Source: Defluviicoccus sp.
Lineage (GTDB): Bacteria; Pseudomonadota; Alphaproteobacteria; MPNO01
NCBI GenBank assembly: GCA_028820505.1
Contig: JAPPIT010000058.1
Coordinates: 2,287 to 66,286, forward strand
Length of the DNA: 64,000 bases
Direction of reading: 5' to 3'
Numbering within the stretch: position 1 is the stretch's first letter; each line of letters starts with the position of its first letter. Below the pieces are notes generated by a model. That model was not told the origin of the DNA, made no database searches, and saw only the letters and a list, made by a program, of their open reading frames with translations. A program made the translations under genes and the position numbers. This document shows, piece by piece, positions 1 through 64,000 of this stretch.

Positions 1-594
1 GACATCCACGCGCGCACGGCGGGCGAGGTGTTCGGGCTGCCGGTGGACGGGATGGACCCGGCGGTACGCAACCGCGCCAAGGCGATCAATTTCGGGATCA
101 TCTACGGAATCAGCCCGTTCGGGCTGGGGCGCCAGCTCGGCATCCCGCAGAGCGAGGCGCGGGCCTATATCGAGGCCTATTTCGAGCACTATCCCGGCAT
201 TCGGGACTACATGGAGACCACAAAGGCCTTCGCGCGCGCCAACGGTTACGTGACGACGGCGTTCGGGCGGCGCTGCCACACGCCGGCGATCGCCGACAAG
301 AACCCGGCGCGGCGCAACTTCTCCGAGCGCGCGGCGATCAACGCGCCGCTGCAGGGCGCGGCGGCCGACATCATCAAGCGCGCGATGATCCGCTTGCCCG
401 GAGCGCTCGCGGACGCCGGCCTCGGCGCCCGGATGCTGCTCCAGGTCCACGACGAGCTCCTGTTCGAGGTCCCCGACGGCGAGCTCGACGACACCGCCGC
501 CCTCGTCGCCCGCACGATGGAGAACGCCGCCCATCTGAGCGTGCCGCTCACCGTCGAGACCGGCCGGGGCCGCAACTGGGCCGAGGCGCATTAG
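1..594 (+). CDS. polA: DNA polymerase I, C-terminal polymerase domain (5' end outside window)
   Basis: The frame is open from base 1. The translation carries the palm/fingers motifs of pol I, including RRxAKxINFGIIYG and the LLQVHDELLFE motif C region. Stop codon at 592-594. Confidence 0.9.
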   Translation, partial: DIHARTAGEVFGLPVDGMDPAVRNRAKAINFGIIYGISPFGLGRQLGIPQSEARAYIEAYFEHYPGIRDYMETTKAFARANGYVTTAFGRRCHTPAIADKNPARRNFSERAAINAPLQGAAADIIKRAMIRLPGALADAGLGARMLLQVHDELLFEVPDGELDDTAALVARTMENAAHLSVPLTVETGRGRNWAEAH

Positions 595-651
595 CCCGCA
601 CTTCTCACCAAGGATCGACACAAAGGTCGCACCGTGGCCGACTCCAAAGGT

Positions 652-737
652 GTCACCCCGGCCTTGAGCCGGGGTCCAGAGCCACGGGTACCGCTCCCGC
701 CCGGCTTCCCTGGACCCCGGCTCAAGGCCGGGGTGAC
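652..737. repeat. mirrored double-hairpin inverted repeat (gtcaccccggccttgagccggggtc ... gaccccggctcaaggccggggtgac)
   Basis: Two 25-nt arms are exact reverse complements of each other. Each arm is itself a ccccggc/gccgggg hairpin. Intergenic position downstream of polA. Confidence 0.5.
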
Positions 738-848
738 AGCGGGGCGAACGACGGCCTGCGAACGTCGCCGGAGCCGCCAGCGAGCGGGTGAGGATTCACG
801 GCTGGCCTCTCCGCCGCCTCTCCCCTCCCTCCGGGAGGGGCTAGGGAA

Positions 849-872
849 GGCATCTTGATGCCTTCGGTTTTG
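849..872 (+). terminator. candidate intrinsic terminator downstream of polA
   Basis: A ggcatc-tt-gatgcc stem-loop is followed by ttcggtttt. A cccctccctccgggagggg hairpin lies just upstream at 822-840. Confidence 0.3.
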
Positions 873-1039
873 ATGCAATGATGACTCCGCGCCGCGCGGA
901 ACCGCCATGCGAAGACCGGGCCGCAAACCGCTGGCGGGACGCCGGTTTTCCCCGCCACGCGCTTCTCCGCACCGGGTTCCGGAGCGCGGGCGGTCGGTCG
1001 TTCCGTCCCCGGGGGACGGGAAAAATACCGTTTCACGCT

Positions 1040-1096
1040 AATGTTTCACGTGAAACATAGGTCAACAGTGCTGACCTTTGTTTCACGTGAAACATT
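1040..1096. repeat. nested palindromic repeat, copy A (TGTTTCACGTGAAACA - palindromic spacer - TGTTTCACGTGAAACA)
   Basis: Two perfect 16-bp CACGTG-centred palindromes flank an aggtca-N7-tgacct palindrome. A degenerate half-site lies at 1031-1040. The same architecture recurs at 7757-7813. Confidence 0.6.
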
Positions 1097-1280
1097 AGCC
1101 GCGCTTGAACAGCCCCTCGACGCCGGCGCGGTGGCGCTGTTTCCTGTCGATGTCCTCGCGCACGCGGCGAATCTCGGCTTCGAGCTCGGCGATGTACTCC
1201 TCGAGCTCCCCGATGGAGAGCGAGTCGAGCTCGCGGAGCTTCCTGGGCCCCTTCTGGGGTGTCAGGTCCTCTTCGTCCAC
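1095..1280 (-). CDS. DUF1192 family small protein
   Basis: C-terminal EEDLTPQKGPRKLRELDSLSIGELEEYIAELEAEIRRVREDIDRKQ is the conserved DUF1192 core of alphaproteobacteria. GTG start chosen at 1278-1280. An upstream in-frame ATG would overlap the divergent qor start. Confidence 0.5.
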   Translation of the reverse strand: MDEEDLTPQKGPRKLRELDSLSIGELEEYIAELEAEIRRVREDIDRKQRHRAGVEGLFKRG

Positions 1281-1368
1281 GCCGCCATCCCCCCTGCGAT
1301 CCGCCTTGCCAGTGTGTCGCCCAGCCGCTAGACAGGCAACCCGTTCGACCGGACCCCGAACCCCCGCG

Positions 1369-2370
1369 ATGACCCAGACCGTTCCTGCCTCGATGAAGGC
1401 GATCGAGATATCCGAGCCCGGCGGGCCCGACATGCTGCGGCCGTGCACCCGCCCGGTCCCGCAGCCGGGCGAGGGCGAGGTGCTGGTGAAGGTCGCGGCG
1501 GCGGGGGTCAACTACCCCGACGTCGCCCAGCGCCGCGGCAACTACCCGCCGCCGCCGGGGGCAAGCGACCTGCCGGGGCTGGAAATCGCGGGCACCGTCG
1601 TGGCGCAGGGCCCGGGCGTATCCGGGCCGGCGCCAGGGGACGAGATCTGCGCGCTGGTGAGCGGCGGCGGCTATGCGGAGTACTGCGCGGTGCCGGTGCC
1701 GCAATGCCTGCCGATCCCGGACGGGCTCGACACGGTGCGGGCGGCGGCGCTGCCCGAGACCTTCTTCACCGTCTGGACCAATTTGTTCGACGGCGGACGG
1801 ATGAAGGCGGGCGAGACGGTGCTGATCCACGGCGGCTCGGGCGGGATCGGCACCACCGCCATCCAGATCGCGCGCGCCTTCGGCGCCCGCGTGTTCGCGA
1901 CCGCGCGCACCGCCGAGAAATGCGCCTTCTGCGAGGAATTGGGGGCGGAGCGGGCGATTAACTACGCCGAGGAGGATTTCGTCGCCGTCGTCAGGGAGCT
2001 GACGGAGAAGCGCGGCGTCGACCTGATCCTCGACATGGTGGGCGGCGACTATCTCGCGCGCAACGTCCGCGCGCTCGCCGTCGAGGGGCGGCTGGTCCAG
2101 ATCGCGGTCCGGGAGGGGGCGGAGGCGACGATCCCGCTGGGCCTCCTGATGGTCAAGCGGCTGGTGCTGACCGGGTCCACGCTGAGGCCCCGGACCGTCG
2201 CCCAGAAGGGCGCCATCGCCGCCGCCCTCGAACGCGAGGTCTGGCCGCTGCTCGCCGAGGGGAGCGTGCGGCCAGTCGTCCACGCCACCTTCGCGCTCGA
2301 CGAGGCAGCCGAGGCACACGCGCTGATGGAATCGAGCGCGCATATCGGTAAGATCGTGTTGACCGTTTGA
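1369..2370 (+). CDS. qor: NADPH:quinone oxidoreductase (zinc-type medium-chain dehydrogenase family)
   Basis: Begins MKAIEI..GGPDML. Carries the GAGVNYPD motif, the GGSGGIG nucleotide-binding motif and HIGKIVL at the C-terminus, typical of Qor/zeta-crystallin proteins. Confidence 0.85.
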   Translation: MTQTVPASMKAIEISEPGGPDMLRPCTRPVPQPGEGEVLVKVAAAGVNYPDVAQRRGNYPPPPGASDLPGLEIAGTVVAQGPGVSGPAPGDEICALVSGGGYAEYCAVPVPQCLPIPDGLDTVRAAALPETFFTVWTNLFDGGRMKAGETVLIHGGSGGIGTTAIQIARAFGARVFATARTAEKCAFCEELGAERAINYAEEDFVAVVRELTEKRGVDLILDMVGGDYLARNVRALAVEGRLVQIAVREGAEATIPLGLLMVKRLVLTGSTLRPRTVAQKGAIAAALEREVWPLLAEGSVRPVVHATFALDEAAEAHALMESSAHIGKIVLTV

Positions 2371-2410
2371 AAACCCCCGGAACCCACCGGGCCGCGACGA
2401 AAGAAAGCGC

Positions 2411-3031
2411 ATGAGCAACCCATTGATGCCCAAGGCCACCGCGGTGTGGCTGATCGAGAACACCGCGCTCACCTTCGAGCAGATCGCCGCGTTCTGCGGC
2501 CTCCACGAGCTCGAGGTGCAGAGCATCGCCGACGAGGAGGTCGCGATCGGGATCATCGGCTTCGACCCGATCGCCAGCGGCCAGCTGACCCGCGAGGAGA
2601 TCGAGCGGTGCAGCGCCGACCCGGCGGCGCGCCTGGAGATGGCGGTCCAGGACATCCCGCGCCCGTCGCCCAGGACCAAGGGGCCGCGCTACACCCCGGT
2701 CGCGCGCCGCCAGGACAAGCCGGACGCGATCGCCTGGCTGGTGCGCCACTGCCCCGACCTCACCGACGGGCAGATCTCGAAGCTGATCGGCACCACCAAG
2801 CCGACCATCGTCGCGATCCGCGAGCGCACCCACTGGAACATGGCGAACATCAAGCCGCGCGAGCCGGTCGGACTGGAGCTGTGCACCCGCGCCGATCTCG
2901 ACGCGGCGCTGGAGAAGGCGGGCTACGTCCCCGAGCCCATCGACGACGAAGGCGTGTTTCCCGTCGAACAGCTTGCCCGGACCGAGCCCGATCCGCCGGA
3001 GCCGCCGGACCCCGATTCTCAGTTCGGGTAG
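2411..3031 (+). CDS. DUF1013 family protein (cell-cycle-linked conserved alphaproteobacterial protein)
   Basis: The conserved N-terminal block MPKATAVWLIENTALTFEQIAAFCGLHELEVQ is repeated as an internal DUF1013 module, KPDAIAWLVRHCPDLTDGQISKLIGTTKPTIVAIR. Confidence 0.75.
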   Translation: MSNPLMPKATAVWLIENTALTFEQIAAFCGLHELEVQSIADEEVAIGIIGFDPIASGQLTREEIERCSADPAARLEMAVQDIPRPSPRTKGPRYTPVARRQDKPDAIAWLVRHCPDLTDGQISKLIGTTKPTIVAIRERTHWNMANIKPREPVGLELCTRADLDAALEKAGYVPEPIDDEGVFPVEQLARTEPDPPEPPDPDSQFG

Positions 3032-4914
3032 CCGGCCGCGCTCAACGACGCCGCGATCTCGTCGAGGGCCGCCGGGTCCTCGATGGTCGCCGGCATCTTC
3101 CATTCCTCGCCGTCGGCGATCTGGCGCATCGTGCCGCGCAGGATCTTGCCCGACCGCGTCTTGGGCAGGCGGGCAACCACCGAGGCCGACTTGAAGGCGG
3201 CGACCGGGCCGATCCGCCCGCGCACCATGCCGACCGCCTCGTCCACGATGATGCCGGTGTCGCGCTCGACCCCGTCCTTGAGGACCAGCAGCCCGAACGG
3301 GACCTGGCCCTTGAGCGCGTCGGCGACGCCGATCACCGCGCATTCGGCGACGTCGGGATGCTCGGCGAGCACCTCCTCCATCGCGCCGGTCGAGAGCCGG
3401 TGCCCGGCGACGTTGATGATGTCGTCGGTCCGGGCCATCACGAACACGTAGCCGTCCTCGTCGATATAGCCCGCGTCGGCGGTCGCGTAGTGGCCCGGGA
3501 ACTCGGTCAGGTAGGCCTCGCGGAAGCGCCGGTCGGCGTTCCACAGCGTCGGCGCGCAGCCGGGCGGCATCGGCAGGCGCGCGACCAGCGCGCCGATCTC
3601 GCCCGCCGGACGCTCCTTGCCCGCCTCGTCGAGCACCCGCAGGTCCCAGCCGGGCACGGCGCGGGTGGGCGAGCCGTACTTGACCGGCACCCGCCCGAGG
3701 CCGACGCAGTTGGCGGCGATCGGCCAGCCCGTCTCGGTCTGCCACCAATGGTCGATCACCGGCACGCCGAGATGGTCCTCGGCCCACTTGACGGTGTCGG
3801 GATCGGCCCGCTCGCCGGCGAGGTAGAGGGCCTCGAAGCCCGACATGTCGTAGGCCGCGCGGAGCGCGCAGCCGGGGTCTTCCTTCTTGATCGCGCGGAA
3901 GGCGGTCGGCGCGGTGAACAGCGCCTTGACGCCGTGCTCGGCGATCGTGCGCCAGTAGACGCCGGCGTCGGGCGTGCCGATGGGCTTGCCCTCGAACAGG
4001 ATGCTGGTCGACCCGTTCAGGAGCGGCGCGTAGACGATGTAGGAGTGCCCCACCACCCAGCCGACGTCGGAGGCGGCCCAGAAGACCTCGCCCGGCCCGG
4101 TGTCGTAGATGTTGGGCATCGACCATTTGAGCACCACGGCGTGCCCGCCATTGTCGCGAACGATCCCCTTGGGCTGGCCCGTCGTCCCCGAGGTGTAGAG
4201 GATGTAGAGCGGATCGGTCGCCGCCACCGGCACGCAATCGGCCGGGGAGGCCGCCGCCACGGCCTCGTCCCAGTCGACGTCGCGGCCGGGCACCAGCTCG
4301 GCGGGTCCGGCCTCGCGCTGCAGGATGACGCAGAATTCGGGCTTGTGGCGGGCGGTCTCGATCGCCGCGTCGAGCAGCGGCTTGTAGCGGACGACCCGGT
4401 TGGGCTCGATCCCGCAGGAGCCGGCGACGATCGCCTTGGGCGTGGAATCGTCGATCCGCACCGCGAGCTCGTTGGCGGCGAACCCGCCGAACACGACCGA
4501 ATGGACCGCGCCGAGCCTGGCGCAGGCGAGCATGGCGATCGCCGCCTCCGGCACCATCGGCATGTAGATCACCACCCGGTCGCCGCGGCCGATGCCCCGC
4601 GACGCGAGCGCGCCGGCGAACCGCGCCACGCGGTCCCGCAGCTCGGCATAGGTGAAACTGCGCTGCGCGCCGGTGACCGGACTGTCGTAGATCAGCGCCG
4701 TCCGGTCGCCGATCCCCGCCGCGACATGCCGGTCGAGCGCGTTGTGGCAGGTGTTCAGCATGCCGCCCGCGAACCAGCGCGCCGCCGGTTGCGCGCCGTC
4801 GTCGATCACGCGGTCCCAGCGCCGGTCCCAGTCGATCGCCTCGGCGGCTTCGGCCCAGAACCCCTCGGGGTCGTTCAGGGACCGGCGGTAGATTTCGTTG
4901 TAGCGCTCGCTCAC
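3019..4914 (-). CDS. prpE: propionate/acetate--CoA ligase (AMP-forming acyl-CoA synthetase)
   Basis: 631 aa from a GTG start. N-terminal MSERYNEIYRRSLNDPEGFW, the AMP-binding motif YTSGTTGQPKG, and the C-terminal SGKILRG lysine motif. Length and motifs fit PrpE better than Acs. Confidence 0.75.
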   Translation of the reverse strand: MSERYNEIYRRSLNDPEGFWAEAAEAIDWDRRWDRVIDDGAQPAARWFAGGMLNTCHNALDRHVAAGIGDRTALIYDSPVTGAQRSFTYAELRDRVARFAGALASRGIGRGDRVVIYMPMVPEAAIAMLACARLGAVHSVVFGGFAANELAVRIDDSTPKAIVAGSCGIEPNRVVRYKPLLDAAIETARHKPEFCVILQREAGPAELVPGRDVDWDEAVAAASPADCVPVAATDPLYILYTSGTTGQPKGIVRDNGGHAVVLKWSMPNIYDTGPGEVFWAASDVGWVVGHSYIVYAPLLNGSTSILFEGKPIGTPDAGVYWRTIAEHGVKALFTAPTAFRAIKKEDPGCALRAAYDMSGFEALYLAGERADPDTVKWAEDHLGVPVIDHWWQTETGWPIAANCVGLGRVPVKYGSPTRAVPGWDLRVLDEAGKERPAGEIGALVARLPMPPGCAPTLWNADRRFREAYLTEFPGHYATADAGYIDEDGYVFVMARTDDIINVAGHRLSTGAMEEVLAEHPDVAECAVIGVADALKGQVPFGLLVLKDGVERDTGIIVDEAVGMVRGRIGPVAAFKSASVVARLPKTRSGKILRGTMRQIADGEEWKMPATIEDPAALDEIAASLSAAGYPN

Positions 4915-4985
4915 GGCATCGCCTCCTCGATGGGGATGACGGCGAAAGACCCCCGGCGCGGGGTCGGGGCGCCCGGGGCGCGGAA

Positions 4986-5159
4986 CTAGCCGGTCGTTAC
5001 CGTCAGCCGGGCCAGTTCGTCCTTGATCCTGAGTTTGCGTTTCTTGAGATCCGCGATCGTCGCGGCGTCGGGCAGGGGCCGCGCGTTTTCCTGGGAAAGC
5101 GCCTCCTCGAGCTCGGCGTGGCGAGCCTTCAAGGAGGCGACCTGCTCTTCGACATTCAT
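4986..5159 (-). CDS. DUF465 (YdcH-like) small protein, paralog 1
   Basis: 57 aa, MNVEEQVASLKARHAELEEALSQE...LKKRKLRIKDELARL. Not in the ORF track because it is below the length cut-off. The frame was verified against flanking ORFs. Confidence 0.6.
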   Translation of the reverse strand: MNVEEQVASLKARHAELEEALSQENARPLPDAATIADLKKRKLRIKDELARLTVTTG

Positions 5160-5249
5160 CGACCGTCCTCCCGTTCCCTTCGGCGTGTGGGAATCAGGAT
5201 ACCCTGCCGGGCGACCGATGCAATCGACTCTCGCGGGAGATGTCCGCGA

Positions 5250-5819
5250 TCAGGCGGCAAATCGCGCCCTGACCGCCTCGGCGACCGCGGCGGGCCCGAG
5301 CGCGTCGAACGCGGGGCCGAGGATGATCGCGGTCTCGGCGGCGTCGGCGGCGTCTGGGGCGATCCCCTCGGCCCGGAAATAGAGGCGCACGTTGCCGAGC
5401 GCATGGTCGAGCCGCGCCGCGTCGCCGAGGCTTTCGTCGGCGTCGCGGGTCACCGAGCCGGCCAGCATCAGCTGCTCGACATGCTCCAGGTCGACCTCGA
5501 TCTTGGCGATGCGCCGGCGGATCGGCTCGCTGAGATCGACCGGCGCGCCGCCGAACCCGCCCTTCAACCGCTGGCGGACGGCGCGGACGGCGCGGACCGC
5601 GTCGCGGTGCCAGTCATCGACCGCCCCGCGCACCCGGGCGATGTCGCTATCGTCGAGCGTCCCCCTCCCGCTCGCGCCGAGCCAGGCGCAGTAGAGCAGC
5701 ACGTTCACGTCGATCCCGTGGCGCTCCTGCAGCACGAGGCAGGCCTCGGGCACGCCCGCGCTGCCGTAGACCCTGAGCGAAAAGTCCCAGAACGGGTGGT
5801 CGGGAAATTCGGCCGCCAC
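5250..5819 (-). CDS. TIGR02444/DUF2390 family protein
   Basis: 189 aa. The conserved N-terminus FWDFSLRVYGSAGVPEACLVLQERHGIDVNVLLYCAW is characteristic of this family. Confidence 0.6.
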   Translation of the reverse strand: MAAEFPDHPFWDFSLRVYGSAGVPEACLVLQERHGIDVNVLLYCAWLGASGRGTLDDSDIARVRGAVDDWHRDAVRAVRAVRQRLKGGFGGAPVDLSEPIRRRIAKIEVDLEHVEQLMLAGSVTRDADESLGDAARLDHALGNVRLYFRAEGIAPDAADAAETAIILGPAFDALGPAAVAEAVRARFAA

Positions 5820-5921
5820 GTCTTTCTCCTCGATCCGGGGGATCCGGACCCCGCCAGTGATAACGGTTCGGAGCGCGTTCTGCTATCGTGCGGCCGGTTT
5901 GCGCGGATTTGCAGCGGTACC

Positions 5922-6122
5922 ATGGGAGAGCAGGACATCCTGCGGCGGCGTCTCGCCGAGCTGGAGACGGAGCACCGCGATCTGGACGACGCGATCGCCC
6001 GCATCGCGGAGACGCCGGTCTACGACCAACTGCGGGTGCAGCGGCTCAAGAAGCGCAAGCTGCGGTTGAAGGACGAGATCGCGCGCATCCGCGCGCTGCT
6101 GGTCCCCGACATCATCGCCTGA
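5922..6122 (+). CDS. DUF465 (YdcH-like) small protein, paralog 2
   Basis: 66 aa with the LKKRKLRLKDEIARI motif shared with paralog 1. Divergent from the DUF2390 gene. Confidence 0.6.
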   Translation: MGEQDILRRRLAELETEHRDLDDAIARIAETPVYDQLRVQRLKKRKLRLKDEIARIRALLVPDIIA

Positions 6123-6143
6123 CGCCCGACGGAGGCACGGATC

Positions 6144-6659
6144 TTGCCCGCAGGGTACCGGAAGGAGGACGCGCCGCTGGTCGGCGTGATCATGGGCAGC
6201 CGGTCGGACTGGCCGACGATGCGCCACGCGGCGGACGTGCTCGAGGAGCTCGGGGTTCCGGTGGAGACCCGCGTGGTCTCGGCGCACCGGACGCCCGACC
6301 GGCTCTACGCCTACGCGCGGGAGGCGCGCGGGCGGGGGATCAGGGCGATAATCGCGGGCGCCGGCGGCGCGGCCCATCTGCCGGGCATGGTCGCCTCGAT
6401 GACCACGCTTCCCGTCTTCGGCGTACCGGTGCGCTCGGAGGCGCTTTCCGGGCTCGACAGCCTGCTCTCGATCGTCCAGATGCCGGGCGGCGTGCCGGTC
6501 GGGACCGTCGCCATCGGCGAGGCGGGCGCGCTCAACGCGGGGCTGCTCGCGGCGTCGGTGCTCGCCCTGCTCGACCCCGCGCTGGCGGAACGGCTGGAGG
6601 ACTGGCGGAAGCGCCGGTCCGACGCCGTCCCGGTCGACCCCGCCGATCCGGGGGACTGA
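6144..6659 (+). CDS. purE: 5-(carboxyamino)imidazole ribonucleotide mutase
   Basis: [23 protein letters not shown] and the [12 protein letters not shown] motifs. Confidence 0.9.
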
Positions 6660-6660
6660 C

Positions 6661-7758
6661 ATGGCGGGCGCGCCGGCGGGCCTGCCGCCGGGTTCGGTCA
6701 TCGGCATCCTGGGCGGCGGCCAGCTCGGCCGGATGATCGCGCTGGCGGCGGCGAGGCTGGGCTATCGCTGCCACGTCTACTGCCCGGAGGAGGACGCGCC
6801 GGCCGCCGAAATCGCCACGCTGGCGACCCGCGCGGATTACGGGGACGAGGCGGCGCTCGACGCCTTCGCGGGCGCGGTGGACGTCGTCACGCTCGAATTC
6901 GAGAACGTTCCGGCCGAGGCGGTCATGCGGATCGCGGAGACGGTTCCGGTCCGCCCGGACGCGAAGGCGCTCGCGGTGGCGCAGGACCGGGTTGCGGAGA
7001 AGAATTTCCTCAACGCTATCGGCGTCGCCACCGCGCGGTTCCGGGAGGTCGCGTCCGCCGGCGACCTCCGTCGGGCGATGGCGGACATCGGCGCGCCCGC
7101 GATCCTCAAGACGGCGCGGCTCGGCTATGACGGGAAGGGCCAGCGGGCGGTCGGACCCGGCGACGATCCGGAGGCGGCATGGCGGCAACTCGGCGCCGGC
7201 CGCGCGATCCTGGAGGCGCGCGTCGATTTCGAGCGCGAGGTCTCGACGATCGTCGCGCGCGGGCGGGACGGTTCGACCGCGGCGTTCGACACCGCCGAGA
7301 ACGCGCACGAGAACGGCATCCTGCGGACCTCGCGCGTTCCGGCGCGCATTCCCTCGGCGGTGGACGGCGAGGCGCGCGCGCTGGCGGCGCGGATCGCCGG
7401 GGCGCTCGACTATGTCGGGGTGCTCACGGTCGAGTTCTTCGTCGCCGGGGACGGCGCCCTGCTCGCCAACGAGATCGCGCCCCGGGTGCACAATTCGGGC
7501 CACTGGACGCTGGACGCCTGCGCCGCGAGCCAGTTCGAGCAGGCGGTGCGCGCCGCCTGCGGGCTGCCGCTCGCGGATGCGGCGCGCCACAGCGACGCCG
7601 TCATGACCAACATCCTCGGCGCCGAAGCCGGGGACTGGCCGCGGATCGCCGCCGAGCCCGGCGCCTGCCTCCACCTCTACGGCAAGGCCGACGCCCGCCC
7701 CGGCCGCAAGATGGGCCACGTCACGAGGCTGACGCCGCGGGGGTCGGAGACGGCCTAA
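6661..7758 (+). CDS. purK: N5-carboxyaminoimidazole ribonucleotide synthase
   Basis: ATP-grasp protein immediately after purE. Carries IGILGGGQLGRM and HNSGHWT motifs. Confidence 0.9.
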   Translation: MAGAPAGLPPGSVIGILGGGQLGRMIALAAARLGYRCHVYCPEEDAPAAEIATLATRADYGDEAALDAFAGAVDVVTLEFENVPAEAVMRIAETVPVRPDAKALAVAQDRVAEKNFLNAIGVATARFREVASAGDLRRAMADIGAPAILKTARLGYDGKGQRAVGPGDDPEAAWRQLGAGRAILEARVDFEREVSTIVARGRDGSTAAFDTAENAHENGILRTSRVPARIPSAVDGEARALAARIAGALDYVGVLTVEFFVAGDGALLANEIAPRVHNSGHWTLDACAASQFEQAVRAACGLPLADAARHSDAVMTNILGAEAGDWPRIAAEPGACLHLYGKADARPGRKMGHVTRLTPRGSETA

Positions 7759-7813
7759 TGTTTCACGTGAAACAAAGGTCAGTGTTGTTGACCTATGTTT
7801 CACGTGAAACATT
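7757..7813. repeat. nested palindromic repeat, copy B
   Basis: taatgtttcacgtgaaaca-aaggtcagtgttgttgacct-atgtttcacgtgaaacattg. Same architecture as copy A. Located immediately after the purK stop. Confidence 0.6.
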
Positions 7814-7856
7814 GCCCCAAGACGGAACTAATTTGCTATCCGGGAGAACGCCGCGC

Positions 7857-8696
7857 CTACGGATCGTTCCAGTAGTTCCACATGCGCTCGCCGATGTCGC
7901 AGCCCCTGGGATAGACGTATCCGGTGGGCGACGATACCCGGATGAGGCGGGGGGCCGGCGCGCCCGCGATCTCGAGGATCAGCTTCCGCCGGATGGCAAG
8001 CGCGAAGTCCTCGAAGCTGTTGGCGACCACGAGAAACGCGCCGGGCCCGCCGATCACGCAGCCGAGATAGTACTTGTCGAGGTCCGGCAGGTAGAACCTG
8101 CGGCCGAACCCGCCGCGGTCGTTCACGATCGGAAGCCCGTTGATGGCGATCCGCCGGGCGATGGCGGCGTCGCGCACCGCGCTGACGAGCCGCCCGTGAT
8201 TGTTGGGCCCGTCGCCCGAGACGTCGATCGCGCGCCGCGTCCCCTCCAGCGCGTTGGTTTCGATCATCTCCTGCGCCATCTCGATGGCGTCGCTGATCGA
8301 GGTCCGCCGACCGAAGGTCAGCGGCGCGGCGAGCAGACGAGCGGCGAAGGCCTCCGCGCTCTTGCGGTCATGCACGATCGTCCAGTCGACGACGATCCTG
8401 TTATAGGCGCGGCTCGAATAGTCGATATAGGCGACGCCGATCCGGCCGAGGATTCCCGACCCGATGGCGCGGATGACCGCTTGGTTGCGGAACGCCGCGG
8501 CGACCCCCTCGCGCTGCAGCAGCGCCTCCTGATGGTCGATGCTGCGCGAGACGTCGGTCGCGATGACGAGCTCGAGATCGACGGGCTCCGCCGCCCGTGC
8601 CGGGGCGGCCAGCGCGCCGACGACGAGCGCCAGACAGGCGCCGCACCGAAATATCCCCGCGCCGGCGCGTCTCTCCATCCGGCCGGTCCCCGGCAT
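7857..8696 (-). CDS. DUF1194 domain protein (vWA-like, secreted)
   Basis: N-terminal signal peptide LALVVGALAAPARA, then DLELVIATDVSRSID with a vWA/MIDAS-like DxSxS. The true start may be MERRAG at 8678. Confidence 0.65.
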   Translation of the reverse strand: MPGTGRMERRAGAGIFRCGACLALVVGALAAPARAAEPVDLELVIATDVSRSIDHQEALLQREGVAAAFRNQAVIRAIGSGILGRIGVAYIDYSSRAYNRIVVDWTIVHDRKSAEAFAARLLAAPLTFGRRTSISDAIEMAQEMIETNALEGTRRAIDVSGDGPNNHGRLVSAVRDAAIARRIAINGLPIVNDRGGFGRRFYLPDLDKYYLGCVIGGPGAFLVVANSFEDFALAIRRKLILEIAGAPAPRLIRVSSPTGYVYPRGCDIGERMWNYWNDP

Positions 8697-8702
8697 CCCG
8701 CC

Positions 8703-9359
8703 CTAGAAAAGCGGAGACCGGCGGCGGCGGAGGCCGGCGGGTGGGCGGAGGGGGTCGGCGAGGCGCGCCGAGAGCCGCTTCGCGCCCGCGCGCAGCTTCT
8801 GTATCCGCAGCACGTCGGCGAGCCGGCGCCGCAGGAAGGCGCGGGTGAACGCGCCGTCCTCGGAGCGGTCGTCGAGCCAGACCAGAGTCGTCGCGCCCAG
8901 CACCCCGGCGAGCAGGGCGCGCTTGGTGTAGAAGCTGAAATCGTGCGAGCGGTCCCCGGCGGCGCGCCAGATGCGGTCGACGGTGCGGGCGTAACAGGCG
9001 ATCGCGAGCGCCGCGTTCTGGGGCAGTCCGGCGAAGGCGACGCCGCGCCGGACCGACTCGCGATAGGGCTCCATCGCCCCGAGCCGCGCCAGCACCGCCC
9101 GCTCCACCCGTTCGCTGAGCCTGGGCCGGCGGGCGCCGCCGGCCTCCAGCGCCTCCGCCATCCGCGCATCCGCCCAGTCGTTGAAGGCCCGGAACAGCTC
9201 GCGCGGGCCGCCGCGCAGGAGGCGCCGCGCCTCGACCTCGTCGATGCCCGCCTCCGCCGCGCCCGCCCGGATCGCGGCCGGGACCCATCCCTCGGACGCG
9301 GCATGGCGCACCGCGGCGAGAACCAGCCGGTCGCGGAGATCGTCGCCCTGTCCCGCCAT
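8703..9359 (-). CDS. COQ9 family protein (rpsU-divergently-transcribed protein family)
   Basis: Start taken at MAGQGDDLRDRL. The conserved blocks EGWVPAAIRAGAAEAG and FYTKRALLAGVLGATTLVWLDD match COQ9-like proteins of alphaproteobacteria. Confidence 0.6.
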   Translation of the reverse strand: MAGQGDDLRDRLVLAAVRHAASEGWVPAAIRAGAAEAGIDEVEARRLLRGGPRELFRAFNDWADARMAEALEAGGARRPRLSERVERAVLARLGAMEPYRESVRRGVAFAGLPQNAALAIACYARTVDRIWRAAGDRSHDFSFYTKRALLAGVLGATTLVWLDDRSEDGAFTRAFLRRRLADVLRIQKLRAGAKRLSARLADPLRPPAGLRRRRSPLF

Positions 9360-9367
9360 CGGACCGC

Positions 9368-9916
9368 TCACCCCTCGGCCCGCGCGGCCTCGGCGAAATG
9401 GCGCATCTCGTCCGAGAAGGCCAGCATGCGCAAATCGTTCATCCGCATCGTGTAGAGAATGCCGTCGAGATGGTCGATCTCGTGCTGGACCACGCGGGCG
9501 TGGAAGCCGCGCGCCTCGCGCTCCACCGCCCGCCCGTCGGGCGCGGTGCCGCGATAGCGGATGCGGGCGTGGCGCGGCACGGCGCCGGTAAGGCCCGGGA
9601 TCGAGAGGCACCCCTCCCAGCCGAGCTCGATCTCCTCGCCCACCGGCTCGAAGGCCGGGTTGACCAGGGCGGTCAGCGGCGCCCCGGCATCCTCCGGCCC
9701 GTCCGGCCCGGCCCGTTCGGCGGGCGCCTTGAACACGATCACCCGGCGGCTCACATGGACCTGCGGCGCGGCGAGCCCGACGCCGCTGGCGTCCTCCATG
9801 GTCTCGACCATGTCGTCGACCAGGCGGCGGATCTCGCGCGCGGTGGGGTCGGCGACCGGCTCGGCCTCCGCGAGCAGCACCGGATGGCCCATGCGGGCGA
9901 TCTTCAACAGCGTCAT
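9368..9916 (-). CDS. def: peptide deformylase
   Basis: GVGLAAPQ, EGCLSIP and QHEIDHLDG motifs. Confidence 0.9.
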   Translation of the reverse strand: MTLLKIARMGHPVLLAEAEPVADPTAREIRRLVDDMVETMEDASGVGLAAPQVHVSRRVIVFKAPAERAGPDGPEDAGAPLTALVNPAFEPVGEEIELGWEGCLSIPGLTGAVPRHARIRYRGTAPDGRAVEREARGFHARVVQHEIDHLDGILYTMRMNDLRMLAFSDEMRHFAEAARAEG

Positions 9917-10031
9917 GGGACTAATATCGTTCCGACGGGCATGAAGGTAAACCGCCGCCCGCTCGGTTGACGGGGCGCGGCGGGCGGGCTAAAAGCCGGT
10001 CCCCATCCGAACCAGGCAACGGGTACGACCG

Positions 10032-10295
10032 ATGGCGAACATCAAATCGGCCAAAAAGCGGACGCGCCGCAACGCCCGCCGCGCCGACATCAACGGCGCC
10101 CGCCGCGGCCGTGTCCGGACCTACGTGAAGAAGGTCGAGGCCGCGCTCGCCGACAACGACAGAGAGGCGGCCGAAGCGGCGCTCAAGGAGGCCCAGCCCG
10201 AGCTGATGCGCGGTGTCGGCAAGGGGATCCTCCACCGCAACACCGCCGCCCGGAAAATCGCCAGGCTGAACGCACGGCTCAAGACGCTCGGCTAG
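10032..10295 (+). CDS. rpsT: 30S ribosomal protein S20
   Basis: [17 protein letters not shown]...[13 protein letters not shown]. Confidence 0.95.
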
Positions 10296-10846
10296 AGCCG
10301 AGGAAAACCCCGCGCCGCCGCCGCCCCACCCTCCCCCAACCCCTCCCGCAAGCGGGAGGGGAGAGAGTACGGAGGGGTCGCCAAGCGAGTCCTCTCCCCC
10401 GCGAACCCGGCGCTTCGAACTATCCCCGATATCCACAGCCCGGAGCGGCAGAGACCGGCGACGCCCGGCCGATTTCCGGCGTCGGGGCGGTCCGGGGGGC
10501 GACTTTTTTCTGCAATAATCGGTTCCGGCGGCCAAGACGGCATTGCGCGATCCGTCCGGGGCGGCTACTGTTTTGAGGCAGGGCAGCGTGGGGGTGTCCT
10601 CGGAACAATAAAAACCCGGCAGGACATTCCCAATACTTGCGAATTCTACGAATTACTATCGCATCGTGGGACTAATACCTGACGACGGACGGCTCTTTAT
10701 TTCCTCGCGTGAGGCGGGGCTGACTTTGAGGCCAGGGTGGGCGGATTGAAATCGCTGAGGGGAGACAGGCCTCGAACCGGAACGGCGGACGCCCGCGCGT
10801 TCGCCGCAAATCCCGCGAACGAATCCTGAATCCGGCGGGGACGAAG
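10296..10846. promoter_or_regulatory. rpsT-dnaA intergenic region: dnaA promoter region and candidate DnaA-box/DUE segment
   Basis: 550-bp gap directly upstream of dnaA. A DnaA-box-like gatatccacag lies at 10429-10439. An AT-rich patch at about 10600-10700 contrasts with the 68% GC background. Confidence 0.3.
10340..10361 (+). terminator. stem-loop cccctcccgcaagcgggagggg downstream of rpsT
   Basis: Perfect 9-bp GC stem with a 4-nt loop 45 bp after the rpsT stop. There is no T-run. It belongs to the same GGGAGGGG hairpin family seen at 822-840. Confidence 0.35.
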
Positions 10847-12259
10847 ATGGATTCGCGGATTTCTGCGCAATGGGCACGGGTCAGGGGATTGCTTCGCGCC
10901 GAGGTCGGGGATTCGTCCTATCGCAGCTGGCTCAAGCCGCTGACGCTGCTCGGCGTCGACGGGAACGCGGTGCGCATCGCGACGCCGACCCGCTTCATGC
11001 GCGACTACGTGAACGAGAATTTCGCCAAGCGCATCCTCGAGCTCTGGACCGACGAGAACGACGCGATCGAGACGCTCGACATCGAGATCCAGGCCGAGCC
11101 GGCGAAGCGCGAGCGCAAGCGGAGGGCCGCGACGCCGGCCCGGCCCTCGCCGCAGGCACCCGAACCGGCCGACGAGGCGCCCGCCGCGGCCGCGGCGAGC
11201 TCCGGCCGCGCCGCGTCCGAACGCAACGGGGGGGACATCGGCGGCCCGCTCGATCCGCGTTTCGTCTTCGACAACTTCGTCGTGGGCAAGCCCAACGAGC
11301 TCGCCTATGCGGCGGCGCGCCGGGTGGCGGAATCGCCGACCGCCACCTACAACCCGCTCTTCCTCTATGGCGGGGTCGGGCTCGGCAAGACGCATTTGAT
11401 GCATGCGATCGGCTGGCACATCCGCGGGCGGCATTCCAACCGCCGCGTGGTCTACCTGTCGGCCGAGAAGTTCATGTACCAGTTCATCCGGGCGCTGCGT
11501 TTCCAGGACACGATGGCGTTCAAGGAGCAGTTCCGCTCGGTCGACGTGCTGATGATCGACGACGTCCAGTTCATCAACGGCAAGGAAAACACCCAGGAGG
11601 AATTCTTCCATACTTTCAACGACCTGGTCGGAAACAACCGGCAGGTCGTGGTGTCGGCGGACAAGTCGCCGTCCGACCTCGAGGGCATGGAGGAGCGGCT
11701 TCGTTCGCGCCTCGGCTGGGGGCTGGTGGCCGACATCCACGGGACCACCACCGAGCTCAGGGTCGGCATCCTGCAATCCAAGGCGGAACATCTCGGCGTC
11801 GCGGTTCCGCCCAAGGTGCTCGAATTCCTCGCCCACAAGATCACCGCCTCGGTGCGCGAGCTGGAAGGCGCGCTCAACCGCATCGTCGCCCATTCGACCC
11901 TGGTCGGGCGCGACATCACGCTGGAGACCTGCCAGGAGGTGCTGCAGGACCTGCTGCGCGCGCATGAGCGGCGCGTGACGATCGAGGAGATCCAGAAGCG
12001 GGTGGCGGAACATTTCAACATCCGCTTCGCCGACATGCATTCGGCCCGGCGGTCGCGCGCGGTGGCGCGGCCCCGCCAGGTGGCGATGTATCTTTCCAAG
12101 CATCTCACCTCGCGGTCGCTGCCGGAGATCGGCCGGAAGTTCGGCGGGCGCGATCACACGACCGTCATGTACGCCGTGCAGAAGGTCGAGGACCTGCGGC
12201 AGGCCGACCCCAGCTTCGACGAGGACGTGGAGCTGCTCCGCCGGATGCTGGAAGCCTAG
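10847..12259 (+). CDS. dnaA: chromosomal replication initiator protein
   Basis: AAA+ Walker A GGVGLGKTHL, the sensor region, and the C-terminal DnaA-box binding HTH RQVAMYLSKHLTSRSLPEIGRKFGGRDHTTVMYA. Confidence 0.95.
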   Translation: MDSRISAQWARVRGLLRAEVGDSSYRSWLKPLTLLGVDGNAVRIATPTRFMRDYVNENFAKRILELWTDENDAIETLDIEIQAEPAKRERKRRAATPARPSPQAPEPADEAPAAAAASSGRAASERNGGDIGGPLDPRFVFDNFVVGKPNELAYAAARRVAESPTATYNPLFLYGGVGLGKTHLMHAIGWHIRGRHSNRRVVYLSAEKFMYQFIRALRFQDTMAFKEQFRSVDVLMIDDVQFINGKENTQEEFFHTFNDLVGNNRQVVVSADKSPSDLEGMEERLRSRLGWGLVADIHGTTTELRVGILQSKAEHLGVAVPPKVLEFLAHKITASVRELEGALNRIVAHSTLVGRDITLETCQEVLQDLLRAHERRVTIEEIQKRVAEHFNIRFADMHSARRSRAVARPRQVAMYLSKHLTSRSLPEIGRKFGGRDHTTVMYAVQKVEDLRQADPSFDEDVELLRRMLEA

Positions 12260-12459
12260 AACGGCGTCGTTTCCGGCATCCCGTTCCGCCGCGCCGAGCC
12301 CTTGATTCTTCCCATTGCAGCAACAGGTTGTGCTATAGTGGCGACGGTGCGCGCGGCGCTTCGTTCGGGGCGCATTGGAGGCGCCGGACGCCACCCGCCG
12401 GTTCGGCGGAACACGCCTTGTCCGGAAGGAGAAACTCCTCAATCGGGGATCCCGGGACG

Positions 12460-13578
12460 ATGAAGCTCACGATCGAACGCGGGGCGTTGTTGCGGTCGCT
12501 GCAGCACGCCCAGGGCGTCATCGAGCGGCGCACGACGATACCGATCCTGTCGAACGTGCTGCTCAACGCGGACGGGGCGACGCTGTCGCTGACCGCCACC
12601 GACATGGATATCGCCATCGTCGAGCGGGTGCCCTGCACGGTGGCCCAGCCGGGCGCGACGACGGTGCCGGCGCAGACCCTGTTCGACGTGGTCCGCAAGC
12701 TGCCCGAGGGCGCCGAGCTGGAGATCGCCAGCGGCGGCGAGCAGAACCAGCTGATGGTGCGCTGCGGCCGGTCGCGGATTTCGCTCGCCACACTGCCGAG
12801 CGAGGATTTCCCGGTGATGGCCGAGGGCGACCTGCCGCACGCCTTCGTCATCGGCGCGCAGGCGCTGCGCGAGATCATCGACCGCACGCGCTTCGCGATG
12901 TCGTCGGAGGAGACCCGCTACTACCTCAACGGCGTCTACATGCACCCCGCGGACGGCGAGGACGGGGCGAAGCTCCGGATCGTCGCCACCGACGGGCACC
13001 GCCTCGCTCGGGTCGAGCTGGCGCTGCCCGAAGGGGCCGCCGAGATGCCCGGCGTGATCGTCCCGCGCAAGACCGTGGGCGAGGTCCGCAAGCTGATCGA
13101 CGACGGCGAGGACGAGGTCGCGATAACGCTGTCGGACACCAAGATCCGCGTCGCGGTCGAATCCACGGTCCTCACCTCCAAGCTGATCGACGGCACGTTC
13201 CCGGATTACGACCGCGTCATCCCGTTCGCCAACGACAAGACGCTGCAGGTCGATCCGAGGAACTTCGCCAAGGCGGTCGACCTGGTCTCGACCATCGCGA
13301 CCGAGAAGACCCGGGCGATCAAGCTCAGCCTCGACAACGGCTCGCTCGTCCTGTCCGCCTCGAGCCCCGAAGCGGGCAGCGCCGAGGAACAGCTCGAGGT
13401 GGAATACGCCGACGGGCCGCTCGAGATCGGTTTCAACTCGCGCTACCTGCTCGACATCGCCCAGCTCATCGGCGACGACGGCGCCAGGTTCATGCTCTCG
13501 GACGGGGCCTCGCCGACGCTGGTCCGCGACAACGCGGATCCCGGCGCGCTCTACGTCCTGATGCCGATGCGCGTTTGA
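12460..13578 (+). CDS. dnaN: DNA polymerase III beta sliding clamp
   Basis: MKLTIERGALLRSLQHAQGVIERRTTIPILSNVLL and a three-domain clamp length of 372 aa. Follows dnaA. Confidence 0.95.
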   Translation: MKLTIERGALLRSLQHAQGVIERRTTIPILSNVLLNADGATLSLTATDMDIAIVERVPCTVAQPGATTVPAQTLFDVVRKLPEGAELEIASGGEQNQLMVRCGRSRISLATLPSEDFPVMAEGDLPHAFVIGAQALREIIDRTRFAMSSEETRYYLNGVYMHPADGEDGAKLRIVATDGHRLARVELALPEGAAEMPGVIVPRKTVGEVRKLIDDGEDEVAITLSDTKIRVAVESTVLTSKLIDGTFPDYDRVIPFANDKTLQVDPRNFAKAVDLVSTIATEKTRAIKLSLDNGSLVLSASSPEAGSAEEQLEVEYADGPLEIGFNSRYLLDIAQLIGDDGARFMLSDGASPTLVRDNADPGALYVLMPMRV

Positions 13579-13628
13579 CCCTTCGCGCGCGGGAAACGCT
13601 GGAGAACGCATACGCGGGGGCGGCAACC

Positions 13629-17755
<4,127 letters not shown>

Positions 17756-17759
17756 CGGC

Positions 17760-19631
17760 TCAACCCGTCCCGCCGCGTTCAAGCGCCTCGGACGCGGCGA
17801 ACCAGTCGCCTTCGGCCGCGGCTTCCGCCCGTTTCGCGTCGGCCAGCTCCCTCCCGAGGGCGGCGATCCTCCCGGCGTCGTCCTCCCGCGCGGCGGCGGC
17901 AAGTGCCGCGTGGAGCGACCTCTGGGCCTCCTGGGCGCGCGCGATCCGGCTCTCCGCCGCGGCCACCGCATCCCTGAGAGGCTTCCGCCTGTCGCGGTCG
18001 GCCGCCGCCGCCCGCCGGGCCGCCTTGCGGACGGAGGGCGGCCGGGCCGAGCCGTCGGTCCGCCGCGAACCGGCGCCGTCGAGGATCTCGGCCCGGTAAT
18101 CGGCGAGATCGCCGTCATAGGGCCGCACCGTGCCGTCCCGGACGAGCCACAGCCGGTCGGCCACGAGCTGGACGAGGTGCATGTCGTGCGCGATCAGCAC
18201 CACCGCGCCGGCGAATTCCTGGAGCGCATCGACCAGTACGCGGCGGCTCTCGATATCGAGATGGTTGGTCGGCTCGTCGAGCACCAGCAATTGCGGCGAC
18301 CGGCCGGTGATCAGCGCGAGGTTGAGCCGCGCCTTCTCGCCGCCGGAAAGCGAGGCGACCGGCACGTCCGCCTTCTCGCCGCCGAAGCCGAAGGCGCCGA
18401 GCCGGGCGCGCACGCGCTCGGGCAGGGCATCGGGCATGAGGGGCGCGAGGTGGGCGAACGCCGTCTCGGCCGGCCGCAGCGTATCGATCTGGTGCTGCGC
18501 GAAATAGCCGACCGCGAGGTTGCGCGCCCGCGTCGCCGTTCCCCGCTCCGGCGGCAGGAGGTCCGCGAGCAGCCTCGCGAAGGTGGACTTGCCGTTGCCG
18601 TTGGCGCCGAGCAGCGCGATCCGTTCGTCCGGGTCGATCCGGAGGTTCAGGTTTCGCAGCACCGGACGGCCGGGCTCGTAGCCGACGGCAACGTCCTCGA
18701 AGGTCACGAGCGGCGGCTTGAGCCCGTCGGGCTCGGGAAACGTCAGCCCGGCGGTGTGCTCGTCCGCCAGGACGGGCATATCGGCGAGCTTCTGGAGCGC
18801 CTTCACGCGGCTCTGCGCCTGGCGCGCCTTGCTCGCGTTGTAGCGGAAGCGGTCGACGAAGCCCCGGAGCCGGCGCCGTCTCGCGTCGATCCGGGCCTGC
18901 TGCGCCCTGGTGGCCGCCACGCGCTCGGCATGGGTCTTCGCGAAGCTTGTGTAGTTGCCGGGATAGAAGGTCAGACCCCCGCCCGCCATGTGGAGAATGC
19001 CGTCCGGCACCGCGTCGAGCAGGTCCCGGTCGTGGCTGACCAGCACCACGGACCGCGGATAGCGTTTCAGATGGGATTCCAGCCACATGGCGGCTTCGAG
19101 ATCGAGATGGTTGGTCGGTTCGTCGAGCAGCAGCAGGTCGGGCTCGGCGAACAGCGCGGCGGCGAGCGCGACCCGCATGCGCCAGCCGCCGGAGAGGCTG
19201 GAGAGCGGCATCCGCTGCATCGCCTCGTCGACGCCGAGCCCGGCGAGCAGCCGCGCGGCCCGCGCCGGCGCGGCGTGGGCGCCGATCTCCGCCAGCCGGG
19301 CCTCGATCCCGGCGCGGTCCACGCCCCCGGCGCTCTCCGCCTCCTCCATCAGGACGGCGCGTTCCCCGTCGGCGGCGAGCACCGCGGCGCGCGGGGTTTG
19401 CGGACCGCCCGGCACCTCCTGATCGACCAGCCGCACCGAAAGGCCGCGCGCGCGGACGATCCTGCCCTCGTCCGGCTCCAGCCGGCCCGCGACGAGACGG
19501 AGCAGGGTCGTCTTGCCGCACCCGTTGCGTCCGACAAGGCCGAGCCTGCGGCGCGCGCCGATCTGCGCGCTCACGCCCCCGAAGAGGAGGCGTCCTTCGA
19601 CGCGGCAGGCGATGTTCTCGAGGGTCAGCAT
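17760..19631 (-). CDS. ABC-F family ATPase (Uup/EttA-like, two ABC domains, no TMD)
   Basis: Two Walker A motifs (GRNGCGKTT, GANGNGKST), two LSGGE/LSGGW signatures, and a C-terminal coiled-coil tail. Confidence 0.85.
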   Translation of the reverse strand: MLTLENIACRVEGRLLFGGVSAQIGARRRLGLVGRNGCGKTTLLRLVAGRLEPDEGRIVRARGLSVRLVDQEVPGGPQTPRAAVLAADGERAVLMEEAESAGGVDRAGIEARLAEIGAHAAPARAARLLAGLGVDEAMQRMPLSSLSGGWRMRVALAAALFAEPDLLLLDEPTNHLDLEAAMWLESHLKRYPRSVVLVSHDRDLLDAVPDGILHMAGGGLTFYPGNYTSFAKTHAERVAATRAQQARIDARRRRLRGFVDRFRYNASKARQAQSRVKALQKLADMPVLADEHTAGLTFPEPDGLKPPLVTFEDVAVGYEPGRPVLRNLNLRIDPDERIALLGANGNGKSTFARLLADLLPPERGTATRARNLAVGYFAQHQIDTLRPAETAFAHLAPLMPDALPERVRARLGAFGFGGEKADVPVASLSGGEKARLNLALITGRSPQLLVLDEPTNHLDIESRRVLVDALQEFAGAVVLIAHDMHLVQLVADRLWLVRDGTVRPYDGDLADYRAEILDGAGSRRTDGSARPPSVRKAARRAAAADRDRRKPLRDAVAAAESRIARAQEAQRSLHAALAAAAREDDAGRIAALGRELADAKRAEAAAEGDWFAASEALERGGTG

Positions 19632-19751
19632 GGGCGGACCGGTAACCGACGGAGAAGCCGGGCTCCGTCATAGTCGCTGCGAATTCGCCGGACAAGCCGT
19701 CGAACGCGCGGAGGATTCGACATCGCCGGCACGCCGGCCGGTCTATGTCCT

Positions 19752-21629
19752 ATGTTTCCCGAGGGTCGAATCCCGCGCCGAACGACGTCCTGGAACACGG
19801 TGGGCATGGCACCGCGCCGAACCGGCAAAGAGAGCGGAAAGGGAGAGGCGAACCGCAAGTCCGGGGGCGCGCGGCGCGGCTGGGTCGCCAGGCTCGCCCG
19901 GTGGGCCCTGGTGCTCGGCATCTGGGTCGGCGTCGCGGTCGCCGGCGCGGTCGCGTGGTACGCCTGGGACCTGCCCGACCTGTCGCGGCTGGAAACGCCG
20001 ACCCGCCGCCCGGCGGTGCTGCTCAGGACCGTCGACGGGGCGGTGCTCGCACGCTACGGCCAGCTCTATGGCGGCGCGGTGCGGTTCGACGAGCTGCCGG
20101 GCTATTTCGTCGAGGCCGTCAGCTCGATCGAGGACCGGCGCTTCTTCGAGCATCCGGGGATCGACGTCTGGGGGATTCTTCGCGCGGCGGTCGCCAACAT
20201 CCGCGCGGGCGAAATCCGTCAGGGCGGCAGCACGCTGACCCAGCAGCTCGCCAAGAACCTGTTCCTCACGCCGGAACGCACGGTCAGGCGCAAGATCCAG
20301 GAGGCGATCGTCGCGTTCTGGCTGGAAGCCCGGTTCTCGAAGCGCCAGATCTTCGAGATCTACATCAACCGGGTCTATTTCGGCTCGGGCGCCTACGGCG
20401 CGGCAGCGGCCGCCCGGCGCTATTTCGGCGGAACGGTGCGCGACCTCTCGCTGTTCGAGGCCGCCGTGCTGGCGGGGCTGCTGAAGGCGCCGTCGCGCTA
20501 TTCGCCGGCGCGGGACGCGGACGCGGCCCGGGCGCGCGGGCTTCGCGTGCTGCGGGCGATGGTCGATGCGGGGAAGCTGACCGAAGTCGAGGCGGAGGCG
20601 GCGCGGCGGACGCCGCTCCGTCTGCGCGAGGAGACCGGAGCCGGCGCGCGCTACTTCGCCGACTGGACGCTGGAACGGGCGGTCGGCCATATCGGACGGA
20701 CGTCGCGGGACGTCGAGATCCGGACCACGCTCGATTCGCGGCTGCAGCGCATCGCCGAACGCCACGCCCGGGGCCTGCTCGCGAAGGCGGAGAAGACCCG
20801 CCGGGTCTCGCAGGTCGCGCTGGTAGCGATGTCGTTCGACGGCGCGGTCCGCGCGATGGTGGGCGGGAAGGTCTATTCGGCGAGCCAGTTCAACCGCGCC
20901 ACCCAGGCGCGGCGCCAGCCGGGCTCGGCGTTCAAGCTGTTCGTCTACCTCGCCGGCCTCGAAGCGGGACTCACGCCGGACAGCGTTTTCGTCGACAGGC
21001 CGATCGGCGTCGCGGGCTGGCGGCCGCGCAACTATGACGGGCGCTTCCACGGCGCGATGCCGCTGGAGCGAGCCTTCGCCAGGTCGATCAACACCGTCGC
21101 GGTGCAGGTCAGCGAGCGCGCGGGCCGCCGCCGGGTGATCGACGCCGCGCGGCGCCTCGGCATCACCACGCCGATCGCGCCCCACCCCTCGCTCGCGCTC
21201 GGCGCCAGCGAGGTGACGCTGATCGAGCTCACCGCGGCCTATGCTTCCGTCGCCAATGGCGGGGTCGCGGTGTGGCCCTGGGGCGTCGCGTCGGTCGATG
21301 CGGTCGGGGGAAAGCGGCTCTACCGGCGGACCGGCGGACCGCAGGCAAGGGTGATCGAGCGGGACCGCGTCCGCGCGCTCGGGCGCATGCTGAGGGAGGC
21401 GGTGCGCACCGGCACCGGCCGCGCGGCGCGGCTTGGCGGGTCCGAGGCCGGCAAGACGGGGACCAGCCAGAGCTTCCGGGACGCGTGGTTCGTCGGGTTC
21501 GCGGGCGACCTGGTGGCCGGGGTCTGGGTCGGCAACGACGACGACCGGCCGATGAAGAAAGTGACCGGCGGCGGCCTGCCGGCGCGCATCTGGCGCGCCT
21601 TCATGCGGGACGCTGCGGCGACCCGCTAG
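19752..21629 (+). CDS. bifunctional peptidoglycan glycosyltransferase/transpeptidase (class A PBP)
   Basis: N-terminal TM helix, GT51 motifs (EDRRFFEHPGID, RQGGSTLTQQLAKN), and transpeptidase SxxK (SAFK) and KTGT motifs. MAPRR at 19806 is an alternative start. Confidence 0.85.
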   Translation: MFPEGRIPRRTTSWNTVGMAPRRTGKESGKGEANRKSGGARRGWVARLARWALVLGIWVGVAVAGAVAWYAWDLPDLSRLETPTRRPAVLLRTVDGAVLARYGQLYGGAVRFDELPGYFVEAVSSIEDRRFFEHPGIDVWGILRAAVANIRAGEIRQGGSTLTQQLAKNLFLTPERTVRRKIQEAIVAFWLEARFSKRQIFEIYINRVYFGSGAYGAAAAARRYFGGTVRDLSLFEAAVLAGLLKAPSRYSPARDADAARARGLRVLRAMVDAGKLTEVEAEAARRTPLRLREETGAGARYFADWTLERAVGHIGRTSRDVEIRTTLDSRLQRIAERHARGLLAKAEKTRRVSQVALVAMSFDGAVRAMVGGKVYSASQFNRATQARRQPGSAFKLFVYLAGLEAGLTPDSVFVDRPIGVAGWRPRNYDGRFHGAMPLERAFARSINTVAVQVSERAGRRRVIDAARRLGITTPIAPHPSLALGASEVTLIELTAAYASVANGGVAVWPWGVASVDAVGGKRLYRRTGGPQARVIERDRVRALGRMLREAVRTGTGRAARLGGSEAGKTGTSQSFRDAWFVGFAGDLVAGVWVGNDDDRPMKKVTGGGLPARIWRAFMRDAAATR

Positions 21630-21717
21630 CCCGGCGCCGCTTCCCATAGCGGCGCGAAGCCCCCATTTTAGCGGCAGCATCACAGGGCCGGGCGGGGCGC
21701 CGTCCGGGAAGAGGTTC

Positions 21718-24700
21718 ATGGAACTGGCGCAGGTCACGCTCGACGACAAGTACACGCTCGAATCCGGCCGGGTGTACCTGACCGGAACCCAGGCGCTGGT
21801 CCGCCTGCCGCTGATGCAGCGGCAGCGCGACGCCGCGGCGGGGCTGAACACGGCCGGCTTCATCTCGGGCTACCGGGGCTCGCCGCTCGCCGGATACGAC
21901 ACCGCACTCTGGCGCGCCAGCGGAATCCTCAAGGAGAGCCACGTCCATTTCGAGCCCGGCCTCAACGAGGATCTGGCGGCGACCTCGGTCTGGGGCTCGC
22001 AGCAGGTCAACCTGTTCCAGGGCGGGCGCTATGACGGCGTGTTCGCGATCTGGTACGGCAAGGGGCCGGGGCTCGACCGGTCGATGGACGCGATGCGCCA
22101 CGCGAGCGCCGCCGGCACCTCGCTCCACGGCGGGGTGCTCGCGCTGGTGGGCGACGATCACGGCGCCGTCTCCTCGACCCTGCCGACCCAGTCCGAGCAC
22201 AACTTCGCGGCGCTGATGATGCCGGTCCTGCACCCGGCCTCGGTTCAGGAATATCTCGATTTCGGGCTGCTCGGCTGGGCGATGTCGCGCTATTGCGGGA
22301 CCTGGGTGGGGTTCAAGTGCCTGACCGAGACGGTCGAGAGCTCGGCCAGCGTGACCGTCGATCCCGGCCGGCTGGAGATCGTCGTCCCCGACGACGAGGA
22401 GCCGACTGACGCCTCGATCCGGCTCGGCGAGGACCGTCTCCAGATCGAGGCGCGGCTGCAGGAGGACAAGATCTATGCCGCGCTCCGCTTCGCACGCGAG
22501 AACCGGATCGACCGCACGGTCTGGGACAGCCCTGGCGCGCGCCTCGGCATCCTGACCGCGGGCAAGTCCTATCTCGACGTGCGCCAGGCGCTCGACGATC
22601 TCGGCATCGACGAGGCCGGCGCGGCCGAGTTCGGCATCCGGATCTACAAGGCCGGCATGGTCTGGCCGCTGGAGCGGCGCGGCACGCGCGCCTTCGCCGA
22701 CGGGCTGGAGGAGATCCTGGTCGTCGAGGAGAAGCGCGCGGTGATGGAGAACCAGCTCCGCGCCGAGCTTTACAACTGGAAGGAAAGCGCGCGGCCCCGG
22801 ATCGTCGGCAAGTTCGACGAGGACCGGAACTGGCTGCTGCCGGCCGCCGGCGAGCTCACCCCCGCCAGGATCGCGAGGGTTATCGCCGGGCGCATCGGGC
22901 GCTACCGCTCGAGCCCGCGAATCGCCGACCGGCTGGACGAGATCGAGGCCAAGGAGCGCGCGCTCTCCGGCTATACGCCCGGGCTCCAGCGCACCCCCTA
23001 TTTCTGCTCCGGCTGCCCGCACAACACGTCGACGAAGGTCCCGGACGGCAGCCGCGCCGAGGCGGGGATCGGCTGCCACTGGATGGCGCTGCTGATGGAC
23101 CGCTCGGCGGCGACCTACTCGCACATGGGGGGCGAGGGGGCGAACTGGATCGGGCAGGCGCCGTTCACCGACCAGAACCACGTCTTCGTCAACCTCGGCG
23201 ACGGCACCTATCACCATTCCGGCATCCTCGCGATCCGCGCCGCGGTGCTGGCCGGCGTCAACGTCACCTACAAGGTGCTCTACAACGACGCCGTCGCGAT
23301 GACCGGCGGCCAGCCTCAGACCGTCACCCCGCAGCAGATCGCGGCCCAGGTGCTGGCCGAGGGCGTCGCCAGGGTCGTCGTCGTCGCCGACCACCCCGGC
23401 AAGTACACCGGCCGGCCGCCCTTCCCCGGCGGGCTGAAGATCCACCGCCGCGACGAGCTCGACGCGCTGCAGCGTTCGCTGCGCGAGACCGAGGGCGTCA
23501 CGGTGCTGATCTACGACCAGACCTGCGCGGCCGAGCTCCGCCGGCGGCGCAAGCGCGGGACGGCCCCCGACCCGGACGTGCGCGTCTTCATCAACGAGGC
23601 GGTGTGCGAGGGGTGCGGCGACTGCTCGGTTAAGTCGAACTGCGTCTCGATCGAGCCGCTGGAGACCCGCTACGGGCGCAAGCGGCGGATCAACCAGTCC
23701 TCGTGCAACAAGGATCTCTCCTGCGTCAACGGCTTCTGCCCCAGCTTCGTGACGCTGACCGGCGCCGGCATCCGACGCGCGCGCGCCGGCGGCGACGCGC
23801 TGCCCGGCCTGCTCGCCGACCTGCCGGAACCGGACGGGCCGGACCTCGACGAGCCCTGGGACATCCTGGTGACCGGGATCGGCGGCACCGGCGTGGTGAC
23901 CATCGGCGCGATCCTCGGCATGGCGGCGCACCTGGAGAACAAGGGCGTGACGGTCCTCGACCAGTCGGGGCTCGCCCAGAAGAACGGGGCGGTCGTCAGC
24001 CACGTCCGCATCGGCGCCGCGCCGGAGGATCTGCACGCGGTCCGCATCGCGGCGGGCAAGGCGCGGCTGCTGCTCGGCTGCGACGCGGTGACGGCCGGGA
24101 GCTTCGATGCGCTGGCCAAGCTCGGCCGCGGGCGCACCCGGGCGGTGGTCAACCGCGACGTCGCGCCGACCGCGGCGTTCACCCTCGACGGCGACACGGT
24201 CTTCGACCGCGACGCGCTGTTCGGCGCGATCCGCGAGGCGGCGGGGCACAATTTGACCGAACTGGTGGATGCGACGCGGACGGCGACGGCGCTCCTCGGA
24301 GACGCCATCGCGACCAACATGTTCATGGTGGGCTATGCCGCCCAGCGCGGTCTGATCCCGGTCTCGCTCGCGGCGCTCGAACGCGCCATCGAGCTCAACG
24401 GCGTCGCGGTCGAGGCCAACAAGGAGGCGCTCGGCTGGGGCCGCGTCCAGGCCGCAAGGCCGGAGGAGGTCCGCGCCGTCCTCGACCGCGCCGGCGCGGC
24501 GCCCGACCCCGAGCCCGTCGCCGAGACGCTGGAAGAGATCATCGAGGACCGGACCGCGCTGCTCACCGCCTGGCAGGACGCGGCCTATGCGGAACGCTAC
24601 CGCGCCCTCGTCGCGCGCGCCGAGGCGGCGGACCGGGCGCTGGGCGATGTCTCGTCCGACTTCGCCTGCGCCGTCGCGCGCCATGCGGCGAAGCTGATGG

Positions 24701-25212
24701 CCTACAAGGACGAGTACGAGGTCGCCCGGCTCTATACCGACCCCGCCTTCGCGGCACGGCTGAAGGCGCAGTTCGAGGGCGATTTCAGGCTTTCGTTCCA
24801 CCTTGCCTTGCCGCTGCTGCGCCGACCCGACCCGACCACGGGCGAGCCGAGAAAGCGCAGCTTCGGGCCGTGGACGATGGCGGCGTTCCGCGTGCTCGCG
24901 CGGATGAAGCGCCTGCGCGGCGGGCCGTTCGACGTGTTCGCCCGCAGCCCGGACCGGCGTCTCGAACGGGAGCTGATCGACTGGTATTTCGCCCTCGTCG
25001 GGGAGCTCGCCGGCGGGTTGACCGAGGCGAACTACGGAACCGCGGTCGCGCTCGCGAGCCTGCCGGAGAAGATCCGGGGCTACGGGCCGGTCAAGGCGCG
25101 GAGCGTGGACGAGGCCCGGCGCAGGGAAGCCGGGTTGCGCGAGTCGTGGCCGGTCCCGCCCGCCCGCGAGGACGTGCCGGAACCGGCGGAAGAGCTCATT
25201 CCGGCCAGGTGA
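21718..25212 (+). CDS. indolepyruvate ferredoxin oxidoreductase family protein (fused alpha/beta)
   Basis: 1164 aa. N-terminal [34 protein letters not shown], a TPP-binding region and the CxxCxxC ferredoxin cluster CEGCGDC. Confidence 0.85.
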
Positions 25213-25633
25213 CGATTCGGTCCTCGGGATCGTCGCCGCGCCGCTCCGGCACGACCCGGCCGCGCACCGAGATGCCGGCCTTGTGCACGGTCTCCGGATC
25301 GCCGGAGACCAGCGGGTGCCACCAGGCGAGGTCCCGGCCCTCCGCGACCAGCCGGTAGGCGCAGGTCGACGGCAGCCAGTCGAGCTTCCGCACCTCCTCG
25401 GGCGTCAGCTCGACGCATTGCGGCACCAGCCGGAGCCGCCGGCGGTAGCGGGTGCAGCGGCAGGTGCCGATATCGAGCAGGCGGCAGGCGATGTCGGTAT
25501 AGGCGATCTCGCCGGTATCGTCGTCCTCGAGCTTGATCAGGCAGCAGCGCGCGCAGCCGTCGCAGAGCGCCTCCCACTCGGCGCGCGTCATCTCCTCGAG
25601 CGTCTTGGTCCGCCAATAGGGCGCGTCCGCCAT
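25196..25633 (-). CDS. YcgN/UPF0260 family cysteine-cluster protein
   Basis: [43 protein letters not shown]. Confidence 0.7.
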
Positions 25634-25641
25634 CGCGCGGC

Positions 25642-26232
25642 TCAGGACACCAGCTCGCGCAGGCGCCTGGCCATCGCTTCCGGCCCGGCGCCGTGGCTGA
25701 AATGGGTGAGGTAGCGCCCGTCGGGGTCCATCAGGTAGATCACCGACGAGTGGTCCATCAGGTAGTTCTCGCCCGCTTCGGGGTCGTCGACCTTTGCGTA
25801 ATAGACCCGGTAGGCGCGCGCCGCCTTGCCGATCTGTGCGGCGCTGCCCGAGAGCCCGATCAGCCGGGGGTGGAAGCTGGGGATGTAGGCCTTGAGCGCC
25901 GCGGGTGTGTCGCGGTCGGGGTCGATGGTGATGAAGACCGGCTGCACCCGCGCCGCGTCGGGGCCGAGCTCGTCGAGCGCGATCAGCATGTCGGCGAGCG
26001 CCGTGGGGCACACGTCGGGGCAGAAGGTGTAGCCGAAATAAATCAGCGCGTGCCGCCCCTTGAGGTCGGCCTCGGTGCGCTCCTGCCCGGTGTGGTCGAC
26101 CAGGACGAACGGCCCGCCGATCTTCGCGATCCCGCCCCCGTCCTCGCGCCAGACATAGACCGCGAGGATCGCCGCCACCGCGACCGCCATGAACGCGGTG
26201 GCGAGGATGATCGTGATCTTGCGATCGGACAT
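25642..26232 (-). CDS. SCO1/SenC family copper chaperone
   Basis: N-terminal TM helix, the thioredoxin-like CPDVCP copper-binding motif, and a conserved downstream His. Confidence 0.85.
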
Positions 26233-26434
26233 GCGGCGCTCGGCGTAGGGTGGGGCGTACGGAGTGAATTTAGGGTGCGCGGGGCGGATTGGCTATGGGG
26301 GAAGGGGCACGTTCCTTGCCGTCATGGTGGGCGAAGGCCCACCATCTACGAGTTTTTCTGTGCGGACGGGATGACAAAACAAAACGTGGATGGTCGGCCT
26401 CCGCCGACCATGACGTAAGGTGAAACCGTCCCCC

Positions 26435-27373
26435 TCAAAACGCCCGGTGGATCAGCTCGTCGCCGGCGAGGAAGCGCCTGAGGTTCTCCAGCCAGATCTC
26501 GCCGACGCGCGCCGTGTAGAGCGGCGTCATGCAGGCAGCGTGGGGGGAGATGAAGAGGTTGGGGATGTCCCAGAGATCGCTGTCGGCCGGCAGGGGCTCG
26601 GTCGGCAGCACGTCGAGAAAGGCCTGGGCGATGCCGCCCGTGGCGAGCGCGCGCGTGAGCGCCTCGATGTCGATCAGCGCGCCGCGCCCGACATTGACCA
26701 GCGTCGCGGTGGGCTTCATCCAGGCGAGCGCGCCTGCCCCGATCATGCCGGCGGTCTCGTCGGTGTTGGGGACGGCGAGGACCACGAAATCCGCCTCCGG
26801 GAGGAAGTCCGAGAGATCGGCGAGCGTCCCCTGCCGGTCGAGCCCCGGCAGCGGATCGGCGGAGCGGCGGATGCCGTGCACCGTCATGCCGAACGCGCGC
26901 GCGCAAGCCGCGACGCGGCTGCCGATGGCGCCGAGCCCGACCACCAGGATCGTCGATGCGCCGAGCGCGGCCTGCTCGAGCTGGCGCCACTCGCGCGCGC
27001 GCTGCTGGTCGCGGAACTCGGCCAGTCGCTTCGCCCCCCACATCACGCCGGCGAAGGCGAACTCGGCGACCTCGGGCGCGTTGGCGCCGGGGCTGTGGGT
27101 GACCGCGACCCCCTTTGCGCGCATGTCGTCGTAGAACCGCCCGTCGATCCCGGCATCCTCGGTATGCGCCCATCGGGGCGGCGCGATGGCGATCACGGTA
27201 TCGACGAAGGCCTCGGTATAGGCGTCGCCGGCATAGATCGCGACATCCGCGCCGTCGGGCGGCGCGGTCCAGTTCCCGGCCCGGTCGGTCAGCGCCCATT
27301 CGATGCCGGGGCAGATCGCCGCCGCCGCCGCCGCCACCTCGTCGTGGAAATCGTGCGCCGCCGCGATTTTCAT
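26435..27373 (-). CDS. D-isomer-specific 2-hydroxyacid dehydrogenase family protein
   Basis: Start taken at MKIAAAH. NAD-binding GLGAIGSRVA and the catalytic region VNVGRGALID...ISPHAA. Confidence 0.8.
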   Translation of the reverse strand: MKIAAAHDFHDEVAAAAAAICPGIEWALTDRAGNWTAPPDGADVAIYAGDAYTEAFVDTVIAIAPPRWAHTEDAGIDGRFYDDMRAKGVAVTHSPGANAPEVAEFAFAGVMWGAKRLAEFRDQQRAREWRQLEQAALGASTILVVGLGAIGSRVAACARAFGMTVHGIRRSADPLPGLDRQGTLADLSDFLPEADFVVLAVPNTDETAGMIGAGALAWMKPTATLVNVGRGALIDIEALTRALATGGIAQAFLDVLPTEPLPADSDLWDIPNLFISPHAACMTPLYTARVGEIWLENLRRFLAGDELIHRAF

Positions 27374-27428
27374 CCCGCGGCCTCCGATCCCCCACGCCAT
27401 TCAGCAACGCATGTGTGTAGCAGCGAGA

Positions 27429-27911
27429 TCAAACAACATCCTCCAGCCGTAGCGCTTCGAGCAAGCTATCCGGCAAGCGGTAACGATATGCCCAAGCCTC
27501 CTCGTCCCACTCGGCGTCGAACAACCAAGAGCCTCGGACATAGCCTTGGGTGTGTGAGGCACGCCTGCCGAACGCTCCCATAAGACCGGCAAGCTGACTC
27601 GACGTGTAATCGGTAGCAGCACAAAGCTCATCTCTCGAAACCCATTCTGGATAGGCGTCTTTGAGTGTTTCGAGTACGATCTTTTGCCCTGTGCTTAGCT
27701 GACGACGGGTTAGCACCCGACGGGCGAACTCGACAGTCACGAACTTCTTCGGCTCCCCGGAAGCTGGAGACGAACCCGTAGAGCCGCTTGTCTCGGACAG
27801 CGCCGCCTCTCCGAGCGGTTCATCTGGCATCAGATTTGCCCCATTTTGCCTAAGGGCACGTGCGACCTTGGCGATTTCCTCGGGTGTACCTTCAAATACA
27901 GTCATTTTCAT
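27429..27911 (-). CDS. hypothetical protein in a low-GC islet (putative wHTH C-terminal domain)
   Basis: The ORF lies in a ~600-bp stretch that is clearly AT-richer than its flanks. No family recognised. Start taken at MKMTVFEG. It has an AT-rich upstream region carrying the direct repeats aagcctataa and aggctataag. Confidence 0.45.
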   Translation of the reverse strand: MKMTVFEGTPEEIAKVARALRQNGANLMPDEPLGEAALSETSGSTGSSPASGEPKKFVTVEFARRVLTRRQLSTGQKIVLETLKDAYPEWVSRDELCAATDYTSSQLAGLMGAFGRRASHTQGYVRGSWLFDAEWDEEAWAYRYRLPDSLLEALRLEDVV

Positions 27912-28027
27912 AGCGGCTTCATCCTCCTCTTCTATGCCCCCAGAGAGCCTAGAAGGCAATATGAAGCCTATAAATTATAATTTCAAGAGGCTATAAGGCT
28001 TTTCTGGCTGCTATGCGTGTCTTCCTT

Positions 28028-28915
28028 TTACCTCTCCACCCCCGCCAGCCCTTCCAGCACGCCGCAGACGCACGCCGTGTCCTCCGCGACCCGGCCCTGC
28101 GCCAGCGCCGCGTTGTAGATCTGGCCCGACGCCGCGAAGCAGGGGGCCGCGCAGCCCAGTTCGGCGAGGAAGTCGCCGATGACCTTCATGTCCTTGAGCT
28201 GCATGTCGATCGACGCCGAGGCGTCGGAATAGTCGCCCGCGACCATCTGGGGGCCGCGCACCTCGAAGATGCGCGAGGTGGCGGCGCTGTTGGAGATCAC
28301 CTCGTAGATCGTCTCCGGCGCGAGCCCCGCCTTGAGGCCGAGGGCGAAGGCTTCCCCGGCGGCGACGTTGTGGATGGCGACGAGCAGGTTGGCGACGAAC
28401 TTCATCCGGCTGCCGTTGCCGAATTCGCCGAGGTCGTACTGGGCGCGGGAGAACCCCTCGAAGACGTCGGAGAGCCCGGCGATCGCCGCCGTGTCGCCGC
28501 TCGCATAGACCACCAGGTCCCCGGTCAGCGCCTGCTTGCCGGTGCCGCTCAACGGCGTGTCGAGCAGGATTTTCCCCGTTTCGGCCAGCGTCGCCCGCCC
28601 CGCCTCCTTGACCGGGATGGGGAGCGTCGAGGTGTCGAAGGCGACGAGGCCGGGCTTCTCGGCCTCGGCGATGCCTTCGGCGCCCGTGGTCACCGCCTCG
28701 AACGCCGCGATGCTGGGCAGCGAGGTCATCACGCAATCGGCCGCCTCGGCCACCGCGCGCGGGCTGTCGGCCACCTGCCCGCCCATCGCGGCGAGCGCGT
28801 CCGCGCGGGCCGGGTCGGTGTCGCGCCCGACCACCCCGAATCCGGCCCCGATCAGGTTCTTCGCCATCGCCGAGCCCATCCGGCCCAGCCCCACGATTCC
28901 GACCGTCTTCGCCAT
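28028..28915 (-). CDS. NAD(P)-dependent beta-hydroxyacid dehydrogenase (3-hydroxyisobutyrate dehydrogenase family)
   Basis: Start MAKTVGIVGLGRMGSAMAKNL with the Rossmann GxGxxG motif, and the HIBADH-family catalytic Lys region. Confidence 0.8.
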   Translation of the reverse strand: MAKTVGIVGLGRMGSAMAKNLIGAGFGVVGRDTDPARADALAAMGGQVADSPRAVAEAADCVMTSLPSIAAFEAVTTGAEGIAEAEKPGLVAFDTSTLPIPVKEAGRATLAETGKILLDTPLSGTGKQALTGDLVVYASGDTAAIAGLSDVFEGFSRAQYDLGEFGNGSRMKFVANLLVAIHNVAAGEAFALGLKAGLAPETIYEVISNSAATSRIFEVRGPQMVAGDYSDASASIDMQLKDMKVIGDFLAELGCAAPCFAASGQIYNAALAQGRVAEDTACVCGVLEGLAGVER

Positions 28916-28991
28916 CGCCCCTCTCCCGCGCCGCGAGGCGCCCTGTGCTATAAGACCGGCGCGCACCATAGCGGCTCGGGGAAGGCGGGGC

Positions 28992-31334
28992 ATGGCAAAT
29001 CAGGGGGTGGGCGCGTCCATCGCCCGCAAGGAGGACGACCGCCTGATGCGGGGCCGCGGCCGCTTCGTCGGCGATTTCGGCCTCGCCGGACAGCTCGAGG
29101 CGGCGTTCGTCCGGAGCCCCGTCGCGCACGCCCGGATCGGGGCGATCGACATCCCGGACGACATCCGGCCGCGCGTCTTCACCCATGCCGACATGGAAGG
29201 CGTCAAGCCGATCCGCGCGGTCTCGGCGCTGCCCGGGTTCAAGCCCTCGGACCAACCGGCGCTGGCGTCGGAGAAGGTGCGCCAGGTGGGCGAGACGATC
29301 GCGGTCTGCGTGGCGGAAACCCGCGCCGAGGCCGAGGACATGGCCGACCGCGTGGCGGTCGATTTCGAGATATTGCCGGCGGTCTCCGACATGCTGGCCG
29401 CGCGCGATGCGGACGCGCCGCTGATCCACGAGCAGTGGGGCGACAACGTCTTCCTGGAGACCGATGTCAACGACGACATGGAGGCGGTCGCCGCTCGCGC
29501 TGCGGTCAAGGTCACGCGCGAGGTCCGCACCGCGCGCCAGTGCATGGCGCCGATCGAGGGCAAGGGCGTGCTCGCCGAATGGGACCCGAGGCTCCGCCAG
29601 CTCACCGTGACCTCGGCGGCGCAGCTCCCCCACATCGTCCGCAACGGGCTCGCCGAATGCCTCGGGATGGACCTCGCGAGCGTCCGGGTGATCGCGCCCG
29701 ATGTCGGGGGCGGGTTCGGCTACAAGGGGCTCCTCGCACCGGAGGAGATCTGCATCGCCTGGCTCGCCAGGCGCCTGGAGCGCCCGGTGCGGTGGCTGGA
29801 GGACCGGCGCGAGCATCTGACCGCCAACGCCAATTGCCGCGAGCACCACTACATCGTCACCGGCTACGCCGACGCCGATGGAAAGCTGCTCGGGATCGAG
29901 GCCGAGGCGACGGTCGATGCCGGCGCCTATTCGGCCTACCCGTTCTCGGCCTGCCTGGAGGCCGCCCAGGTCGCCTCGATCCTGCCCGGGCCCTACATCA
30001 TGGACGCCTTCCGCTGCCGCACCTGGTCGATCGCGTCGAACAAGCCGCCGATCCTCCCCTATCGCGGGGTGGCGCGGGCCGGCGTCTGCTTCGCGCTGGA
30101 GATCGTTATCGACGCCATCGCCCGCGAGGTCGGGCGCGAGCCGCACGAGGTCAGGCTGGAGAGCCTGGTGAAACCCGAGCAGATGCCGTTCGACAACATC
30201 ACCGCCAAGCACTACGACAGCGGCGACTACCCCGAGTGCATCCGCCGCGCGGCCGAGGCGATCAACGTCGCGGGGGTGCGCGCGCGCCAGGCGCGAGGCG
30301 AGCCGGACGGGCGGCGCGTCGGGGTCGGCTTCTCGATCTTCTGCGAGCAGGCGGGCCACGGCACGGCGGTCTATTCCGGCTGGGGGATCCCGATGATCCC
30401 GGGCTTCGAACAGGCCGGCGCGCGGCTCACGCCGGACGGCGCGTTGGAGCTCCGCGTCGGCGTCCACAGCCACGGTCAGGGGCTCGAGACCAGCCTCGCC
30501 CAGGTGGCGCACGAGGTGCTCGGCATCGATACCGACGACGTGCGCGTGGTGCTGGGCGATACCGCCTACACCCCCTACTCGACCGGCACCTGGGGGTCGC
30601 GCTGCATGATCATGGCGGGCGGCGCGACGGCGGAGGCCTGCAAGCTGCTCGCCGAGCGCATCCGGCAGATCGGCGCCGGGCTGCTCCAGGTCGAGCCCAC
30701 CTCGGTGCGGCTGGAGGACGGACGGGTCGTCAGCGCATCGGGGAGCGTGACGCTGCAGGAGGTCGGCCGCACCTGGTACCTGCGCCCGCAGGACCTCACC
30801 GCCGACGTCGACCGGCAGGGGCTGGAGACGATCGGCGGCTACAAGCCGGAGCGCGATTCCGGCACCTTCAGCTATGCCTGCCACGCCGCGATCGTCGCCG
30901 TCGACGCCGCGACCGGCGAGGTCGAGATCCTGGACTATGTGGTGGTCGAGGACGGCGGGGTGCTGGTCAACCCGATGATCGTCGACGGGCAGGTCCATGG
31001 CGGCACCGGACAGGGGATCGGCACGGCGCTCTACGAGGAGATGCCCTACGCCGAGGACGGCCAGCCGCTCGCGCCCACGCTCGCCGACTACCTGCTGCCG
31101 GGGCCGACCGAGATCCCGGCGATCCGGGTCGATCACATGGAGACCCCCTCGCCCTACACCACCTTCGGCCAGAAGGGGATCGGCGAGGGCGGCGCGATCG
31201 GACCGCCGGCGGCGATCGCCAACGCGGTCAACGACGCGCTCGCGCAGCTCGGCGTCGAGATCTCCGAGTGCCCGATCACGCCGCGCCGGCTGCTCGCCGC
31301 CATCGCCGCGGCGGCCGAGAACGGCGACCGGTGA
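28992..31334 (+). CDS. xanthine dehydrogenase family molybdopterin-binding large subunit (CoxL-like), lone
   Basis: 780 aa. N-terminal ARKEDDRLMRGRGRFVGD, plus GGGFG and other Mo-hydroxylase large-subunit motifs. No adjacent small or medium subunit genes on this strand. Confidence 0.85.
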   Translation: MANQGVGASIARKEDDRLMRGRGRFVGDFGLAGQLEAAFVRSPVAHARIGAIDIPDDIRPRVFTHADMEGVKPIRAVSALPGFKPSDQPALASEKVRQVGETIAVCVAETRAEAEDMADRVAVDFEILPAVSDMLAARDADAPLIHEQWGDNVFLETDVNDDMEAVAARAAVKVTREVRTARQCMAPIEGKGVLAEWDPRLRQLTVTSAAQLPHIVRNGLAECLGMDLASVRVIAPDVGGGFGYKGLLAPEEICIAWLARRLERPVRWLEDRREHLTANANCREHHYIVTGYADADGKLLGIEAEATVDAGAYSAYPFSACLEAAQVASILPGPYIMDAFRCRTWSIASNKPPILPYRGVARAGVCFALEIVIDAIAREVGREPHEVRLESLVKPEQMPFDNITAKHYDSGDYPECIRRAAEAINVAGVRARQARGEPDGRRVGVGFSIFCEQAGHGTAVYSGWGIPMIPGFEQAGARLTPDGALELRVGVHSHGQGLETSLAQVAHEVLGIDTDDVRVVLGDTAYTPYSTGTWGSRCMIMAGGATAEACKLLAERIRQIGAGLLQVEPTSVRLEDGRVVSASGSVTLQEVGRTWYLRPQDLTADVDRQGLETIGGYKPERDSGTFSYACHAAIVAVDAATGEVEILDYVVVEDGGVLVNPMIVDGQVHGGTGQGIGTALYEEMPYAEDGQPLAPTLADYLLPGPTEIPAIRVDHMETPSPYTTFGQKGIGEGGAIGPPAAIANAVNDALAQLGVEISECPITPRRLLAAIAAAAENGDR

Positions 31335-32275
31335 CGGCCCCGCCCCGTTCGGGCGGAGAGGTCGGGTTCGTCCTGCCCGAGCCTTCCACGACCCTTGATC
31401 TCGCGATGGACGACGGCGCGCCGATCCGCGTCGTGCGCCAGGGCAACCCGTCCGGGCCGCGTGTCGTGCTGAGCCACGGCAACGGCTTTGCGAGCGATAG
31501 CTACTTCCCGTTCTGGCGGCTCATGCTGGACCGGTTCGACCTCTGCCTGTTCGACTTCCGCAATTGCGGGCGCAACCCGTTCCACGCGGCCGAGCCGCAC
31601 GACTATCGCCGTTTCGCGCGCGACAACGTGACTGTACATCGCGCCGTCGCGGAAGAATGGGGCGCGAAGACCACGATCGGGACCTTCCATTCGATGTCGG
31701 CGATCGCCGCGCTGCTCGCGATCGTCGACGGCGTCTGGCACTGGGACGCGCTGGTGCTGTTCGACCCGCCGGTGGTCCCGCCGGAAGGCGACCCGCTGCG
31801 CGCCGAGCTGCTGACCGAGGGGGAGGCGCTGCGCGACGCCGCCCTGATCCGCAAGAATCGGTTTCCCGATCCGGAAGAGATGGCCGACGTGTTCCGCTAC
31901 CTGCACCGGTTCCGGCGGCTGCGGGAGGGGGTGCCGGAACTCAACACACGCTCGACACTGCGCTTCGATCCGGCTTCGGGCGAGTGGCTGCTCGCCTGTC
32001 CCGGCCCTGTGGAAGCCAATCTGTATGTCGAGGTCGGGGAACTGCCGATCTGGCGGAAGCCCGGCGGTCCGGCGCGCCCGCTCCTGATCGTCGGCGCCGA
32101 CCCGGAACCCGCGGACGCGCCGAAGACGGCGCCTTGTTGCAGACTGTACTGCGAAACCTTCGAAATCGACTATGCCTGCGTGCCCGATACCAGCCACCTG
32201 TTGCAGCTCGAAGAGCCCGAGCTGTGCTTCGCCCTGTTCGAGGATTTCCTGAGCCGGAACGGGATCGCCGCATGA
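31331..32275 (+). CDS. alpha/beta-hydrolase fold protein, tandem paralog 1
   Basis: GTG start overlaps the CoxL stop (GTGA). HGNGF oxyanion motif and an atypical nucleophile elbow TFHSMSA. Its N-terminus aligns with paralog 2 (MTAPP versus MNAPP). Confidence 0.7.
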   Translation: MTAPPRSGGEVGFVLPEPSTTLDLAMDDGAPIRVVRQGNPSGPRVVLSHGNGFASDSYFPFWRLMLDRFDLCLFDFRNCGRNPFHAAEPHDYRRFARDNVTVHRAVAEEWGAKTTIGTFHSMSAIAALLAIVDGVWHWDALVLFDPPVVPPEGDPLRAELLTEGEALRDAALIRKNRFPDPEEMADVFRYLHRFRRLREGVPELNTRSTLRFDPASGEWLLACPGPVEANLYVEVGELPIWRKPGGPARPLLIVGADPEPADAPKTAPCCRLYCETFEIDYACVPDTSHLLQLEEPELCFALFEDFLSRNGIAA

Positions 32276-33198
32276 ACGCGCCGCCGGACATTTTCCGCGT
32301 CCCGGAGCCTCTGGAGAGCTTCGATGCCGAGATGGAGGACGGCGCCGTCATCCGGGTGCGGCGCCACGGCAACCCGGACGGGCCCAGGCTGGTGATGGCG
32401 CACGGCAACGGATTCGCGATCGACGCCTATTACCCGTTCTGGCGGCTGCTCACGGACCGCTACGACCTCGCGATCTACGACCAGCGCAATCACGGCCGCA
32501 ACCCGCGCCACGACGTGGACCGCCACGACGTTCCCACCTTCGTCGCCGACATGGACCGGTTGGTCGACCTCATCCCGGAGCGTTTCGGCGCCAGGCCAAC
32601 GGTCGGCGCGTTCCATTCGATCTCGGCGGTGACCGCGGTCCGGCACGCGCTGGAACGCGGCTGGAAGTGGGATGCACTCGCGCTGTTCGACCCGCCGCTG
32701 ATCCCCTCGCCCGGCCACCGGGCGCACGAGGTGGCACGGACGTTCGAGCTCGGTCTCGCGGACTGGGCGGCGGCGCGGCCGGACCGGTTCTCCGACGCGA
32801 TGGAGCTCGCCGTCCGCTTCGCGCGCTCGAAGAGCCTCGCGCGCTGGGTCGAGGGCGGGCACGCGCTGATGGCGCGCTCGATCACCCGCGAGGACCCGGC
32901 AACCGGAGAATTCGTGCTGTGCTGCCCGCGCGAGGGAGAGTCGCGGGTCTACCGCACCAACGCGGGGCTCGACCTCTGCCCGCGCCTCGGCGAGCTGAAG
33001 GGGCCGCTCACCTTCATCTCGTCCGACCCCGACGCGCCGGGCGCGCTGGCGCCGGGCAAGGTCGGCCGCGCGATGAAGGAAGACCACGGCATCGAATGGA
33101 CACCGATCGGAAACACCAGCCACCTGCTCCAGATCGAACGCCCCGACGCCTGCCACGCGGCGCTGGAGACCTTCCTCGCGAGGCAGGACCTCGGTTAA
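32272..33198 (+). CDS. alpha/beta-hydrolase fold protein, tandem paralog 2
   Basis: ATGA overlap with paralog 1. HGNGF, elbow AFHSISA, Asp 24 residues after the Ser, and a C-terminal NTSHLLQ His. Confidence 0.7.
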   Translation: MNAPPDIFRVPEPLESFDAEMEDGAVIRVRRHGNPDGPRLVMAHGNGFAIDAYYPFWRLLTDRYDLAIYDQRNHGRNPRHDVDRHDVPTFVADMDRLVDLIPERFGARPTVGAFHSISAVTAVRHALERGWKWDALALFDPPLIPSPGHRAHEVARTFELGLADWAAARPDRFSDAMELAVRFARSKSLARWVEGGHALMARSITREDPATGEFVLCCPREGESRVYRTNAGLDLCPRLGELKGPLTFISSDPDAPGALAPGKVGRAMKEDHGIEWTPIGNTSHLLQIERPDACHAALETFLARQDLG

Positions 33199-33201
33199 GG
33201 A

Positions 33202-33298
33202 GGTCCCTCGATACGGTCCCTTCGGGACCTACTCGGGATGAGGGAATTCCACGGATTCCCTCACCCTGAGCAGCCGCGAAGCGGCGTATCGAAGGGCG
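33202..33298. repeat. MITE-like element with terminal inverted repeats, copy 1
   Basis: ggtccctcgatacgg ... ccgtatcgaagggcg termini and an internal cctactcgggatgaggg / ccctcaccctgag stem. It fills the 103-bp gap between convergent gene ends. A reverse-complement copy lies at 62252-62359. Confidence 0.55.
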
Positions 33299-33301
33299 GC
33301 G

Positions 33302-34339
33302 TCAACGGCCCTCGACGCGCATGTCGGCCGGCACGATGCGGCCGCCGTCCACGATCGTCTCGCCGTCGAGTGTGAGCGTGCAGCCCTTGAGCGGGATGTC
33401 GATATGGCACAGCGTGTCGTTGTCCCCGCCGACCTCGGTATTGGGGCCGGTCGAGAATAGGACGTTGCCGTAGAACGCGCGGCCGTCCTGGCCGGTCGAG
33501 TCCGCCGCCGCCGGGTCGGTGCCCATGAAATCCCAGCGCGCCCTCGGGTCGAGCCCCCAGCCGATATGGGAAACCGAGTAGGCGCGCGGGTCGTCATAGC
33601 CCGCCATGAAGCTCCTGAGCAGCGCCGCGTCGAGCCCCTCGCCGCCGATGTCGGTGATCATGCCGCTCTCGATGGTGAGCGTGATCGGATCGGTGACGTA
33701 GCGCATCGTGGGCAACAGCAGCTGATCGCCGGTGTCGATCACCACCGTCCCGTCGACGCCGTCCTCCACCGCCGCGGTGTAGAGGAACACGCCCGGCCAG
33801 TGGTCCCACCGGCCCGGCTTGTCGGTGTAGCCGTACTGCTCGCCGATCCGGTAGCCGCCGAAACGGTAGGTCACGTCGGTGCCGCCCGGCGAGGTAATGC
33901 GCATCTCCTTCGCCTTGGCCAGCCTGGCCGAGCCGGCCTCTATCCGGCGCCGGTCGTCCGGATTCGACACCATCCGCTTGAGCACGTCGATCGGCTCGAT
34001 GACGAGCAGCATGCGCGGACCGGCGTCGGTGATCTCGGTCTGCTCCCTCGACCACAGCAGGCCGACCAGGTCCACCACCATGTCGACGCTCTTGAGCGCG
34101 GCCTTGGCCGGCTCGTTGCCCTGGAGCGAATTGCCCGGGCCGAAGAAGCTTCCGGGCTTCTTCCTGATGTTGACCTGGAACGCGTCCGCTTCGAGCTCTG
34201 CCGCGGCGGCGAGGAACGCCGCCGCATGCTCGGCCCGGACATCGTCCTCCGAAAGCACGGCGAGGCTGGTCCCCGCCCCCACATCGCAAAGCTCGAGCTG
34301 TTTCCTGAACAACGCGACCGTTTCGGCATTCGCAGCCAT
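33302..34339 (-). CDS. aminopeptidase-T (M29)-fold protein, candidate 2,5-dihydroxypyridine 5,6-dioxygenase (NicX/Hpo-like)
   Basis: 345 aa from MAANAE. His258 and His312-x-Asp314 (CHIDIPLKG) are spaced like the H265/H318/D320 iron ligands I recall for NicX. Last gene of the coxLSM-Rieske operon. Confidence 0.55.
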   Translation of the reverse strand: MAANAETVALFRKQLELCDVGAGTSLAVLSEDDVRAEHAAAFLAAAAELEADAFQVNIRKKPGSFFGPGNSLQGNEPAKAALKSVDMVVDLVGLLWSREQTEITDAGPRMLLVIEPIDVLKRMVSNPDDRRRIEAGSARLAKAKEMRITSPGGTDVTYRFGGYRIGEQYGYTDKPGRWDHWPGVFLYTAAVEDGVDGTVVIDTGDQLLLPTMRYVTDPITLTIESGMITDIGGEGLDAALLRSFMAGYDDPRAYSVSHIGWGLDPRARWDFMGTDPAAADSTGQDGRAFYGNVLFSTGPNTEVGGDNDTLCHIDIPLKGCTLTLDGETIVDGGRIVPADMRVEGR

Positions 34340-34424
34340 CGTTCCCTCCGCCTTCTGCCGCCCGTCCCGGGCGCTTTCCGGAAACGCTATCACCCGCTGT
34401 TCCGGGCGGCAAGGAAAGCGCGCC

Positions 34425-34895
34425 TCAGACCGGCTTGGCGAGGAGCGTCGGGATCGAGAACGTGTCGAGCACGACGACGCGCTCGACGAATTTGAGGGCG
34501 CCGCCGAAGAACCCCATCGTGTCGCGGTAGCAGCCGATCGCGAACAGGCGCGAGACGCCCTCCACGTCGGTCTGGTAGAGCGCGTAATTCGTCTCCGCTT
34601 CGATCCGTTCGCCTGGATCGGCGGCTATCCGGGGCGGGCCGGTGATGTGGCGCGTGGTGTGCGGGTTGAACGTGTTGGCCCTGAGCAACGAGACGATCCG
34701 GTCGCTCAGCGCCTTCTTGGTCTCGCACAGCATCACGCTGCCCGGCAGGCCCTGCTGGACGTTCTCCAGCGGCACGATGCGATAGGCGCATTCGTCGTGG
34801 AACAGGTCGAGCCAGGCCTGCCAGTCCTCGTTGTCGAGGGCGGCGGAGGACTCGGCGATCAGGGCTTCGACCCGCGCCCGGAGCTCGATGTCCAC
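34425..34895 (-). CDS. aromatic-ring-hydroxylating dioxygenase beta subunit (SnoaL-like fold)
   Basis: 156 aa. NEDWQAWLDLFHDECAYRIVP, typical of small subunits. Sits 4 nt after the alpha subunit stop. Confidence 0.75.
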   Translation of the reverse strand: MDIELRARVEALIAESSAALDNEDWQAWLDLFHDECAYRIVPLENVQQGLPGSVMLCETKKALSDRIVSLLRANTFNPHTTRHITGPPRIAADPGERIEAETNYALYQTDVEGVSRLFAIGCYRDTMGFFGGALKFVERVVVLDTFSIPTLLAKPV

Positions 34896-34899
34896 CTGC

Positions 34900-36159
34900 T
34901 CAGCCCTCGTTGGGGTCGAGGCCCATGATGTCGCAATAGTGGGACCAGAAGCCGCGGATCATCACGTCGTCGAGCTTTTCGTCGCCGTCGCGGATCGGCC
35001 CGCGCCCGCCCATCTCGACCACGGAGACGTCGCTGCCGCCGGCGCGGTGGCCCGACTGGCAGGATTCGAGCGCCTCCGCGTCCTCCAGCGAGACATAGCC
35101 GGCGGGTCCCGCCATGTTGGCCTGGCGCAGGCGATGGGCGGTCATCGCCTCGCTGTCGTCCTCATAGCCGAAGATCGTGAAGACGAGGTCGAACGCGCCG
35201 GGTCCCCTGGGCCGGATCTGGCGGGCGGCGAGCGCGTTCCGGATCTGCTGGAAGGTGCTGTTGGGGAAGATCGAGCACATGGTGGTCGACCGGTCGTCCT
35301 CGAACTCGCGCTCGAAGCGGAGCAGCGCCGGGTCCTGCAGCGCGAGCCGCGATCCCTCCGCGGCTTCGGCAAGAGGCCGCGGCGGGCCGGGATCGGCGGC
35401 GGGCGGCGGCGCGGTTTCGTACTCCTCGGGCGGCTGCCGGACGAAGAGCAGGCTGTGGCGCCGCTTCGGATCCATCCGCGAGCCGCAATCGTGGGTCGAC
35501 CGGTTGATCCCGAAGGTGCTCTGGAAACCGTGCAGCAGCGCGCCGTGGTAATGGTCGCGCACGTTCTCCAGATAGGCCTTCCAGTTGCTGCGCACCGACT
35601 GGCGCTGGTAGCCGAGAATCCGGATCGGCGCGCGGAACAGGCGCTCCAGGTGGGCGACATGGGTCGGGCCGAGATAGTCGCGCAGCGGCTCGACGGTCTC
35701 CGAGAAGGTGGCGAAGAGGACGCCGTTCACCCCGTCCACGCGAAGCTTCCGCAGCCCGTGGCAGGCCATGTCGAAATCGTCGGGCATACCCGGGCTGCCG
35801 CCGACGCCGTGGCGGTGGGGAATCGCGACCAGATCGCCCGTCAGGTCGTAGGTCCAGCTGTGATAGAGGCAGACATGGGCCGAGACGTTGCCGAAATTCT
35901 CGCGCTGGATCAGCGCGCCGCGATGCGAGCAGCGGTTGACGAAGGCATGGACCCGCCCGTCTCCGGCGCGGTTGAAGACGATCGGCGCCTCGCCCACGAA
36001 GGTTCGGCGGAAATCGCCCGCGTCGGGGATCTCGGCTTCGAGCCCGATGAACGACCAGGCCTCGCCCTCGAAGATGCGCTCGATTTCCAGCCGGTAGAGC
36101 GCCTCGTCGTGGTACCAGGCGTAGGGAATGCGGTCGAAGGCGGCGCCGGGACGTTCCAT
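34900..36159 (-). CDS. Rieske non-haem-iron oxygenase alpha subunit
   Basis: Rieske motif CSHRG...CLYHSW and a mononuclear iron motif DHYHGALLH. Start taken at MERPGAAF. An upstream in-frame Met at 36216 is possible. Confidence 0.8.
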   Translation of the reverse strand: MERPGAAFDRIPYAWYHDEALYRLEIERIFEGEAWSFIGLEAEIPDAGDFRRTFVGEAPIVFNRAGDGRVHAFVNRCSHRGALIQRENFGNVSAHVCLYHSWTYDLTGDLVAIPHRHGVGGSPGMPDDFDMACHGLRKLRVDGVNGVLFATFSETVEPLRDYLGPTHVAHLERLFRAPIRILGYQRQSVRSNWKAYLENVRDHYHGALLHGFQSTFGINRSTHDCGSRMDPKRRHSLLFVRQPPEEYETAPPPAADPGPPRPLAEAAEGSRLALQDPALLRFEREFEDDRSTTMCSIFPNSTFQQIRNALAARQIRPRGPGAFDLVFTIFGYEDDSEAMTAHRLRQANMAGPAGYVSLEDAEALESCQSGHRAGGSDVSVVEMGGRGPIRDGDEKLDDVMIRGFWSHYCDIMGLDPNEG

Positions 36160-36235
36160 CGTGGGTCCCCGCAATGGTCTCTTGTCCTTCGATTCTATCC
36201 GTTGAACGGCGGCCACGCCAAGCGCGGAGCGCCGC

Positions 36236-37033
36236 TCAAAGACATTCTGCTACCGCGTCCTCGGTCAGCACCCCGATCAGGTGCGCACGGTAGGCGGCGC
36301 TGCCATGCAGGTCGTCGGTGAGGCCGTCCGCCGGGACCGAGAGCCCGGCGAGCGAGTCCGCGCTGAACGAGCCGGCGAGCGCCCGCTCGAACGGCTCCAC
36401 GCGGAACACGCAGGGACCCGCGCCGGTGACCGCGACCCGGACAGTGCGGTCGGCGAAGCGGGCTAGGAAGACGCCGACGATGGAAAACCGCGATGCCGGG
36501 TTGGGAAACTTGCGGTAGCTCGCGGCGGCGGGGATCGGGAACCGCACCTCGACGATCAGCTCGCCGGGCTCCAGCGCGGTCTGGAACATGCCCAGGAAGA
36601 AATCGCCGGCCGCGACGCGGCGACGGGTGGTGACGACCTCCGCGTCGAGCGCGAGCACGGCCGACGGGTAGCAGGCGGCGGGGTCATTGTTGGCGAGCGA
36701 GCCCCCGATGGTGCCCCGGTTGCGCACCAGCGGATCGCCGATCCCACCGGCGAGATTGCCGAGCGCCGGGATGACCTCCCTCACCGTTTCCGAGGCGGCC
36801 ACCGCCGCGTGCCGCGTCATCGCCCCGATGGTGAGCACGCCGGGTTCGGCGGAAACGCCCGCCAGGTCGCCGAGCGCGGCGAGGTCGACCAGGTCGGACG
36901 GCGCCGCCAGACGGTGCTTCATCACCGGAATCAGGCTCATCCCGCCGGCCAGCGGGCGCGCCTCCTCATCCGACGCAAGCAGACTCTCTGCCTCGGCAAC
37001 CGTGCCCGGCCGGTGATAGCGGTAGGGGTACAT
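36236..37033 (-). CDS. Mo-hydroxylase FAD-binding medium subunit (CoxM-like)
   Basis: MYPYRYHRPGTVAEA start, and FAD-binding PCMH motifs AGGMSLIP and GTIGGSLANNDP. The ATG overlaps the CoxS stop by 1 nt. Confidence 0.8.
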   Translation of the reverse strand: MYPYRYHRPGTVAEAESLLASDEEARPLAGGMSLIPVMKHRLAAPSDLVDLAALGDLAGVSAEPGVLTIGAMTRHAAVAASETVREVIPALGNLAGGIGDPLVRNRGTIGGSLANNDPAACYPSAVLALDAEVVTTRRRVAAGDFFLGMFQTALEPGELIVEVRFPIPAAASYRKFPNPASRFSIVGVFLARFADRTVRVAVTGAGPCVFRVEPFERALAGSFSADSLAGLSVPADGLTDDLHGSAAYRAHLIGVLTEDAVAECL

Positions 37034-37503
37034 CAGCCCTCCGCCATCGCCCCGGCGCCGGCGAGGATTGCGGCGACGATGTTGCGGTAGCCCGTGCAGC
37101 GGCAGAGATTGCCCTCCAGCCCGGCGCGGACTGAGGCTTCGTCCGCCGCCTCGCCGCGCCGGATCATATCGAGCGCGCTCATGATCATGCCTGGCGTGCA
37201 GAACCCGCATTGCAGCGCGTGATGTTCCTTGAAGGCGGCCTGGAGCGGGCTGAGCCCCTCTTCCGGCGAGACGCCCTCGATGGTGGTAACGGCATGGCCC
37301 ACGGCCTGGGCGGCGAAGACGGTGCATGACTTCACCGCGATGCCGTCGAGATGGACCGTGCAGGCGCCGCACTGGCTGGTATCGCAGCCGACATGGGTGC
37401 CGGTGAGCCCGGCCCGGCGGCGGATGAATTCGACCAGCAGCATCCTCGGGTCGATCTCCGCCCGGTGCTCGCGGCCGTTGATGTCGAGGGTGACGGGAAT
37501 CAT
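37033..37503 (-). CDS. Mo-hydroxylase (2Fe-2S)-binding small subunit (CoxS-like)
   Basis: MIPVTLDINGREH start, a plant-type ferredoxin CGACTV cluster and a second cluster CGFCTPG...CRCTGY. Starts 1 nt after the CoxL stop. Confidence 0.85.
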   Translation of the reverse strand: MIPVTLDINGREHRAEIDPRMLLVEFIRRRAGLTGTHVGCDTSQCGACTVHLDGIAVKSCTVFAAQAVGHAVTTIEGVSPEEGLSPLQAAFKEHHALQCGFCTPGMIMSALDMIRRGEAADEASVRAGLEGNLCRCTGYRNIVAAILAGAGAMAEG

Positions 37504-39917
37504 CCGGTCCCGGCCTTTTCGAGCGCCTGCCACACCGCGTCGGGCGTATAGGGCTGGGGCACGTGGCGCACGCCGAGGTCCCAGAGCGCATCGACGATCG
37601 CGTTGCCGATCGCCGCCGGCGCGCCGATCGTGCCGGTCTCGCTGCCGCCCTTGACGCCGAGCGGGTTGGACGGCGCCGGCGTCTCCTGAAAGGTCATACC
37701 GACGACCCCGGGCATGTCGGAGGCGCGGGGCAGGGCATAGTCCATCAGCGTTCCGGAGAAGAGCTGTCCCGCGCCGCCGCCGTCATAGACCACGCGCTCC
37801 ATCAGCGCCTGTCCGAGCCCCTGGGCGAGCCCGCCGACGACCTGCCCCTCGACGATCAGCGGGTTGACGATGTTGCCGCAATCGTCGGCGGTGAAGTAGT
37901 CGCGCACCGTCACCCTGCCCGACCGCAGCTCGACGACGACCACGGCAAGATGCATCGCCTGCGGGTCGTTGGTGTCGGGCGGCTCGTAGAACACGGTTTC
38001 CTCGAGCCCCGGCTCCATCGAGCCGTCGGTGGGCAGCACCGCGGCGTGGTAGGCGGCGTCGGCCACGTCCTCGAAGCTCAGCCGACGGTCGGTGCCGCGG
38101 ACCGAGAAGACGGAACCCTCGTAAACCAGATCCTCCTCGGCGCATTCGAGCATGTGCGCGGCGAGCCGCCTGGCCTTGTCGATCACCCTGTCGGCCGCCT
38201 TCATGATCGCGACCCCGCCGACCGAGAGCGAGCGCGACCCCCAGGTGCCGTTGCCGAACGGGACGCTGCCGGTATCGCCCTCGACCAGCGCGATGTCCTC
38301 GATGGGGAGGCCGAGACGATCGGCGGCGATCTGGCAGAAGGTGGTGTCGTGACCCTGGCCGTGGCTGTGGGAGCCGACGAAGACGGTCGCCTTGCCGTCG
38401 GAATGGACGCGGACGATGGCGCTCTCGTAGCCGCCATGCAGCCCGCCGCGGCTGGCCAGGTTGCGGCTCGACCCGGTGCCCGACTTGTCGAGGAAGCAGG
38501 CGATGCCGATGCCCATCCGGACGCCCCCTTCCCGGAGCTCCTCTTGCTCGGCCCGCAGCCCGTCGTAATCGGCGATCTCCAGCAGCTTGTCGAACAGCGC
38601 CGGCGGATCGCCGCAATCGTAGGGGCGCCCGACCGGCGTGGTGTAGGGGAAGGCCTCCGCCGGGATCAGATTGCGGCGCCGGATCTCGGCCACGTCGATG
38701 CCGAGCTCGCGCGCGCCGTTTTCCAGCAGCCGCTCGTTGACGAAGGTGGCCTCGGGCCGCCCGGAGCCGCGATAGGCGTCGATGGGAACGGTGTTGGTGT
38801 AGGCCCCGCGCACGCGCAGACGCAGGTTGGGTGTGGTGTAGAGCCCGGTGACGGTCTGCGGGTAGGAATTGCCCGGGATGCTCGGCGCGAAGTTGGAGAG
38901 ATAGGCGCCGAGCGCGGCGATAGTGTCGATCTCTAGCGCGAGGATCCGGCCGTCCCCGTCGAAGGCCATGCGCGCCCTGGTGTGGTGGTCGCGCGCCTGC
39001 GCGTCCGACATCAGCGCCTCCGCCCGGGTCGAGGTCCACTTGACCGGGCGCTTCAGCAGCATCGAGGCCCACACCACCGTCGAGACCTCGACCGCGAAAT
39101 GGCATTTCAGCCCGAACCCGCCGCCGACGTCGGGCGAGATCACCCGTAGCTTGTGCTCGGGTACGTGGAGCGCGTACTTGGCGAGCCAGCGTTTGAGATA
39201 GTGGGGCGTCTGGCTGGTCGCCCAGAGCGTGATGTCGCCGGTCGCCTCGTCGAACTCGGACAGGTAGGCGCGGGGTTCCAGCGGGCTGCCGGCGACACGG
39301 TGGGTATCGAGCGTCAGCGAGACCGTGCGATGCGCCGCCGCGAACGCGGCTTCCGTCGCCGCGCGGTCGCCGCGCTCGATCTCGAAGATCAGGTTGGAGC
39401 CGAACCGCTCGTGCAGCACGGGCGCGTCCTCGTCCAGGCTGCGCGCGATGTCGGTGACCGCGGGCAGGGGTTCATAGTCGACCGCGACCGCCTCGGCGCC
39501 GTCGAGCGCGGCATAGCGGTCGTCCGCGACCACCGCGGCCACCACGTCGCCCACGTGATGCACCTTGCCGGCGGCGAGCGCCGGGCGCAGCACCTCGTTC
39601 ATCGGCCGCCCGTCGGAGAACGGCATCGGGTGAACGCATGTGAGCTCGCCGAGCCCGGCCGCCTTCCAGTCCTCGGCGGTCAGCACCCTCAGCACGCCCG
39701 GCAGCGCCGCCGCCGCGCTCGGATCGACCCCGTTTATGCGGGCATGGGCGTGGGGCGAGCGGACGAAGGCGACATGGGCAGTCCCGGCCGGCTCGATATC
39801 GTCGACGAACCGCCCGCGCCCCTTGAGGAACTTGTCGTCCTCGCGGCGCCTCAGCCTTTGTCCGACATACACGTCCCTGTCCCCGTATCGCCGGATCAAT
39901 AACGGGCAGGCTCGCAT
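37500..39917 (-). CDS. Mo-hydroxylase molybdopterin-binding large subunit (CoxL-like), first gene of coxLSM-type operon
   Basis: 805 aa. RRREDDKFLKGRGRFVDD N-terminus, GGGFG, and C-terminal GVKGGSETGTIGAPAAIGNAIVDAL. Confidence 0.85.
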   Translation of the reverse strand: MRACPLLIRRYGDRDVYVGQRLRRREDDKFLKGRGRFVDDIEPAGTAHVAFVRSPHAHARINGVDPSAAAALPGVLRVLTAEDWKAAGLGELTCVHPMPFSDGRPMNEVLRPALAAGKVHHVGDVVAAVVADDRYAALDGAEAVAVDYEPLPAVTDIARSLDEDAPVLHERFGSNLIFEIERGDRAATEAAFAAAHRTVSLTLDTHRVAGSPLEPRAYLSEFDEATGDITLWATSQTPHYLKRWLAKYALHVPEHKLRVISPDVGGGFGLKCHFAVEVSTVVWASMLLKRPVKWTSTRAEALMSDAQARDHHTRARMAFDGDGRILALEIDTIAALGAYLSNFAPSIPGNSYPQTVTGLYTTPNLRLRVRGAYTNTVPIDAYRGSGRPEATFVNERLLENGARELGIDVAEIRRRNLIPAEAFPYTTPVGRPYDCGDPPALFDKLLEIADYDGLRAEQEELREGGVRMGIGIACFLDKSGTGSSRNLASRGGLHGGYESAIVRVHSDGKATVFVGSHSHGQGHDTTFCQIAADRLGLPIEDIALVEGDTGSVPFGNGTWGSRSLSVGGVAIMKAADRVIDKARRLAAHMLECAEEDLVYEGSVFSVRGTDRRLSFEDVADAAYHAAVLPTDGSMEPGLEETVFYEPPDTNDPQAMHLAVVVVELRSGRVTVRDYFTADDCGNIVNPLIVEGQVVGGLAQGLGQALMERVVYDGGGAGQLFSGTLMDYALPRASDMPGVVGMTFQETPAPSNPLGVKGGSETGTIGAPAAIGNAIVDALWDLGVRHVPQPYTPDAVWQALEKAGTG

Positions 39918-39989
39918 CGGGTGTCAACCCGCCCTTGGCGGCACCGGCCGGGTTGGGCTATCGTGACCCGGAGCGGGAAAGGAGCCCCG

Positions 39990-40103
39990 ATGGGCGAACT
40001 GTTTGTCATCCTCGGTTTCATGGTGGTGGGCGGAATCGTCGCCTTCATCTGCGCCGAGATCGAGTGGCGGCTCGCGGGGAAACCGCGAATGACCGACCGG
40101 TAG
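39990..40103 (+). CDS. candidate 37-aa single-TM small protein
   Basis: ATG preceded by ggaaaggag at -12 to -4. MGELFVILGFMVVGGIVAFICAEIEWRLAGKPRMTDR has one hydrophobic helix. No homology assessed. Confidence 0.3.
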   Translation: MGELFVILGFMVVGGIVAFICAEIEWRLAGKPRMTDR

Positions 40104-40122
40104 GGAATCCGGGTCCCTATCG

Positions 40123-40614
40123 TCACCCCAGCCGCGTCGACCGTTCTTCGTGCCCGGCCCATTTGGGCAGGGCGTCGTCGATGTCGAGCACCCGCGCGCC
40201 ATAGAAGATGTGGCAGCGGGGCCTGAACGCTTCCGGAACGGACGGCGGATCGCCGAAATCGAACAAGGAAGGGAAGGCGAGCCACATCCGCCTCCCCTCG
40301 TCCGCGATCGGGGTGCCGCAACGCCCGCAATCGATCCTGCAGGGCAGAATACGGTCGGGCGCGTCCGTCTCGCTGTTGTAGAAGCGGAGCAGGTCGAGCC
40401 CGGCGGTCAGGCGCACGTCGCGCTTGCGGAAAATCGCCGCCCACTGCATCGGCGCGCCGTGCCGATGCTGACAATGAACGCAATGGCAGATCTTCGCGGC
40501 GACCGGATCGGCGGAGACCTCGTAGCGGACGGCGCCGCATTTGCACCGTGCCCGGTACTTGGCGTGGAACCGGGCGTCGTCCGGGCGCATGTAGAGCCGC
40601 GCGAAGTCGTCCAT
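40123..40614 (-). CDS. GFA family protein (glutathione-dependent formaldehyde-activating / CENP-V-like zinc domain)
   Basis: Cys motifs CKCGAV...CHCVHCQ...CRIDCGRCG. Confidence 0.7.
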   Translation of the reverse strand: MDDFARLYMRPDDARFHAKYRARCKCGAVRYEVSADPVAAKICHCVHCQHRHGAPMQWAAIFRKRDVRLTAGLDLLRFYNSETDAPDRILPCRIDCGRCGTPIADEGRRMWLAFPSLFDFGDPPSVPEAFRPRCHIFYGARVLDIDDALPKWAGHEERSTRLG

Positions 40615-40718
40615 GCCGGTTTCCGAAGACCTCCGGGCCGAGCCTATCCCGGGCGCCGGCTCGCGGGAAGCGCCGGGTTTCTGGACTTCCGCGCCTTTGG
40701 CACGATATTACGCCCGCC

Positions 40719-41552
40719 ATGGAACGACCCGCATTCACCAAGATGCACGGGCTCGGCAACGACTTCGTGATCCTCGACGCCAGGCGGAGGGGGGTCGCGC
40801 TCGGCGCCGAGCGGGTTCGCGCGATCGCGCACCGGCGAACCGGCATCGGCTGCGACCAGCTGATCGTCCTCCGCGAGCCGGCGGACAGCGCAGCCGATGC
40901 GGCGTTCACCATCCACAACGCCGACGGCGGGGAAGTCGAGGCCTGCGGCAACGCGGCCCGCTGCGTCGCCTGGATGGCGATGGAGGAGTCCGGGCGCGAC
41001 ACCGCCCTTCTGGAAACCCCGGCGGGGAGGCTGACCGCCCGCCGCGCCGGCCCTCTTGCGGTGACGGTCGACATGGGCGAGCCGCGCTTCGGCTGGCGCG
41101 ACATCCCGCTCGCTTCGGCAGAGGACACGCTGCATCTGCCGCTCTCACGCGAGCCGCTCGCGGATCCGGCGGCGGTCAGCATGGGCAACCCGCACGCCGT
41201 CTTCTTCGTCGACCACGCCGATTCGGTCGATCTCGCCGCGCTGGGTCCGTCGCTGGAACACGATCCGCTGTTCCCGCAGCGCGCCAATATCGGCGTTGCG
41301 GAGCTTCGCGGGGAAGAGCGGATACGCCTCAGGGTGTGGGAGCGCGGCGCTGGGCTGACCATGGCCTGCGGCACCGGGGCCTGCGCGGCGCTGGTCGCGG
41401 CGCACCGGCGCGGGCTCGCCGGACGCGGCGCGACGATGGAACTCGACGGCGGGCCGCTCCAGATCGCGTGGGGCGAGGACAACCGCGTCACCATGACCGG
41501 CCCGGTCGCGGTCAGCTTTCGCGGCAAGATGGATGGGGCGCTGCTCGGATGA
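40719..41552 (+). CDS. dapF: diaminopimelate epimerase
   Basis: MHGLGNDFVILD start, and both catalytic Cys regions (EACGNAARC and MACGTGACA). Confidence 0.9.
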   Translation: MERPAFTKMHGLGNDFVILDARRRGVALGAERVRAIAHRRTGIGCDQLIVLREPADSAADAAFTIHNADGGEVEACGNAARCVAWMAMEESGRDTALLETPAGRLTARRAGPLAVTVDMGEPRFGWRDIPLASAEDTLHLPLSREPLADPAAVSMGNPHAVFFVDHADSVDLAALGPSLEHDPLFPQRANIGVAELRGEERIRLRVWERGAGLTMACGTGACAALVAAHRRGLAGRGATMELDGGPLQIAWGEDNRVTMTGPVAVSFRGKMDGALLG

Positions 41553-42793
41553 GCGCGCCGGAGGTCATAACTTTCGGCTGCCGGCTGAACACGGTCGAGT
41601 CGGAGATCGTCCGCCGGCGCGCGGCGGAAGCGGGGCTGACGGACGCGGTGATCGTAAACACCTGCGCCGTGACGGCCGAAGCGGAGCGTCAGGCACGCCA
41701 GGCGATCCGGCGGGCGCGGCGGGAGTTCCCGCTGAAGCGCATCGTGGTCACCGGATGCGCGGCCCAGCTCGACCCCGGCCGCTACGCCGCCATGCCCGAG
41801 GTCGACGGGGTGATCGGCAACCGGGAGAAGCTTTCGGCGCGGAGCTATCGGGGCGGCGCTCCCGGCCGGCAGGTGGGAGACATCATGGCGGCGCGCGAGG
41901 GCGCGTCCCACCTGATCGAGGGGATCGAGGGCCGCGCCCGCGCCTTCGTCCAGATCCAGCAGGGCTGCGACCATCGCTGCACGTTCTGCATCATCCCCTT
42001 CGCGCGCGGCCCCAACCGTTCGACAGCGCCCGGCAAGGTGATCGCGCAGATCCGCCGCCTGACCGGCAACGGGTACCGGGAGGTCGTGCTGACCGGGGTC
42101 GACATCACCGACTATGGCAGGGACATCGGAGACGAGACCGGGCTCGGGGCGCTGGTGGAGCGCATCCTCGCCGAGGTGCCGGAACTGCCGCGGCTGCGCC
42201 TCTCCTCGCTCGACCCGTCGGAGATCGACGACGATTTGCTGCGCGCCATCGCCGAACGCGACCGGCTGATGCCGCATTTCCACCTGAGCGTCCAGGCGGG
42301 CTCGGACCTGATCCTGAAGCGCATGCGCCGGCGTCACAGCCGCGCGGAAGTGATCCGGTTTTGCGAGCGGGTGCGCGCGCTCCGGCCGGATGCGGTCTTC
42401 GGCGCCGACCTGATCGCTGGCTTCCCCACCGAGTCCGACGCCATGTTCGGCGAGACCGAGTCCCTCGTCGACGAAGCCAGGCTGACTTGGCTCCACGTGT
42501 TCCCCTATTCGGAGCGGCCCGGCACGCCGGCGGCGCGGATGCCGCAGGTCCCCCGCCCGATCCGCAAGGCGCGCGCGGCGGCGCTGCGCCGCCTGGGAGA
42601 GGATCGTGCGACCCGCCATCTGGAAGCGCGGCGGGGCCGGCGCGAGCGCGTCCTCGTGGAGACGCCGGGCGGCGGCCGCACCGAGCAGTTCGCCCGGATC
42701 GCGTTCGACCGGGACGCGATACCGGGCGGGATCGTCGCCGCGCGGGTGACGGGGCACGAGAACGGCGTGCTCCAGGGCGTTCTGGCAGGATGA
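41549..42793 (+). CDS. mtaB: tRNA (t6A37) methylthiotransferase, MiaB-like radical SAM
   Basis: ATGA overlap with dapF. Carries the MTTase N-terminal Cys triad (C..NTC..TGC), the radical SAM CxxxCxxC (CDHRCTFC) and a TRAM-like C-terminus. Confidence 0.85.
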   Translation: MSAPEVITFGCRLNTVESEIVRRRAAEAGLTDAVIVNTCAVTAEAERQARQAIRRARREFPLKRIVVTGCAAQLDPGRYAAMPEVDGVIGNREKLSARSYRGGAPGRQVGDIMAAREGASHLIEGIEGRARAFVQIQQGCDHRCTFCIIPFARGPNRSTAPGKVIAQIRRLTGNGYREVVLTGVDITDYGRDIGDETGLGALVERILAEVPELPRLRLSSLDPSEIDDDLLRAIAERDRLMPHFHLSVQAGSDLILKRMRRRHSRAEVIRFCERVRALRPDAVFGADLIAGFPTESDAMFGETESLVDEARLTWLHVFPYSERPGTPAARMPQVPRPIRKARAAALRRLGEDRATRHLEARRGRRERVLVETPGGGRTEQFARIAFDRDAIPGGIVAARVTGHENGVLQGVLAG

Positions 42794-43716
42794 GCGAAGG
42801 GGGCTGGCTCGGACGGCTGAGCGCGGGGCTCTCACGCAGCTCTGCACGGCTGACGGGCGGGATCGGCGGTATCTTTGCCGGCCGGCGGCTGGACGAAGCG
42901 ACGCTGGGCGAGCTCGAAGATCTGCTGATAAGCGCCGATCTGGGCGTAGAGACCGCGGCGAAGCTGACCGGGGCGCTCGCGCGCCAGCGCGTCGAAAAGG
43001 GGCTGGACGGCGAAGAGGTGCGCGCGCTGCTGGCCGCCGACATCGCGCGTATCCTGGAACCGGTCGCCGTGCCGCTCGCGGTGGATCCCGCCCACGGACC
43101 GCATGTGGTGCTGCTCGTCGGCGTCAACGGGACGGGCAAGACGACCACCGTCGGCAAGCTAGCGAAACGGCTCCGGGACGAGGGAAACCGGGTGATGATG
43201 GCCGCGGGCGATACCTTCCGGGCGGCGGGCGTCAGCCAGCTAGAGCTCTGGGGCGAGCGGGTGGGATGCCCGGTGGTCTCGCGCCCGACCGGGGCGGACG
43301 CGGCAGGGCTCGCGTTCGACGCGCTGGAGCGGGCCAGGGAGGACGGTGCGGACGTGCTCCTCGTGGATACTGCGGGCCGGCTGCAGAACCGCGGCGACCT
43401 GATGGCGGAGCTCCAGAAGATCATCCGGGTGATGAGGAAAATCGACCCCTCGGCGCCGCACAGCTGTCTCCTGGTGCTCGACGCGACGACCGGCCAGAAC
43501 ACCCACGCCCAGGTCGGCGTGTTCCAGGAGATGACCGAGGTCACGGGACTGATCGTCACCAAGCTCGACGGCACGGCGAAGGGCGGCGTGCTGGTAGCCC
43601 TCGCCGAGCGTTTCGGCCTCCCCGTGCACGCCATCGGCGTCGGCGAATCCGAGGACGACCTCCAGTCTTTCGAGGCGGAGGCGTTCGCCGACCGGCTGAT
43701 GGGGTTGGTCGACTAG
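42790..43716 (+). CDS. ftsY: signal recognition particle receptor
   Basis: ATGA overlap with mtaB. NG domain with GVNGTGKTTT, DTAGR and TKLDG motifs. The acidic A domain is short. Confidence 0.9.
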   Translation: MSEGGWLGRLSAGLSRSSARLTGGIGGIFAGRRLDEATLGELEDLLISADLGVETAAKLTGALARQRVEKGLDGEEVRALLAADIARILEPVAVPLAVDPAHGPHVVLLVGVNGTGKTTTVGKLAKRLRDEGNRVMMAAGDTFRAAGVSQLELWGERVGCPVVSRPTGADAAGLAFDALERAREDGADVLLVDTAGRLQNRGDLMAELQKIIRVMRKIDPSAPHSCLLVLDATTGQNTHAQVGVFQEMTEVTGLIVTKLDGTAKGGVLVALAERFGLPVHAIGVGESEDDLQSFEAEAFADRLMGLVD

Positions 43717-44256
43717 CTACTCCAGGTCGCCTACCTCGCCCGGCGGGTTGGCGCGCGGCGCTTCGAGCGGCCGGCCGGCGCTCTCCCGGTAGTGCCCGAG
43801 CGCCCACTTCACCGAGGGAAAGGCGATTTCGCGCCACGGAATGTCGTCCCAGTCGAACAGCCCGACCTCCTGGCTCTCCTCGCCCGCCGCGACATCCGGC
43901 GATTCGAGACGGGCGCGGTAGATCAGCTGCACCTGGCTGATGCGCGGGATGTTGTAGACCGCGAGCAGCCCGTCGATGGCGATCCGCGCCCGCGCTTCCT
44001 CCCATGCCTCGCGCGCCGCCCCGGCTTCGCTGGTCTCGTTGAGCTCCAGATAGCCCGCCGGCAGCGTCCATAGCCCGACCCGGGGCGGGATCGCCCGCCG
44101 GCAGAGCAGGATCCTGCCGTCCCAGACCGCCACGGAGCCGACCACGACCTTGGGGTTGTCGTAGGAGATGAAGCCGCAATCGGGGCAGACCAGCCGCTCG
44201 CGGCTGTCGCCGTCGGGGATCGAACGCACCGAGGGGCCGGCGGGCTTGCTCGCCAT
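43717..44256 (-). CDS. NUDIX hydrolase with N-terminal zinc ribbon
   Basis: CPDCGF zinc ribbon, and the Nudix box GYLELNETSEAGAAREAWEEA. Confidence 0.75.
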   Translation of the reverse strand: MASKPAGPSVRSIPDGDSRERLVCPDCGFISYDNPKVVVGSVAVWDGRILLCRRAIPPRVGLWTLPAGYLELNETSEAGAAREAWEEARARIAIDGLLAVYNIPRISQVQLIYRARLESPDVAAGEESQEVGLFDWDDIPWREIAFPSVKWALGHYRESAGRPLEAPRANPPGEVGDLE

Positions 44257-44306
44257 CGTGCGAATCTGCCGGGCGGCAGCATTGGGCGCAAGCTGGCGGG
44301 GAGGCG

Positions 44307-45635
44307 TCAGGAGCCGCGCAGGGCTTGGAGCCGCGCGGCCGGAATCCCGCCGGCCCAGCCCGACCGGGCCCTTCGGTCGAGCTGCTTGGCGATCCACGCA
44401 TCCTGCCACGCGCCGGCGGGGGCGACGACGTCGATGCTGACGAGGTGGTCGTAGCGGGCCGCGCATCCGTCCACCGGCAGGGGGGTCCCGCCGTCGAGCG
44501 CCTCCGTCAGCATTTTTCGCGCGGCTATGATCGCCATGTCGGTGTAGGCGAGGTTCTCCAGGCTGCGGTCCTGGATCGGCCCCTGCCCTTCCAGGATCAT
44601 CGTGTCGTGAATATTGAAGTCGTAGCCGACGCCGGCATAGGTGCCGGTCAGTTGTTCGCCGGCGGAGAAGCCGTAGCGGTTTTCCATGTTGCGCCGGGGC
44701 GCGTAGCCCGGCACCTCGTAGGTCTTGAGCTTCTCCGCCCGCAACGCCTCGCCGTCGATGGGCTGGCGGTAGTCGTAGAAGATGTCGTAGCGCCAGTTGC
44801 TGAAATCGTCGATCGGCACGTGGATCTGCACCAGCGTCCAGTCGCCGATCGCCACCACGGCGGTGTGCGGGAACAGGTAGTTGGTCACCCGCGCATAGGT
44901 GAAGTCGCGCCAGTCGCGGAGCGCGAAGATCCTGATCCCGAAGTCGGTGCGCGCGATCTCGAGTCGCGGGTTGGGCACCTCGCGCAGGATGGTGGTGACG
45001 GCAACGTCGGAATCGTCAGCGGCGGCCAGGAACTGCTTGAAGCCGTAGGTTCCGTCTCCTTCGGCATCGTCGTCGAGATAGCGGTGCAGGTAGGAGAGAT
45101 GCGCGGGATCGATCTCGCCCTCGACCGCCTGCAGCCAGTTGGCCCGCTGTAAGGCCTTGAACACGAAGCAGTGGCTCGCCGGTGCGTCGTACCAGTCGAA
45201 GCCCGGCAGCGGCGGCGCCGCGCCGTCGCCCATATAGCCGTAGACGATGCCGTTGCGCTCGACGCAGGGATAGGCGGGCTGGCGGACGCGCTCGTGATAG
45301 GTCGAACCGGCCGGCTCGGCGGGCTGTTCCAGACAACGCCCGTCATAGGCGTAGAGCCAGCCGTGATAGGGGCAGCGCAGCCCGCCGTCCTCGCAGCGCC
45401 CGAAAGCGAGGTCGCCGGCGCGATGGGCGCAGCGCCGGGCGAGCGCCCCGTAACGGCCCCTGTCGTCGCGGAAGACGACCAGATCCTCGCCGAGGACGCG
45501 GATTTCCCTGACCGGGCGGTCGTCGGGAAATTCCTCGACCAGCGCGAAGGGCTGCCAGTAGCGACGCATGATCGCGCCCATCGGCGTACCGGGGCCGGTA
45601 TGTGTCAGGCTTTCGTTCTGTTCCACGCTCAACAT
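44307..45635 (-). CDS. Rieske (2Fe-2S) oxygenase alpha subunit, phthalate-family type
   Basis: CAHRAGDL...CPYHGW Rieske motif. Single-subunit style with no beta subunit nearby. A downstream MarR regulator is encoded immediately upstream on the same strand. The true start may be MGAIMRRYW at 45581. Confidence 0.75.
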   Translation of the reverse strand: MLSVEQNESLTHTGPGTPMGAIMRRYWQPFALVEEFPDDRPVREIRVLGEDLVVFRDDRGRYGALARRCAHRAGDLAFGRCEDGGLRCPYHGWLYAYDGRCLEQPAEPAGSTYHERVRQPAYPCVERNGIVYGYMGDGAAPPLPGFDWYDAPASHCFVFKALQRANWLQAVEGEIDPAHLSYLHRYLDDDAEGDGTYGFKQFLAAADDSDVAVTTILREVPNPRLEIARTDFGIRIFALRDWRDFTYARVTNYLFPHTAVVAIGDWTLVQIHVPIDDFSNWRYDIFYDYRQPIDGEALRAEKLKTYEVPGYAPRRNMENRYGFSAGEQLTGTYAGVGYDFNIHDTMILEGQGPIQDRSLENLAYTDMAIIAARKMLTEALDGGTPLPVDGCAARYDHLVSIDVVAPAGAWQDAWIAKQLDRRARSGWAGGIPAARLQALRGS

Positions 45636-45680
45636 GGCGCGATGCTAACCCGCGCCCGCTTCCGGTCAAACGGGGAAGGG

Positions 45681-46175
45681 TCAGTCGCCGACCAGCCGTT
45701 CCAGGACCCGTTCGCGCTCTTCCTCGTCGATGATGCCGAGCAGGACCTTGCGATAGCCCTCGACCGCTCCGGCGCCGGCCTCGCGATAGGCGCGCGCGAT
45801 GCGGCTGCGCTGGTTCTCCGACAACCGGCGTTCGAGCTCCTGCCCCTTTTCGGTGAGCTCGAGCATGCGCTGGCGCCGGTCGCGCGTCCCGGTGCGCGAG
45901 AACACGTACCCCTCCGCCACGAGCTGGCTGAGCACCCGCGACACGCTCTGCTTGGTCACCTTCAGGATGTCGAGCAGTTGCGAGACGGTGATGCCGGGGT
46001 TGCGCCCGATGAAATAGACCACCCGGTGATGGGCGCGCCCGAAACCGAGCTCGGTCAGGATCGCGTCGGGCTGGCCGGTAAAATCGCGGTAGGCGTAGAA
46101 CAGCAGCTCGATCCCCTGGCGAAGATCCTCCTCGCGCAGGAACAGCGGGTTGAAGCCGGATTTTAAGTCAGCCAT
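45681..46175 (-). CDS. MarR family transcriptional regulator
   Basis: Winged-HTH ITVSQLLDILKVTKQSVSRVLSQLVAEGYV...DRRQRMLELTEKG. Confidence 0.75.
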   Translation of the reverse strand: MADLKSGFNPLFLREEDLRQGIELLFYAYRDFTGQPDAILTELGFGRAHHRVVYFIGRNPGITVSQLLDILKVTKQSVSRVLSQLVAEGYVFSRTGTRDRRQRMLELTEKGQELERRLSENQRSRIARAYREAGAGAVEGYRKVLLGIIDEEERERVLERLVGD

Positions 46176-46286
46176 GTTGACATATATGCAGCCCGCTGAT
46201 ACGCCCGGCAAGCAAAACAGGCATGGAAATCGGCTCGAATGCGGCGCGGAACCCGGCGGCGGGCGGGCGTCGGGCGGCGGTGGGAA

Positions 46287-47156
46287 ATGATCAATTTCGA
46301 CGACCAGGACGGTCAAATCTGGTTCAACGGCGCGCTCCGCGAGTGGCGCGACTGCAAGCTTCACGTCCTGAGCCACGGGCTGCATTACGCGAGCTGCGTG
46401 TTCGAAGGCGAGCGCGTGTACGCCGGCAAGGTGTTCAAGCTGCGCGAGCACACCCAGCGCCTGATCGATTCCGCCGCGGCGCTCGGTTTCGAACTGCCCT
46501 ATGCGCTGGAAGAGCTGGAGCGGGCCACGGACGAGACCGTGGCGGCCCAGGGTTATGCCGACGCCTATGTCCGCCCCGTCGCCTGGCGCGGCAGCGAGAT
46601 GATGGGCGTCTCGGCGCAGGAAACGAAAATCAACGTTGCCATTGCGGTCTGGGAATGGCCGTCCTATTTCTCGCCCGAGGCGCGGCTCAAGGGGATTCGC
46701 CTCAAGCGGGCGCCGTGGCGCCGGCCGTCACCCGAGACCGCCCCGGTCCATTCGAAGGCGGCGGGGCTCTACATGATCTGCACGCTGTCGAAGCACGAGG
46801 CCGAGGCGGACGGATTCGACGACGCGCTGATGCTCGACTGGCGGGGCCGGGTCGCCGAGACTACCGGCGCCAACATCTTCCTCGTCCAGAACGGGACCCT
46901 GCACACGCCGACGCCGGACTGCTTCCTGGACGGGATCACGCGGCGCACGGTGATGGGGCTCGCGAAAGACCGCGGGATCGAGACGGTCGAGCGCGCGATC
47001 ATGCCGGACGAGATCGGCAGGGCGGACGAAATCTTCGTCACGGGCACCGCCGCCGAGGTCACCCCGGTCGGCCAGATCGACGACCTCCACCTGCAGGTGG
47101 GACCGGTCACGCGCACGCTGATGGACGCCTACGACGCCGAGGTGGGGAAGACGTAG
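46287..47156 (+). CDS. ilvE: branched-chain amino acid aminotransferase
   Basis: MINFDDQDGQIWFNG start, fold-type IV PLP motifs, and the ETTGANIFLV region. Confidence 0.85.
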   Translation: MINFDDQDGQIWFNGALREWRDCKLHVLSHGLHYASCVFEGERVYAGKVFKLREHTQRLIDSAAALGFELPYALEELERATDETVAAQGYADAYVRPVAWRGSEMMGVSAQETKINVAIAVWEWPSYFSPEARLKGIRLKRAPWRRPSPETAPVHSKAAGLYMICTLSKHEAEADGFDDALMLDWRGRVAETTGANIFLVQNGTLHTPTPDCFLDGITRRTVMGLAKDRGIETVERAIMPDEIGRADEIFVTGTAAEVTPVGQIDDLHLQVGPVTRTLMDAYDAEVGKT

Positions 47157-47168
47157 GGGCCGGCCGGC

Positions 47169-47975
47169 CTACCCCCGCTCCGCGACGACCAGCATGCCCA
47201 CGAGTCGGCCTTCCTCGCCGGAACGGATGCTGTTGAGCAGCCGTTCCCGCAGGCCGCCGCCGAGCGCGATGCCGGCGCCGAGTCCGGGACGAGGACGCTG
47301 GCCGCGCTTGCCGCCGACCGCGCCTTCGCCCCGGTTTTCGATCACCCGGAACCCGGCCGCCGCGAGCCCGTCGATCAACTCGTCCGGCGTGCCGGGGAAG
47401 CTGTAGGACGCGTCCTGCGCCCAGGGAAGCGGGTAATGGGGTTCGCCGGCCGGGCCCCGGGCCGCGTGGCTGATCGCGTAGCGACCTCCAGGGACGAGGA
47501 CGCGATGGGCCTCGGCGAACATGCGCGCCTTGTCGGCGACGTTCATCGAGACGTTCTGGCACCAGACGAGGTCGAAGCTGCCGTCGGCATAGGGGAGATC
47601 GGTGACGCTGCCCTGCCGCGTGGAGATCGAACCGTCGAGCCCGCAAAGCGCGTTCATCCGCTCCGCCGCCGCGACGTACTCCGCGGTGATGTCGAGCGCC
47701 GCCACCGCGCAGCCGTAATTGTGCGCGAGGTAGCGCGACGAGCCGCCGATGCCGCACCCGGCGTCGAGCACGCGCATCCCTTCGGTCACGCGAGCGAGTT
47801 CGGCCAGCACCTCGGTCTGCGGCAGCCCGCCGCCGTGCAGCTGGTCGACGAGCTGGAACATCTCGACCGTCGGGTTGCCGATGTCCTGGCCGTCCGCTTC
47901 CAGCGCGGCGAGGATACGCTCGACCAGATATTCGGAACCGTAGAGCGCCTGGATCGCTGCGGTCGGCTCAGCCAT
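47169..47975 (-). CDS. class I SAM-dependent methyltransferase
   Basis: Motif I VLDAGCGIGGSSRYLA, and motif post-I/II. The methyltransferase start lies 8 nt inside the 3' end of moaE. Confidence 0.75.
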   Translation of the reverse strand: MAEPTAAIQALYGSEYLVERILAALEADGQDIGNPTVEMFQLVDQLHGGGLPQTEVLAELARVTEGMRVLDAGCGIGGSSRYLAHNYGCAVAALDITAEYVAAAERMNALCGLDGSISTRQGSVTDLPYADGSFDLVWCQNVSMNVADKARMFAEAHRVLVPGGRYAISHAARGPAGEPHYPLPWAQDASYSFPGTPDELIDGLAAAGFRVIENRGEGAVGGKRGQRPRPGLGAGIALGGGLRERLLNSIRSGEEGRLVGMLVVAERG

Positions 47976-48441
47976 GGCCGCGCTCGACCTCGGGCGCGGT
48001 CCATCTTTCCTCGGCCGCCGTATCCTGGGGATCGGCGTCGACCCAGCGGTCTCCTTCGGGCGTCTCCTCCAGCTTCCAGAACGGCGCCTTGGTCTTGAGC
48101 CAGTCGATCAGGAAGCTGCACGCATCGATCGCGGCTTTGCGGTGCGCCGAGGCGGTGGCGACCAGGACGATGCGGTCGCCGGGCTCCAGCCGGCCGTAGC
48201 GGTGAACGATGAGCACCGCGTCGAGAGGCCAGCGCTCGCGCGCCTCGGCCTCGATCTTGCCGAGCTGGCGCTCGGTCATGCCGGGATAGTGCTCGAGCGT
48301 CATCGCGCTCACCGACTCGCCGCCGGAGAAATCGCGCACCAGGCCGACGAAACAGCTTATGGCGCCGGACCCGTGCGCCTCGGCGGAGAGGCGTTCGAGC
48401 TCGGCGCCGACGTCGAAGTCGCCTTCCTGGACCCGGATCAC
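47968..48441 (-). CDS. moaE: molybdopterin synthase catalytic subunit
   Basis: 157 aa from a GTG start. HYPGMTE...IVHRYGRLEPGD...FWKLE motifs. Confidence 0.8.
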   Translation of the reverse strand: MIRVQEGDFDVGAELERLSAEAHGSGAISCFVGLVRDFSGGESVSAMTLEHYPGMTERQLGKIEAEARERWPLDAVLIVHRYGRLEPGDRIVLVATASAHRKAAIDACSFLIDWLKTKAPFWKLEETPEGDRWVDADPQDTAAEERWTAPEVERGHG

Positions 48442-48443
48442 CC

Positions 48444-48695
48444 TCAGCCCCCCGTCATCGGGGGGAACAGCGCCACCTCGTCGCCGGCGCCCACCGGGGC
48501 GTCGAACTCGCACAGCTCCTGGTTCACCGCGACCCGCAGCGTGTCGCGATTCCTCAGCGCCTCGGCGTAGGCGTCGCTCCTGCCGCTCAGCCAGTCGATC
48601 AGCCCGTCGACATCCCTGACCTCGTCGGGGGGCGCCACGGTCTCGGCCGGCACGCCGATGCGCTGGCGCACCCACCCGAAATAGAGCATCTGCAT
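48444..48695 (-). CDS. moaD: molybdopterin synthase sulfur carrier subunit
   Basis: 83 aa ending in GG. MQMLYFGWVRQ start. The ATG overlaps the moeA stop by 1 nt. Confidence 0.8.
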   Translation of the reverse strand: MQMLYFGWVRQRIGVPAETVAPPDEVRDVDGLIDWLSGRSDAYAEALRNRDTLRVAVNQELCEFDAPVGAGDEVALFPPMTGG

Positions 48696-49954
48696 CAACT
48701 CACCTCGCTGAAGGGCAGGAATTCGACCATCGCCCCCTCCTCGACCGCGGCCAGATCCTCGGGCAGTTCGAGGAGCCCGTCGGAGCCCACCATCGAGGAC
48801 AGGATACCGGCGCCGTCGCGCGGAAACTTGGTGACATAGGGCATCCCGGCCTCGTCGGTGTGAAGGCTCACGCGCAGCCACTCCCGGCGCGAGACCTTCT
48901 TGCGGTAGGCGAAGCCGGCGCGGACGGGAAACGTCCTCGGGGCGGCATCCGCGTCCGCCGCGCCGGCGAGCCGGAGGATCGCGGGGCGCGCGAAGCGCAT
49001 GAAGGTCACCATCACGGCGACCGGATTGCCGGGAAGCCCGATGAACGGCACGCGGCCGACCTGACCGAGCGCAAGCGGTCGGCCGGGGCGGATCGCGAGG
49101 CGCCAGAAATGGATCGCGCCCAGCGCCTCGACCGCCGCGCGGACATGGTCCTCCTCACCCGTCGAGACCCCGCCCGAGGTCATGATCAGGTCGTGGGAGG
49201 CGGCGGCATCGTCGAGCGCCGCGCGCACCGCCTCGACGCTGTCCTGGAGGATGCCGAGATCGTCGACCTCGCAGCCCAGCCCGTCGAGCAGGCTCGCCAG
49301 CGCGTAGCGGTTGGCGTCGTAGACGCAGCCGGGCGGCAGCTCGTCGGTGACCTCGCGGATCTCGTCGCCGGTCGAGAACAGCGCGACACGGAGAGGGGTA
49401 TGGACATCGAGCTCCGCGCGGCCGATGGAGGCGGCGAGCCCGACATCCTGGGCCCGCAGCCGCCGGCCCTTCTCCAGCACCACCGAACCGGCCTCGATGT
49501 CTTCTCCGGCATGGCGGCGGTTGGCGCCGCGCTTGATCCCGGGAGGGATGACCACGCTGCCGCCCTCCCGGACGCAGTCCTCCTGCATCAGCACCGTGTC
49601 GGGTCCGGGCGGCATGGGCGCGCCGGTGAAGATGCGAACCGCCTCGCCGCGCGGCACCGGATGCTCCACGCTTTGACCGGCGGCGATCCGCGCACCCACG
49701 GGTAGCCGGGTCTCGCCCTCGGCATCGAGGTCGTCGAAATAAACGGCATAGCCGTCGACCGCCGCGTTGTCGTGCGGCGGAACCGGGAAAGACGCCGCCA
49801 GATCGGCAGCGAGGATCCTCCCGCGCGCCCTCCTCAGCGGAACCGTCTCGCGGCCGGCGACGACGTCGAGCCGTTCGGAGAGCAGCGCGAGCGCCTCTCC
49901 GGCGGTCATCAGCGTGCCGCCGAAGGCGAAACAGTCGTCGGAGAGCTGGGCCAT
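48695..49954 (-). CDS. moeA: molybdopterin molybdotransferase
   Basis: 419 aa. MoeA N-terminal and MoCF-biosynthesis domain motifs (TSGGVSTGEEDH, GLPGNPVA). Confidence 0.85.
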   Translation of the reverse strand: MAQLSDDCFAFGGTLMTAGEALALLSERLDVVAGRETVPLRRARGRILAADLAASFPVPPHDNAAVDGYAVYFDDLDAEGETRLPVGARIAAGQSVEHPVPRGEAVRIFTGAPMPPGPDTVLMQEDCVREGGSVVIPPGIKRGANRRHAGEDIEAGSVVLEKGRRLRAQDVGLAASIGRAELDVHTPLRVALFSTGDEIREVTDELPPGCVYDANRYALASLLDGLGCEVDDLGILQDSVEAVRAALDDAAASHDLIMTSGGVSTGEEDHVRAAVEALGAIHFWRLAIRPGRPLALGQVGRVPFIGLPGNPVAVMVTFMRFARPAILRLAGAADADAAPRTFPVRAGFAYRKKVSRREWLRVSLHTDEAGMPYVTKFPRDGAGILSSMVGSDGLLELPEDLAAVEEGAMVEFLPFSEVS

Positions 49955-49956
49955 CG

Positions 49957-50484
49957 TCAGGCCGCTCCCCTGGCCGCCGGGCGGAGTCTGCAATGGGCGA
50001 CGATGAAGTCGGCGATCGCGGCGGCGTCGTTGAGGTCGAGCACCGGGATTTCGGCATCCGCCGCCTCCCCGTCGGTGGCGAGAGCGATCACATCGGGATC
50101 CCGCGGGTAGAGAGCCGGCTTTCCGACCGCGGGGCGATGGACCTCGAGCTTGTCGTGCGGCTCGCTCTTGAAACCCTCGATAAGGACCAGGTCGACCGGC
50201 GCCATGCGCTCCAGCAGCCCGTCGATCCGGGGCTCGGGCTCGTCGCGGTTCTCGTGGATCAGGGCGAAACGGTTGACCGACGAGACCACCACCTCCCGCG
50301 CGCCGGCCTCGCGGTGTACGTGCGAATCCTTGCCCGGCGTGTCGATGTCGAACCCGGCATGGGCGTGCTTGATGGTGGAGACCGAAACGCCCCGCCCGAC
50401 CAGCTCGTGCAGCAGACGCTTGACCAGCGACGTCTTGCCGCTCCCGCTCCAGCCGACGATCCCGAGCACCGCCCCGTGCGACAT
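49957..50484 (-). CDS. mobB: molybdopterin-guanine dinucleotide biosynthesis adaptor protein
   Basis: Walker A GWSGSGKTSL. Its stop lies 3 nt before the moeA start. Confidence 0.8.
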   Translation of the reverse strand: MSHGAVLGIVGWSGSGKTSLVKRLLHELVGRGVSVSTIKHAHAGFDIDTPGKDSHVHREAGAREVVVSSVNRFALIHENRDEPEPRIDGLLERMAPVDLVLIEGFKSEPHDKLEVHRPAVGKPALYPRDPDVIALATDGEAADAEIPVLDLNDAAAIADFIVAHCRLRPAARGAA

Positions 50485-50490
50485 CCTTTC

Positions 50491-51063
50491 CTATTCCCCC
50501 GCGCCTGCCTGCCCGCCCGTAATGTGGCGCAATGCCGACCGAAGATAGTCGTAACCGGTGATCAATGTCAGCACGGCTGCAGCCCACAGGCCGAACTCGC
50601 CGATCGTCGCCCACGGGACGCCCCACGGCCCCGCGTCGCCGAGCAGCAGGACAGCGATAGCCGTCATCTGGATCGCGGTCTTCCATTTGGCAAGCCGGCT
50701 GACCGGCATGCCGACGCTGATTTCGGCGAGATATTCGCGCAATCCCGATACCAGGATCTCGCGGCACAGGATCACCAGCGCGGGCAGCACCGCGAACCCC
50801 GCGATCTGGCCGAACCCGACCATCATCAGGAGCGCCGCGGCGACCAGCAGCTTGTCGGCCACGGGGTCGAGGAAACGGCCGAGGGCGGATCGCTGGTCGA
50901 ACCTGCGGGCGACATAGCCGTCGAAGAAATCGGTGACGCCGGCGAGCACGAAGATCGCGCAGGCCAGCGGGCCGGCCACGTCTCCGCCGACATAGAAGGT
51001 CGCCACCAGCACCGGGATCAGCACGATCCGGAACAGGGTCAGCAGGTTCGGAACGTTGGCCAT
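50491..51063 (-). CDS. pgsA: CDP-diacylglycerol--glycerol-3-phosphate 3-phosphatidyltransferase
   Basis: MANVPNLLTLFRI start, and the CDP-alcohol phosphatidyltransferase motif DGYVARRFDQRSALGRFLDPVADK. Confidence 0.85.
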   Translation of the reverse strand: MANVPNLLTLFRIVLIPVLVATFYVGGDVAGPLACAIFVLAGVTDFFDGYVARRFDQRSALGRFLDPVADKLLVAAALLMMVGFGQIAGFAVLPALVILCREILVSGLREYLAEISVGMPVSRLAKWKTAIQMTAIAVLLLGDAGPWGVPWATIGEFGLWAAAVLTLITGYDYLRSALRHITGGQAGAGE

Positions 51064-51070
51064 CGGCCGG

Positions 51071-52996
51071 TCAGGGCTCGCCGTGGAAATGGTCGTAGAC
51101 CCGTCTGGCGACAGTCTTGCTGATCCCCTCCACGGTCTCAAGGTCGGCGAGGCCCGCCCTGGAGACGCCCGCGGCCGAGCCGAAATGGTTGAGGAGCGCG
51201 CGCTTGCGCCGCGCGCCGATGCCCTCGATCTCGTCGAGCGGAGAGCGCCTGATCGCCTTCGACCGGCGGGCGCGGTGGGAACCGATCGCGAAGCGGTGCG
51301 CCTCGTCCCGCAAACGCTGCATGAAATAGAGAATCGGGTCGTCGGGCGGCAGGGTGAAGGGCTCGCGTCCGGCCGTGTAGAACCGCTCCCGCCCGGCGCG
51401 GCGGTCCGGTCCCTTGGCGATGGACACCAGGGGCAGCGTCTCGATACCGAGATCGGCGAACACCTCGGCCGCGGCGGAGAGCTGTCCCGGGCCGCCGTCG
51501 ACGATCGCGAGGTCGGGCCAGGTTTCGCCTTCGCGCCCGGGATCCTCGCGCAGCGCACGCGCGTAGCGGCGGTGAAGGACCTCCCGCATCATCGCGTAGT
51601 CGTCGCCCGGCGCGATGTCGGTCGACCTGATGTTGAACTTGCGGTAGGCGCCCTTGCGGAAGCCGTCCGGCCCGGCCACGATCATCGCACCGAGCGCGTC
51701 GGTGCCCGAGATGTGGCTGTTGTCGAAGACCTCGATCCGCTGCGGCGGTCCGTCGAGGCCGAAGAGGTCGGCCACCCGTTCGAGCAGACGGCGCTGGGCC
51801 TCGCTGCCGGCGAGCCGCCTGCCGAGCGAGTCCCGGGCGTTCTCCACCGCCTGATCGACCAGCTTGCGCCGGCCTCCGCGCTGCGGCGTCGCGATGCGGA
51901 CCCGACGGGCGGCGCGCAGCGAAAGCGCCTCGGCCAGGAGATCGGCCTGGTGCGGCCTGTGGCTGGCCAGGATCAGGGGCGGCGGGAGCTTGTCGGTGTA
52001 GAACTGGCCGAGAAAGGCGCCGAGCACGCGTTCGGCGGGCTCGTCCCGCGCCTGGGCGGGGAAATAGGTCCGGTTGCCGAAATTCTGCCCCGACCGGTAG
52101 AAGAACACCTGGATGCAGGTCTGACCGGCCTGCCGAGCCGCCGCGAACACGTCCGCGTTGCCGAGCGAACGGACATTGATGTCCTGATGCGCCTGTATCT
52201 CGGTCAGCGCGCGGATGCGATCGCGAAAGACCGCCGCCGCCTCGTATTCGAGCGCCTGGCTCGCCGCTTCCATCTGCCGCGACAGGCGTTGCTGGAGGCC
52301 GCGGCTCTTGCCGCTCAGGAAAGCGCGAGCCTGGGCGACGATCTCGTCGTAGGGCTCGGAGTCGATGCGTCCGACGCAGGGGCCGGCGCAGCGCTTGATC
52401 TGGTATTGCAAGCACGGTCGGGTTCGCGAGGCGAACACGGCGTCCGAGCACGAGCGCAGCGGAAACACCCTTTGCAGGGTCAGGAGCGTCCGGTTGACCG
52501 CCCCGGCCGAGGCGAAGGGGCCGAAATACTCGCCCTTGCGGTTTTGCGCGCCGCGATGCTTGAGGAGCTGCGGCCAGTCATGATCGGCGGTCAGCAGGAT
52601 GTAGGGGAACGACTTGTCGTCCCGCATCAGGATGTTGTAGCGGGGCTTGTGTTCCTTGATCAGGTTGGCTTCGAGGAGCAGCGCCTCGGCCTCGGTATGG
52701 GTGGTGATCACCTCGAGCGACTGGGTCTCGGCGATCATCCGGTGCAGCCGGGGCGGCAGGCGGCCGGGCCGGGTGTAGGCGCTTACCCGCTTGCGCAGAT
52801 TCCTCGCCTTGCCGACATAGAGCGCCGCACCGGTGGCATCGAGCATCCGGTAGACCCCGGGGCGCGGCGGCAGAACCCGGACCTCCGCCGAGATCGCTTC
52901 GACGCCGCGGGCAAGCGTCTCGGCCCAGCGGATCTCGACCGGGCCGTCGGTCGATGCCCGCCGCCTCGGCTCCGGGCCGATCGCCTCTTCCGCCAT
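51071..52996 (-). CDS. uvrC: excinuclease ABC subunit C
   Basis: GIY-YIG N-terminus ([24 protein letters not shown]), a UvrBC interaction region, and C-terminal RNaseH-like and HhH domains. Confidence 0.95.
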
Positions 52997-53335
52997 CGCG
53001 ACCCTACCTGCCGTCGCCGGCCACGGCGTCTCCGATCCGCATGGAACCGCCGGAAGCCGATGCGAATGTCCACGAAACCTGTGGAAAACTTTGTTGACAA
53101 AACGCCGTGCCGGGCGAGTCAGTCAACAAAATCAATGCGCTCACCCTTTTTGCCCAAAAAATAGGCAGATTCGCCAAGCCATTGATTTGAAATGAGAAAT
53201 CAAAAGTCAAGTGTTAAAGAAACATTACACGGGACAAAATTCGCCCAAATTGTAACCGGTTAGGTCCGATCCGGCAGGGTTGTGAAAAAAAAGTTCGAAA
53301 AGCCCCGCCTCCATCACGGAATTCTATACGGAGCA
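52997..53335. promoter_or_regulatory. anomalously AT-rich intergenic region upstream of uvrC
   Basis: 340 bp, clearly AT-rich against the 68% GC background. Contains repeated CAAAA/GAAAA tracts, the inverted motif ttttgttgac N24 gtcaacaaaa, and a small tccacg-aaacc-tgtgga hairpin. Confidence 0.3.
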
Positions 53336-53746
53336 TTACAGGGCAGCATTTTCGCGCTCTATCTCGACGCCCACGCTCTCGGCGTCGTCGAATACGTCGA
53401 GCTTTTCGACCCTGACGACAGCACGGCGGACGCGGCGGTCTTCGAGGCAGATCGCGGCGACCCGTTCGGCGAAAGTCTCGACGAGATTGACGTGACCGTC
53501 CCCAGCAAGGGCGCGGATCCGCACCACCAGGGTGTCGTAGTTGACGACCTCAGCCAGGCGGTCGCGCTCGACGGGGCCCGTCTCAAGCACATCGAGAGAC
53601 AGGTTGATCCGGACCCGCTGCCGGCCGTCGCGCTCGTAGCGATGGACGCCGATCAGGCAATCGAGCGCCAGATCCCGGACGAACATCCGCCGCGTCCGGA
53701 CCGGAGCCTCGACGTCGGGCGGGCGCGCGGTATGGAGGATTTTCAT
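53336..53746 (-). CDS. folB: dihydroneopterin aldolase
   Basis: 136 aa. VRDLALDCLIGVHRYERD and the Lys-containing catalytic region. Confidence 0.8.
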   Translation of the reverse strand: MKILHTARPPDVEAPVRTRRMFVRDLALDCLIGVHRYERDGRQRVRINLSLDVLETGPVERDRLAEVVNYDTLVVRIRALAGDGHVNLVETFAERVAAICLEDRRVRRAVVRVEKLDVFDDAESVGVEIERENAAL

Positions 53747-54516
53747 TCGGACACCGGCGTTGCGCCCTTCGGCGGCTGCGCCCAGCCGAGATGCTGTCCG
53801 CCGTCGAGGGCGATCATCTGGCCGGTCATGGACGGCGCATCGAGAATGAACCGGACCGCATCGGCCACCTCCGCCGGTGAGCTGCCGCGCCCGAGCGGCA
53901 TCATCCCGGCCTGGCGCTCGAACTGCTCCGCGCTCTGGCGCGGGCTCGGCAGGGTCGGCCCCGGACCCACCCCGTTAACCCGGATGCGCGGGGCCAGGGC
54001 GAGCGCCATCGTTTGCGTCAGGGTCCACAGCGCCGCCTTGCTCAGGGTGTAGGACACGAAGTGCTGGGTCAGGTTCCACACCCGCTCGTCGAGGATGTTG
54101 ACGATATTGCCGGTTCTCTCCGCCGGCAGCGCGTCCGCCATGGCCTGCATCAGCACGAAGGGTGCGCGCAGATTGGTCTCCATGTGCCGGTCCCAGCTCT
54201 CCCTGCTCGCCGTCGTCACGCTGTCGTGCTCGAACACCGAGGCGTTGTTGACCAGGACGGAGACCGGACCCAGCGCGGCCCGCGCGCGCGCGAGCAGCGA
54301 CCGCGTCTCCGCTTCGTCCCGGAGATCGGCCGGGAGCGCGGCCGCCCTGCCGCCGGCGCGTTCGATCGCCGCCGCGGCGCCGGCGGCATCGTCGGCCGAT
54401 GCGCGGTAATGGATCGCGACCGGATGACCGCGCGCCGCCAGGGTTTCGGCGATCGTCCGGCCGATCCGCCGTGCGGCCCCGGTCACCAGCGCAGCACCCG
54501 GTTCGGTCCCTGACAT
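53743..54516 (-). CDS. SDR family oxidoreductase (pteridine-reductase-like, folB-linked)
   Basis: TGAARRIG Rossmann motif, NNAS, and the YxxxK (YTLSKAAL) catalytic motif. It overlaps the folB start by 4 nt. Confidence 0.75.
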   Translation of the reverse strand: MSGTEPGAALVTGAARRIGRTIAETLAARGHPVAIHYRASADDAAGAAAAIERAGGRAAALPADLRDEAETRSLLARARAALGPVSVLVNNASVFEHDSVTTASRESWDRHMETNLRAPFVLMQAMADALPAERTGNIVNILDERVWNLTQHFVSYTLSKAALWTLTQTMALALAPRIRVNGVGPGPTLPSPRQSAEQFERQAGMMPLGRGSSPAEVADAVRFILDAPSMTGQMIALDGGQHLGWAQPPKGATPVSE

Positions 54517-54547
54517 TGCTGCAAGATCGCCTGTCGTCTGCCGCGGA

Positions 54548-55534
54548 TCAAGCGCCCGCCGCGCCGCCGGGAAAGGTTCCGCTCATCCCCCAGAACTGGC
54601 ACGCGACATAGGCGCCGTAGAGCGCCAGCAGAAGCAGCGCTTCGCCGCGCGCCAGCCGCCAGCCGGTCAGGAGAAGCGGGAGCAGCAGCAGCGTCACCCC
54701 GCCCAGCACCCAGAGGTCGAAATCGACGATCTTGTCGGCAAACGGGACCGGGACTGCCAGTGCCGTGACGCCGAGAATGCCGAACAGGTTGAAGATGTTG
54801 CTGCCGATCACGTTGCCGATGCTCACATCGGCATGACCGCGATAGGCGGCGACGATCGACGTGGCGAGTTCCGGCAACGAGGTGCCGACCGCAACGAGGG
54901 TCAACCCGATGACCTCGTCCGGGACGCCCGCGGCCCGGGCAAACGCGGTCGCGCCGTCCACCAGCAGGTCCGCACCGAATCCGACGGCCGCGAAGCCGCC
55001 GACGACCAGAACGACCATCTGCCAAAGCAGCTTCGGCAACCCGGTCACCGATTCGGCCTCTTCGCGGTGGAGCTGTGCCGCGCCGCCGTTGACGCGCGCG
55101 TCGTGCCACAGGGACAGCCCGATATAGAGCGCCAGCGCCGCGAGCATCAGCGCGCCTTCGTGACGTTCCGCCGAGCCGCCGAGGGCAACGGCGATGAAGA
55201 TTGCGGTGACCGCCGCCATCACCAGCCCGTCCCGGCGCACCGCACTCGGGTTGACCGCGATCGGATAGATCAGCGCGGCCACGCCGAGAATCAGCATCAT
55301 GTTGGCCAGGTTGCTGCCGATCACGTTCCCGACCGCGATGCCCGGTGCGCCGCTAAGCGCGGCGTTCAGGCACACCAGCAACTCGGGTAGGGATGTGCCG
55401 AAGCCGACGATGGTGAGCCCGATGACCAGCGGCGAGACTTCGAACCGCCGGGCGAGCGCGACGGCGCCGCGGACCACCATCTCGCCTCCGAAAAAGAGGA
55501 GAACGAAACCCGCGGCAAGGGACAGATAGGTCAT
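54548..55534 (-). CDS. calcium/sodium:proton antiporter, CaCA (YrbG-like) family
   Basis: Two alpha-repeat signatures, GTSLPELLV and GTSLPELAT, in a roughly 10-TM protein. Start MTYLSL. Confidence 0.8.
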   Translation of the reverse strand: MTYLSLAAGFVLLFFGGEMVVRGAVALARRFEVSPLVIGLTIVGFGTSLPELLVCLNAALSGAPGIAVGNVIGSNLANMMLILGVAALIYPIAVNPSAVRRDGLVMAAVTAIFIAVALGGSAERHEGALMLAALALYIGLSLWHDARVNGGAAQLHREEAESVTGLPKLLWQMVVLVVGGFAAVGFGADLLVDGATAFARAAGVPDEVIGLTLVAVGTSLPELATSIVAAYRGHADVSIGNVIGSNIFNLFGILGVTALAVPVPFADKIVDFDLWVLGGVTLLLLPLLLTGWRLARGEALLLLALYGAYVACQFWGMSGTFPGGAAGA

Positions 55535-55667
55535 CGGATCGGCATCGCGAAGCGGAGAGCGGGACACGGCCCGGCGCGGCCGGGACACGGCGATGCGGCT
55601 CGGCGGGACCGCGCCCGGCGACAACCGATATGGGGGCCTGGAGCGGCGGGTTCCAGACTGTCTCCCA

Positions 55668-57788
<2,121 letters not shown>

Positions 57789-57821
57789 GGCCCGAATATA
57801 GGCGCCGCGCGGGCGGGTTGA

Positions 57822-59081
<1,260 letters not shown>

Positions 59082-59223
59082 CCCCGACGCACCGCCCGCA
59101 AAGGTCTTGATTCGGGCTGGACGCGCTGAAACATTACGGCGTTCTCGGACGAACGGGATGCCCGCTCCGCGGCAGGCGGCGCGGTACGCTCACAGGAATG
59201 CATCCCGGCCAAGGGAGAAGAAC

Positions 59224-61254
59224 ATGGCGAGTGCTTCCGGGCCACGCTGCGTGGCACTAGTCGGACCCTATCTCAGCGGCAAGACCACGCTGATGGAGAG
59301 CCTGCTCTCGGTGTCGGGCGGGGTTCACCGCAAGGGCTCGATCAAGGAAGGCAACACCGTCGGCGATTCCGCGCCGGAAGCGCGCGCCCGCCAGATGTCG
59401 GTCGAGATCTCGGTCGGCTCGACCTCCTATCTCGACGACGAGTGGACCGTCCTCGACTGCCCGGGCTCGATCGAGATGCGGCAGGAGGCGTTGAACGCCC
59501 TGATGGTCGCCGATCTGGCGGTGGTGGTCTACGAGCCCTCGACCGAACGCGCGATGACGCTCGCGCCGCTGTTCAAGGTTCTCGCCGACCGCGGCATCCC
59601 CCACATGGTGTTCATCAACAAGATCGACACCATCACCGAGCCGGTTTCCGCGGTCTACGAGGCGCTGAGGTCCGTGGAGCACGCGCCGCTGGTGCTCCGC
59701 CAGATCCCGATCCGCGACGGGGAGACGGTCTCGGGCTATGTCGATCTGATCAGCGGGCGGGCGTACAAGTACACCGCCGGGGCGGGCTCGGAACGCATCG
59801 ACATGCCGGACCCCGTCGCCGACGAGTACGCGGCGACGCGGGAGTCGATGCTGGAGGCGCTCGCAGACTTCAACGACGAGTTGCTGGAGAAGCTGCTCGA
59901 GGACGAGGTTCCCGACATCGAGGAGATTTACGGCTACCTGACCGAGGGGGTGCGCGCCGCCGACGTGGTGCCGGTGCTGATCGGTTCCGCCGAGCAGGAT
60001 TACGGCGTCAGGCGCCTGTTCAAGGCGCTGCGCCACGAGGTGCCGGGCCCGGATGCCGCGATCGAGCGCCTCGGGGTCGAGATCGGCGGCGGAACCGCCG
60101 CCCAAGTCTTCAAGACCTACCACGCCCAGCACGCGGGCAAGCTCTCTCTCGCCCGCGTGCTCTCGGGAACCGTCACCGAGGGCATGACCCTGAACGGCCA
60201 GCGGGTGGGCAGCCTGTCGTCGCTGATGGGCGGTCAGCAGAACAAGATCGGGAGCGCCGAGCCCGGCGCGGTCGCCGCGCTCGGACGGATGGACGCGGTC
60301 AGGACGGGCGATCTGCTCACCGACGGCGGCGGGGAGGCGAACGGCGCCGATTGGCCGGAACCGATCGTGCCGGTCTATGCACGCGCCATTTCGCCGGAGA
60401 ACCGCAACGACGAGGTCAAGCTCACCGGCGCGCTGCAGCGCCTGAACGAGGAAGACCCCTCGGTCAGCTACGAGCAGAACGCCGACACCCGCGAGATGGT
60501 GTTGTGGGGCCAGGGCGAGATTCACCTCCAAGTCGCGCTCGAGAAGCTCAAGGGACGCTACAACGTGTCCGCCGTCGCCTCGCCGCCGAGCGTGCCGTAC
60601 AAGGAGACCATCCGGAAGACAGTCTCCCAGCACGGCCGCTTCAAGCGCCAGACCGGCGGTCACGGCATGTTCGGCGACGTCCATGTCGATATCTCGCCCC
60701 GGCCGCGCGGCGAGGGGTTCGAGTTCACCGACAAGATCGTCGGCGGCGCGATCCCGAAGCAGTTCATCCCCGCGGTCGAGTCCGGCGTGAAGGAATTCGC
60801 GGAGCGCGGGCCGCTCGGCTTCCCGGTGGTCGATTTCGCGGTGCGGCTGACCGACGGGCAGTTCCATCAGGTCGACAGCAACGAGATGTCCTTCAAGCTC
60901 GCCGCCCGGGTGGCGATGACCGAAGGCATGCCCAAATGCAGCCCGGTGCTGTTGGAACCGATTTCCAAGGTGGAGATCGACGTACCGGCCGATTCCACCA
61001 ACAAGGTGCACGGGCTGATCAGCGGCCGCCGCGGCCAGATCCTCGGCTTCGCGCCCAAGGAGGGCTGGAAGGGCTGGGATACGGTGGAGGCCAACATTCC
61101 GAGCTCGGACATCGTGGATCTGATCATCGAGCTGCGCTCGCTGAGCCAGGGCGTGGCGACCTTCCGGTCTTCCTTCGACCGTCTCCAGGAGCTGACCGGC
61201 CGCCTCGCCGACCAGGTGATCGAGGCCCGCAAGGAGGCCGAGGAGGCGAACTAG
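59224..61254 (+). CDS. elongation factor G family GTPase paralog
   Basis: 676 aa. G1 GPYLSGKTTL, G3 DCPG and G4 NKID motifs, plus EF-G domains II-V. It lacks the canonical fusA context, since msrP follows it. Confidence 0.85.
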   Translation: MASASGPRCVALVGPYLSGKTTLMESLLSVSGGVHRKGSIKEGNTVGDSAPEARARQMSVEISVGSTSYLDDEWTVLDCPGSIEMRQEALNALMVADLAVVVYEPSTERAMTLAPLFKVLADRGIPHMVFINKIDTITEPVSAVYEALRSVEHAPLVLRQIPIRDGETVSGYVDLISGRAYKYTAGAGSERIDMPDPVADEYAATRESMLEALADFNDELLEKLLEDEVPDIEEIYGYLTEGVRAADVVPVLIGSAEQDYGVRRLFKALRHEVPGPDAAIERLGVEIGGGTAAQVFKTYHAQHAGKLSLARVLSGTVTEGMTLNGQRVGSLSSLMGGQQNKIGSAEPGAVAALGRMDAVRTGDLLTDGGGEANGADWPEPIVPVYARAISPENRNDEVKLTGALQRLNEEDPSVSYEQNADTREMVLWGQGEIHLQVALEKLKGRYNVSAVASPPSVPYKETIRKTVSQHGRFKRQTGGHGMFGDVHVDISPRPRGEGFEFTDKIVGGAIPKQFIPAVESGVKEFAERGPLGFPVVDFAVRLTDGQFHQVDSNEMSFKLAARVAMTEGMPKCSPVLLEPISKVEIDVPADSTNKVHGLISGRRGQILGFAPKEGWKGWDTVEANIPSSDIVDLIIELRSLSQGVATFRSSFDRLQELTGRLADQVIEARKEAEEAN

Positions 61255-61276
61255 GGAGAGGCGCCGGGGAGGGGCC

Positions 61277-62230
61277 ATGTCGACAAGAACGAAGCGCGGC
61301 TGGGAACTGCCGGAATCTGCAGCGACGCCCGAGGACAAGTTTCTCAGGCGGCGCGAACTCGTGAAGGCGCTCGCCGCCGGGCCCCTGCTGGCCGCTTCGG
61401 GGATCGGACTCGCGGGTCCCGCCCTCGCGTCGACCGGCCTCTACCCGGCCAAACGCAACCCGCGCTACCGGCTCGACCGCGCGATCACCGACGAGCGGAT
61501 CGTCACGACCTACAACAATTTCTACGAATTCGGCTCGCACAAGCAGATCTGGAAAGCCGCGCAGAAGCTCAAGACCAGGCCTTGGACGGTGACCGTCGAC
61601 GGCATGGTCGAAAAACCCTTCACCATCGACGCCGAGGCGCTGATCCGGAAAATGCCGTTGGAGGAACGGCTCTACCGCCACCGCTGCGTCGAGGCCTGGT
61701 CGATCGCGGTGCCGTGGAGCGGCTTCGCCCTCGAGGCCCTGGTCGCCATCGCGCGGCCCTCGGCCGGTGCGAAATATCTGGAGATGCGCGGGTTCCACGA
61801 CGCCTCGGTCGCCAGCGGGCAGCGCCAGGTCTGGTATCCCTGGCCCTACCTGGAGGGGCTGACGATCGACGAGGCCACCAACGAGCTCGCCTTCATCGCG
61901 ACCGGCGCCTACGGCAAGCCGATACCGAAGCAGAACGGCGCGCCGCTACGCCTCGCGGTGCCCTGGAAATACGGCTTCAAGTCGATCAAGTCGATCACCC
62001 GCTTCACCTTCACCGACAAGCGCCCGGTCAGCTTCTGGGAAGAGATCGCGGGTAACGAGTACGGCTTCTGGGCCAACGTCAACCCCGAGGTCGACCACCC
62101 GCGCTGGAGCCAGGCGACGGAGAGGCAGCTCGGCACCGGCCAGCGGGTCCCCACCCTGCTCTACAACGGCTACGCGGAACAGGTCGCCCACCTCTACAAG
62201 GACATGAAGAGCGAGGCACTGTTCAAGTAG
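61277..62230 (+). CDS. msrP: protein-methionine-sulfoxide reductase catalytic subunit MsrP (YedY)
   Basis: Tat signal RRRELVKALAAG, and the Mo-binding region FYEFGSHKQIW...CVEAWS with the conserved Cys. Confidence 0.85.
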   Translation: MSTRTKRGWELPESAATPEDKFLRRRELVKALAAGPLLAASGIGLAGPALASTGLYPAKRNPRYRLDRAITDERIVTTYNNFYEFGSHKQIWKAAQKLKTRPWTVTVDGMVEKPFTIDAEALIRKMPLEERLYRHRCVEAWSIAVPWSGFALEALVAIARPSAGAKYLEMRGFHDASVASGQRQVWYPWPYLEGLTIDEATNELAFIATGAYGKPIPKQNGAPLRLAVPWKYGFKSIKSITRFTFTDKRPVSFWEEIAGNEYGFWANVNPEVDHPRWSQATERQLGTGQRVPTLLYNGYAEQVAHLYKDMKSEALFK

Positions 62231-62251
62231 GCCGCGTCCGTTGCGAGCGGT

Positions 62252-62359
62252 CGCCCTTCGATACGCCGCTTCGCGGCTACTCAGGGTGAGGAAAGCGTCG
62301 GGTCGGCCGGAAAAATTCCCTCATCCCGAGTAGGCGCGCCAGCGCCGTATCGAGGGACC
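62252..62359. repeat. MITE-like element with terminal inverted repeats, copy 2 (reverse orientation)
   Basis: The reverse complement aligns with copy 1 over both termini and the cctactcgggatgaggg core. The internal segment differs. It sits between the msrP stop and the antitoxin stop. Confidence 0.55.
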
Positions 62360-62363
62360 CGTT

Positions 62364-62597
62364 CTAAGCGTCCTCCCATCTCCTCAACTCTTTCTCCGGC
62401 AGCGGTTCGAAGAAGTGCTCGGGAACGACGATCTTTCCCTTGAGGACATCGGGCCGGCGCTTGCCCCGCGGCTTGCAGGGAACGAGCCGTGCGACGGGTT
62501 CTCCCCGGCGCGCGATCAGGATCTGCTCCCCCATTTCGGCCTGCCTGAGGAGCCGGCAGAGCTGGGTCCTGGCCTGATGGACGTTGACGATCTTCAC
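62364..62597 (-). CDS. Phd/YefM-type (VapB-like) antitoxin, solitary
   Basis: GTG start. VKIVNVHQARTQLCRLLRQAEMGEQILIARRGEPVARLVP plus the C-terminal LKGKIVVPEHFFEPLPEKEL tail that pairs with PIN toxins in canonical loci. No toxin ORF is adjacent. Confidence 0.65.
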   Translation of the reverse strand: MKIVNVHQARTQLCRLLRQAEMGEQILIARRGEPVARLVPCKPRGKRRPDVLKGKIVVPEHFFEPLPEKELRRWEDA

Positions 62598-63064
62598 ACC
62601 CCCTCCTCCGGCCGGCCCGCCATCATCCGCACCGCCCGGTAGGTTATCACCTTGTCCCCGTTCTGGTTGATGACGTCGTTGGTCGTCGTCACGATTCCCC
62701 GGTTTCCCTTGCTGGTCGGGCGGATCGCGGTGACCTCGACCTCGGCGTGGACGGTATCGCCGGCGAACACGGGCTTCAGCACCTTCTTCTCGACCTCGAG
62801 CAGCGCGAGCCCGGTGGTCTGCATCGCCGCCTGGCAAAGCAACCCCTCGACGATCGTGTAGGTACAGGCGGCCGGCACCACCCGGCCCTGGATCGCGCCG
62901 TGCCCGGCCTCGTTGAACGAGAGGTCGGTGAAGATCGTCTCGACCATCCCCGTCACCCCGATGAAGCCCACGATATCGGGCTCGGTGATGGTCCTGTTCA
63001 GGGTGCGGAACCGGTCGCCGACGGCGAGGTCGTCCCAATAGAAGCCGATGCCGATGGTTTTCAT
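62594..63064 (-). CDS. MaoC-like (R)-hydratase/dehydratase, hot-dog fold
   Basis: 156 aa. MKTIGIGFYWDDLAVGDRF and the hot-dog catalytic region. ATGA overlap with the upstream CoA-transferase gene. Confidence 0.75.
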   Translation of the reverse strand: MKTIGIGFYWDDLAVGDRFRTLNRTITEPDIVGFIGVTGMVETIFTDLSFNEAGHGAIQGRVVPAACTYTIVEGLLCQAAMQTTGLALLEVEKKVLKPVFAGDTVHAEVEVTAIRPTSKGNRGIVTTTNDVINQNGDKVITYRAVRMMAGRPEEGV

Positions 63065-64000
63065 CGTTCCTCCCCCTCGGTGTTTCCCCGCCCGTCGACC
63101 GAGGCGCCCGAGGCGAACAGGGCGGCGATCTCCGTCTCGGCGAGCCCGGCCTCGGCCAGGACCTCGGCGGAATGCTCGCCGAATCTGGGCTGCAGGCGCC
63201 GGATGCCCGTGTCCTCGCCCGCGTCGGAAAACCTGACGGGCGGGTCGGTCAGCACGATCCCGCCCTCGGTCGGATGGCGGACGCGGCGGAAGAACCTCAC
63301 CGCGTCGAGATGCGGATCCTCCATCAGCTCCTCCAGCGTCGCGACCGGCGCGGCGGGGATTTCGAGCCGCTCGAAGATCTCCGCCCATTCGGCACTGGTC
63401 CGTTCGCCGAGGCACTCCCCGGCGGTCCGGTAGACCTCGTCGATATTGTCGCTCCGGCTCTTGAGCGTGTCGAAACGCGGATCGTCGATCAGCTCCGGCC
63501 TGCCGACCTCGCGCCAGAACCGCCGCCACTGCTCGTCGGTATAGGCGAGCATGCAGATATAGCCGTCGGCGGTCGGGTAGGGCCGGCGCCAGGGAACCAG
63601 CACACGGGGATAACCCATCTCCGCCACCGCCGGGTCGAAGGCGCGGCCGTAGATGTGCTCGGTCAGGTTGAAGGCGGCCATGGTCTCGAACATGGGGATC
63701 TCGACGAACTGGCCGCGCCCGGTGCGTTCGCGTGCGAGCAGCGCCGCGATCACCGAATAGGTGGCGACCAAGGCGCAGGTCTTGTCGGCCATGATGGTGG
63801 GCATGTAGCGCGGCTCGCCGACCAGCCTGGCCATCAGGTCGGCGCTGCCGCTGCGTCCTTGGATCACGTCGTCATAGGCGGGCTGGCCGCCATAGGGGCC
63901 ATCGGTGCGGTAGCCGTGCAGCCCGGCATAGACGATGCGCGGGTTGCGGGCGCAGACGCTCTGGTGGCCGAATCCGAGACGGTCGAGCTTCTGGGGCCGG
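63061..64000 (-). CDS. family III (CaiB/BaiF) CoA-transferase, C-terminal part (N-terminus beyond window)
   Basis: The frame stays open to the window edge. The translation upstream of the track's GTG continues as ...LGFGHQSVCARNPRIVYAGLHGYRTDGPYGGQPAYDDV, the family III signature region. Confidence 0.8.
   Translation of the reverse strand, partial: RPQKLDRLGFGHQSVCARNPRIVYAGLHGYRTDGPYGGQPAYDDVIQGRSGSADLMARLVGEPRYMPTIMADKTCALVATYSVIAALLARERTGRGQFVEIPMFETMAAFNLTEHIYGRAFDPAVAEMGYPRVLVPWRRPYPTADGYICMLAYTDEQWRRFWREVGRPELIDDPRFDTLKSRSDNIDEVYRTAGECLGERTSAEWAEIFERLEIPAAPVATLEELMEDPHLDAVRFFRRVRHPTEGGIVLTDPPVRFSDAGEDTGIRRLQPRFGEHSAEVLAEAGLAETEIAALFASGASVDGRGNTEGEER

Follow-up and report, generated by a model that had tools for sequence, protein, structure and literature searches.

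The gene map of the 64-kb window (the whole stretch of DNA analysed) was rebuilt by GC3 frame analysis and from translations. Gene positions agreed with those in a preliminary description of this DNA, and every domain assigned there was confirmed with Pfam and NCBIfam. The cluster and its flank contain the following features:

28028-28915, minus strand: NAD(P) oxidoreductase of the HIBADH (beta-hydroxyacid dehydrogenase) family, 295 aa
28992-31334, plus strand: "lone" Mo-cofactor-binding large subunit, assigned to the PicA1 family, 780 aa
31331-32275, plus strand: alpha/beta hydrolase Hyd1, 314 aa
32272-33198, plus strand: alpha/beta hydrolase Hyd2, 308 aa
33199-33301, no strand: convergent intergenic spacer with a copy of a dispersed repeat
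33302-34339, minus strand: predicted non-haem Fe(II) ring-cleavage dioxygenase of the NicX/PicD/Hpo family, 345 aa
34425-34895, minus strand: Rieske oxygenase beta subunit, 156 aa
34900-36159, minus strand: Rieske oxygenase alpha subunit, aryl-carboxylate subfamily, 419 aa
36236-37033, minus strand: FAD-binding medium subunit, CoxM type, 265 aa
37033-37503, minus strand: [2Fe-2S] small subunit, CoxS type, 156 aa
37500-39917, minus strand: CoxL2, second Mo-cofactor-binding large subunit, 805 aa
40123-40614, minus strand: GFA-domain (glutathione-dependent formaldehyde-activating-like) protein (Pfam GFA, E 7e-19)

The length of CoxL2 assumes the ATG at 39917; other gene callers placed the start at a GTG at 39872, giving 790 aa. 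The overlaps previously noted in the plus-strand operon were both read directly from the sequence: the GTG start of Hyd1 overlaps the stop codon of the lone large subunit (GTGA), and Hyd1 and Hyd2 overlap at ATGA, an arrangement kept in 10 orthologous loci. On the minus strand, short gaps and stop/start overlaps join CoxL2 through to the NicX homolog, the CoxM ATG overlapping the CoxS stop codon. A 76-bp spacer separates the HIBADH-family gene from the divergently oriented plus-strand operon, and the gene lay beside the lone Mo subunit in 11 of 11 syntenic loci.

Eleven species-representative genomes have the same 11-gene order, with amino-acid identities of 78-97%, indicating that the arrangement did not arise by chance. 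The gene cluster is real, stably inherited and chromosomal in an uncultured Defluviicoccus-like bacterium. Whether the GFA protein belongs to it is uncertain. Wherever a syntenic locus reaches that far, its gene separates CoxL2 from dapF; the next relative, L097, lacks it beside dapF.

Genomic setting and inheritance

The preliminary description took a low-GC islet at one end of the cluster and a MITE copy between its operons as signs of horizontal acquisition. Recent arrival as an island is a history that we regard as very improbable. The islet itself is real (54% GC at 27401-28027, compared to 70% for the window), and at one edge of the cluster this spacer holds an orphan ORF with a GC3 of 0.57. 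The second feature taken to suggest acquisition, the repeat between the operons, is a dispersed repeat of about 90 nt within 33199-33301, for which "MITE" is just a label. A second copy lies on the opposite strand at 62252-62334 (40 nt at 97.5% and 21 nt at 100%), and more copies were present in the related-genome loci L007, L008, L017 and L070. The repeat can form hairpins, with inverted repeats of 19 nt (84% complementary) and 22 nt (73%), and the spacer that holds it varies in length between related genomes.

The repeat occurs at many intergenic sites. The low-GC spacer varies independently of the cluster: in a sister strain this position is occupied by GmrSD and PIN/Phd genes, and the cluster next to it is unchanged. 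The GC content of the cluster (0.699) matches that of the window (0.696), and its GC3 (0.85-0.96) is similar to that of housekeeping genes (0.88-0.92). No integrase, transposase or tRNA gene was found at the cluster borders. Housekeeping genes near the origin surround the cluster, with dnaA-gyrB about 12 kb away, and it occupies the same site, between a 2-hydroxyacid dehydrogenase gene and GFA-dapF, in 11 species-level MAGs. These observations argue against horizontal acquisition.

Molybdenum hydroxylase subunits and coupled hydrolases

The lone large subunit, which contains three XDH-family domains (Pfam), is assigned by its sequence to the PicA1 family, a relationship missed in the preliminary description. 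Over its full length it was 55.6% identical to PicA1 of Burkholderia sp. RPE67 and 55.3% identical to that of Paracoccus seriniphilus; these two PicA1 proteins share 57.7% identity. Identity of the lone subunit to CoxL2 was only 35%. The reference proteins come from the two clusters of pic gene content that we read (RPE67 plasmid p1 and P. seriniphilus p420573). In the published pic cluster, the Mo hydroxylase PicA lies beside the Rieske oxygenase PicB and the NicX-like PicD (bioRxiv 10.1101/530550).

The nearest relatives of the lone subunit (64-68% identity) form an uncharacterised sister group from Methylobacterium, Azospirillum, Sinorhizobium and Geminicoccaceae. They are encoded in a module of amidohydrolase/deacetylase, alpha/beta hydrolase, Mo large, FAD and FeS-SRPBCC subunits, ABC transporter and MarR genes, read here in Methylobacterium radiotolerans pMRAD01, Geminicoccaceae SCSIO 64248, Azospirillum brasilense and Sinorhizobium meliloti pSymA; in two of these four loci the MarR protein is related to that of the pic cluster. 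The module spans alphaproteobacteria and betaproteobacteria, and we found no published function for it. In Methylobacterium and Geminicoccaceae the large subunit gene directly adjoins an alpha/beta hydrolase gene, as it does here. However, that hydrolase lacks homology to either Hyd protein (no match at E<1e-4), the module's large subunit has FAD and FeS-SRPBCC subunits of its own, and its amidohydrolase and transporter are absent from our window.

No FAD or FeS gene adjoins the lone large subunit. The nearest pair, CoxS and CoxM on the opposite strand, supplies the sole [2Fe-2S] (Pfam Fer2_2 and Fer2) and FAD (FAD_binding_5) subunits of the cluster. With FAD subunits of the PicA2 type and of the sister group, CoxM shared 31-41% identity. 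CoxS aligned with the N-terminal 150 aa of FeS subunits of the PicA3 type and of the sister group at 47-52% identity; these are mostly about 390-410 aa long, and CoxS has no C-terminal SRPBCC extension like that of PicA3. An exception among the longer FeS subunits is the short one of Azospirillum (162 aa), where the SRPBCC protein comes from a separate gene. CoxL2, also with three XDH-family domains, scored below every NCBIfam cut-off. Its nearest structures were those of CO dehydrogenase (CoxL/CutL), quinoline oxidoreductase (QorL) and KdhL; the Cys found in true CO dehydrogenases is missing from its active-site loop (AYRGSGR). Identity was only 48% to the best annotated homolog on a plasmid and 33-36% to PicA1.

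Hyd1, a member of Pfam Abhydrolase_6, is 41% identical to Hyd2 and keeps the HGNGF, Ser, Asp and His positions that are invariant in the family alignment. The preliminary description had called both hydrolases NicD-type, which did not hold at the level of sequence. The best match to a deformylase was with NdpF, at E 5e-4 over the N-terminal 120 residues only, and PicE gave no match, whereas identity among true deformylases is 48-63%. With invariant motifs of their own (HGNGF, FHS[IM]S and LFDPP), Hyd1 and Hyd2 are best placed in an uncharacterised alpha/beta-hydrolase family. The functional analogy stood only at the level of fold: the Hyd2 fold appears closest to two hydrolases of known structure whose substrates are pyridine ring-fission products, E-2-(acetamidomethylene)succinate hydrolase of vitamin B6 degradation (PDB 3KXP, rank 1) and the N-formylmaleamate deformylase Nfo (PDB 4L0C, rank 5), with small score margins in a very uniform fold. 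These two enzymes are about 15% identical to the Hyd proteins, which are about 40 residues longer, and neither was recovered by the Hyd family profile at E<=0.01.

Outside the lineage, a CoxL-type gene lay within 10 kb of Hyd homologs in 16 of the 69 other loci fetched, and an IorB-type Mo subunit in two more. CoA ligases, UbiD decarboxylases and amidohydrolases were also frequent neighbours; none of the homologs in these loci adjoined NicX. The HIBADH-family protein contains Pfam NAD_binding_2 and NAD_binding_11, and its best NCBIfam scores (L-threonate dehydrogenase, 187 bits; tartronate-semialdehyde reductase, 161 bits) were both far under cut-off.

Ring-cleavage and Rieske oxygenases

The protein described earlier as M29-fold and NicX-like is a clear NicX homolog. 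It matched Pseudomonas putida NicX (PDB 7CN3) over its full length (E 3.6e-80) and was 42-49% identical to NdpE, PicD (45%) and the Pantoea and Thioclava homologs. It had no match in the Pfam set scanned; precomputed annotation gives PF26233:NicX. All four iron ligands (His265, Ser302, His318 and Asp320) are present, and Leu104, His189, Arg293 and Glu308 are also kept; substitutions are His105 to Trp, Glu177 to Gln, and Cys76 and Val175 to Gly (residue roles from PMC7910607). The Trp105/Gln177/Gly76 pattern is common to the nearest relatives (66-77% identity), one of which (66%) adjoins canonical NicD-like and NicF-like genes, so that 2,5-dihydroxypyridine plausibly remains the substrate of this subfamily. 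Relatives at 70-77% identity were again found near lone Mo large subunits and Rieske genes.

The Rieske alpha subunit (Pfam Rieske and Ring_hydroxyl_A) has visible CxH...CxxH and DxxHxxxxH motifs and matched the structures of terephthalate dioxygenase TphA2 and salicylate 5-hydroxylase NagG over its full length at E about 1e-92. Its Arg313 aligns with TphA2 Arg309 and NagG Arg323, the carboxylate-anchoring arginine (PMC9060491). Identity to PicB3 was 41%, compared to 68% between true PicB3 proteins. From these comparisons the subunit falls outside the PicB3 orthologs and lies at equal distance from anthranilate, salicylate and terephthalate oxygenases. The beta subunit (Pfam Ring_hydroxyl_B) was 38% identical to Burkholderia PicB4 and reached 125 bits as AndAd-like (cut-off 230).

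The best named matches of the alpha subunit, TphA2, NagG and the anthranilate dioxygenase AndAc, are alpha/beta enzymes with the same arginine, and JGI labels its relatives anthranilate 1,2-dioxygenase. The cluster might then act on a carbocyclic aromatic acid (anthranilate-, salicylate- or terephthalate-like), the NicX homolog having been recruited to a non-heterocyclic ring. We consider this quite improbable. The alpha subunit is far under the AndAc equivalog cut-off (418 vs 750 bits), no cognate ferredoxin or reductase lies nearby, and its partners are Mo hydroxylases and NicX rather than catechol or gentisate pathway genes. The named or characterised NicX-family members met in our searches (NicX, PicD and NdpE) were 2,5-dihydroxypyridine dioxygenases only, and here the full set of ligands is kept. 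An N-heterocyclic substrate is also indicated by the PicA1-family subunit and, more broadly, by Mo hydroxylases as a class.

A candidate pyridine-carboxylate pathway

The proposal that this is an N-heterocycle catabolic cluster is thus supported by a NicX-family dioxygenase, two Mo catalytic subunits and a Rieske alpha/beta pair. We lean towards a pyridine-carboxylate-type substrate (picolinate or nicotinate-like), degraded via a dihydroxypyridine that the NicX-family dioxygenase would cleave. Every step proposed below was deduced from gene content, homology, conserved residues and synteny. One or both Mo catalytic subunits, one PicA1-family and the other form-II CoxL-like, would hydroxylate a ring carbon adjoining the nitrogen, the former borrowing the CoxS and CoxM beside CoxL2 or a pair encoded elsewhere. 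The Rieske oxygenase, gripping the substrate carboxylate via Arg313 and receiving electrons from a ferredoxin/reductase encoded outside the cluster, would add a further hydroxyl in the manner of PicB. Decarboxylation, for which the cluster has no candidate gene, would precede ring opening by the NicX homolog to an N-acyl (formyl) unsaturated amide. Hyd1 and Hyd2 would hydrolyse N-acyl and/or amide bonds in place of NicD/PicE and possibly NicF, and the HIBADH-family enzyme would convert the resulting oxo or hydroxy acid.

This reading draws on the full-length NicX homology with its iron ligands and most pocket residues kept, and on a lone large subunit as near to the two PicA1 proteins as these are to each other, whose sister group has the same architecture as PicA. 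The Rieske alpha subunit keeps the anchoring arginine and falls in the same aryl-carboxylate subfamily as PicB3, and a Mo hydroxylase, Rieske alpha/beta and NicX-type enzyme side by side reproduce the experimentally defined pic layout. The CoxL-type genes near outside-lineage Hyd homologs, and the gene order and hydrolase coupling kept in 11 species-level genomes, are further support. Against it, the Rieske alpha subunit is no PicB3 ortholog and has a 77% homolog in a different gene context without NicX, the outside-lineage Hyd homologs are never beside NicX, the fold-ranking margins are small, the closest relatives of the lone subunit have no known substrate, and CoxL2 has no informative relative.

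As noted in the preliminary description, lower-pathway and electron-transfer genes are missing locally. Searches of the 64-kb window by tblastn with pic proteins and by Pfam scans of the other called ORFs found no ferredoxin, reductase, PicC, NicD/PicE, NicF or NicE; tblastn found no PicF or PicG, and the window holds no UbiD decarboxylase. No decarboxylase, NicD/PicE, NicF, NicE, ferredoxin or reductase lay within 10 kb in related loci. With decarboxylase, deformylase and ferredoxin/reductase among the missing parts, the pathway as drawn is incomplete.

The pic cluster (picolinic acid, Alcaligenes faecalis JQ135) shares a same-family Mo large subunit, a Rieske pair and a NicX-type enzyme, but the PicC decarboxylase, PicE deformylase, PicF amidase, PicG isomerase, PicB1 ferredoxin and PicB2 reductase are absent here, while CoxL2, two other-family hydrolases and the HIBADH-type reductase are additional. 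In the nic cluster of P. putida KT2440 and relatives (NicAB, NicC, NicX, NicD, NicF, NicE; read in a Pantoea dispersa plasmid), NicX (42% identity) has the same iron ligands and ring opening likewise follows a Mo hydroxylase. However, NicAB is built differently as a Mo enzyme and shows only fragments of similarity, the nic pathway uses a flavin monooxygenase (NicC) where a Rieske enzyme is found here, and NicD, NicF and NicE have no counterpart.

Could this be an ordinary pic pathway, with picC, picE, picF, picG, ferredoxin and reductase elsewhere and CoxL2 and the hydrolases as passengers? The PicA1-family subunit, Rieske pair and PicD-like dioxygenase do occur together, pic organisation is very diverse and picG can be far from the cluster (bioRxiv 10.1101/530550), and in a related MAG a second NicX paralog adjoins an Amidohydro_2 gene (PicC family). 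We nevertheless think it unlikely, given that the lone subunit is nearer to the non-pic sister group, the Rieske alpha subunit is well beyond the PicB3 identity range, the PicA-type FAD and FeS-SRPBCC partners are missing, and every genome examined shows translational coupling between the PicA1-family gene and the hydrolases.

Two or three adjacent modules, each with its own substrate (PicA1-like with Hyd1/Hyd2; CoxLSM; Rieske with NicX), also seem a poor prospect. Parts of the cluster do occur separately: Hyd pairs without NicX or Rieske genes (L018, L020, L028, L033 and L034), Rieske alpha/beta at 61-77% identity without NicX or Cox genes, and the 66% NicX relative with its canonical neighbours. 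The two strands are separate transcription units, and between CoxM and Rieske alpha there is a weak promoter-like site, although such sites occur at chance frequency here. Yet the full combination is kept in 11 species-level genomes, the lone subunit depends on FeS and FAD partners, for which the other strand offers the sole nearby pair, the minus-strand genes are closely joined, and the 70-77% NicX relatives again lie near lone Mo large subunits and Rieske genes.

We therefore return, with modest confidence, to a cluster inherited vertically in a Defluviicoccus-like alphaproteobacterial lineage and directed at a pyridine-carboxylate-type substrate. The use of a Rieske enzyme for hydroxylation, earlier thought undescribed, has a precedent in the published combination of PicA, PicB and PicD. 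The cluster would thus be a rearranged variant of the known picolinate and nicotinate pathways, rather than a new kind of system or a recent import.

Gene content and chromosomal setting of the cluster

The GC content of the window, about 70%, produces many spurious long frames in raw ORF lists, and the gene map was resolved by GC3 frame analysis together with translations.

Genes of the cluster. Each is supported by GC3 frames, translation and Pfam/NCBIfam matches, except the NicX homolog, which is supported by GC3 frames, translation and its match to 7CN3.
28028-28915, minus strand, HIBADH-family reductase
28992-31334, plus strand, lone Mo-cofactor-binding large subunit
31331-32275, plus strand, alpha/beta hydrolase Hyd1
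32272-33198, plus strand, alpha/beta hydrolase Hyd2
33302-34339, minus strand, NicX homolog
34425-34895, minus strand, Rieske beta
34900-36159, minus strand, Rieske alpha
36236-37033, minus strand, CoxM
37033-37503, minus strand, CoxS
37500-39917, minus strand, CoxL (CoxL2)

The cluster is real and its genes had been read correctly in the preliminary description, since Pfam and NCBIfam support the domain calls and the NicX-like protein matches 7CN3 and carries PF26233:NicX. GC3 frames and translations bear out the gene positions as well, and the GTGA and ATGA stop/start overlaps on the plus strand are present in the sequence exactly as claimed. The minus-strand genes run in the order L-S-M-alpha-beta-NicX. 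A scan for promoters and terminators gave matches at chance level. Between the GFA gene and CoxL2 lies a 37-codon ORF (39990-40103, plus strand; MGELFVILGFMVVGGIVAFICAEIEWRLAGKPRMTDR) preceded by a strong ribosome-binding site (GGAAAGGAG). It is an annotated gene in two of the comparison loci (L001 and L003) and matches no family; its product is hydrophobic and, from the translation, is probably a small membrane peptide.

Two features outside the cluster locate it on the chromosome.

10032-10295, rpsT (ribosomal protein S20)
10847-17226, dnaA, dnaN, recF and gyrB in a row

Because these genes are present, the window covers the chromosomal origin region, and only about 12 kb separate gyrB from the start of the cluster. 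The flanks consist of housekeeping genes (indolepyruvate oxidoreductase, SCO1, dapF, a MiaB-like gene, ftsY, uvrC, uvrB and Moco biosynthesis genes). A sequence identical to Rieske alpha was also found on contigs of MAG GCA_028819635.1 and of one ENA assembly. When species-representative genomes were scanned with the hydrolase family, 11 loci (L007-L017) were recovered, labelled Defluviicoccus sp. or Alphaproteobacteria bacterium. Their products are 78-97% identical in amino-acid sequence and their genes follow a common order: 2-hydroxyacid dehydrogenase, spacer, HIBADH, lone large subunit, Hyd1 and Hyd2, followed by NicX, Rieske beta, Rieske alpha, CoxM, CoxS, CoxL, GFA and dapF. Two of these loci, L011 and L009, stop short of the far edge of the cluster. 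The ATGA coupling of Hyd1 to Hyd2 was kept in all 10 loci checked.

The composition of the cluster is that of its host. Its GC content is 0.699 compared with 0.696 for the window, and GC3 of its genes is 0.85-0.96 compared with 0.88-0.92 for dnaA, gyrB, ftsY and uvrB. No integrase or transposase was found among the flanking genes. On the grounds of host-like composition, synteny and the lack of mobility genes, recent horizontal transfer was rejected as an account of the cluster, and we consider it exceedingly unlikely that this is a recently acquired island. The earlier suggestion of horizontal acquisition, which had drawn on a low-GC spacer and a repeat, was overstated; neither feature lends it support.

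The spacer in question (27401-28027, 54% GC), between the 2-hydroxyacid dehydrogenase and HIBADH genes, is the only variable part of the region. In the window it holds an orphan ORF (27429-27911, minus strand, 160 aa) with a GC3 of 0.57 and no Pfam match. At the same spot, a sister strain whose cluster is identical (L001) has a PIN/PhdYeFM pair together with a GmrSD-type gene, and the spacer orphan of L012 is 59% identical to that of the window. The site looks like a variable defence or toxin-antitoxin hot-spot that is independent of the cluster.

A dispersed hairpin repeat about 90 nt long has one of its copies in the 103-bp convergent spacer (33199-33301). A second copy lies in the window at 62252-62334, flanked by a molybdopterin-oxidoreductase gene and a Phd antitoxin gene, and further intergenic copies occur in relatives (L007 12223-12264; L008 10967-11008 and 18874-18944; L017 14159-14197; L070 6163-6258). 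The core of about 40 nt is 92-100% conserved among copies. By its sequence, with internal hairpins, the element resembles REP or MITE repeats. A MITE between the two operons had been proposed; the dispersed copies in the window and in related genomes agree with this, but the outer inverted repeat of 22 nt is only 73% complementary.

Insertions within the cluster were seen in three relatives. A 2.4-kb unrelated ORF separates Hyd2 from NicX in L009 (10396-13410), and an ORF of 227 aa, whose product looks from its sequence like an outer-membrane protein, separates NicX from Rieske beta in L013 (12062-12745) and L014. They were considered as hidden ferredoxin or reductase genes, and there is no electron carrier among them.

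The NicX homolog and the Rieske oxygenase

The protein described beforehand as M29-fold and NicX-like with an iron site is indeed a NicX homolog. It aligned over its full length with the solved NicX of P. putida (7CN3; E 3.6e-80, residues 3-339 to 4-346) and is assigned PF26233:NicX in the precomputed annotation; the local Pfam copy gave no match. The Fe(II) ligands of NicX are His265, Ser302, His318 and Asp320, and substrate is positioned by Leu104, His105, Glu177 and His189 (PMC7910607). All four ligands are kept in the alignment, as are Leu104, His189, Arg293 and Glu308. The substitutions are His105 to Trp, Glu177 to Gln, Cys76 to Gly and Val175 to Gly. NicX variants H105F and H105M remain active (PMC7910607). 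Full-length homology and the Fe(II) ligands thus identify the predicted protein as a member of the NicX/Hpo/PicD family, about as close to NicX as to NdpE, PicD and a Thioclava homolog (42-49% identity).

Trp105/Gln177 was present in 97 of the 120 nearest NicX homologs, and one of these, at 66% identity, adjoins NicD-like and NicF-like genes; the pair therefore marks a subfamily, with no obvious change of substrate. The proposal that the pocket is fitted to a carboxylated substrate, such that 3,6-dihydroxypicolinate is cleaved directly and PicC is bypassed, is not supported. The Trp/Gln/Gly76 pattern is subfamily-wide, including the member with canonical NicD/NicF neighbours, and Gly175 is the only lineage-specific pocket change.

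The motifs of the Rieske center (CxH...CxxH) and of the mononuclear iron (2-His-1-carboxylate) are intact in the translated alpha subunit when aligned to TphA2 and NagG, whose structures it matches at E of about 1e-92, and Pfam confirmed the beta subunit. Arg313 of the alpha subunit aligns with TphA2 R309 and NagG R323, the subfamily-wide arginine that forms a salt bridge to the substrate carboxylate in a group that includes the hydroxypicolinate 3-monooxygenase PicB (PMC9060491). On this evidence the putative oxygenase is a member of the aryl-carboxylate subfamily (TphA2/NagG/AndAc/PicB3). It is not orthologous to PicB3/PicB4, as identities fall well under the ortholog range (alpha 41% to PicB3, compared with 68% between true PicB3; beta 27-38% to PicB4, compared with 51% between true orthologs). 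Anthranilate 1,2-dioxygenase AndAcAd was also rejected, with both subunits under the curated NCBIfam equivalog cut-offs (alpha 417.9 bits against 750, beta 125.4 bits against 230). Resemblance to TphA2 and NagG would be compatible with a carbocyclic substrate; the same row of genes encodes the NicX-family protein, and we regard a carbocyclic substrate as very unlikely.

No ferredoxin or reductase gene was found in the 64-kb window or within 10 kb in the 11 related loci. Shared electron carriers encoded elsewhere are favoured, because in these lineages related Rieske genes, too, have no reductase gene beside them. A second Rieske oxygenase gene, alpha-only and of the LigXa_C type (442 aa), adjoins a MarR gene in the window (44307-46211, minus strand), about 4 kb past the cluster and beyond dapF, the MiaB-like gene, ftsY and a NUDIX gene. 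The MarR protein (45681-46211) was examined as a PicR-type regulator and rejected, having no similarity to the pic-cluster MarR at E<1e-4.

Molybdenum large subunits and the Hyd family

The lone large subunit is 55.6% and 55.3% identical over its full length to PicA1 of Burkholderia sp. RPE67 and Paracoccus seriniphilus, respectively, which are 57.7% identical to each other; both references come from complete pic-type clusters fetched for comparison. No FAD or FeS gene lies beside it. The only such genes in the window are CoxM and CoxS, which adjoin CoxL2; CoxS (156 aa) has no SRPBCC extension, and no SRPBCC match was found within the window. Judged by sequence, the lone subunit belongs to the PicA1 family and is without an FAD/FeS partner of its own.

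Closer relatives, at 64-68%, form a non-pic sister group in Methylobacterium, Geminicoccaceae, Azospirillum, Sinorhizobium and Paraburkholderia, for which a literature search found no published function. In all four sister loci fetched (one from each of the first four taxa) the gene order runs from the large subunit to FAD and FeS-SRPBCC subunits of its own, the SRPBCC protein being encoded by a separate gene in Azospirillum. A MarR related to that of pic clusters is encoded in the Methylobacterium and Azospirillum loci, and an amidohydrolase and an unrelated alpha/beta hydrolase precede the large subunit in Methylobacterium and Geminicoccaceae. A conserved module in cultured bacteria (L093, Methylobacterium radiotolerans pMRAD01 64419-76770; L094, L095 and L096) comprises MarR, an amidohydrolase/deacetylase, an alpha/beta hydrolase, the Mo large, FAD and FeS-SRPBCC subunits and a branched-chain-type ABC transporter. 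This module is apparently uncharacterised and offers a tractable model for the function of the PicA1-like sister group.

CoxL2 shares 33-36% identity with PicA1 and 48% with its best annotated plasmid homolog. Among solved structures it comes nearest to CO dehydrogenases, quinoline oxidoreductase and KdhL, and it falls under every NCBIfam cut-off. Form I CoxL carries a Cu-binding Cys in its active-site loop (motif AYxCSFR). The corresponding loops are AYRGSGR in CoxL2 and PYRGVAR in the lone subunit, both without Cys, and both proteins scored below the CO dehydrogenase cut-offs (627 bits against 991 and 578 bits against 950, respectively); form I CO dehydrogenase was rejected for either subunit.

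The next-closest relatives (L097, ENA ERZ26167216, on a contig of 2,606,847 bp; and L099) show a similar combination: close to their NicX homologs, which are 70-77% identical, there are Rieske oxygenases and lone Mo large subunits (40-44% to CoxL2), and CoxS/CoxM are missing from the vicinity. Around the same dapF-ftsY region, L097 encodes two NicX paralogs, two lone large subunits and a member of the PicC family (Amidohydro_2). Encoding Mo large subunits with no partner subunit next to them seems to be a habit of the Defluviicoccus-like group and its next relatives. Besides the two Mo hydroxylase genes, the window holds the Mo-cofactor genes moaE, moaD, moeA and mobB in a row (47968-50484, minus strand) and a sulfite-oxidase/YedY-type Oxidored_molyb gene (61277-62230, plus strand), which may be ordinary housekeeping genes.

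Hyd1 and Hyd2 are paralogs (41% identity) in a family for which 755 homologs were detected, none of them functionally named. The alpha/beta-hydrolase fold is supported by a match to Pfam Abhydrolase_6 and by a confident structural model, and HGNGF, Ser116, Asp140, Asp252 and His284 are invariant in the family alignment, including the positions of the Ser-Asp-His triad. The label of NicD-type deformylase given to both enzymes did not hold. BLAST against four bona fide deformylases gave no family-level match, so that Hyd1 and Hyd2 were rejected as NicD/PicE orthologs: Hyd2 matched NdpF at E 5e-4 over 120 N-terminal residues and Pantoea NicD at E 0.12, with no match to PicE, and nothing below E 0.29 was obtained with Hyd1, whereas true deformylases across nic, pic and ndp clusters are 48-63% identical. 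Single-sequence and profile searches of the PDB returned superfamily-level matches only.

Outside the lineage, 69 loci with Hyd homologs were fetched. A CoxL-type gene lies within 10 kb in 16 of them and an IorB-type Mo subunit in 2 more. The recurrent neighbours are CoA ligases, UbiD decarboxylases and amidohydrolases, and the neighbourhoods are mixed, with sulfatase, SDR, GMC oxidoreductase, HMG-lyase-like and Mo hydroxylase genes; the enrichment is suggestive and points to no single substrate. NicX was beside none of the 69, and homologs of Rieske alpha at 61-77% identity occur in other contexts without NicX. Such observations fit a cluster of independent modules that are merely adjacent; the gene order is common to the 11 syntenic loci, and mere adjacency has a small chance of being the right explanation.

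In the cluster-bearing genomes a third, more distant Hyd-family paralog (46-49% to Hyd2) occupies a separate locus whose neighbours are conserved in turn (L047, L061, L062, L067, L070 and L074, the same MAGs as L007, L008, L012, L015, L010 and L009). In an uncultured alphaproteobacterium (L077), a Hyd-family hydrolase (14333-15283) accompanies a CoxLMS set, an amidohydrolase, a CoA ligase, a second large subunit (46% to CoxL2) and a PicC homolog (54% to Burkholderia PicC). This locus is possibly another pic-like variant that uses the Hyd family.

Comparison with known pathways and proposed function

Pyridine carboxylates and hydroxypyridines are common N-heterocycles, both natural and industrial, and the known aerobic nic, pic and nicotine routes share a highly conserved NicX-NicD-NicF-NicE lower module. 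The lineage retains the NicX step and a PicA1-family hydroxylase; the rest of the lower module is missing from the cluster, and in its place stand a second Mo enzyme and hydrolases of an uncharacterised family.

The pic cluster encodes the Mo hydroxylase PicA1A2A3, the Rieske oxygenase PicB1-4 with its ferredoxin and reductase, the decarboxylase PicC, the NicX-like PicD, and PicE, PicF and PicG (bioRxiv 10.1101/530550). A Rieske hydroxylation step, put forward in the preliminary description as undescribed, is therefore already known from PicB (bioRxiv 10.1101/530550), and the claim of novelty was overstated. Unlike pic, the cluster has no PicC, PicE/F/G or electron-transfer genes, and PicA2 (FAD) and PicA3 (FeS-SRPBCC) adjoin PicA1 in pic whereas the PicA1-family subunit here stands without partners of its own. 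The cluster has in addition an unrelated large subunit (CoxL2), a distinct hydrolase family and a HIBADH-type reductase. A tblastn search (E<1e-3) of the window gave no match to PicC, PicE, PicF or PicG, and the 11 syntenic loci have none of them in a range of 10 kb. An ordinary pic pathway with its remaining genes scattered elsewhere would account for the missing functions; we consider it unlikely. Homarine (N-methylpicolinate) was rejected as substrate, since its homABCDER pathway is mechanistically unrelated: it opens the ring by flavin-type chemistry, leads to N-methylglutamate and makes no use of Mo, Rieske or NicX enzymes (PMC13236597).

We favour, with moderate confidence, a lineage-specific variant of the route from a pyridine carboxylate through a dihydroxypyridine to NicX. 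In this scheme, whose substrates, step order, subunit sharing and hydrolase roles are putative and drawn from the observed gene content, homology, catalytic residues and synteny, a Mo enzyme would hydroxylate next to the ring nitrogen, the Rieske oxygenase would hydroxylate the carboxylated ring and the NicX-type enzyme would open it. Hyd1 and Hyd2 would then hydrolyse the N-acyl or amide product, and the HIBADH-type enzyme might carry out a final redox step. No candidate gene for decarboxylation or for Rieske electron supply was found within the cluster.

A more radical version is a self-contained dihydroxypyridine route without PicC or NicD/E/F. One CoxS/CoxM pair would serve two interchangeable Mo catalytic subunits and pass the electrons of Mo-dependent hydroxylation straight to the reductase-less Rieske oxygenase encoded just behind the pair, making both hydroxylations redox-neutral, and the Hyd family would replace deformylase and amidase. 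It is compatible with the order L-S-M-alpha-beta-NicX and with the finding that the 11 genomes examined have neither a ferredoxin nor a reductase gene within 10 kb; we hold it to be a long shot.

Two aspects deserve attention: a hydrolase family that has no name, and a large subunit without electron-transfer subunits of its own. If the favoured pyridine-carboxylate route is correct, it would give a function to a widespread alpha/beta-hydrolase family, about a quarter of whose examined loci outside the lineage lie within 10 kb of a Mo hydroxylase, and would provide a case in which Mo catalytic subunits have electron-transfer subunits in common. No current concept would be overturned, and the uncultured Defluviicoccus-like group would gain a catabolic trait.

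What the first reader, a model, noticed from the sequence alone, without database searches (positions are those of the whole stretch)
31331..33198. Tandem duplicated alpha/beta-hydrolases with an atypical nucleophile elbow, translationally coupled to a lone CoxL
The paralogs align from the N-terminus (MTAPP... versus MNAPP...) and share HGNGF. In place of the canonical G-x-S-x-G elbow they carry TFHSMSA and AFHSISA. In paralog 2 the putative Ser116 and Asp140 are 24 residues apart. That matches the unusual Ser101-Asp125 spacing I recall for the NicD deformylase, which places the acid after strand beta6. The GTGA and ATGA start/stop overlaps imply stoichiometric co-expression with the Mo-hydroxylase large subunit. 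Such overlaps are unusual for a CoxL gene that has no small or medium subunit partners.
Basis: partly seen in the sequence, partly recalled or inferred. Interest (0 to 1): 0.6.

Follow-up and report, generated by a model that had tools for sequence, protein, structure and literature searches.

The report
Odd hydrolase pair beside pyridine ring-cleavage gene
Two neighbouring, anciently duplicated alpha/beta-hydrolase genes from an uncharacterised subfamily lie next to a pyridine ring-cleaving dioxygenase in a picolinate-type degradation cluster that lacks the usual follow-up hydrolases, so they probably do that hydrolysis; this is a modest, untested case of one enzyme type replacing another.

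Summary
The sequence features are real. Two alpha/beta-hydrolase genes (31331-32275 and 32272-33198, 41% identical) follow a CoxL-type gene with GTGA and ATGA overlaps. Both carry HGNGF, an F-H-S-[M/I]-S-A elbow, an Asp 24 residues after the Ser, and a C-terminal His.

A strong NicX homolog (2,5-dihydroxypyridine dioxygenase, E 3.6e-80) lies 103 bp downstream, followed by Rieske alpha/beta, CoxM, CoxS and a second CoxL. So the CoxL is not alone. Overlapping junctions also occur elsewhere in the cluster.

The ten-gene cluster is conserved in at least 11 Defluviicoccus-type genomes. It resembles picolinate (pic) clusters but lacks PicC, NicD/PicE, NicF/PicF and PicG.

The hydrolases are not NicD family members. 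Profile comparison places them further from NicD than from an unrelated control group. They form a small distinct subfamily whose upstream and downstream copies are separate old clades. Both models' nearest solved structure is E-2-(acetamidomethylene)succinate hydrolase, which has a Ser106/Asp130/His258 triad.

Most likely (about 0.5) they hydrolyse the N-acyl-maleamate made by the NicX homolog, and perhaps maleamate too. This would be a non-orthologous replacement, and it is unproven.

The parts
31331..32275 (+). abH1: alpha/beta hydrolase, 314 aa, upstream copy of the pair. It has HGNGF, an F-H-S-M-S-A elbow (Ser121), Asp145 and His289.
   Evidence: Translation. Pfam Abhydrolase_6, E 5e-10. 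AF2 model with pLDDT 92.1. Best PDB neighbour is 3KXP. Catalytic residues are kept in all orthologs.
32272..33198 (+). abH2: alpha/beta hydrolase, 308 aa, downstream copy of the pair. It has HGNGF, an F-H-S-I-S-A elbow (Ser116), Asp140 and His284.
   Evidence: Translation. Pfam hits. AF2 model with pLDDT 96.8; Ser116 lies at the beta5/helix turn and Asp140 directly after strand 135-139. Best PDB neighbour is 3KXP.
31331..31334 (+). GTGA junction: the abH1 start overlaps the CoxL1 stop.
   Evidence: The same overlap appears in the gene calls for the related locus L005.
32272..32275 (+). ATGA junction: the abH2 start overlaps the abH1 stop.
   Evidence: The same overlap appears in L005 and in the NicX-less pair of L006.
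28992..31334 (+). CoxL1: molybdopterin-binding large subunit of the xanthine-dehydrogenase family, 780 aa. It is 52-55% identical to the large subunit found in pic-type clusters.
   Evidence: Pfam and NCBIfam hits. Best PDB match is the quinoline 2-oxidoreductase large subunit 1T3Q, E 5.5e-143. 52-55% identity to the CoxL genes of L155, L171, L163 and L168. 35% identity to CoxL2.
33302..34339 (-). NicX/PicD homolog: Fe(II) 2,5-dihydroxypyridine 5,6-dioxygenase type, convergent with abH2.
   Evidence: PDB 7CN3, E 3.6e-80. The Fe ligands His265, Ser302, His318 and Asp320, and also His189, are conserved; His105 is Trp and Glu177 is Gln. PF26233 NicX is recorded on the ortholog in L005.
33199..33301 (.). 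103-bp convergent spacer between abH2 and the NicX homolog, containing two short perfect hairpins (33215-33229 and 33240-33262).
   Evidence: The consensus scan found no terminator-like site.
34425..34895 (-). Rieske oxygenase beta subunit, AndAd-like.
34900..36216 (-). Rieske oxygenase alpha subunit. It is close to terephthalate 1,2-dioxygenase, salicylate 5-hydroxylase and AndAc, and so is PicB-like.
   Evidence: PicB is described as a Rieske oxygenase of this type in bioRxiv 10.1101/530550.
36236..37033 (-). CoxM: FAD-binding medium subunit.
   Evidence: It overlaps the CoxS stop by 1 nt.
37033..37503 (-). CoxS: [2Fe-2S] small subunit. The likely start is at 37503; the ORF itself extends to 37533.
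   Evidence: ATGA overlap with CoxL2. The ortholog in L005 is 156 aa.
37500..39917 (-). CoxL2: second molybdopterin large subunit.
28028..28915 (-). HIBADH-family dehydrogenase, divergent from CoxL1. The likely start is at 28915; the ORF extends to 28993. It is part of the conserved cluster, and its role is unknown.
   Evidence: Conserved at 77-88% identity in L010-L020.

Best explanation
abH1 and abH2 are an old, co-inherited pair of serine alpha/beta-hydrolases from a small uncharacterised subfamily. The subfamily is marked by an HGNGF oxyanion loop, an F-H-S-x-S nucleophile elbow, the catalytic Asp in an L-F-D-P-P motif right after strand beta6, and His in T-x-H-x-x-Q. In this Defluviicoccus-type genome they sit inside a pic/nic-like pyridine-carboxylate degradation cluster.

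Proposed pathway:
1. The Mo-hydroxylases (CoxL1, and CoxL2 with CoxS and CoxM) and the Rieske oxygenase hydroxylate the pyridine ring to a 2,5-dihydroxypyridine-type intermediate.
2. The NicX homolog cleaves the ring to an N-acyl-maleamate (N-formylmaleamate in the canonical pathway).
3. One hydrolase removes the N-acyl group by Ser116/His284/Asp140 catalysis through an acyl-enzyme. This is the job NicD/PicE does elsewhere.
4. The second hydrolase may hydrolyse maleamate to maleate and ammonia, the job of NicF/PicF. Alternatively the two may act as one heteromer.

Shown: the gene anatomy, the conservation, the context, the absence of canonical partners from the window, the fold, and the placement of the residues. 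Inferred: the substrate, the division of labour between the two copies, and the sharing of CoxS and CoxM by both CoxL subunits.
For: - The NicX homolog (E 3.6e-80 to 7CN3) lies 103 bp from abH2 and keeps all four Fe ligands.
- The ten-gene cluster is conserved in at least 11 species-level genomes.
- In 80 NicX-centred metagenome loci, NicD is next to NicX in 58 and NicF in 56. None of them holds an abH-family gene.
- Loci L155, L171, L163 and L168 combine a CoxL1 homolog (52-55% identity), Rieske subunits, a PicC-type amidohydrolase, NicE, NicD, NicX and NicF. This matches the published pic cluster.
- The window has the CoxL1, Rieske and NicX parts, but tblastn finds no NicC, NicD, NicE or NicF homolog in 64 kb. 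Instead it has two hydrolases.
- Ser116, Asp140, His284 and the G-N-G oxyanion loop are invariant in 100 genomic family members, including every abH1 ortholog.
- Confident AF2 models (pLDDT 96.8 and 92.1) place Ser at the beta5-helix turn and Asp directly after beta6.
- For both models the best PDB neighbour is E-2-(acetamidomethylene)succinate hydrolase, TM 0.73-0.74 by query and 0.84 by target. That enzyme hydrolyses the N-acyl product of pyridine ring opening with Ser106/Asp130/His258.
- NicD and Nfo use the same acid position.
- Elsewhere, family members sit beside Mo-hydroxylase genes in 21 of 69 other genome loci. Cupin, PcaD-like hydrolase, Amidohydro_1 or UbiD genes are often nearby, which are N-heterocycle or aromatic catabolic settings.
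Against: - There is no biochemical evidence.
- The family is not specifically related to NicD.
- The Nfo-type deformylase structure 4L0C is not among the top 50 Foldseek neighbours of either model.
- NicX adjacency is limited to one lineage. Members 58-71% identical to abH2 lie next to sulfatase, M24 peptidase or unrelated genes with no N-heterocycle genes nearby. They nevertheless keep the same invariant lid residues (Arg169, Glu223, Tyr227, Cys218). This argues for a substrate class wider than, or different from, N-formylmaleamate.
- PicC, NicD, NicF and NicE homologs could be encoded elsewhere in the genome. Only 64 kb was visible.
- Asp252, after beta7, is also invariant.
- The conserved HIBADH-like gene has no role in this scheme.
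Confidence: 0.5

Rival explanations
1. The pair belongs to the same pathway but catalyses a different step. Examples: hydrolysing or decarboxylating a carboxylated ring-cleavage product because no PicC decarboxylase is present; opening a lactone or ester; or an E-2AMS-hydrolase-like reaction that releases a semialdehyde for the neighbouring HIBADH-like dehydrogenase.
For: - The cluster has no PicC-type Amidohydro_2 gene, although pic-type loci do.
- The conserved HIBADH-family gene suggests a semialdehyde intermediate.
- The nearest structure, 3KXP, catalyses hydrolysis that ends in succinic semialdehyde.
- Family members elsewhere pair with PcaD-like enol-lactonases, cupins and UbiD decarboxylases.
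Against: - NicX-type cleavage gives an N-acyl imide, not an enamide, so a semialdehyde is not expected from it (established NicX chemistry).
- No direct evidence exists for any alternative substrate.
Confidence: 0.2
2. The pair is a general-purpose esterase or lipase-type module. It happens to be syntenic with the pyridine cluster in this lineage and does not take part in the pathway.
For: - Closely related members (58-71% identity) and the tandem pair itself occur without NicX or Mo-hydroxylases.
- Only generic Pfam and NCBIfam matches are found.
Against: - The operonic arrangement with start/stop overlaps behind CoxL1 is kept in at least 11 genomes.
- The pair sits where the pathway needs hydrolases that are otherwise missing from the window.
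- Association with Mo-hydroxylase genes is about 30% of other loci. That compares with a few percent expected for a random 20-kb window, which is my rough estimate and not a computed value.
Confidence: 0.15
3. The proteins are cofactor-independent oxygenases of the HOD/QDO kind, or perhydrolases, that use the Ser/His/Asp-after-beta6 scaffold for oxygen chemistry on an N-heteroaromatic intermediate.
For: - The acid sits after beta6, as I recall for HOD. This rests on my own knowledge and was not checked here.
- The setting is N-heterocycle catabolism.
- Non-haem haloperoxidase/perhydrolase structures appear among the Foldseek hits.
Against: - No HOD or QDO structure appears in the top 50 neighbours of either model.
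- The cluster already has a dedicated ring-cleaving dioxygenase.
- There is no 3-hydroxy-4-quinolone-type context.
Confidence: 0.05
4. The hydrolases are accessory or partner proteins of the Mo-hydroxylase. They would act in maturation or as an extra subunit, as suggested by translational coupling to CoxL1.
For: - The GTGA overlap with CoxL1.
- Family members recur directly beside CoxL genes (for example L057, L060, L076, L084).
Against: - Most family members (48 of 69 other loci) have no CoxL within 10 kb.
- An intact, invariant catalytic triad points to an enzyme.
- Overlapping junctions are ordinary in this cluster.
- No alpha/beta hydrolase is known to mature this enzyme family; XdhC/CoxF-type proteins do that (my own knowledge).
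Confidence: 0.05

Closest known systems
NicD / Nfo / PicE / NdpF N-formylmaleamate deformylases (alpha/beta hydrolases of the nic, nicotine, pic and ndp clusters)
   Same: - Alpha/beta-hydrolase fold.
- Ser nucleophile preceded by His.
- Catalytic Asp in a D-P-P motif right after beta6, about 24-25 residues after the Ser. His near the C-terminus.
- Encoded next to a NicX-type dioxygenase.
   Different: - Not the same family: 25-28% identity over the N-terminal half only.
- The profile-profile match is weaker than to a control family.
- NicD has a canonical G-H-S-M-G elbow and a P-G-I-T-S-P loop, where abH has F-H-S-x-S and H-G-N-G-F.
- abH proteins are about 40 residues longer, mostly in the lid.
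- They come as a conserved pair.
- NicF and NicE are absent.
E-2-(acetamidomethylene)succinate hydrolase of vitamin B6 degradation (PDB 3KXP)
   Same: - Best structural neighbour of both models, TM 0.73-0.74 by query and 0.84 by target, rmsd 3.2-3.3 A.
- Ser106/Asp130/His258, with the same +24 Ser-Asp spacing.
- It hydrolyses the N-acyl group of a ring-opened pyridine.
   Different: - Only 17% identity; sequence E value 0.24.
- Its carboxylate-binding residues (Arg146, Arg167, Tyr168, Arg179, Tyr259) could not be mapped, because no structural alignment was returned.
- Its pathway uses a flavin ring-opening oxygenase rather than NicX.
pic gene cluster for picolinic acid degradation (Alcaligenes faecalis JQ135; bioRxiv 10.1101/530550)
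   Same: - A Mo-hydroxylase large subunit related at 52-55% identity to those in pic-type loci.
- An AndAc/NagG-type Rieske oxygenase alpha/beta pair.
- A NicX/PicD-type dioxygenase, all in one cluster.
   Different: - PicC decarboxylase, PicE deformylase, PicF amidase, PicG isomerase and the Rieske ferredoxin and reductase are missing.
- Present instead: abH1, abH2, a HIBADH-like dehydrogenase and a second CoxL sharing one CoxS/CoxM set.
- The Rieske subunits are only 32-39% identical.
D14 / KAI2 / RsbQ-type alpha/beta hydrolases
   Same: The second half of the elbow is shared: G-H-S-V-S-A against F-H-S-I-S-A.
   Different: They have Gly at the first elbow position. The acid is, as I recall, after beta7. 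Their biology is unrelated.

Membership tests
NicD/Nfo/PicE N-formylmaleamate deformylase family | Alpha/beta-hydrolase fold | tested here: met
   Pfam Abhydrolase_6. AF2 models with pLDDT 96.8 and 92.1.
NicD/Nfo/PicE N-formylmaleamate deformylase family | Ser-His-Asp triad with the acid at the end of beta6 (NicD S101/D125/H245; Nfo S94/D118/H238) | tested here: inconclusive
   Ser116, Asp140 and His284 align with the NicD residues and are invariant. Asp140 directly follows strand 135-139 in the model. No coordinates were available to measure triad geometry, and Asp252 after beta7 is also invariant.
NicD/Nfo/PicE N-formylmaleamate deformylase family | Sequence membership: bona fide members next to NicX are 51-70% identical to a Pseudomonas NicD ortholog | tested here: not met
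   BLASTP gives 25-28% identity over about 125 residues, E 0.013 and 4e-4. tblastn of NicD and NdpF finds nothing in the window. hhalign of A2 against the NicD family gives 91.7%, E 8e-7, against 98.3%, E 2e-14 for PcaD-like controls.
NicD/Nfo/PicE N-formylmaleamate deformylase family | Family motifs: G-H-S-M-G elbow, P-G-I-T-S-P-A oxyanion loop, A-G-H-M-I-P-W-D | tested here: not met
   The NicD family invariants are listed. abH has F-H-S-x-S, H-G-N-G-F and T-S-H-x-x-Q. Only the D-P-P motif after beta6 is shared.
NicD/Nfo/PicE N-formylmaleamate deformylase family | Gene neighbourhood with NicX and NicF | tested here: inconclusive
   The NicX homolog is adjacent. NicF is absent.
NicD/Nfo/PicE N-formylmaleamate deformylase family | N-formylmaleamate deformylase activity | not testable with these tools
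   Needs an enzyme assay.
E-2-(acetamidomethylene)succinate hydrolase (3KXP) | Close structural similarity | tested here: met
   Rank 1 in Foldseek against PDB for both models: E 1.2e-16 and 1.9e-15, target-normalised TM 0.84.
E-2-(acetamidomethylene)succinate hydrolase (3KXP) | Sequence membership and the substrate-binding residues Arg146, Arg167, Tyr168, Arg179, Tyr259 | tested here: not met
   17% identity and phmmer E 0.24 over 75 residues, so sequence membership fails. The binding residues could not be mapped.
HOD/QDO cofactor-independent dioxygenases | Structural closeness to HOD/QDO and a 3-hydroxy-4-quinolone pathway context | tested here: not met
   Neither appears in the top 50 Foldseek neighbours. 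The context is NicX and pic-like.
Haloalkane dehalogenase / epoxide hydrolase / fluoroacetate dehalogenase (Asp nucleophile) | Asp at the nucleophile elbow | tested here: not met
   Ser occupies the elbow in 100 of 100 family members.
pic (picolinate) degradation cluster | PicA (Mo-hydroxylase large, medium and small subunits), PicB (Rieske oxygenase) and PicD (NicX-type) together | tested here: met
   compared.
pic (picolinate) degradation cluster | PicC decarboxylase, PicE deformylase, PicF amidase and PicG isomerase | tested here: not met
   None is found in the 64-kb window. They are present in pic-type loci L155, L171, L163 and L168. The rest of the genome was not visible.

The most novel reading that the evidence does not exclude
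The abH1/abH2 pair is a heteromeric or sequential two-step amidase that, with no other enzymes, takes the NicX-type ring-cleavage product all the way to maleate. In this reading the Defluviicoccus cluster is a shortened pic-type pathway with no decarboxylase. The NicX homolog would cleave 3,6-dihydroxypicolinate directly, giving N-oxalylmaleamate. The new hydrolase subfamily would remove oxalate rather than formate. The same subfamily would serve as a general hydrolase for N-acyl ring-cleavage products downstream of Mo-hydroxylases in many uncultured Alphaproteobacteria.
Probability: 0.12. Interest if true: 0.55.

Novelty: new variant of a known kind. Interest (0 to 1): 0.35.

Why it matters
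If the pair really replaces NicD/PicE, and perhaps NicF/PicF, it gives a first functional handle on a small, distinct alpha/beta-hydrolase subfamily. That subfamily has about 258 clusters at 50% identity, almost all from uncultured Alphaproteobacteria. It carries an unusual Phe-His-Ser-x-Ser elbow and recurs next to molybdenum hydroxylases.

It would also show that the lower part of the 2,5-dihydroxypyridine pathway is not fixed. That matters for predicting pyridine, picolinate and nicotinate degradation from metagenomes: searches for NicD and NicF would miss this version. It also bears on the physiology of Defluviicoccus-type organisms in wastewater.

It is an incremental advance in enzyme-family annotation, not a new principle.

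Tried and rejected
- Model coordinates are not exposed, so triad distances for Asp140 versus Asp252 could not be measured.
- NCBIfam has no NicD model. NicD and NdpF themselves hit only generic families, so that library cannot decide membership.
- tblastn of abH2 against 72,556 plasmids gave only two hits. One, an Agrobacterium pAt plasmid at 39% identity, lies in a Mo-hydroxylase/cupin/hydrolase operon. No annotated or characterised relative was found.
- The names sources give to homologs are only 'pimeloyl-ACP methyl ester carboxylesterase' or 'hypothetical'.
- I looked for a shared lid motif with NicD (aromatic-x3-Cys). The hhalign alignment is off by one residue there, and the control comparison is stronger overall, so I do not rely on it.
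- I considered that the Trp at NicX position 105 and the Gln at position 177 show a changed substrate. I rejected this as evidence. The bona fide enzyme NdpE has Phe at 105 and other homologs have Gln at 177. H105F and H105M variants stay active.
- The promoter and terminator consensus scan of 28700-33500 found nothing.

Full report
**Observation.**
The two ORFs exist as described. abH1 runs 31331-32275 on the + strand. It starts at a GTG inside cGGTGAc, whose TGA is the stop of the upstream CoxL gene. abH2 runs 32272-33198 and starts at the ATG of an ATGA that also ends abH1. The proteins (314 and 308 aa) are 41% identical end to end, E 1e-77, and match only generic alpha/beta-hydrolase models. 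The motifs are at these residues:
- HGNGF: 49 in abH1, 44 in abH2.
- F-H-S-M/I-S-A: Ser121 and Ser116.
- L-F-D-P-P: Asp145 and Asp140.
- T-S-H-L-L-Q: His289 and His284.

The Ser-Asp distance is 24 residues in both. PMC3831237 gives S101/D125/H245 for NicD (confirmed there by mutagenesis) and S94/D118/H238 for Nfo, with the acid at the end of beta6.

**Corrections to the observation.**
- The CoxL (28992-31334) is not alone. Downstream of abH2 on the other strand lie, in order:
  - a NicX homolog (33302-34339);
  - Rieske oxygenase beta (34425-34895) and alpha (34900-36216);
  - CoxM (36236-37033) and CoxS (37033-37503);
  - a second CoxL (37500-39917).
- A HIBADH-family dehydrogenase (28028-28915) is divergent from CoxL1.
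- Start/stop overlaps are the rule in this cluster. CoxL2/CoxS share ATGA and CoxS/CoxM overlap by one base. The overlaps therefore indicate an ordinary operon, not a special stoichiometric link.
- The elbow is only half unusual. H-S-x-S-A is also the D14/KAI2 motif, as G-H-S-V-S-A. Phe in place of the first Gly is the odd feature, and it is a family trait: F at that position in 99 of 100 members.

**The genomic unit.**
The window comes from a Defluviicoccus-type alphaproteobacterium at about 70% GC. The whole ten-gene block is conserved in gene order in at least 11 species-level MAGs, L010-L020. It comprises:
- the HIBADH-like gene;
- CoxL1, abH1 and abH2;
- the NicX homolog;
- Rieske beta and alpha;
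- CoxM, CoxS and CoxL2.

Within that set abH1 is the least conserved protein (62-89% identity), compared with 85-94% for abH2. Every abH1 ortholog nevertheless keeps all candidate catalytic residues.

**What the neighbours say.**
- The 345-aa neighbour matches P. putida NicX (PDB 7CN3) with E 3.6e-80. It keeps the four Fe ligands (His265, Ser302, His318, Asp320) and also His189.
- Position 105 is Trp and position 177 is Gln. These differences are not diagnostic. The characterised NdpE has Phe at 105, other homologs have Gln at 177, and H105F/M variants of NicX stay active.
- A NicX-centred scan of metagenome contigs shows the normal partners. NicD-type deformylase is beside NicX in 58 of 80 loci, NicF in 56, NicE in 43. 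The abH family appears in none.
- Four of those loci (L155, L171, L163, L168) also carry a CoxL that is 52-55% identical to CoxL1. They add CoxM and CoxS, Rieske alpha/beta (32-39% identical), a PicC-type Amidohydro_2, and NicE-NicD-NicX-NicF.
- That is the composition, and even the gene order, of the picolinate (pic) cluster of Alcaligenes faecalis: PicA Mo-dehydrogenase, PicB Rieske oxygenase, PicC decarboxylase, PicD, PicE, PicF, with picG between picC and picE.
- The window cluster is therefore a pic-like variant. It has the upper-pathway enzymes and the ring-cleaving dioxygenase. In 64 kb it has no PicC, NicC, NicD/PicE, NicF/PicF or NicE/PicG. In their place are two hydrolases.

**What the hydrolases are.**
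- They belong to a distinct, unnamed subfamily. There are 755 relatives in the 90%-clustered collection, named at best 'pimeloyl-ACP methyl ester carboxylesterase'.
- A family profile finds only 258 clusters at 50% identity with E <= 1e-30 among 1.84 billion representatives.
- They are not NicD relatives in any specific sense:
  - BLASTP to a Pseudomonas NicD ortholog (L008, in a complete nicFEDCXRAB-type locus) gives 25-28% identity over about 125 residues.
  - hhalign of the family profile against a 16-member NicD alignment gives 91.7% probability, E 8e-7.
  - The same profile against three PcaD-like hydrolases gives 98.3%, E 2e-14. NicD against those controls gives 99.4%.
- What is shared with NicD and NdpF is the architecture:
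  - His-Ser at the elbow;
  - Asp in a D-P-P motif directly after beta6;
  - His near the C-terminus.
- AF2 models are confident: pLDDT 96.8 for abH2 and 92.1 for abH1. They put Ser at the strand-helix turn (strand 110-115, helix 116-129) and Asp140 immediately after strand 135-139.
- For both models the best PDB neighbour is 3KXP, E-2-(acetamidomethylene)succinate hydrolase, with TM 0.73-0.74 by query and 0.84 by target. This enzyme removes the N-acyl group from a ring-opened pyridine in vitamin B6 catabolism, and its triad is Ser106/Asp130/His258, again +24. 3KXP is also among the top five PDB sequence matches of NicD.
- Caveats:
  - The Nfo-type deformylase structure 4L0C is not in the top 50 neighbours of either model.
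  - Asp252, after beta7, is invariant too. The residue at the usual acid position, 254, is variable.

**The pair is old.**
A neighbour-joining tree of 100 family members from genomes was built without bootstrap support. It gives three main results:
- All upstream copies (abH1 of the Defluviicoccus group plus the upstream genes of L021, L023, L031, L037 and L038) fall in branches separate from all downstream copies, which form the abH2 clade.
- A third large clade holds most of the members linked to Mo-hydroxylases.
- The pair also occurs without NicX or CoxL, again tightly linked. The gap is -4 nt in L006 by the collection's own gene calls. It is -4 to +32 nt by my ORF calls.

So this is not a recent tandem duplication. 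It is a co-inherited two-gene module, which suggests either two consecutive reactions or a heteromer.

**Family-wide context.**
- Of 69 genome loci outside the Defluviicoccus cluster, 21 have CoxL, CoxM or CoxS homologs within 10 kb. Recurrent arrangements:
  - CoxL-cupin-CoxM-CoxS-abH-PcaD-like hydrolase-M20 peptidase (L053).
  - CoxL-CoxM-CoxS-cupin-PcaD-like hydrolase-abH on an Agrobacterium pAt plasmid (L009).
  - UbiD-abH-CoxL (L076).
  - abH next to a 469-aa Amidohydro_1 (L007, L023, L031, L038, L058, L076).
- These are catabolic settings for N-heterocycles or aromatics.
- However, marine Rhodospirillaceae members 58-60% identical to abH2 sit between an M24 peptidase and a sulfatase with nothing of that kind nearby.
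- Because the lid residues Arg169, Glu223, Tyr227 and Cys218 are almost invariant across all these contexts, the family's substrate class may be broader than N-formylmaleamate.

**Mechanism proposed.**
1. The Mo-hydroxylases and the Rieske oxygenase convert a pyridine carboxylate to a 2,5-dihydroxypyridine-type compound. CoxL1 and CoxL2 are 35% identical and are presumed to share the single CoxS/CoxM set.
2. The NicX homolog cleaves the ring next to the nitrogen, giving an N-acyl-maleamate.
3. abH1 and/or abH2 attack the acyl carbonyl with Ser116, activated by His284 and Asp140. The oxyanion is held by the H-G-N-G-F loop and the residue after the Ser. The acid (formate in the canonical case) and maleamate are released.
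4. The second paralog may then hydrolyse maleamate.

Steps 1 and 2 are inferred from homology and from comparison with pic clusters. Steps 3 and 4 are inferred from context, fold and conserved residues. None is demonstrated. I put about 0.5 on the hydrolases acting on the NicX product. The rivals are another step of the same pathway (0.2), an unrelated esterase (0.15), cofactor-free oxygen chemistry (0.05) and a hydroxylase accessory role (0.05).

**Verdict.**
The sequence observation is largely right. The lone-CoxL and coupling argument is wrong. The NicD-like reading is right in spirit, as an analogous function, but wrong as family membership. The finding is a plausible non-orthologous replacement in a known pathway by an uncharacterised hydrolase subfamily with a variant elbow. 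It is a new variant of a known kind, of moderate-to-low general interest (0.35), and it is testable with simple enzyme assays.

Noticed in passing
window 26000-28000 (ORF 27429-27959, - strand): A lower-GC stretch (0.652 against about 0.71) lies just left of the conserved cluster. It holds a 176-aa ORF with no Pfam or NCBIfam match. At the same position the close relative L005 carries PhdYeFM antitoxin, PIN and AIPR genes instead, so this looks like a variable insertion spot.
   Followed up: partly
window 33302-34339 (- strand): The NicX homolog has Trp at the position of NicX His105 and Gln at Glu177, two residues of the substrate hydrogen-bond network. The Fe ligands and His189 are kept. Other homologs, including the characterised NdpE, also vary at these positions.
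   Followed up: yes
L052, L067, L069, L074, L078, L081 (each at 10001-10909): The same Defluviicoccus-type genomes carry a third paralog of the hydrolase family (46-49% identical to abH2) at another locus. A distant HIBADH-like gene lies about 4 kb downstream of it.
   Followed up: no
window 33199-33301: The convergent spacer between abH2 and the NicX homolog holds two short perfect hairpins: GGTCCC-TTCG-GGACC at 33215-33229 and GAGGGAAT-TCCACGG-ATTCCCTC at 33240-33262. Neither has a T-tract, and the consensus terminator scan reports nothing.
   Followed up: partly
window 28992-31334 and 36236-39917: Two different Mo-hydroxylase large subunits (35% identical) share a cluster with only one CoxM and one CoxS. 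Homologs of CoxL1 in pic-type loci have their own CoxM and CoxS directly downstream. This suggests a shared electron-transfer module here.
   Followed up: partly
window 34425-36216 (- strand): The Rieske oxygenase alpha/beta pair has no ferredoxin or reductase gene in the cluster. The pic-type loci L163 and L168 encode both next to their Rieske genes.
   Followed up: no
L009 (Agrobacterium tumefaciens plasmid NZ_CP123840.1, 245226-251818) and L053: A recurring operon of unknown substrate combines a Mo-hydroxylase (large, medium and small subunits), a small cupin, a near-threshold PcaD-like enol-lactonase, and an abH-family hydrolase. L053 adds an M20 peptidase.
   Followed up: partly
window 21718-25212 (+ strand): A 1164-aa ORF resembles the fused indolepyruvate/2-oxoacid:ferredoxin oxidoreductase type. 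Its counterpart in L005 has POR and DUF6537 domains. It is followed by CxxCxxCC, SCO1/SenC and D-2-hydroxyacid dehydrogenase genes. This is flanking synteny, not part of the cluster.
   Followed up: no

Follow-up and report, generated by a model that had tools for sequence, protein, structure and literature searches.

The gene at positions 33302 to 34339 on the minus strand of a 64,000-nucleotide stretch of DNA from Defluviicoccus sp. (GCA_028820505.1, JAPPIT010000058.1:2287-66286; hereafter the window) raises the question of what a protein with a peptidase-type fold does at the end of an operon of hydroxylases and oxygenases, and on which compound it acts. The window has a GC content of 69.6%, carries dnaA, dnaN, and gyrB at 10.8–17.2 kb, and is otherwise made up of housekeeping genes apart from a catabolic island of 11 genes at about 28.0–40.6 kb. 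It represents the origin region of the chromosome of an alphaproteobacterium related to Defluviicoccus. The open reading frame of the gene covers 33302..34393 and encodes 363 amino acids from a GTG codon, with an internal ATG at 34339 from which a protein of 345 amino acids would be translated. A GGAGG sequence lies 5 nt upstream of this ATG, full-length homologues are about 338–353 amino acids long (mostly 343–346), and the gene calls for an identical public protein (GCA_028819635.1, contig JAPPLA010000046.1) also give 345 amino acids. These observations indicate that the ATG start and the coordinates 33302–34339 are right. The protein has four histidines, at positions 38, 180, 258, and 312. 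H258 lies within AYSVSHIGWGL, and H312 and D314 lie within NDTLCHIDIPL; the distance from H258 to H312 is 54 residues, exactly as the initial annotation had described for the 345-amino-acid product.

NicX of Pseudomonas putida KT2440 is a 2,5-dihydroxypyridine (2,5-DHP) 5,6-dioxygenase, which we take to be EC 1.13.11.9. In a phmmer search of all PDB chains, NicX (7CN3/7CNT/7CUP) was the sole match of the protein, even at E <= 10. The alignment with 7CN3 (E = 3.6e-80) places residues 3–339 onto residues 4–346 of the chain, which is the full length, and the identity by blastp is 42.8%. This similarity is far above chance. The Fe(II) ligands of NicX are H265, S302, H318, and D320, which are visible in the crystal structure and essential by mutagenesis (PMC7910607). 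The initial annotation had cited H265, H318, and D320 with a spacing of 53 residues between the two histidines, and this agrees with the published ligands and with a count on the PDB alignment. In the phmmer alignment and in MAFFT alignments, H258, H312, and D314 fall on these three residues and S296, which the initial annotation did not include, falls on S302; the four are the predicted Fe ligands of the protein by residue mapping. The ligand columns are kept in at least 119 of 121 sequences, comprising the protein and its 120 closest homologues. L104, H189, R293, and E308 of NicX are also conserved in the alignment, and the mapped pocket is predicted to consist of L95, W96, Q168, H180, R287, and E302. 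The published family motif is HX52HXD (PMC3831237). A one-residue indel in the intervening loop accounts for the HX53HXD of the protein.

Database labels of this family differ from source to source. The identical public protein carries the precomputed Pfam label PF26233 'NicX', many homologues are labelled '2,5-dihydroxypyridine 5,6-dioxygenase' by JGI, and several carry the NCBI product name 'leucyl aminopeptidase'. Scans of the local Pfam-A (E <= 0.01) and NCBIfam libraries gave no match for the protein, and PF26233 is evidently newer than the local Pfam copy. Since the local libraries are silent, the PDB search, together with the labels precomputed by Pfam, is the basis of the NicX assignment. 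The combined search, residue mapping, Pfam label, and structural model support the reading of the product of 33302–34339 as a NicX family member, that is, a predicted mononuclear non-haem Fe(II) ring-cleavage dioxygenase on the M29 aminopeptidase fold. Enzymes of this family open the pyridine ring when nicotinate, picolinate, and similar compounds are degraded. This assignment is already known at the family level, as PF26233 and the JGI label cover the family and its fold, ligands, and reaction have been published.

The structural model separates the protein from the peptidases. AlphaFold2, run with 28 homologues, gave a model with a mean pLDDT of 92.9 and a pTM of 0.89, and Foldseek superposes this model on the NicX crystal structures 7CUP and 7CN3 with a TM-score of 0.94 and an rmsd of 2.1 Å. 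The M29 aminopeptidases PepS, AmpS, and AmpT form the second tier of matches (TM about 0.6, 12–13% identity, E about 1e-13), and no matches beyond NicX and these enzymes were found at E <= 0.001. The M29 fold and the NicX-type identity that the initial annotation had proposed are both borne out. An M29-type metallo-aminopeptidase, as implied by the NCBI name of several homologues and by the second-tier place of PepS, AmpS, and AmpT, is an extremely improbable reading of the gene. It is opposed by the lack of any Pfam-A peptidase model at E <= 0.01, by the much lower structural and sequence similarity to M29 enzymes than to NicX, by the NicX-type His/Ser/His/Asp ligands, and by the location in an operon with oxygenases and hydroxylases. 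The NCBI 'leucyl aminopeptidase' label is a systematic misannotation, and the family is to be corrected to a ring-cleavage oxygenase.

The substrate pocket is less clear than the fold. NicX contacts its substrate through H105, E177, and H189, of which E177 makes two hydrogen bonds to N1 and O1. The activity of the NicX mutants is 2.7% for E177A, 6.9% for H189A, and about 7–11% for H105F and H105M, and H105A has none; the Km of NicX for 2,5-DHP is about 95 uM. In the alignment, H105 is replaced by W96 and E177 by Q168, and H189 is retained as H180, so that one of the three contacts is identical; C76 of NicX is replaced by glycine. Among the 120 closest homologues, the W-Q-(H/A/N/S) type occurs in 97 sequences including the protein itself, and the F-E-H type in 24 together with the references. 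Tryptophan occurs with glutamine and phenylalanine with glutamate in near-perfect covariation (97 vs 24). All W-Q sequences form one clade in a neighbour-joining tree, with the NicX, NdpE, PicD, and Hpo-like references outside it. All placed references have glutamate at position 177: NicX is H-E-H, NdpE and Paracoccus PicD are F-E-H, and the Hpo-like fragments have Glu at 177 and His at 189. The exact Hpo sequence was absent from the 120 homologues, 80 loci, and 150 representatives. No characterised enzyme with Gln at position 177 and no characterised member of the W-Q clade was found. The W-Q pocket subclade, as defined from these alignments, is a modestly new element.

These pocket differences could mean that the enzyme keeps the fold and Fe(II) chemistry of NicX and acts on another heteroaromatic diol of the C(OH)-C(N) kind instead of free 2,5-DHP. 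Candidates would be 3,6-dihydroxypicolinate, which would give N-oxalylmaleamate and bypass PicC, 2,3,6-trihydroxypyridine, or a bicyclic compound such as 7,8-dihydroxykynurenate. Two of the three contacts are replaced, the W-Q group is a coherent clade apart from the characterised enzymes, and a neutral glutamine in place of an anionic glutamate near N1 and C6 would suit a carboxylated substrate. Against this view, glutamine is the commonest residue at position 177 across the wider superfamily (50%-identity representatives; 1604 clusters at E <= 1e-3), which indicates that Gln168 is not a special adaptation, and a glutamine amide could pair with the lactam N-H and C=O of 2,5-DHP as well as glutamate does. 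Position 105 is also not strictly defining for activity, because NdpE and Paracoccus PicD have phenylalanine there. Taken as a whole, a diol other than free 2,5-DHP is rather unlikely as the substrate.

The minus-strand order in the cluster is GFA, MoL1, 2Fe-2S, FAD, Rieske alpha, Rieske beta, and the NicX-like gene, which is the last. From MoL1 to the NicX-like gene, neighbouring genes on this strand either share 4 or 1 nt or lie 4–85 nt apart, and the next gene downstream is convergent. The proposal that the gene is the terminal one of a Mo-hydroxylase/Rieske operon therefore agrees with the same-strand run. The first gene of the order encodes a GFA-family (Zn, CENP-V/GFA; Pfam GFA) protein upstream of MoL1 (40123..40614), and copies 80–93% identical lie at the same place in loci L001–L009. 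MoL1 (37500..39872) is a Mo-cofactor large subunit of 790 amino acids as publicly called (Pfam Ald_Xan_dh_C, MoCoBD_1, and MoCoBD_2). In the PDB it is most similar to CoxL (8uem/1ffu) and quinoline 2-oxidoreductase (1t3q). It carries the motif AYRGSGR, which is of the form-II CoxL type, whereas true CO dehydrogenases have AYXCSFR; MoL1 was rejected as a true CO dehydrogenase on this motif. It is followed by a CoxS-like [2Fe-2S] small subunit of 156 amino acids (37033..37503; Fer2/Fer2_2 and NCBIfam small-subunit models) and a CoxM-like FAD-binding medium subunit of 265 amino acids (36236..37033; Pfam FAD_binding_5 and CO_deh_flav_C), the start of which was set from comparison with related MAG loci.

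The Rieske oxygenase is encoded by the next two genes. The large (alpha) subunit has 419 amino acids as publicly called (34900..36159; Pfam Rieske and Ring_hydroxyl_A), and its open reading frame reaches 36216. Its best NCBIfam model is AndAc, with 418 bits against a cutoff of 750. The best PDB matches are 7vju, terephthalate 1,2-dioxygenase (7q04), and salicylate 5-hydroxylase (7c8z), all at about 1e-92, and by this similarity the subunit belongs to the aromatic-carboxylate subgroup. The small (beta) subunit of 156 amino acids (34425..34895; Pfam Ring_hydroxyl_B and SnoaL_4) has AndAd as its best NCBIfam match, with 125 bits against a cutoff of 230. No Rieske ferredoxin or reductase gene was found within the cluster.

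The plus strand, convergent with the NicX-like operon, carries a second Mo-cofactor large subunit (MoL2) followed by two hydrolases. MoL2 (28992..31334; 780 amino acids) is identified by Pfam and by its identity to the pic cluster as similar to the PicA large subunit. It is an orphan, and genes for small and medium subunits are present only in the MoL1 operon. Its identity to the Mo subunit of the Paracoccus seriniphilus pic cluster is 55% over 766 amino acids, compared with 35.5% for MoL1. Divergent from MoL2, a beta-hydroxyacid dehydrogenase of the 3-hydroxyisobutyrate/tartronate-semialdehyde reductase family is encoded on the minus strand (28028..28969; Pfam NAD_binding_2/11), and all of its NCBIfam matches are below cutoff. 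A scan for promoters and terminators in 27.9–40.8 kb gave nothing above the shuffled expectation.

The alpha/beta hydrolases A (31331..32275; 314 amino acids as publicly called; Abhydrolase_6) and B (32272..33198; 308 amino acids; Pfam Abhydrolase_6 and Hydrolase_4) are paralogues with 41% identity, and hydrolase B is convergent with the NicX-like gene. Hydrolase B has a weak match to NdpF (E 4e-4 by blastp), which is the only marginal match that NdpF gives by tblastn in the 64 kb (E 0.007), and it has no close relative in the PDB. The Ser/Asp (DPP motif)/His residues of the hydrolases are in register with the NdpF/PicE triad in the alignment, and hydrolase B is a candidate N-formylmaleamate deformylase. 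Both hydrolases show no more than marginal similarity to known N-formylmaleamate deformylases. The hydrolase family is large and uncharacterised. Its members also occur as a tandem pair in unrelated contexts (thiolase/PhyH and peptidase/sulfatase), and therefore no function can be transferred from there to the hydrolases.

The canonical genes of the downstream pathway were searched for in the window. By tblastn at E <= 0.01, the 64 kb contain no PicC, PicE, PicF, PicG, NdpG, NdpH, or NdpD, no HpaB-type hydroxylase, and no flavin reductase. No homologue of a NicC/HspB-type monooxygenase, a maleamate amidase, or a maleate isomerase was found in the window, and no Amidohydro_2 domain of the PicC type was found in the window ORFs scanned with Pfam. 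The association of the NicX-like gene with maleamate-pathway genes is thus not seen within the 64-kb window. The initial annotation had named the protein a putative 2,5-DHP dioxygenase. Its family, ligands, and fold stand as proposed, but 2,5-DHP is no more than the probable substrate, because two of the three substrate contacts are not those of NicX and the window lacks the canonical downstream genes. The same gene content counts in favour of another diol: neither the PicC decarboxylase nor a NicC-type enzyme is in the window, there are two Mo large subunits, and the hydrolases are not orthologues of the NicD/Nfo type. In that case the hydrolases would act on a non-formyl N-acyl product.

The 11-gene arrangement recurs in eight loci of Defluviicoccus-related MAGs at 64–97% protein identity. 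A ninth, frameshifted locus (L091) also has it, with several genes split or truncated. Complete MAG chromosomes that have the cluster are OZ220750.1, OZ219866.1, OY763326.1, and CBDDOM010000002.1. In locus L094, the NicX-like gene occurs with MoL2, both hydrolases, and the dehydrogenase, and an outer-membrane protein gene lies upstream in place of the MoL1/Rieske operon. A NicX-like gene together with genes for a Rieske oxygenase and a Mo hydroxylase is also present, as a trio, in Binatia, a Burkholderiaceae MAG, and other Alphaproteobacteria, and the Rieske and Mo proteins in these distant lineages are non-orthologous. A relative with 87% identity (L007) shows the order kynA-kynU-nicX-like, with a 237-bp gap between genes. 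A general link to the tryptophan pathway was considered from this locus and rejected, because no other case occurs in about 95 loci and the window has neither kynA nor kynU.

The contexts in the relatives also bear on whether the neighbours are informative. The L007 gene follows kynA and kynU, at a place where a kynurenine formamidase might be expected, and the MoL1/Rieske operon is missing upstream in L094; both could mean that the protein is a hydrolase such as a formamidase, or that the clustering is incidental and says nothing about its role. This is very unlikely, as the L007 order is unique among about 95 loci and includes the gap, the gene is still linked in L094 to MoL2, to both hydrolases, and to the dehydrogenase, the trios recur in distant lineages, and the full O2-activating ligand set is retained. 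The position of the L007 gene behind those of tryptophan 2,3-dioxygenase and kynureninase would also suit a bicyclic diol as the substrate, but the adjacency was seen once only.

The nearest relatives outside Defluviicoccus also bear on the substrate. They have 61–66% identity and a W-Q-A pocket and include proteins of Lichenifustis, Ancylobacter, and several MAGs. Their genes adjoin homologues of N-formylmaleamate deformylase (42–46%) and maleamate amidase (35–38%), and the association with the maleamate pathway is present in the W-Q-A loci L011, L014, L017, L019, L020, and L022. The W-Q-A sisters are thus found in ordinary maleamate contexts with an NdpF-type deformylase and an isochorismatase-type amidase, which speaks against another diol. 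Because W-Q sisters lie beside deformylase and amidase homologues, 2,5-DHP is still the likeliest substrate. It is unlikely that free 2,5-DHP is not a substrate of the Defluviicoccus-type W-Q-H enzymes and that they cleave a substituted or fused pyridinediol directly, e.g., 3,6-dihydroxypicolinate. If this were true, it would mean a decarboxylase-independent route for pyridine carboxylates, one Fe-S/FAD set shared by the two Mo large subunits, and a new alpha/beta hydrolase pair that removes a non-formyl N-acyl group.

Judged from its homology, conserved ligands, and fold, and from the operon-like order and synteny of the genes, the product of 33302–34339 is likely a 2,5-DHP dioxygenase that converts 2,5-dihydroxypyridine to N-formylmaleamate, and the 11-gene cluster probably degrades a pyridine carboxylate. 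We infer the following route, including its substrate, the sequence of reactions, and what each neighbouring gene contributes. The Mo hydroxylase would place a 2-oxo group next to the nitrogen of a pyridine carboxylate such as picolinate or nicotinate. Picolinate is favoured because of the similarity of MoL2 to PicA; the starting compound may also be nicotinate or a dicarboxylate. The carboxylate-type Rieske oxygenase would then add the para hydroxyl, possibly by ipso attack with loss of CO2; decarboxylating hydroxylation is known in relatives within this Rieske subgroup that hydroxylate anthranilate or, as salicylate 1-hydroxylase, salicylate. With Fe(II) held by the predicted ligands H258, S296, H312, and D314, the NicX-like enzyme would use O2 to open the 5-hydroxy-2-pyridone thus formed between C5 and C6, that is, between the hydroxyl-bearing carbon and the carbon beside the nitrogen. 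One of the two adjacent atypical alpha/beta hydrolases would remove the N-formyl (N-acyl) group. 2,5-DHP can also be supplied by a Mo hydroxylase on its own, as HpdA converts 3-hydroxypyridine to 2,5-DHP (10.1101/2020.01.08.898148), and such a route would fit the reduced L094 module. The gene and its cluster suggest pyridine-carboxylate catabolism in Defluviicoccus-related wastewater bacteria, which may be relevant to how treatment plants remove N-heterocycles. A search of the literature on pyridine catabolism in Defluviicoccus found nothing.

Compared with known systems, the protein is closest to NicX, with which it shares the fold, the His/Ser/His/Asp ligands, and the counterparts of L104, H189, R293, and E308. 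It differs in H105 to W, E177 to Q, C76 to G, and one extra residue between the His ligands. The gene of NicX is accompanied by those of NicC, NicD, NicF, and NicE, whereas the gene described here is accompanied by Mo hydroxylases, a Rieske oxygenase, and atypical hydrolases. NdpE, from an annotated ndpHFEGD maleamate cluster on plasmid p1 of Sphingobium fuliginis, is 47% identical to the protein. In Hpo of P. putida S16, the His...His-x-Asp residues H257, H310, and D312 are essential (PMC3831237), and the motif GxNDTxCH[LI]D is common to Hpo and the protein, as judged from the published Hpo primers. Genes of the NdpE/Hpo/VppE type have deformylase, amidase, and isomerase genes as neighbours, a flavin monooxygenase feeds the enzymes that they encode, and the pocket of these enzymes is F-E-H. 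The M29 aminopeptidases AmpS (1ZJC), PepS (4ICQ), and AmpT (2AYI) share only the overall fold class. They are set apart by the low identity and by the absence from the protein of a Pfam peptidase match, and the protein has a mononuclear Fe(II) oxygenase ligand set and lies in a catabolic oxygenase operon.

The pic cluster for picolinate, known from Alcaligenes faecalis JQ135, encodes PicB, a 6-hydroxypicolinate 3-monooxygenase of the aromatic-carboxylate Rieske type (10.1101/530550). Identities were taken from the complete pic cluster on plasmid p420573 of Paracoccus seriniphilus. The pic cluster and the one described here both combine a Mo hydroxylase with an adjoining Rieske oxygenase of two subunits and a dioxygenase of the NicX type, and the Paracoccus PicD, with its F-E-H pocket in contrast to W-Q-H, is 45% identical to the dioxygenase described here. 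The Paracoccus Rieske subunits are 41% (alpha) and 27% (beta) identical, which is no closer than AndAc-annotated plasmid genes (about 44%). The PicC decarboxylase, the PicE-type deformylase, the PicF amidase, the PicG isomerase, and the SRPBCC-fused Fe-S subunit of the pic cluster are absent here, and the pic-like large subunit is the orphan MoL2 on the opposite strand. The system is an expected member of a described family and not a new kind of system. The make-up of the cluster is modestly new: it has a single Fe-S/FAD set beside two Mo large subunits, atypical hydrolases, and no PicC, NicF, or MaiA nearby. The W-Q subclade and this variant cluster are a reasonable enzymology target for the choice of substrate by NicX-type enzymes.

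NicX-family genes, which encode relatives of the NicX-like ring-cleavage dioxygenase of the catabolic island, occur in varied settings in other genomes. In a metagenome-assembled genome (locus L007, 7700-11032), a NicX-like protein with 87% identity is encoded downstream of tryptophan 2,3-dioxygenase and kynureninase, and the hydroxylase cluster is wholly absent; this arrangement was observed a single time. In many loci, a further, divergent paralogue of the NicX family lies a few kilobases from the first, including the Binatia loci L034-L049 (about 13.1-14.2 kb) and L010 (582-1607), where the two copies share 33-43% identity. In loci with such a pair, a VanA/Ring_hydroxyl_A-type Rieske gene lies immediately upstream of the first copy. 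The NCBI product name of the homologues is consistently 'leucyl aminopeptidase', and this label extends to genes within annotated pic-type clusters (picolinate degradation), such as L087 5641-6672. NicX-type dioxygenases are thus systematically misannotated.

The window spans the chromosomal replication-origin region, because dnaA, dnaN, and gyrB are present on the forward strand (10847-17226). Core genes surround the catabolic island, and its GC3 equals that of the flanks. Near the island, a forward-strand gene (21718-25212) encodes a 1164-amino acid indolepyruvate/2-oxoacid:ferredoxin oxidoreductase-like protein with TPP_enzyme_C, POR, and DUF6537 domains. A LigXa-type Rieske oxygenase gene (442 amino acids) adjoins a MarR-family regulator (44307-46451, reverse strand), and together they form a separate small aromatic-catabolic unit. 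Two paralogous alpha/beta hydrolases are encoded in tandem on the forward strand (31331-33198), with a 4-nt gene overlap. They are 41% identical to each other, and FHS[MI]S is the nucleophile motif in both. L089 (8093-9927) also has this tandem pair, without any NicX gene, and the two hydrolases may act as a unit. A 37-codon forward-strand ORF (39990-40103) is flanked by the GFA gene and by the gene for MoL1, a molybdenum hydroxylase large subunit. It had no match in Pfam, but related contigs, three in number (L081, L083, and L091), have it called at the equivalent position.

The molybdenum-cofactor biosynthesis genes moaE (47968-48675) and mobB (49957-50484), both on the reverse strand, lie 8-10 kb from both Mo hydroxylases. 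The second large subunit, MoL2 (28992-31334, forward strand), is an orphan that lacks its own small and medium subunit genes; the Fe-S and FAD subunits of the MoL1 operon presumably serve it as well. MoL2 is only about 35% identical to MoL1, which is encoded 6 kb away, and shares 55% identity with the PicA-type large subunit encoded in the pic cluster of Paracoccus seriniphilus.

Follow-up and report, generated by a model that had tools for sequence, protein, structure and literature searches.

Organization of the Locus

The window, i.e., the whole 64,000-nt (64-kb) stretch of Defluviicoccus sp. DNA analyzed here, contains a small ORF of 77 codons on the minus strand, which opens with GTG at 62597-62595, closes with TAG at 62366-62364, and is attached to two metabolic genes (Table 1). 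Its product has been found to belong to the Phd/YefM family of antitoxins, as it scores 36.7 bits against PF02604 and 29.9 bits against TIGR01552, above the curated cut-offs of 29.8 and 20.8, respectively, with the matches confined to residues 1-44. The Phd/YefM-type N-terminus that an initial annotation had recognized in the 77-aa product has thus been borne out. The gene directly upstream encodes a 156-aa MaoC-like protein with hits to PF01575 (MaoC_dehydratas, 34.8 bits) and PF13452 (FAS1_DH_region, 30.2 bits), and is itself preceded by the CoA-transferase gene, whose product comprises 408 aa when read in the full contig, according to the gene table of L001; the window has been matched to MAG contig JAPPLA010000046.1. 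Both junctions of this gene array are overlapping: the MaoC stop TGA (62596-62594) shares a 4-nt GTGA with the Phd start, within the hexamer GTGTGA, and the MaoC ATG (63064-63062) shares an ATGA (63061-63064) with the CoA-transferase TGA (63063-61). An SD-like GGAGG is located 4 nt upstream of the orphan start, within MaoC. The two overlaps had been proposed before and have been confirmed by their coordinates, while the earlier calls of MaoC, CoA-transferase, and convergent msrP have been upheld by PF01575/PF13452, PF02515, and NF003767, respectively. Between the Phd stop and the msrP stop we have measured 133 bp (62231-62363), which corrects the 134 bp given initially, and most of this spacer is taken up by a palindromic repeat.

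Table 1. Features of the locus, with positions counted along the 64-kb window.
Feature	Positions	Strand	Basis
Convergent msrP, downstream limit of the putative former cassette	61277..62230	+	NF003767, 416 bits; synteny in L003, L004, L009, L089, L090, L173
REPIN/MITE-like palindromic dispersed repeat, where L009 has the PIN toxin gene	62252..62359		Arms 62255-62294 and 62316-62356
Orphan Phd/YefM-family (VapB-type) antitoxin ORF, 77 aa, GTG start	62364..62597	-	ORF and translation, profile matches
GTGA overlap, Phd start / MaoC stop	62594..62597	-	Read from sequence
MaoC-like (R)-hydratase / hotdog-fold gene, 156 aa	62594..63064	-	PF01575 and PF13452 matches
Family III CoA-transferase, 3' part, extends beyond the window	63061..64000	-	PF02515 (CoA_transf_3), 218 bits
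Second copy of the palindromic repeat	33202..33298		Between convergent ORFs ending at 33198 and 33302

The Antitoxin Family and Its PIN Partner

A one-genome-per-species scan has yielded at least 545 relatives of the antitoxin, the best 80 of which have been analyzed as loci; the 79 cluster representatives listed for the orphan protein range from 51 to 96% identity. These best 80 of at least 545 relatives derive from MAGs of Alpha- and Gammaproteobacteria, Binatia, Acidobacteriota, Gemmatimonadota (Ca. Palauibacter), Dadabacteria, Latescibacterota, Chloroflexota, Nitrospirales, and others. Downstream partners have been typed by tblastn with six downstream proteins over the 80 loci, and in 73 of them a match to a 128-aa PIN toxin starts 1-10 bp past the antitoxin stop, whereas three loci contain a stub only and four no toxin match. 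This context supports the initial reading of the C-terminal tail of the orphan as one of the PIN-neutralizing type. The toxin of the family scores 62.9 bits against PF01850 (PIN), carries a PIN annotation in the gene tables precomputed for L091-L093, and has a D-E-D-D pattern visible in its sequence. On the antitoxin side, the nearest solved relatives of the profile are VapB46 of M. tuberculosis (6jqy), phage P1 Phd (3hry), and VapB5 (3dbo), with the similarity restricted to the N-terminal domain; like these Phd/YefM-fold antitoxins, the orphan matches the Phd/YefM profile with its N-terminal 40 residues. Judged from profiles and gene neighborhood, the family can be described as VapB antitoxins of the Phd fold that have a VapC-like PIN toxin as their partner. 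As in VapBC type II TA modules, its antitoxin genes adjoin the 128-aa PIN toxin gene directly upstream of it. In contrast to such modules, the window is devoid of a toxin gene, of an own promoter/operator region, and of purifying selection on the antitoxin, and would therefore hold a remnant rather than a module.

Antitoxins of the Phd-PIN cassette in L009-L088 share 60-76% identity and are distributed over MAGs of roughly ten phyla (among the best 80 of at least 545 relatives), and many of the record names resemble those usually given to bins of sponge symbionts (Ca. Palauibacter rhopaloidicola, RHO/APA/SB bins). This distribution suggests an extensive horizontal spread of the cassette in one habitat, the latter being read from record titles only. 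Two tandem antitoxin genes precede one toxin in L054 (4001-4524) and L086 (4001-4548), and two cassettes within about 2 kb have been observed in L088 and in L018, the first cassette of the latter having a damaged toxin. On a metagenome contig (L093, 3026-4824), the cassette adjoins two other TA pairs, one formed by a PIN gene and an unnamed 74-aa gene, the other of the Phd-YoeB type, and in L091/L092 it is placed among AAA-ATPase/PDDEXK and methyltransferase genes; the contexts in L091-L093 look like defence or TA islands.

Syntenic Loci With and Without the Cassette

The gene order hemD-hemC / tsaD / CoA-transferase-MaoC-Phd / repeat / msrP / EF-G, with no toxin, is common to the window and four further genomes (L003, L004, L089, L090), which together are referred to as the window clade. 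A different arrangement has been found in L009, a Defluviicoccus sp. MAG, whose flanking proteins are 95.5% (MaoC), 92.7% (MsrP), and 95.1% (EF-G) identical to those of the window. Here, MaoC is followed by a 92-nt spacer, Phd, a full-length PIN ORF, 4 bp, and the msrP stop, so that the comparison of related strains suggested by the initial annotation has uncovered an intact-looking Phd-PIN pair at the syntenic site. The toxin of L009 fills the same interval as the repeat of the window. The Phd genes of L009 and of the window appear to be orthologous by descent, as the dS of Phd, 0.37-0.47 when L009 is compared with the window clade, is close to the flank values of 0.28-0.42, and as L009 is the nearest nucleotide neighbor of the orphan genes among 51 family genes. 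The 92-nt spacer of L009 includes TTGACA and TATAGT hexamers at a distance of 19 nt, a pair that has not been accepted by a consensus promoter scan.

At the toxin start, the aligned codon is CTG in two lineages (L009, 4231-4233; L005/L006, 5237-5239; L007, 839-841; L008, 682-684; L010, 4237-4239), with no canonical in-frame start upstream of it and the remainder of the toxin ORF intact, whereas 64 of the 70 toxin matches have a canonical start codon. As a consequence of this CTG, gene callers report only a PIN fragment of 74-77 aa. The CTG start may represent attenuation or silencing, and hence an early step of TA decay.

In the more distant L170, with a MaoC of 89% identity, the hemD-hemC-tsaD-CoAT-MaoC synteny is present together with neither Phd nor PIN. 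As this genome shares the upstream synteny and has no Phd/PIN, the cassette would be a lineage-specific insertion and not a part of the ancestral operon. A further variant has been observed on a 4.79-Mb contig (L173), which has the same MaoC-Phd junction as the window, neither toxin nor repeat, and 18 bp from the ORF to msrP, a spacer similar to the sequence that borders the repeat of the window on its right. The ORF of L173 (4001-4180, also P0076) encodes a 59-aa remnant, and its ATG start is part of an ATGA shared with MaoC. An in-frame deletion of 54 nt has removed 18 codons of the Phd core (EAGEEVVIARRGEPVA), after which the Pfam match is gone; the whole C-terminal, putatively toxin-binding tail has been kept, including Pro65, Leu66, Pro67, Glu70, Leu71, and Trp74. 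A 225-aa MaoC-Phd fusion (P0124, L169 3001-3678) has been dismissed as an assembly or frameshift artefact; its long-read contig has a coverage of 2x and contains split versions of TsaD and CoA-transferase as well.

A working TA system at the window locus would require a cognate toxin gene at another place in the genome, as in a split module, or in the form of an unrecognized small ORF nearby. The toxin search covered 64 kb of the MAG, which leaves some room for a distant partner, cognate or cross-reacting. Within these 64 kb, however, the toxin HMM has found no match anywhere in the six-frame translation, and toxin-family matches are likewise absent from L001-L004, L089, L090, and L173. The repeat fills the 133-bp spacer, in which there is no ORF beyond chance frames of 30-32 aa, and no toxin remnants have been recognizable in any spacer frame or in the short flanks of the repeat (5 nt and 24 nt). 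The orphan is thus found with no adjacent co-oriented cognate toxin and, its start overlapping the MaoC stop, with no intergenic DNA that could hold an own promoter/operator upstream. An antitoxin facing a live toxin should, moreover, show strong purifying selection, which the orphan does not, and a working system is therefore regarded as very unlikely.

Selection on the Orphan Gene

Pairwise comparison of Phd in the five toxin-less syntenic loci has given ω values of 0.73-2.0 for the pairs with any synonymous change, while in the same five genomes eight concatenated neighbor genes have shown 0.11-0.18 at similar dS (about 0.02-0.10). For MaoC, ω is 0.07-0.13, and for the operon genes 0.07-0.14. 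Counted as the minimum per codon column (172.7 nonsynonymous, N, and 55.3 synonymous, S, sites), the changes in the five Phd genes amount to 27 N, one of them nonsense, and 8 S, which fits ω = 1 (p = 1.0) and rejects ω = 0.21 (p = 1.3e-5). For comparison, the antitoxins of 50 intact Phd-PIN pairs have a median ω of 0.21 and a maximum of 0.48. The changes in Phd differ from those in the flanks by Fisher's test (p = 2.9e-5), and the dN/dS clearly below 1 by which a functional, i.e., selected, gene is recognized has not been seen for the orphan. Both halves of the protein behave alike, with 13 N : 5 S in the N-terminal and 11 N : 3 S in the C-terminal half. A selective retention of the C-terminal half, considered on account of the N-terminal clustering of differences between the window and L004, has been rejected, as the tree-wide counts reveal the two halves to be equally neutral.

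The neutral pattern is accompanied by disabling changes. In the sister strain L003, TGG has been converted to TAG at the family-invariant Trp74, and the protein of the window deviates at the nearly invariant Ser14 and Ala22. Scored against the family HMM, the five orphans reach 130.6-141.0 and are all below the 50 intact members (≥143.3); the L009 antitoxin, which was outside the HMM training set, scores 150.9 and is thus near the median. The ORF is nevertheless open in four of the five genomes of the window clade and in L173, and the comparison of the window clade with L173, at a flank dS of about 0.35, gives an ω of 0.39-0.70 for Phd, and not 1. On these deeper branches, some constraint or later, independent toxin losses may have contributed; either the loss of the promoter preceded that of the toxin, or the C-terminal peptide has been of some use for a time, e.g., in anti-addiction.

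A part played by orphan antitoxins in anti-addiction has been suggested previously (PMC7192599), and one may postulate that the antitoxin, or its C-terminal peptide, is still kept to neutralize PIN toxins of the same family while piggy-backing on the housekeeping operon. The wide occurrence of the cassette family over MAGs of many phyla, the deep-branch ω, the ORF open across a dS of about 0.35, and the in-frame nature of the L173 deletion, which spares the key C-terminal residues, are all consistent with such a role. Yet within the toxin-less clade the C-terminal half is as neutral as the N-terminal one, the L003 protein is truncated at an invariant residue, and the C-terminal substitutions hit the conserved FF/DPLP region, and we consider a retained anti-addiction function unlikely. 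In a more specific form, which we likewise hold to be improbable, the C-terminal peptide would protect against a Phd-PIN cassette in horizontal circulation among co-resident bacteria of many phyla, apparently associated with sponges, and would have been re-wired to the housekeeping operon after promoter loss. If so, the long-open frame and the in-frame core deletion of L173 would be its signs.

Origin of the MaoC-Phd Coupling

The MaoC-Phd junction of the window recurs in L003, L004, L089, L090, and L173, at the place where L009 has its 92-nt spacer. The GTGA coupling can therefore be interpreted as a deletion scar, left by the loss of the cassette's own upstream spacer, and the embedding of the orphan in the operon as a probable by-product of losing these 92 bp. 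The start codon of the orphan is GTG in the window and ATG in L173. Since the start codon and the GGAGG are both made of the last codons of MaoC, their conservation is uninformative regarding selection on the antitoxin.

This point bears on the second possibility raised by the initial annotation, an antitoxin-like regulator domesticated for metabolic control, in which a Phd-like DNA-binding protein would now govern the CoA-transferase/MaoC operon by way of translational coupling. Indeed, given the GTGA and ATGA overlaps, the orphan is likely to be co-expressed with the operon, and the arrangement is common to six genomes; the start overlap, however, is dictated by MaoC and says nothing about the Phd ORF. 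The same operon runs without such coupling in L009 and L170, and the N-terminal half, which should bind DNA, is the most changed one (13 N : 5 S) and has been deleted in L173. Taking into account also the orphan ω of about 1 against 0.07-0.14 in the operon genes, the nonsense mutation in L003, and the 54-nt core deletion in L173, domestication has to be judged extremely unlikely.

Probable Decay of a Phd-PIN Cassette

Very probably, the orphan is the neutrally drifting antitoxin half of a Phd/PIN (VapBC-type) cassette, of which the toxin gene and the own promoter have been deleted. In a Defluviicoccus-like ancestor, a mobile cassette of Phd/YefM antitoxin and PIN toxin would have integrated at the site that separates the CoA-transferase-MaoC operon from the convergent msrP. 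The branch leading to the window would have lost the 384-bp toxin gene as well as the 92-bp upstream spacer of the cassette, presumably together with promoter and operator. After the loss of the spacer, the orphan would be expressible only through read-through from the metabolic operon and coupled re-initiation. A REPIN-like palindromic repeat would later have entered the short gap in front of msrP. Having neither a toxin to neutralize nor an operator to bind, the antitoxin would have escaped purifying selection, and the ORF would be in the course of decay.

In the simplest reading, the toxin was deleted first and the repeat was inserted later, in the window clade. Toxin loss did not need the repeat, because the toxin-less orphan of L173 has no repeat either. 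Flank dS puts the window clade, L173, and L009 at nearly the same distance from one another (0.33-0.36), and the order of events is therefore deduced from the shared MaoC-Phd junction rather than from a tree. The initial annotation had pictured a decayed TA module whose toxin was displaced by a MITE. Its first part agrees with the Phd and PIN genes that L009 carries at the site, while the displacement is probably wrong, as L173 has neither toxin nor repeat in the 18 bp before msrP.

Orphan antitoxins without an adjacent toxin have been catalogued in Klebsiella pneumoniae, and degrading TA pairs have been named as one of their sources (PMC7192599). As in these cases, the window contains an antitoxin homologue without toxin where a related genome has a TA pair. 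Unlike in K. pneumoniae, several stages of decay can be read at one chromosomal site, i.e., the complete cassette with a CTG toxin start (L009), the fused toxin-less orphan (L173), the orphan accompanied by the repeat (window clade), and the nonsense allele (L003). An orphan antitoxin from a decaying chromosomal VapBC-type module is a known and ordinary kind of gene relic, for which no new mechanism has to be invoked; what is new is the staged series at one site and the apparently wide horizontal spread of the cassette family. The locus could become a small natural model for the demise of chromosomal TA modules, comprising loss of the toxin start codon, deletion of toxin and promoter, colonization by a repeat, and nonsense or internal-deletion alleles. 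Its value is also that of a cautionary example, as a translationally coupled antitoxin in a metabolic operon mimics domestication, and it is the comparison with relatives that points to a TA wreck.

The Palindromic Repeat Beside msrP

The repeat next to the orphan is built from nested inverted arms, and its RNA fold has been calculated at -71.6 kcal/mol (z = -4.8). It occurs in two copies within the 64-kb window, in all five loci of the window clade, and is missing from L173 and L009. An exact 21-mer of its right arm has been found in 75 stretches of public metagenome contigs, many of which come from the same assemblies. The initial annotation had described a MITE-like repeat at this position, and the inverted arms, the second copy, and the metagenome matches establish it as a real dispersed element. 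A two-arm build has been observed in 41 of 67 distinct copies, with lengths of 86-122 nt (median 108), in the common order CCCTCGATACGG, a small GC hairpin, CCTACTCGGGATGAGG, a variable loop, and CCTCACCCTGAGTAGCCGCGAAGCGGCGTATCGAAGGG.

Two-arm architectures have been described for REPINs and REP elements (Bertels and Rainey, 2011, PMC3116915; PMC3337134), and the repeat at 62252-62359 shows this build, with two inverted REP-like arms around a spacer in extragenic DNA. As in REPINs (PMC3116915, PMC3337134), each arm includes a small GC hairpin (GCCGC-GAA-GCGGC), the spacer is variable, and the element of ~108 nt is extragenic, lies between convergent genes, and is multi-copy. Its in-genome copy number refers to the 64 kb of the window (two copies). 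No target-site duplication is visible by inspection at its flanks (AACGG and GACCG), and a search of 61000-64000 against Rfam at E ≤ 1 has returned no family, so that the repeat is not a curated RNA. Consensus scans for promoters and terminators have returned nothing at the window locus or in L009, and the hairpin has been ruled out as a canonical intrinsic terminator, as a T-tract is absent. As far as this evidence goes, the element is classifiable only as REPIN/MITE-like.

In the right arm (62272-62294 of the window, and copies in L094-L168), the GCCGC-GAA-GCGGC sequence corresponds to the GCGAAGC mini-hairpin motif. Tandem copies of the repeat are present in some metagenome contigs (L102, at 2604 and 2718). 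The repeat family looks modular, because some copies, e.g., in L099, L100, and L119, consist of single arms that are joined to another left module.
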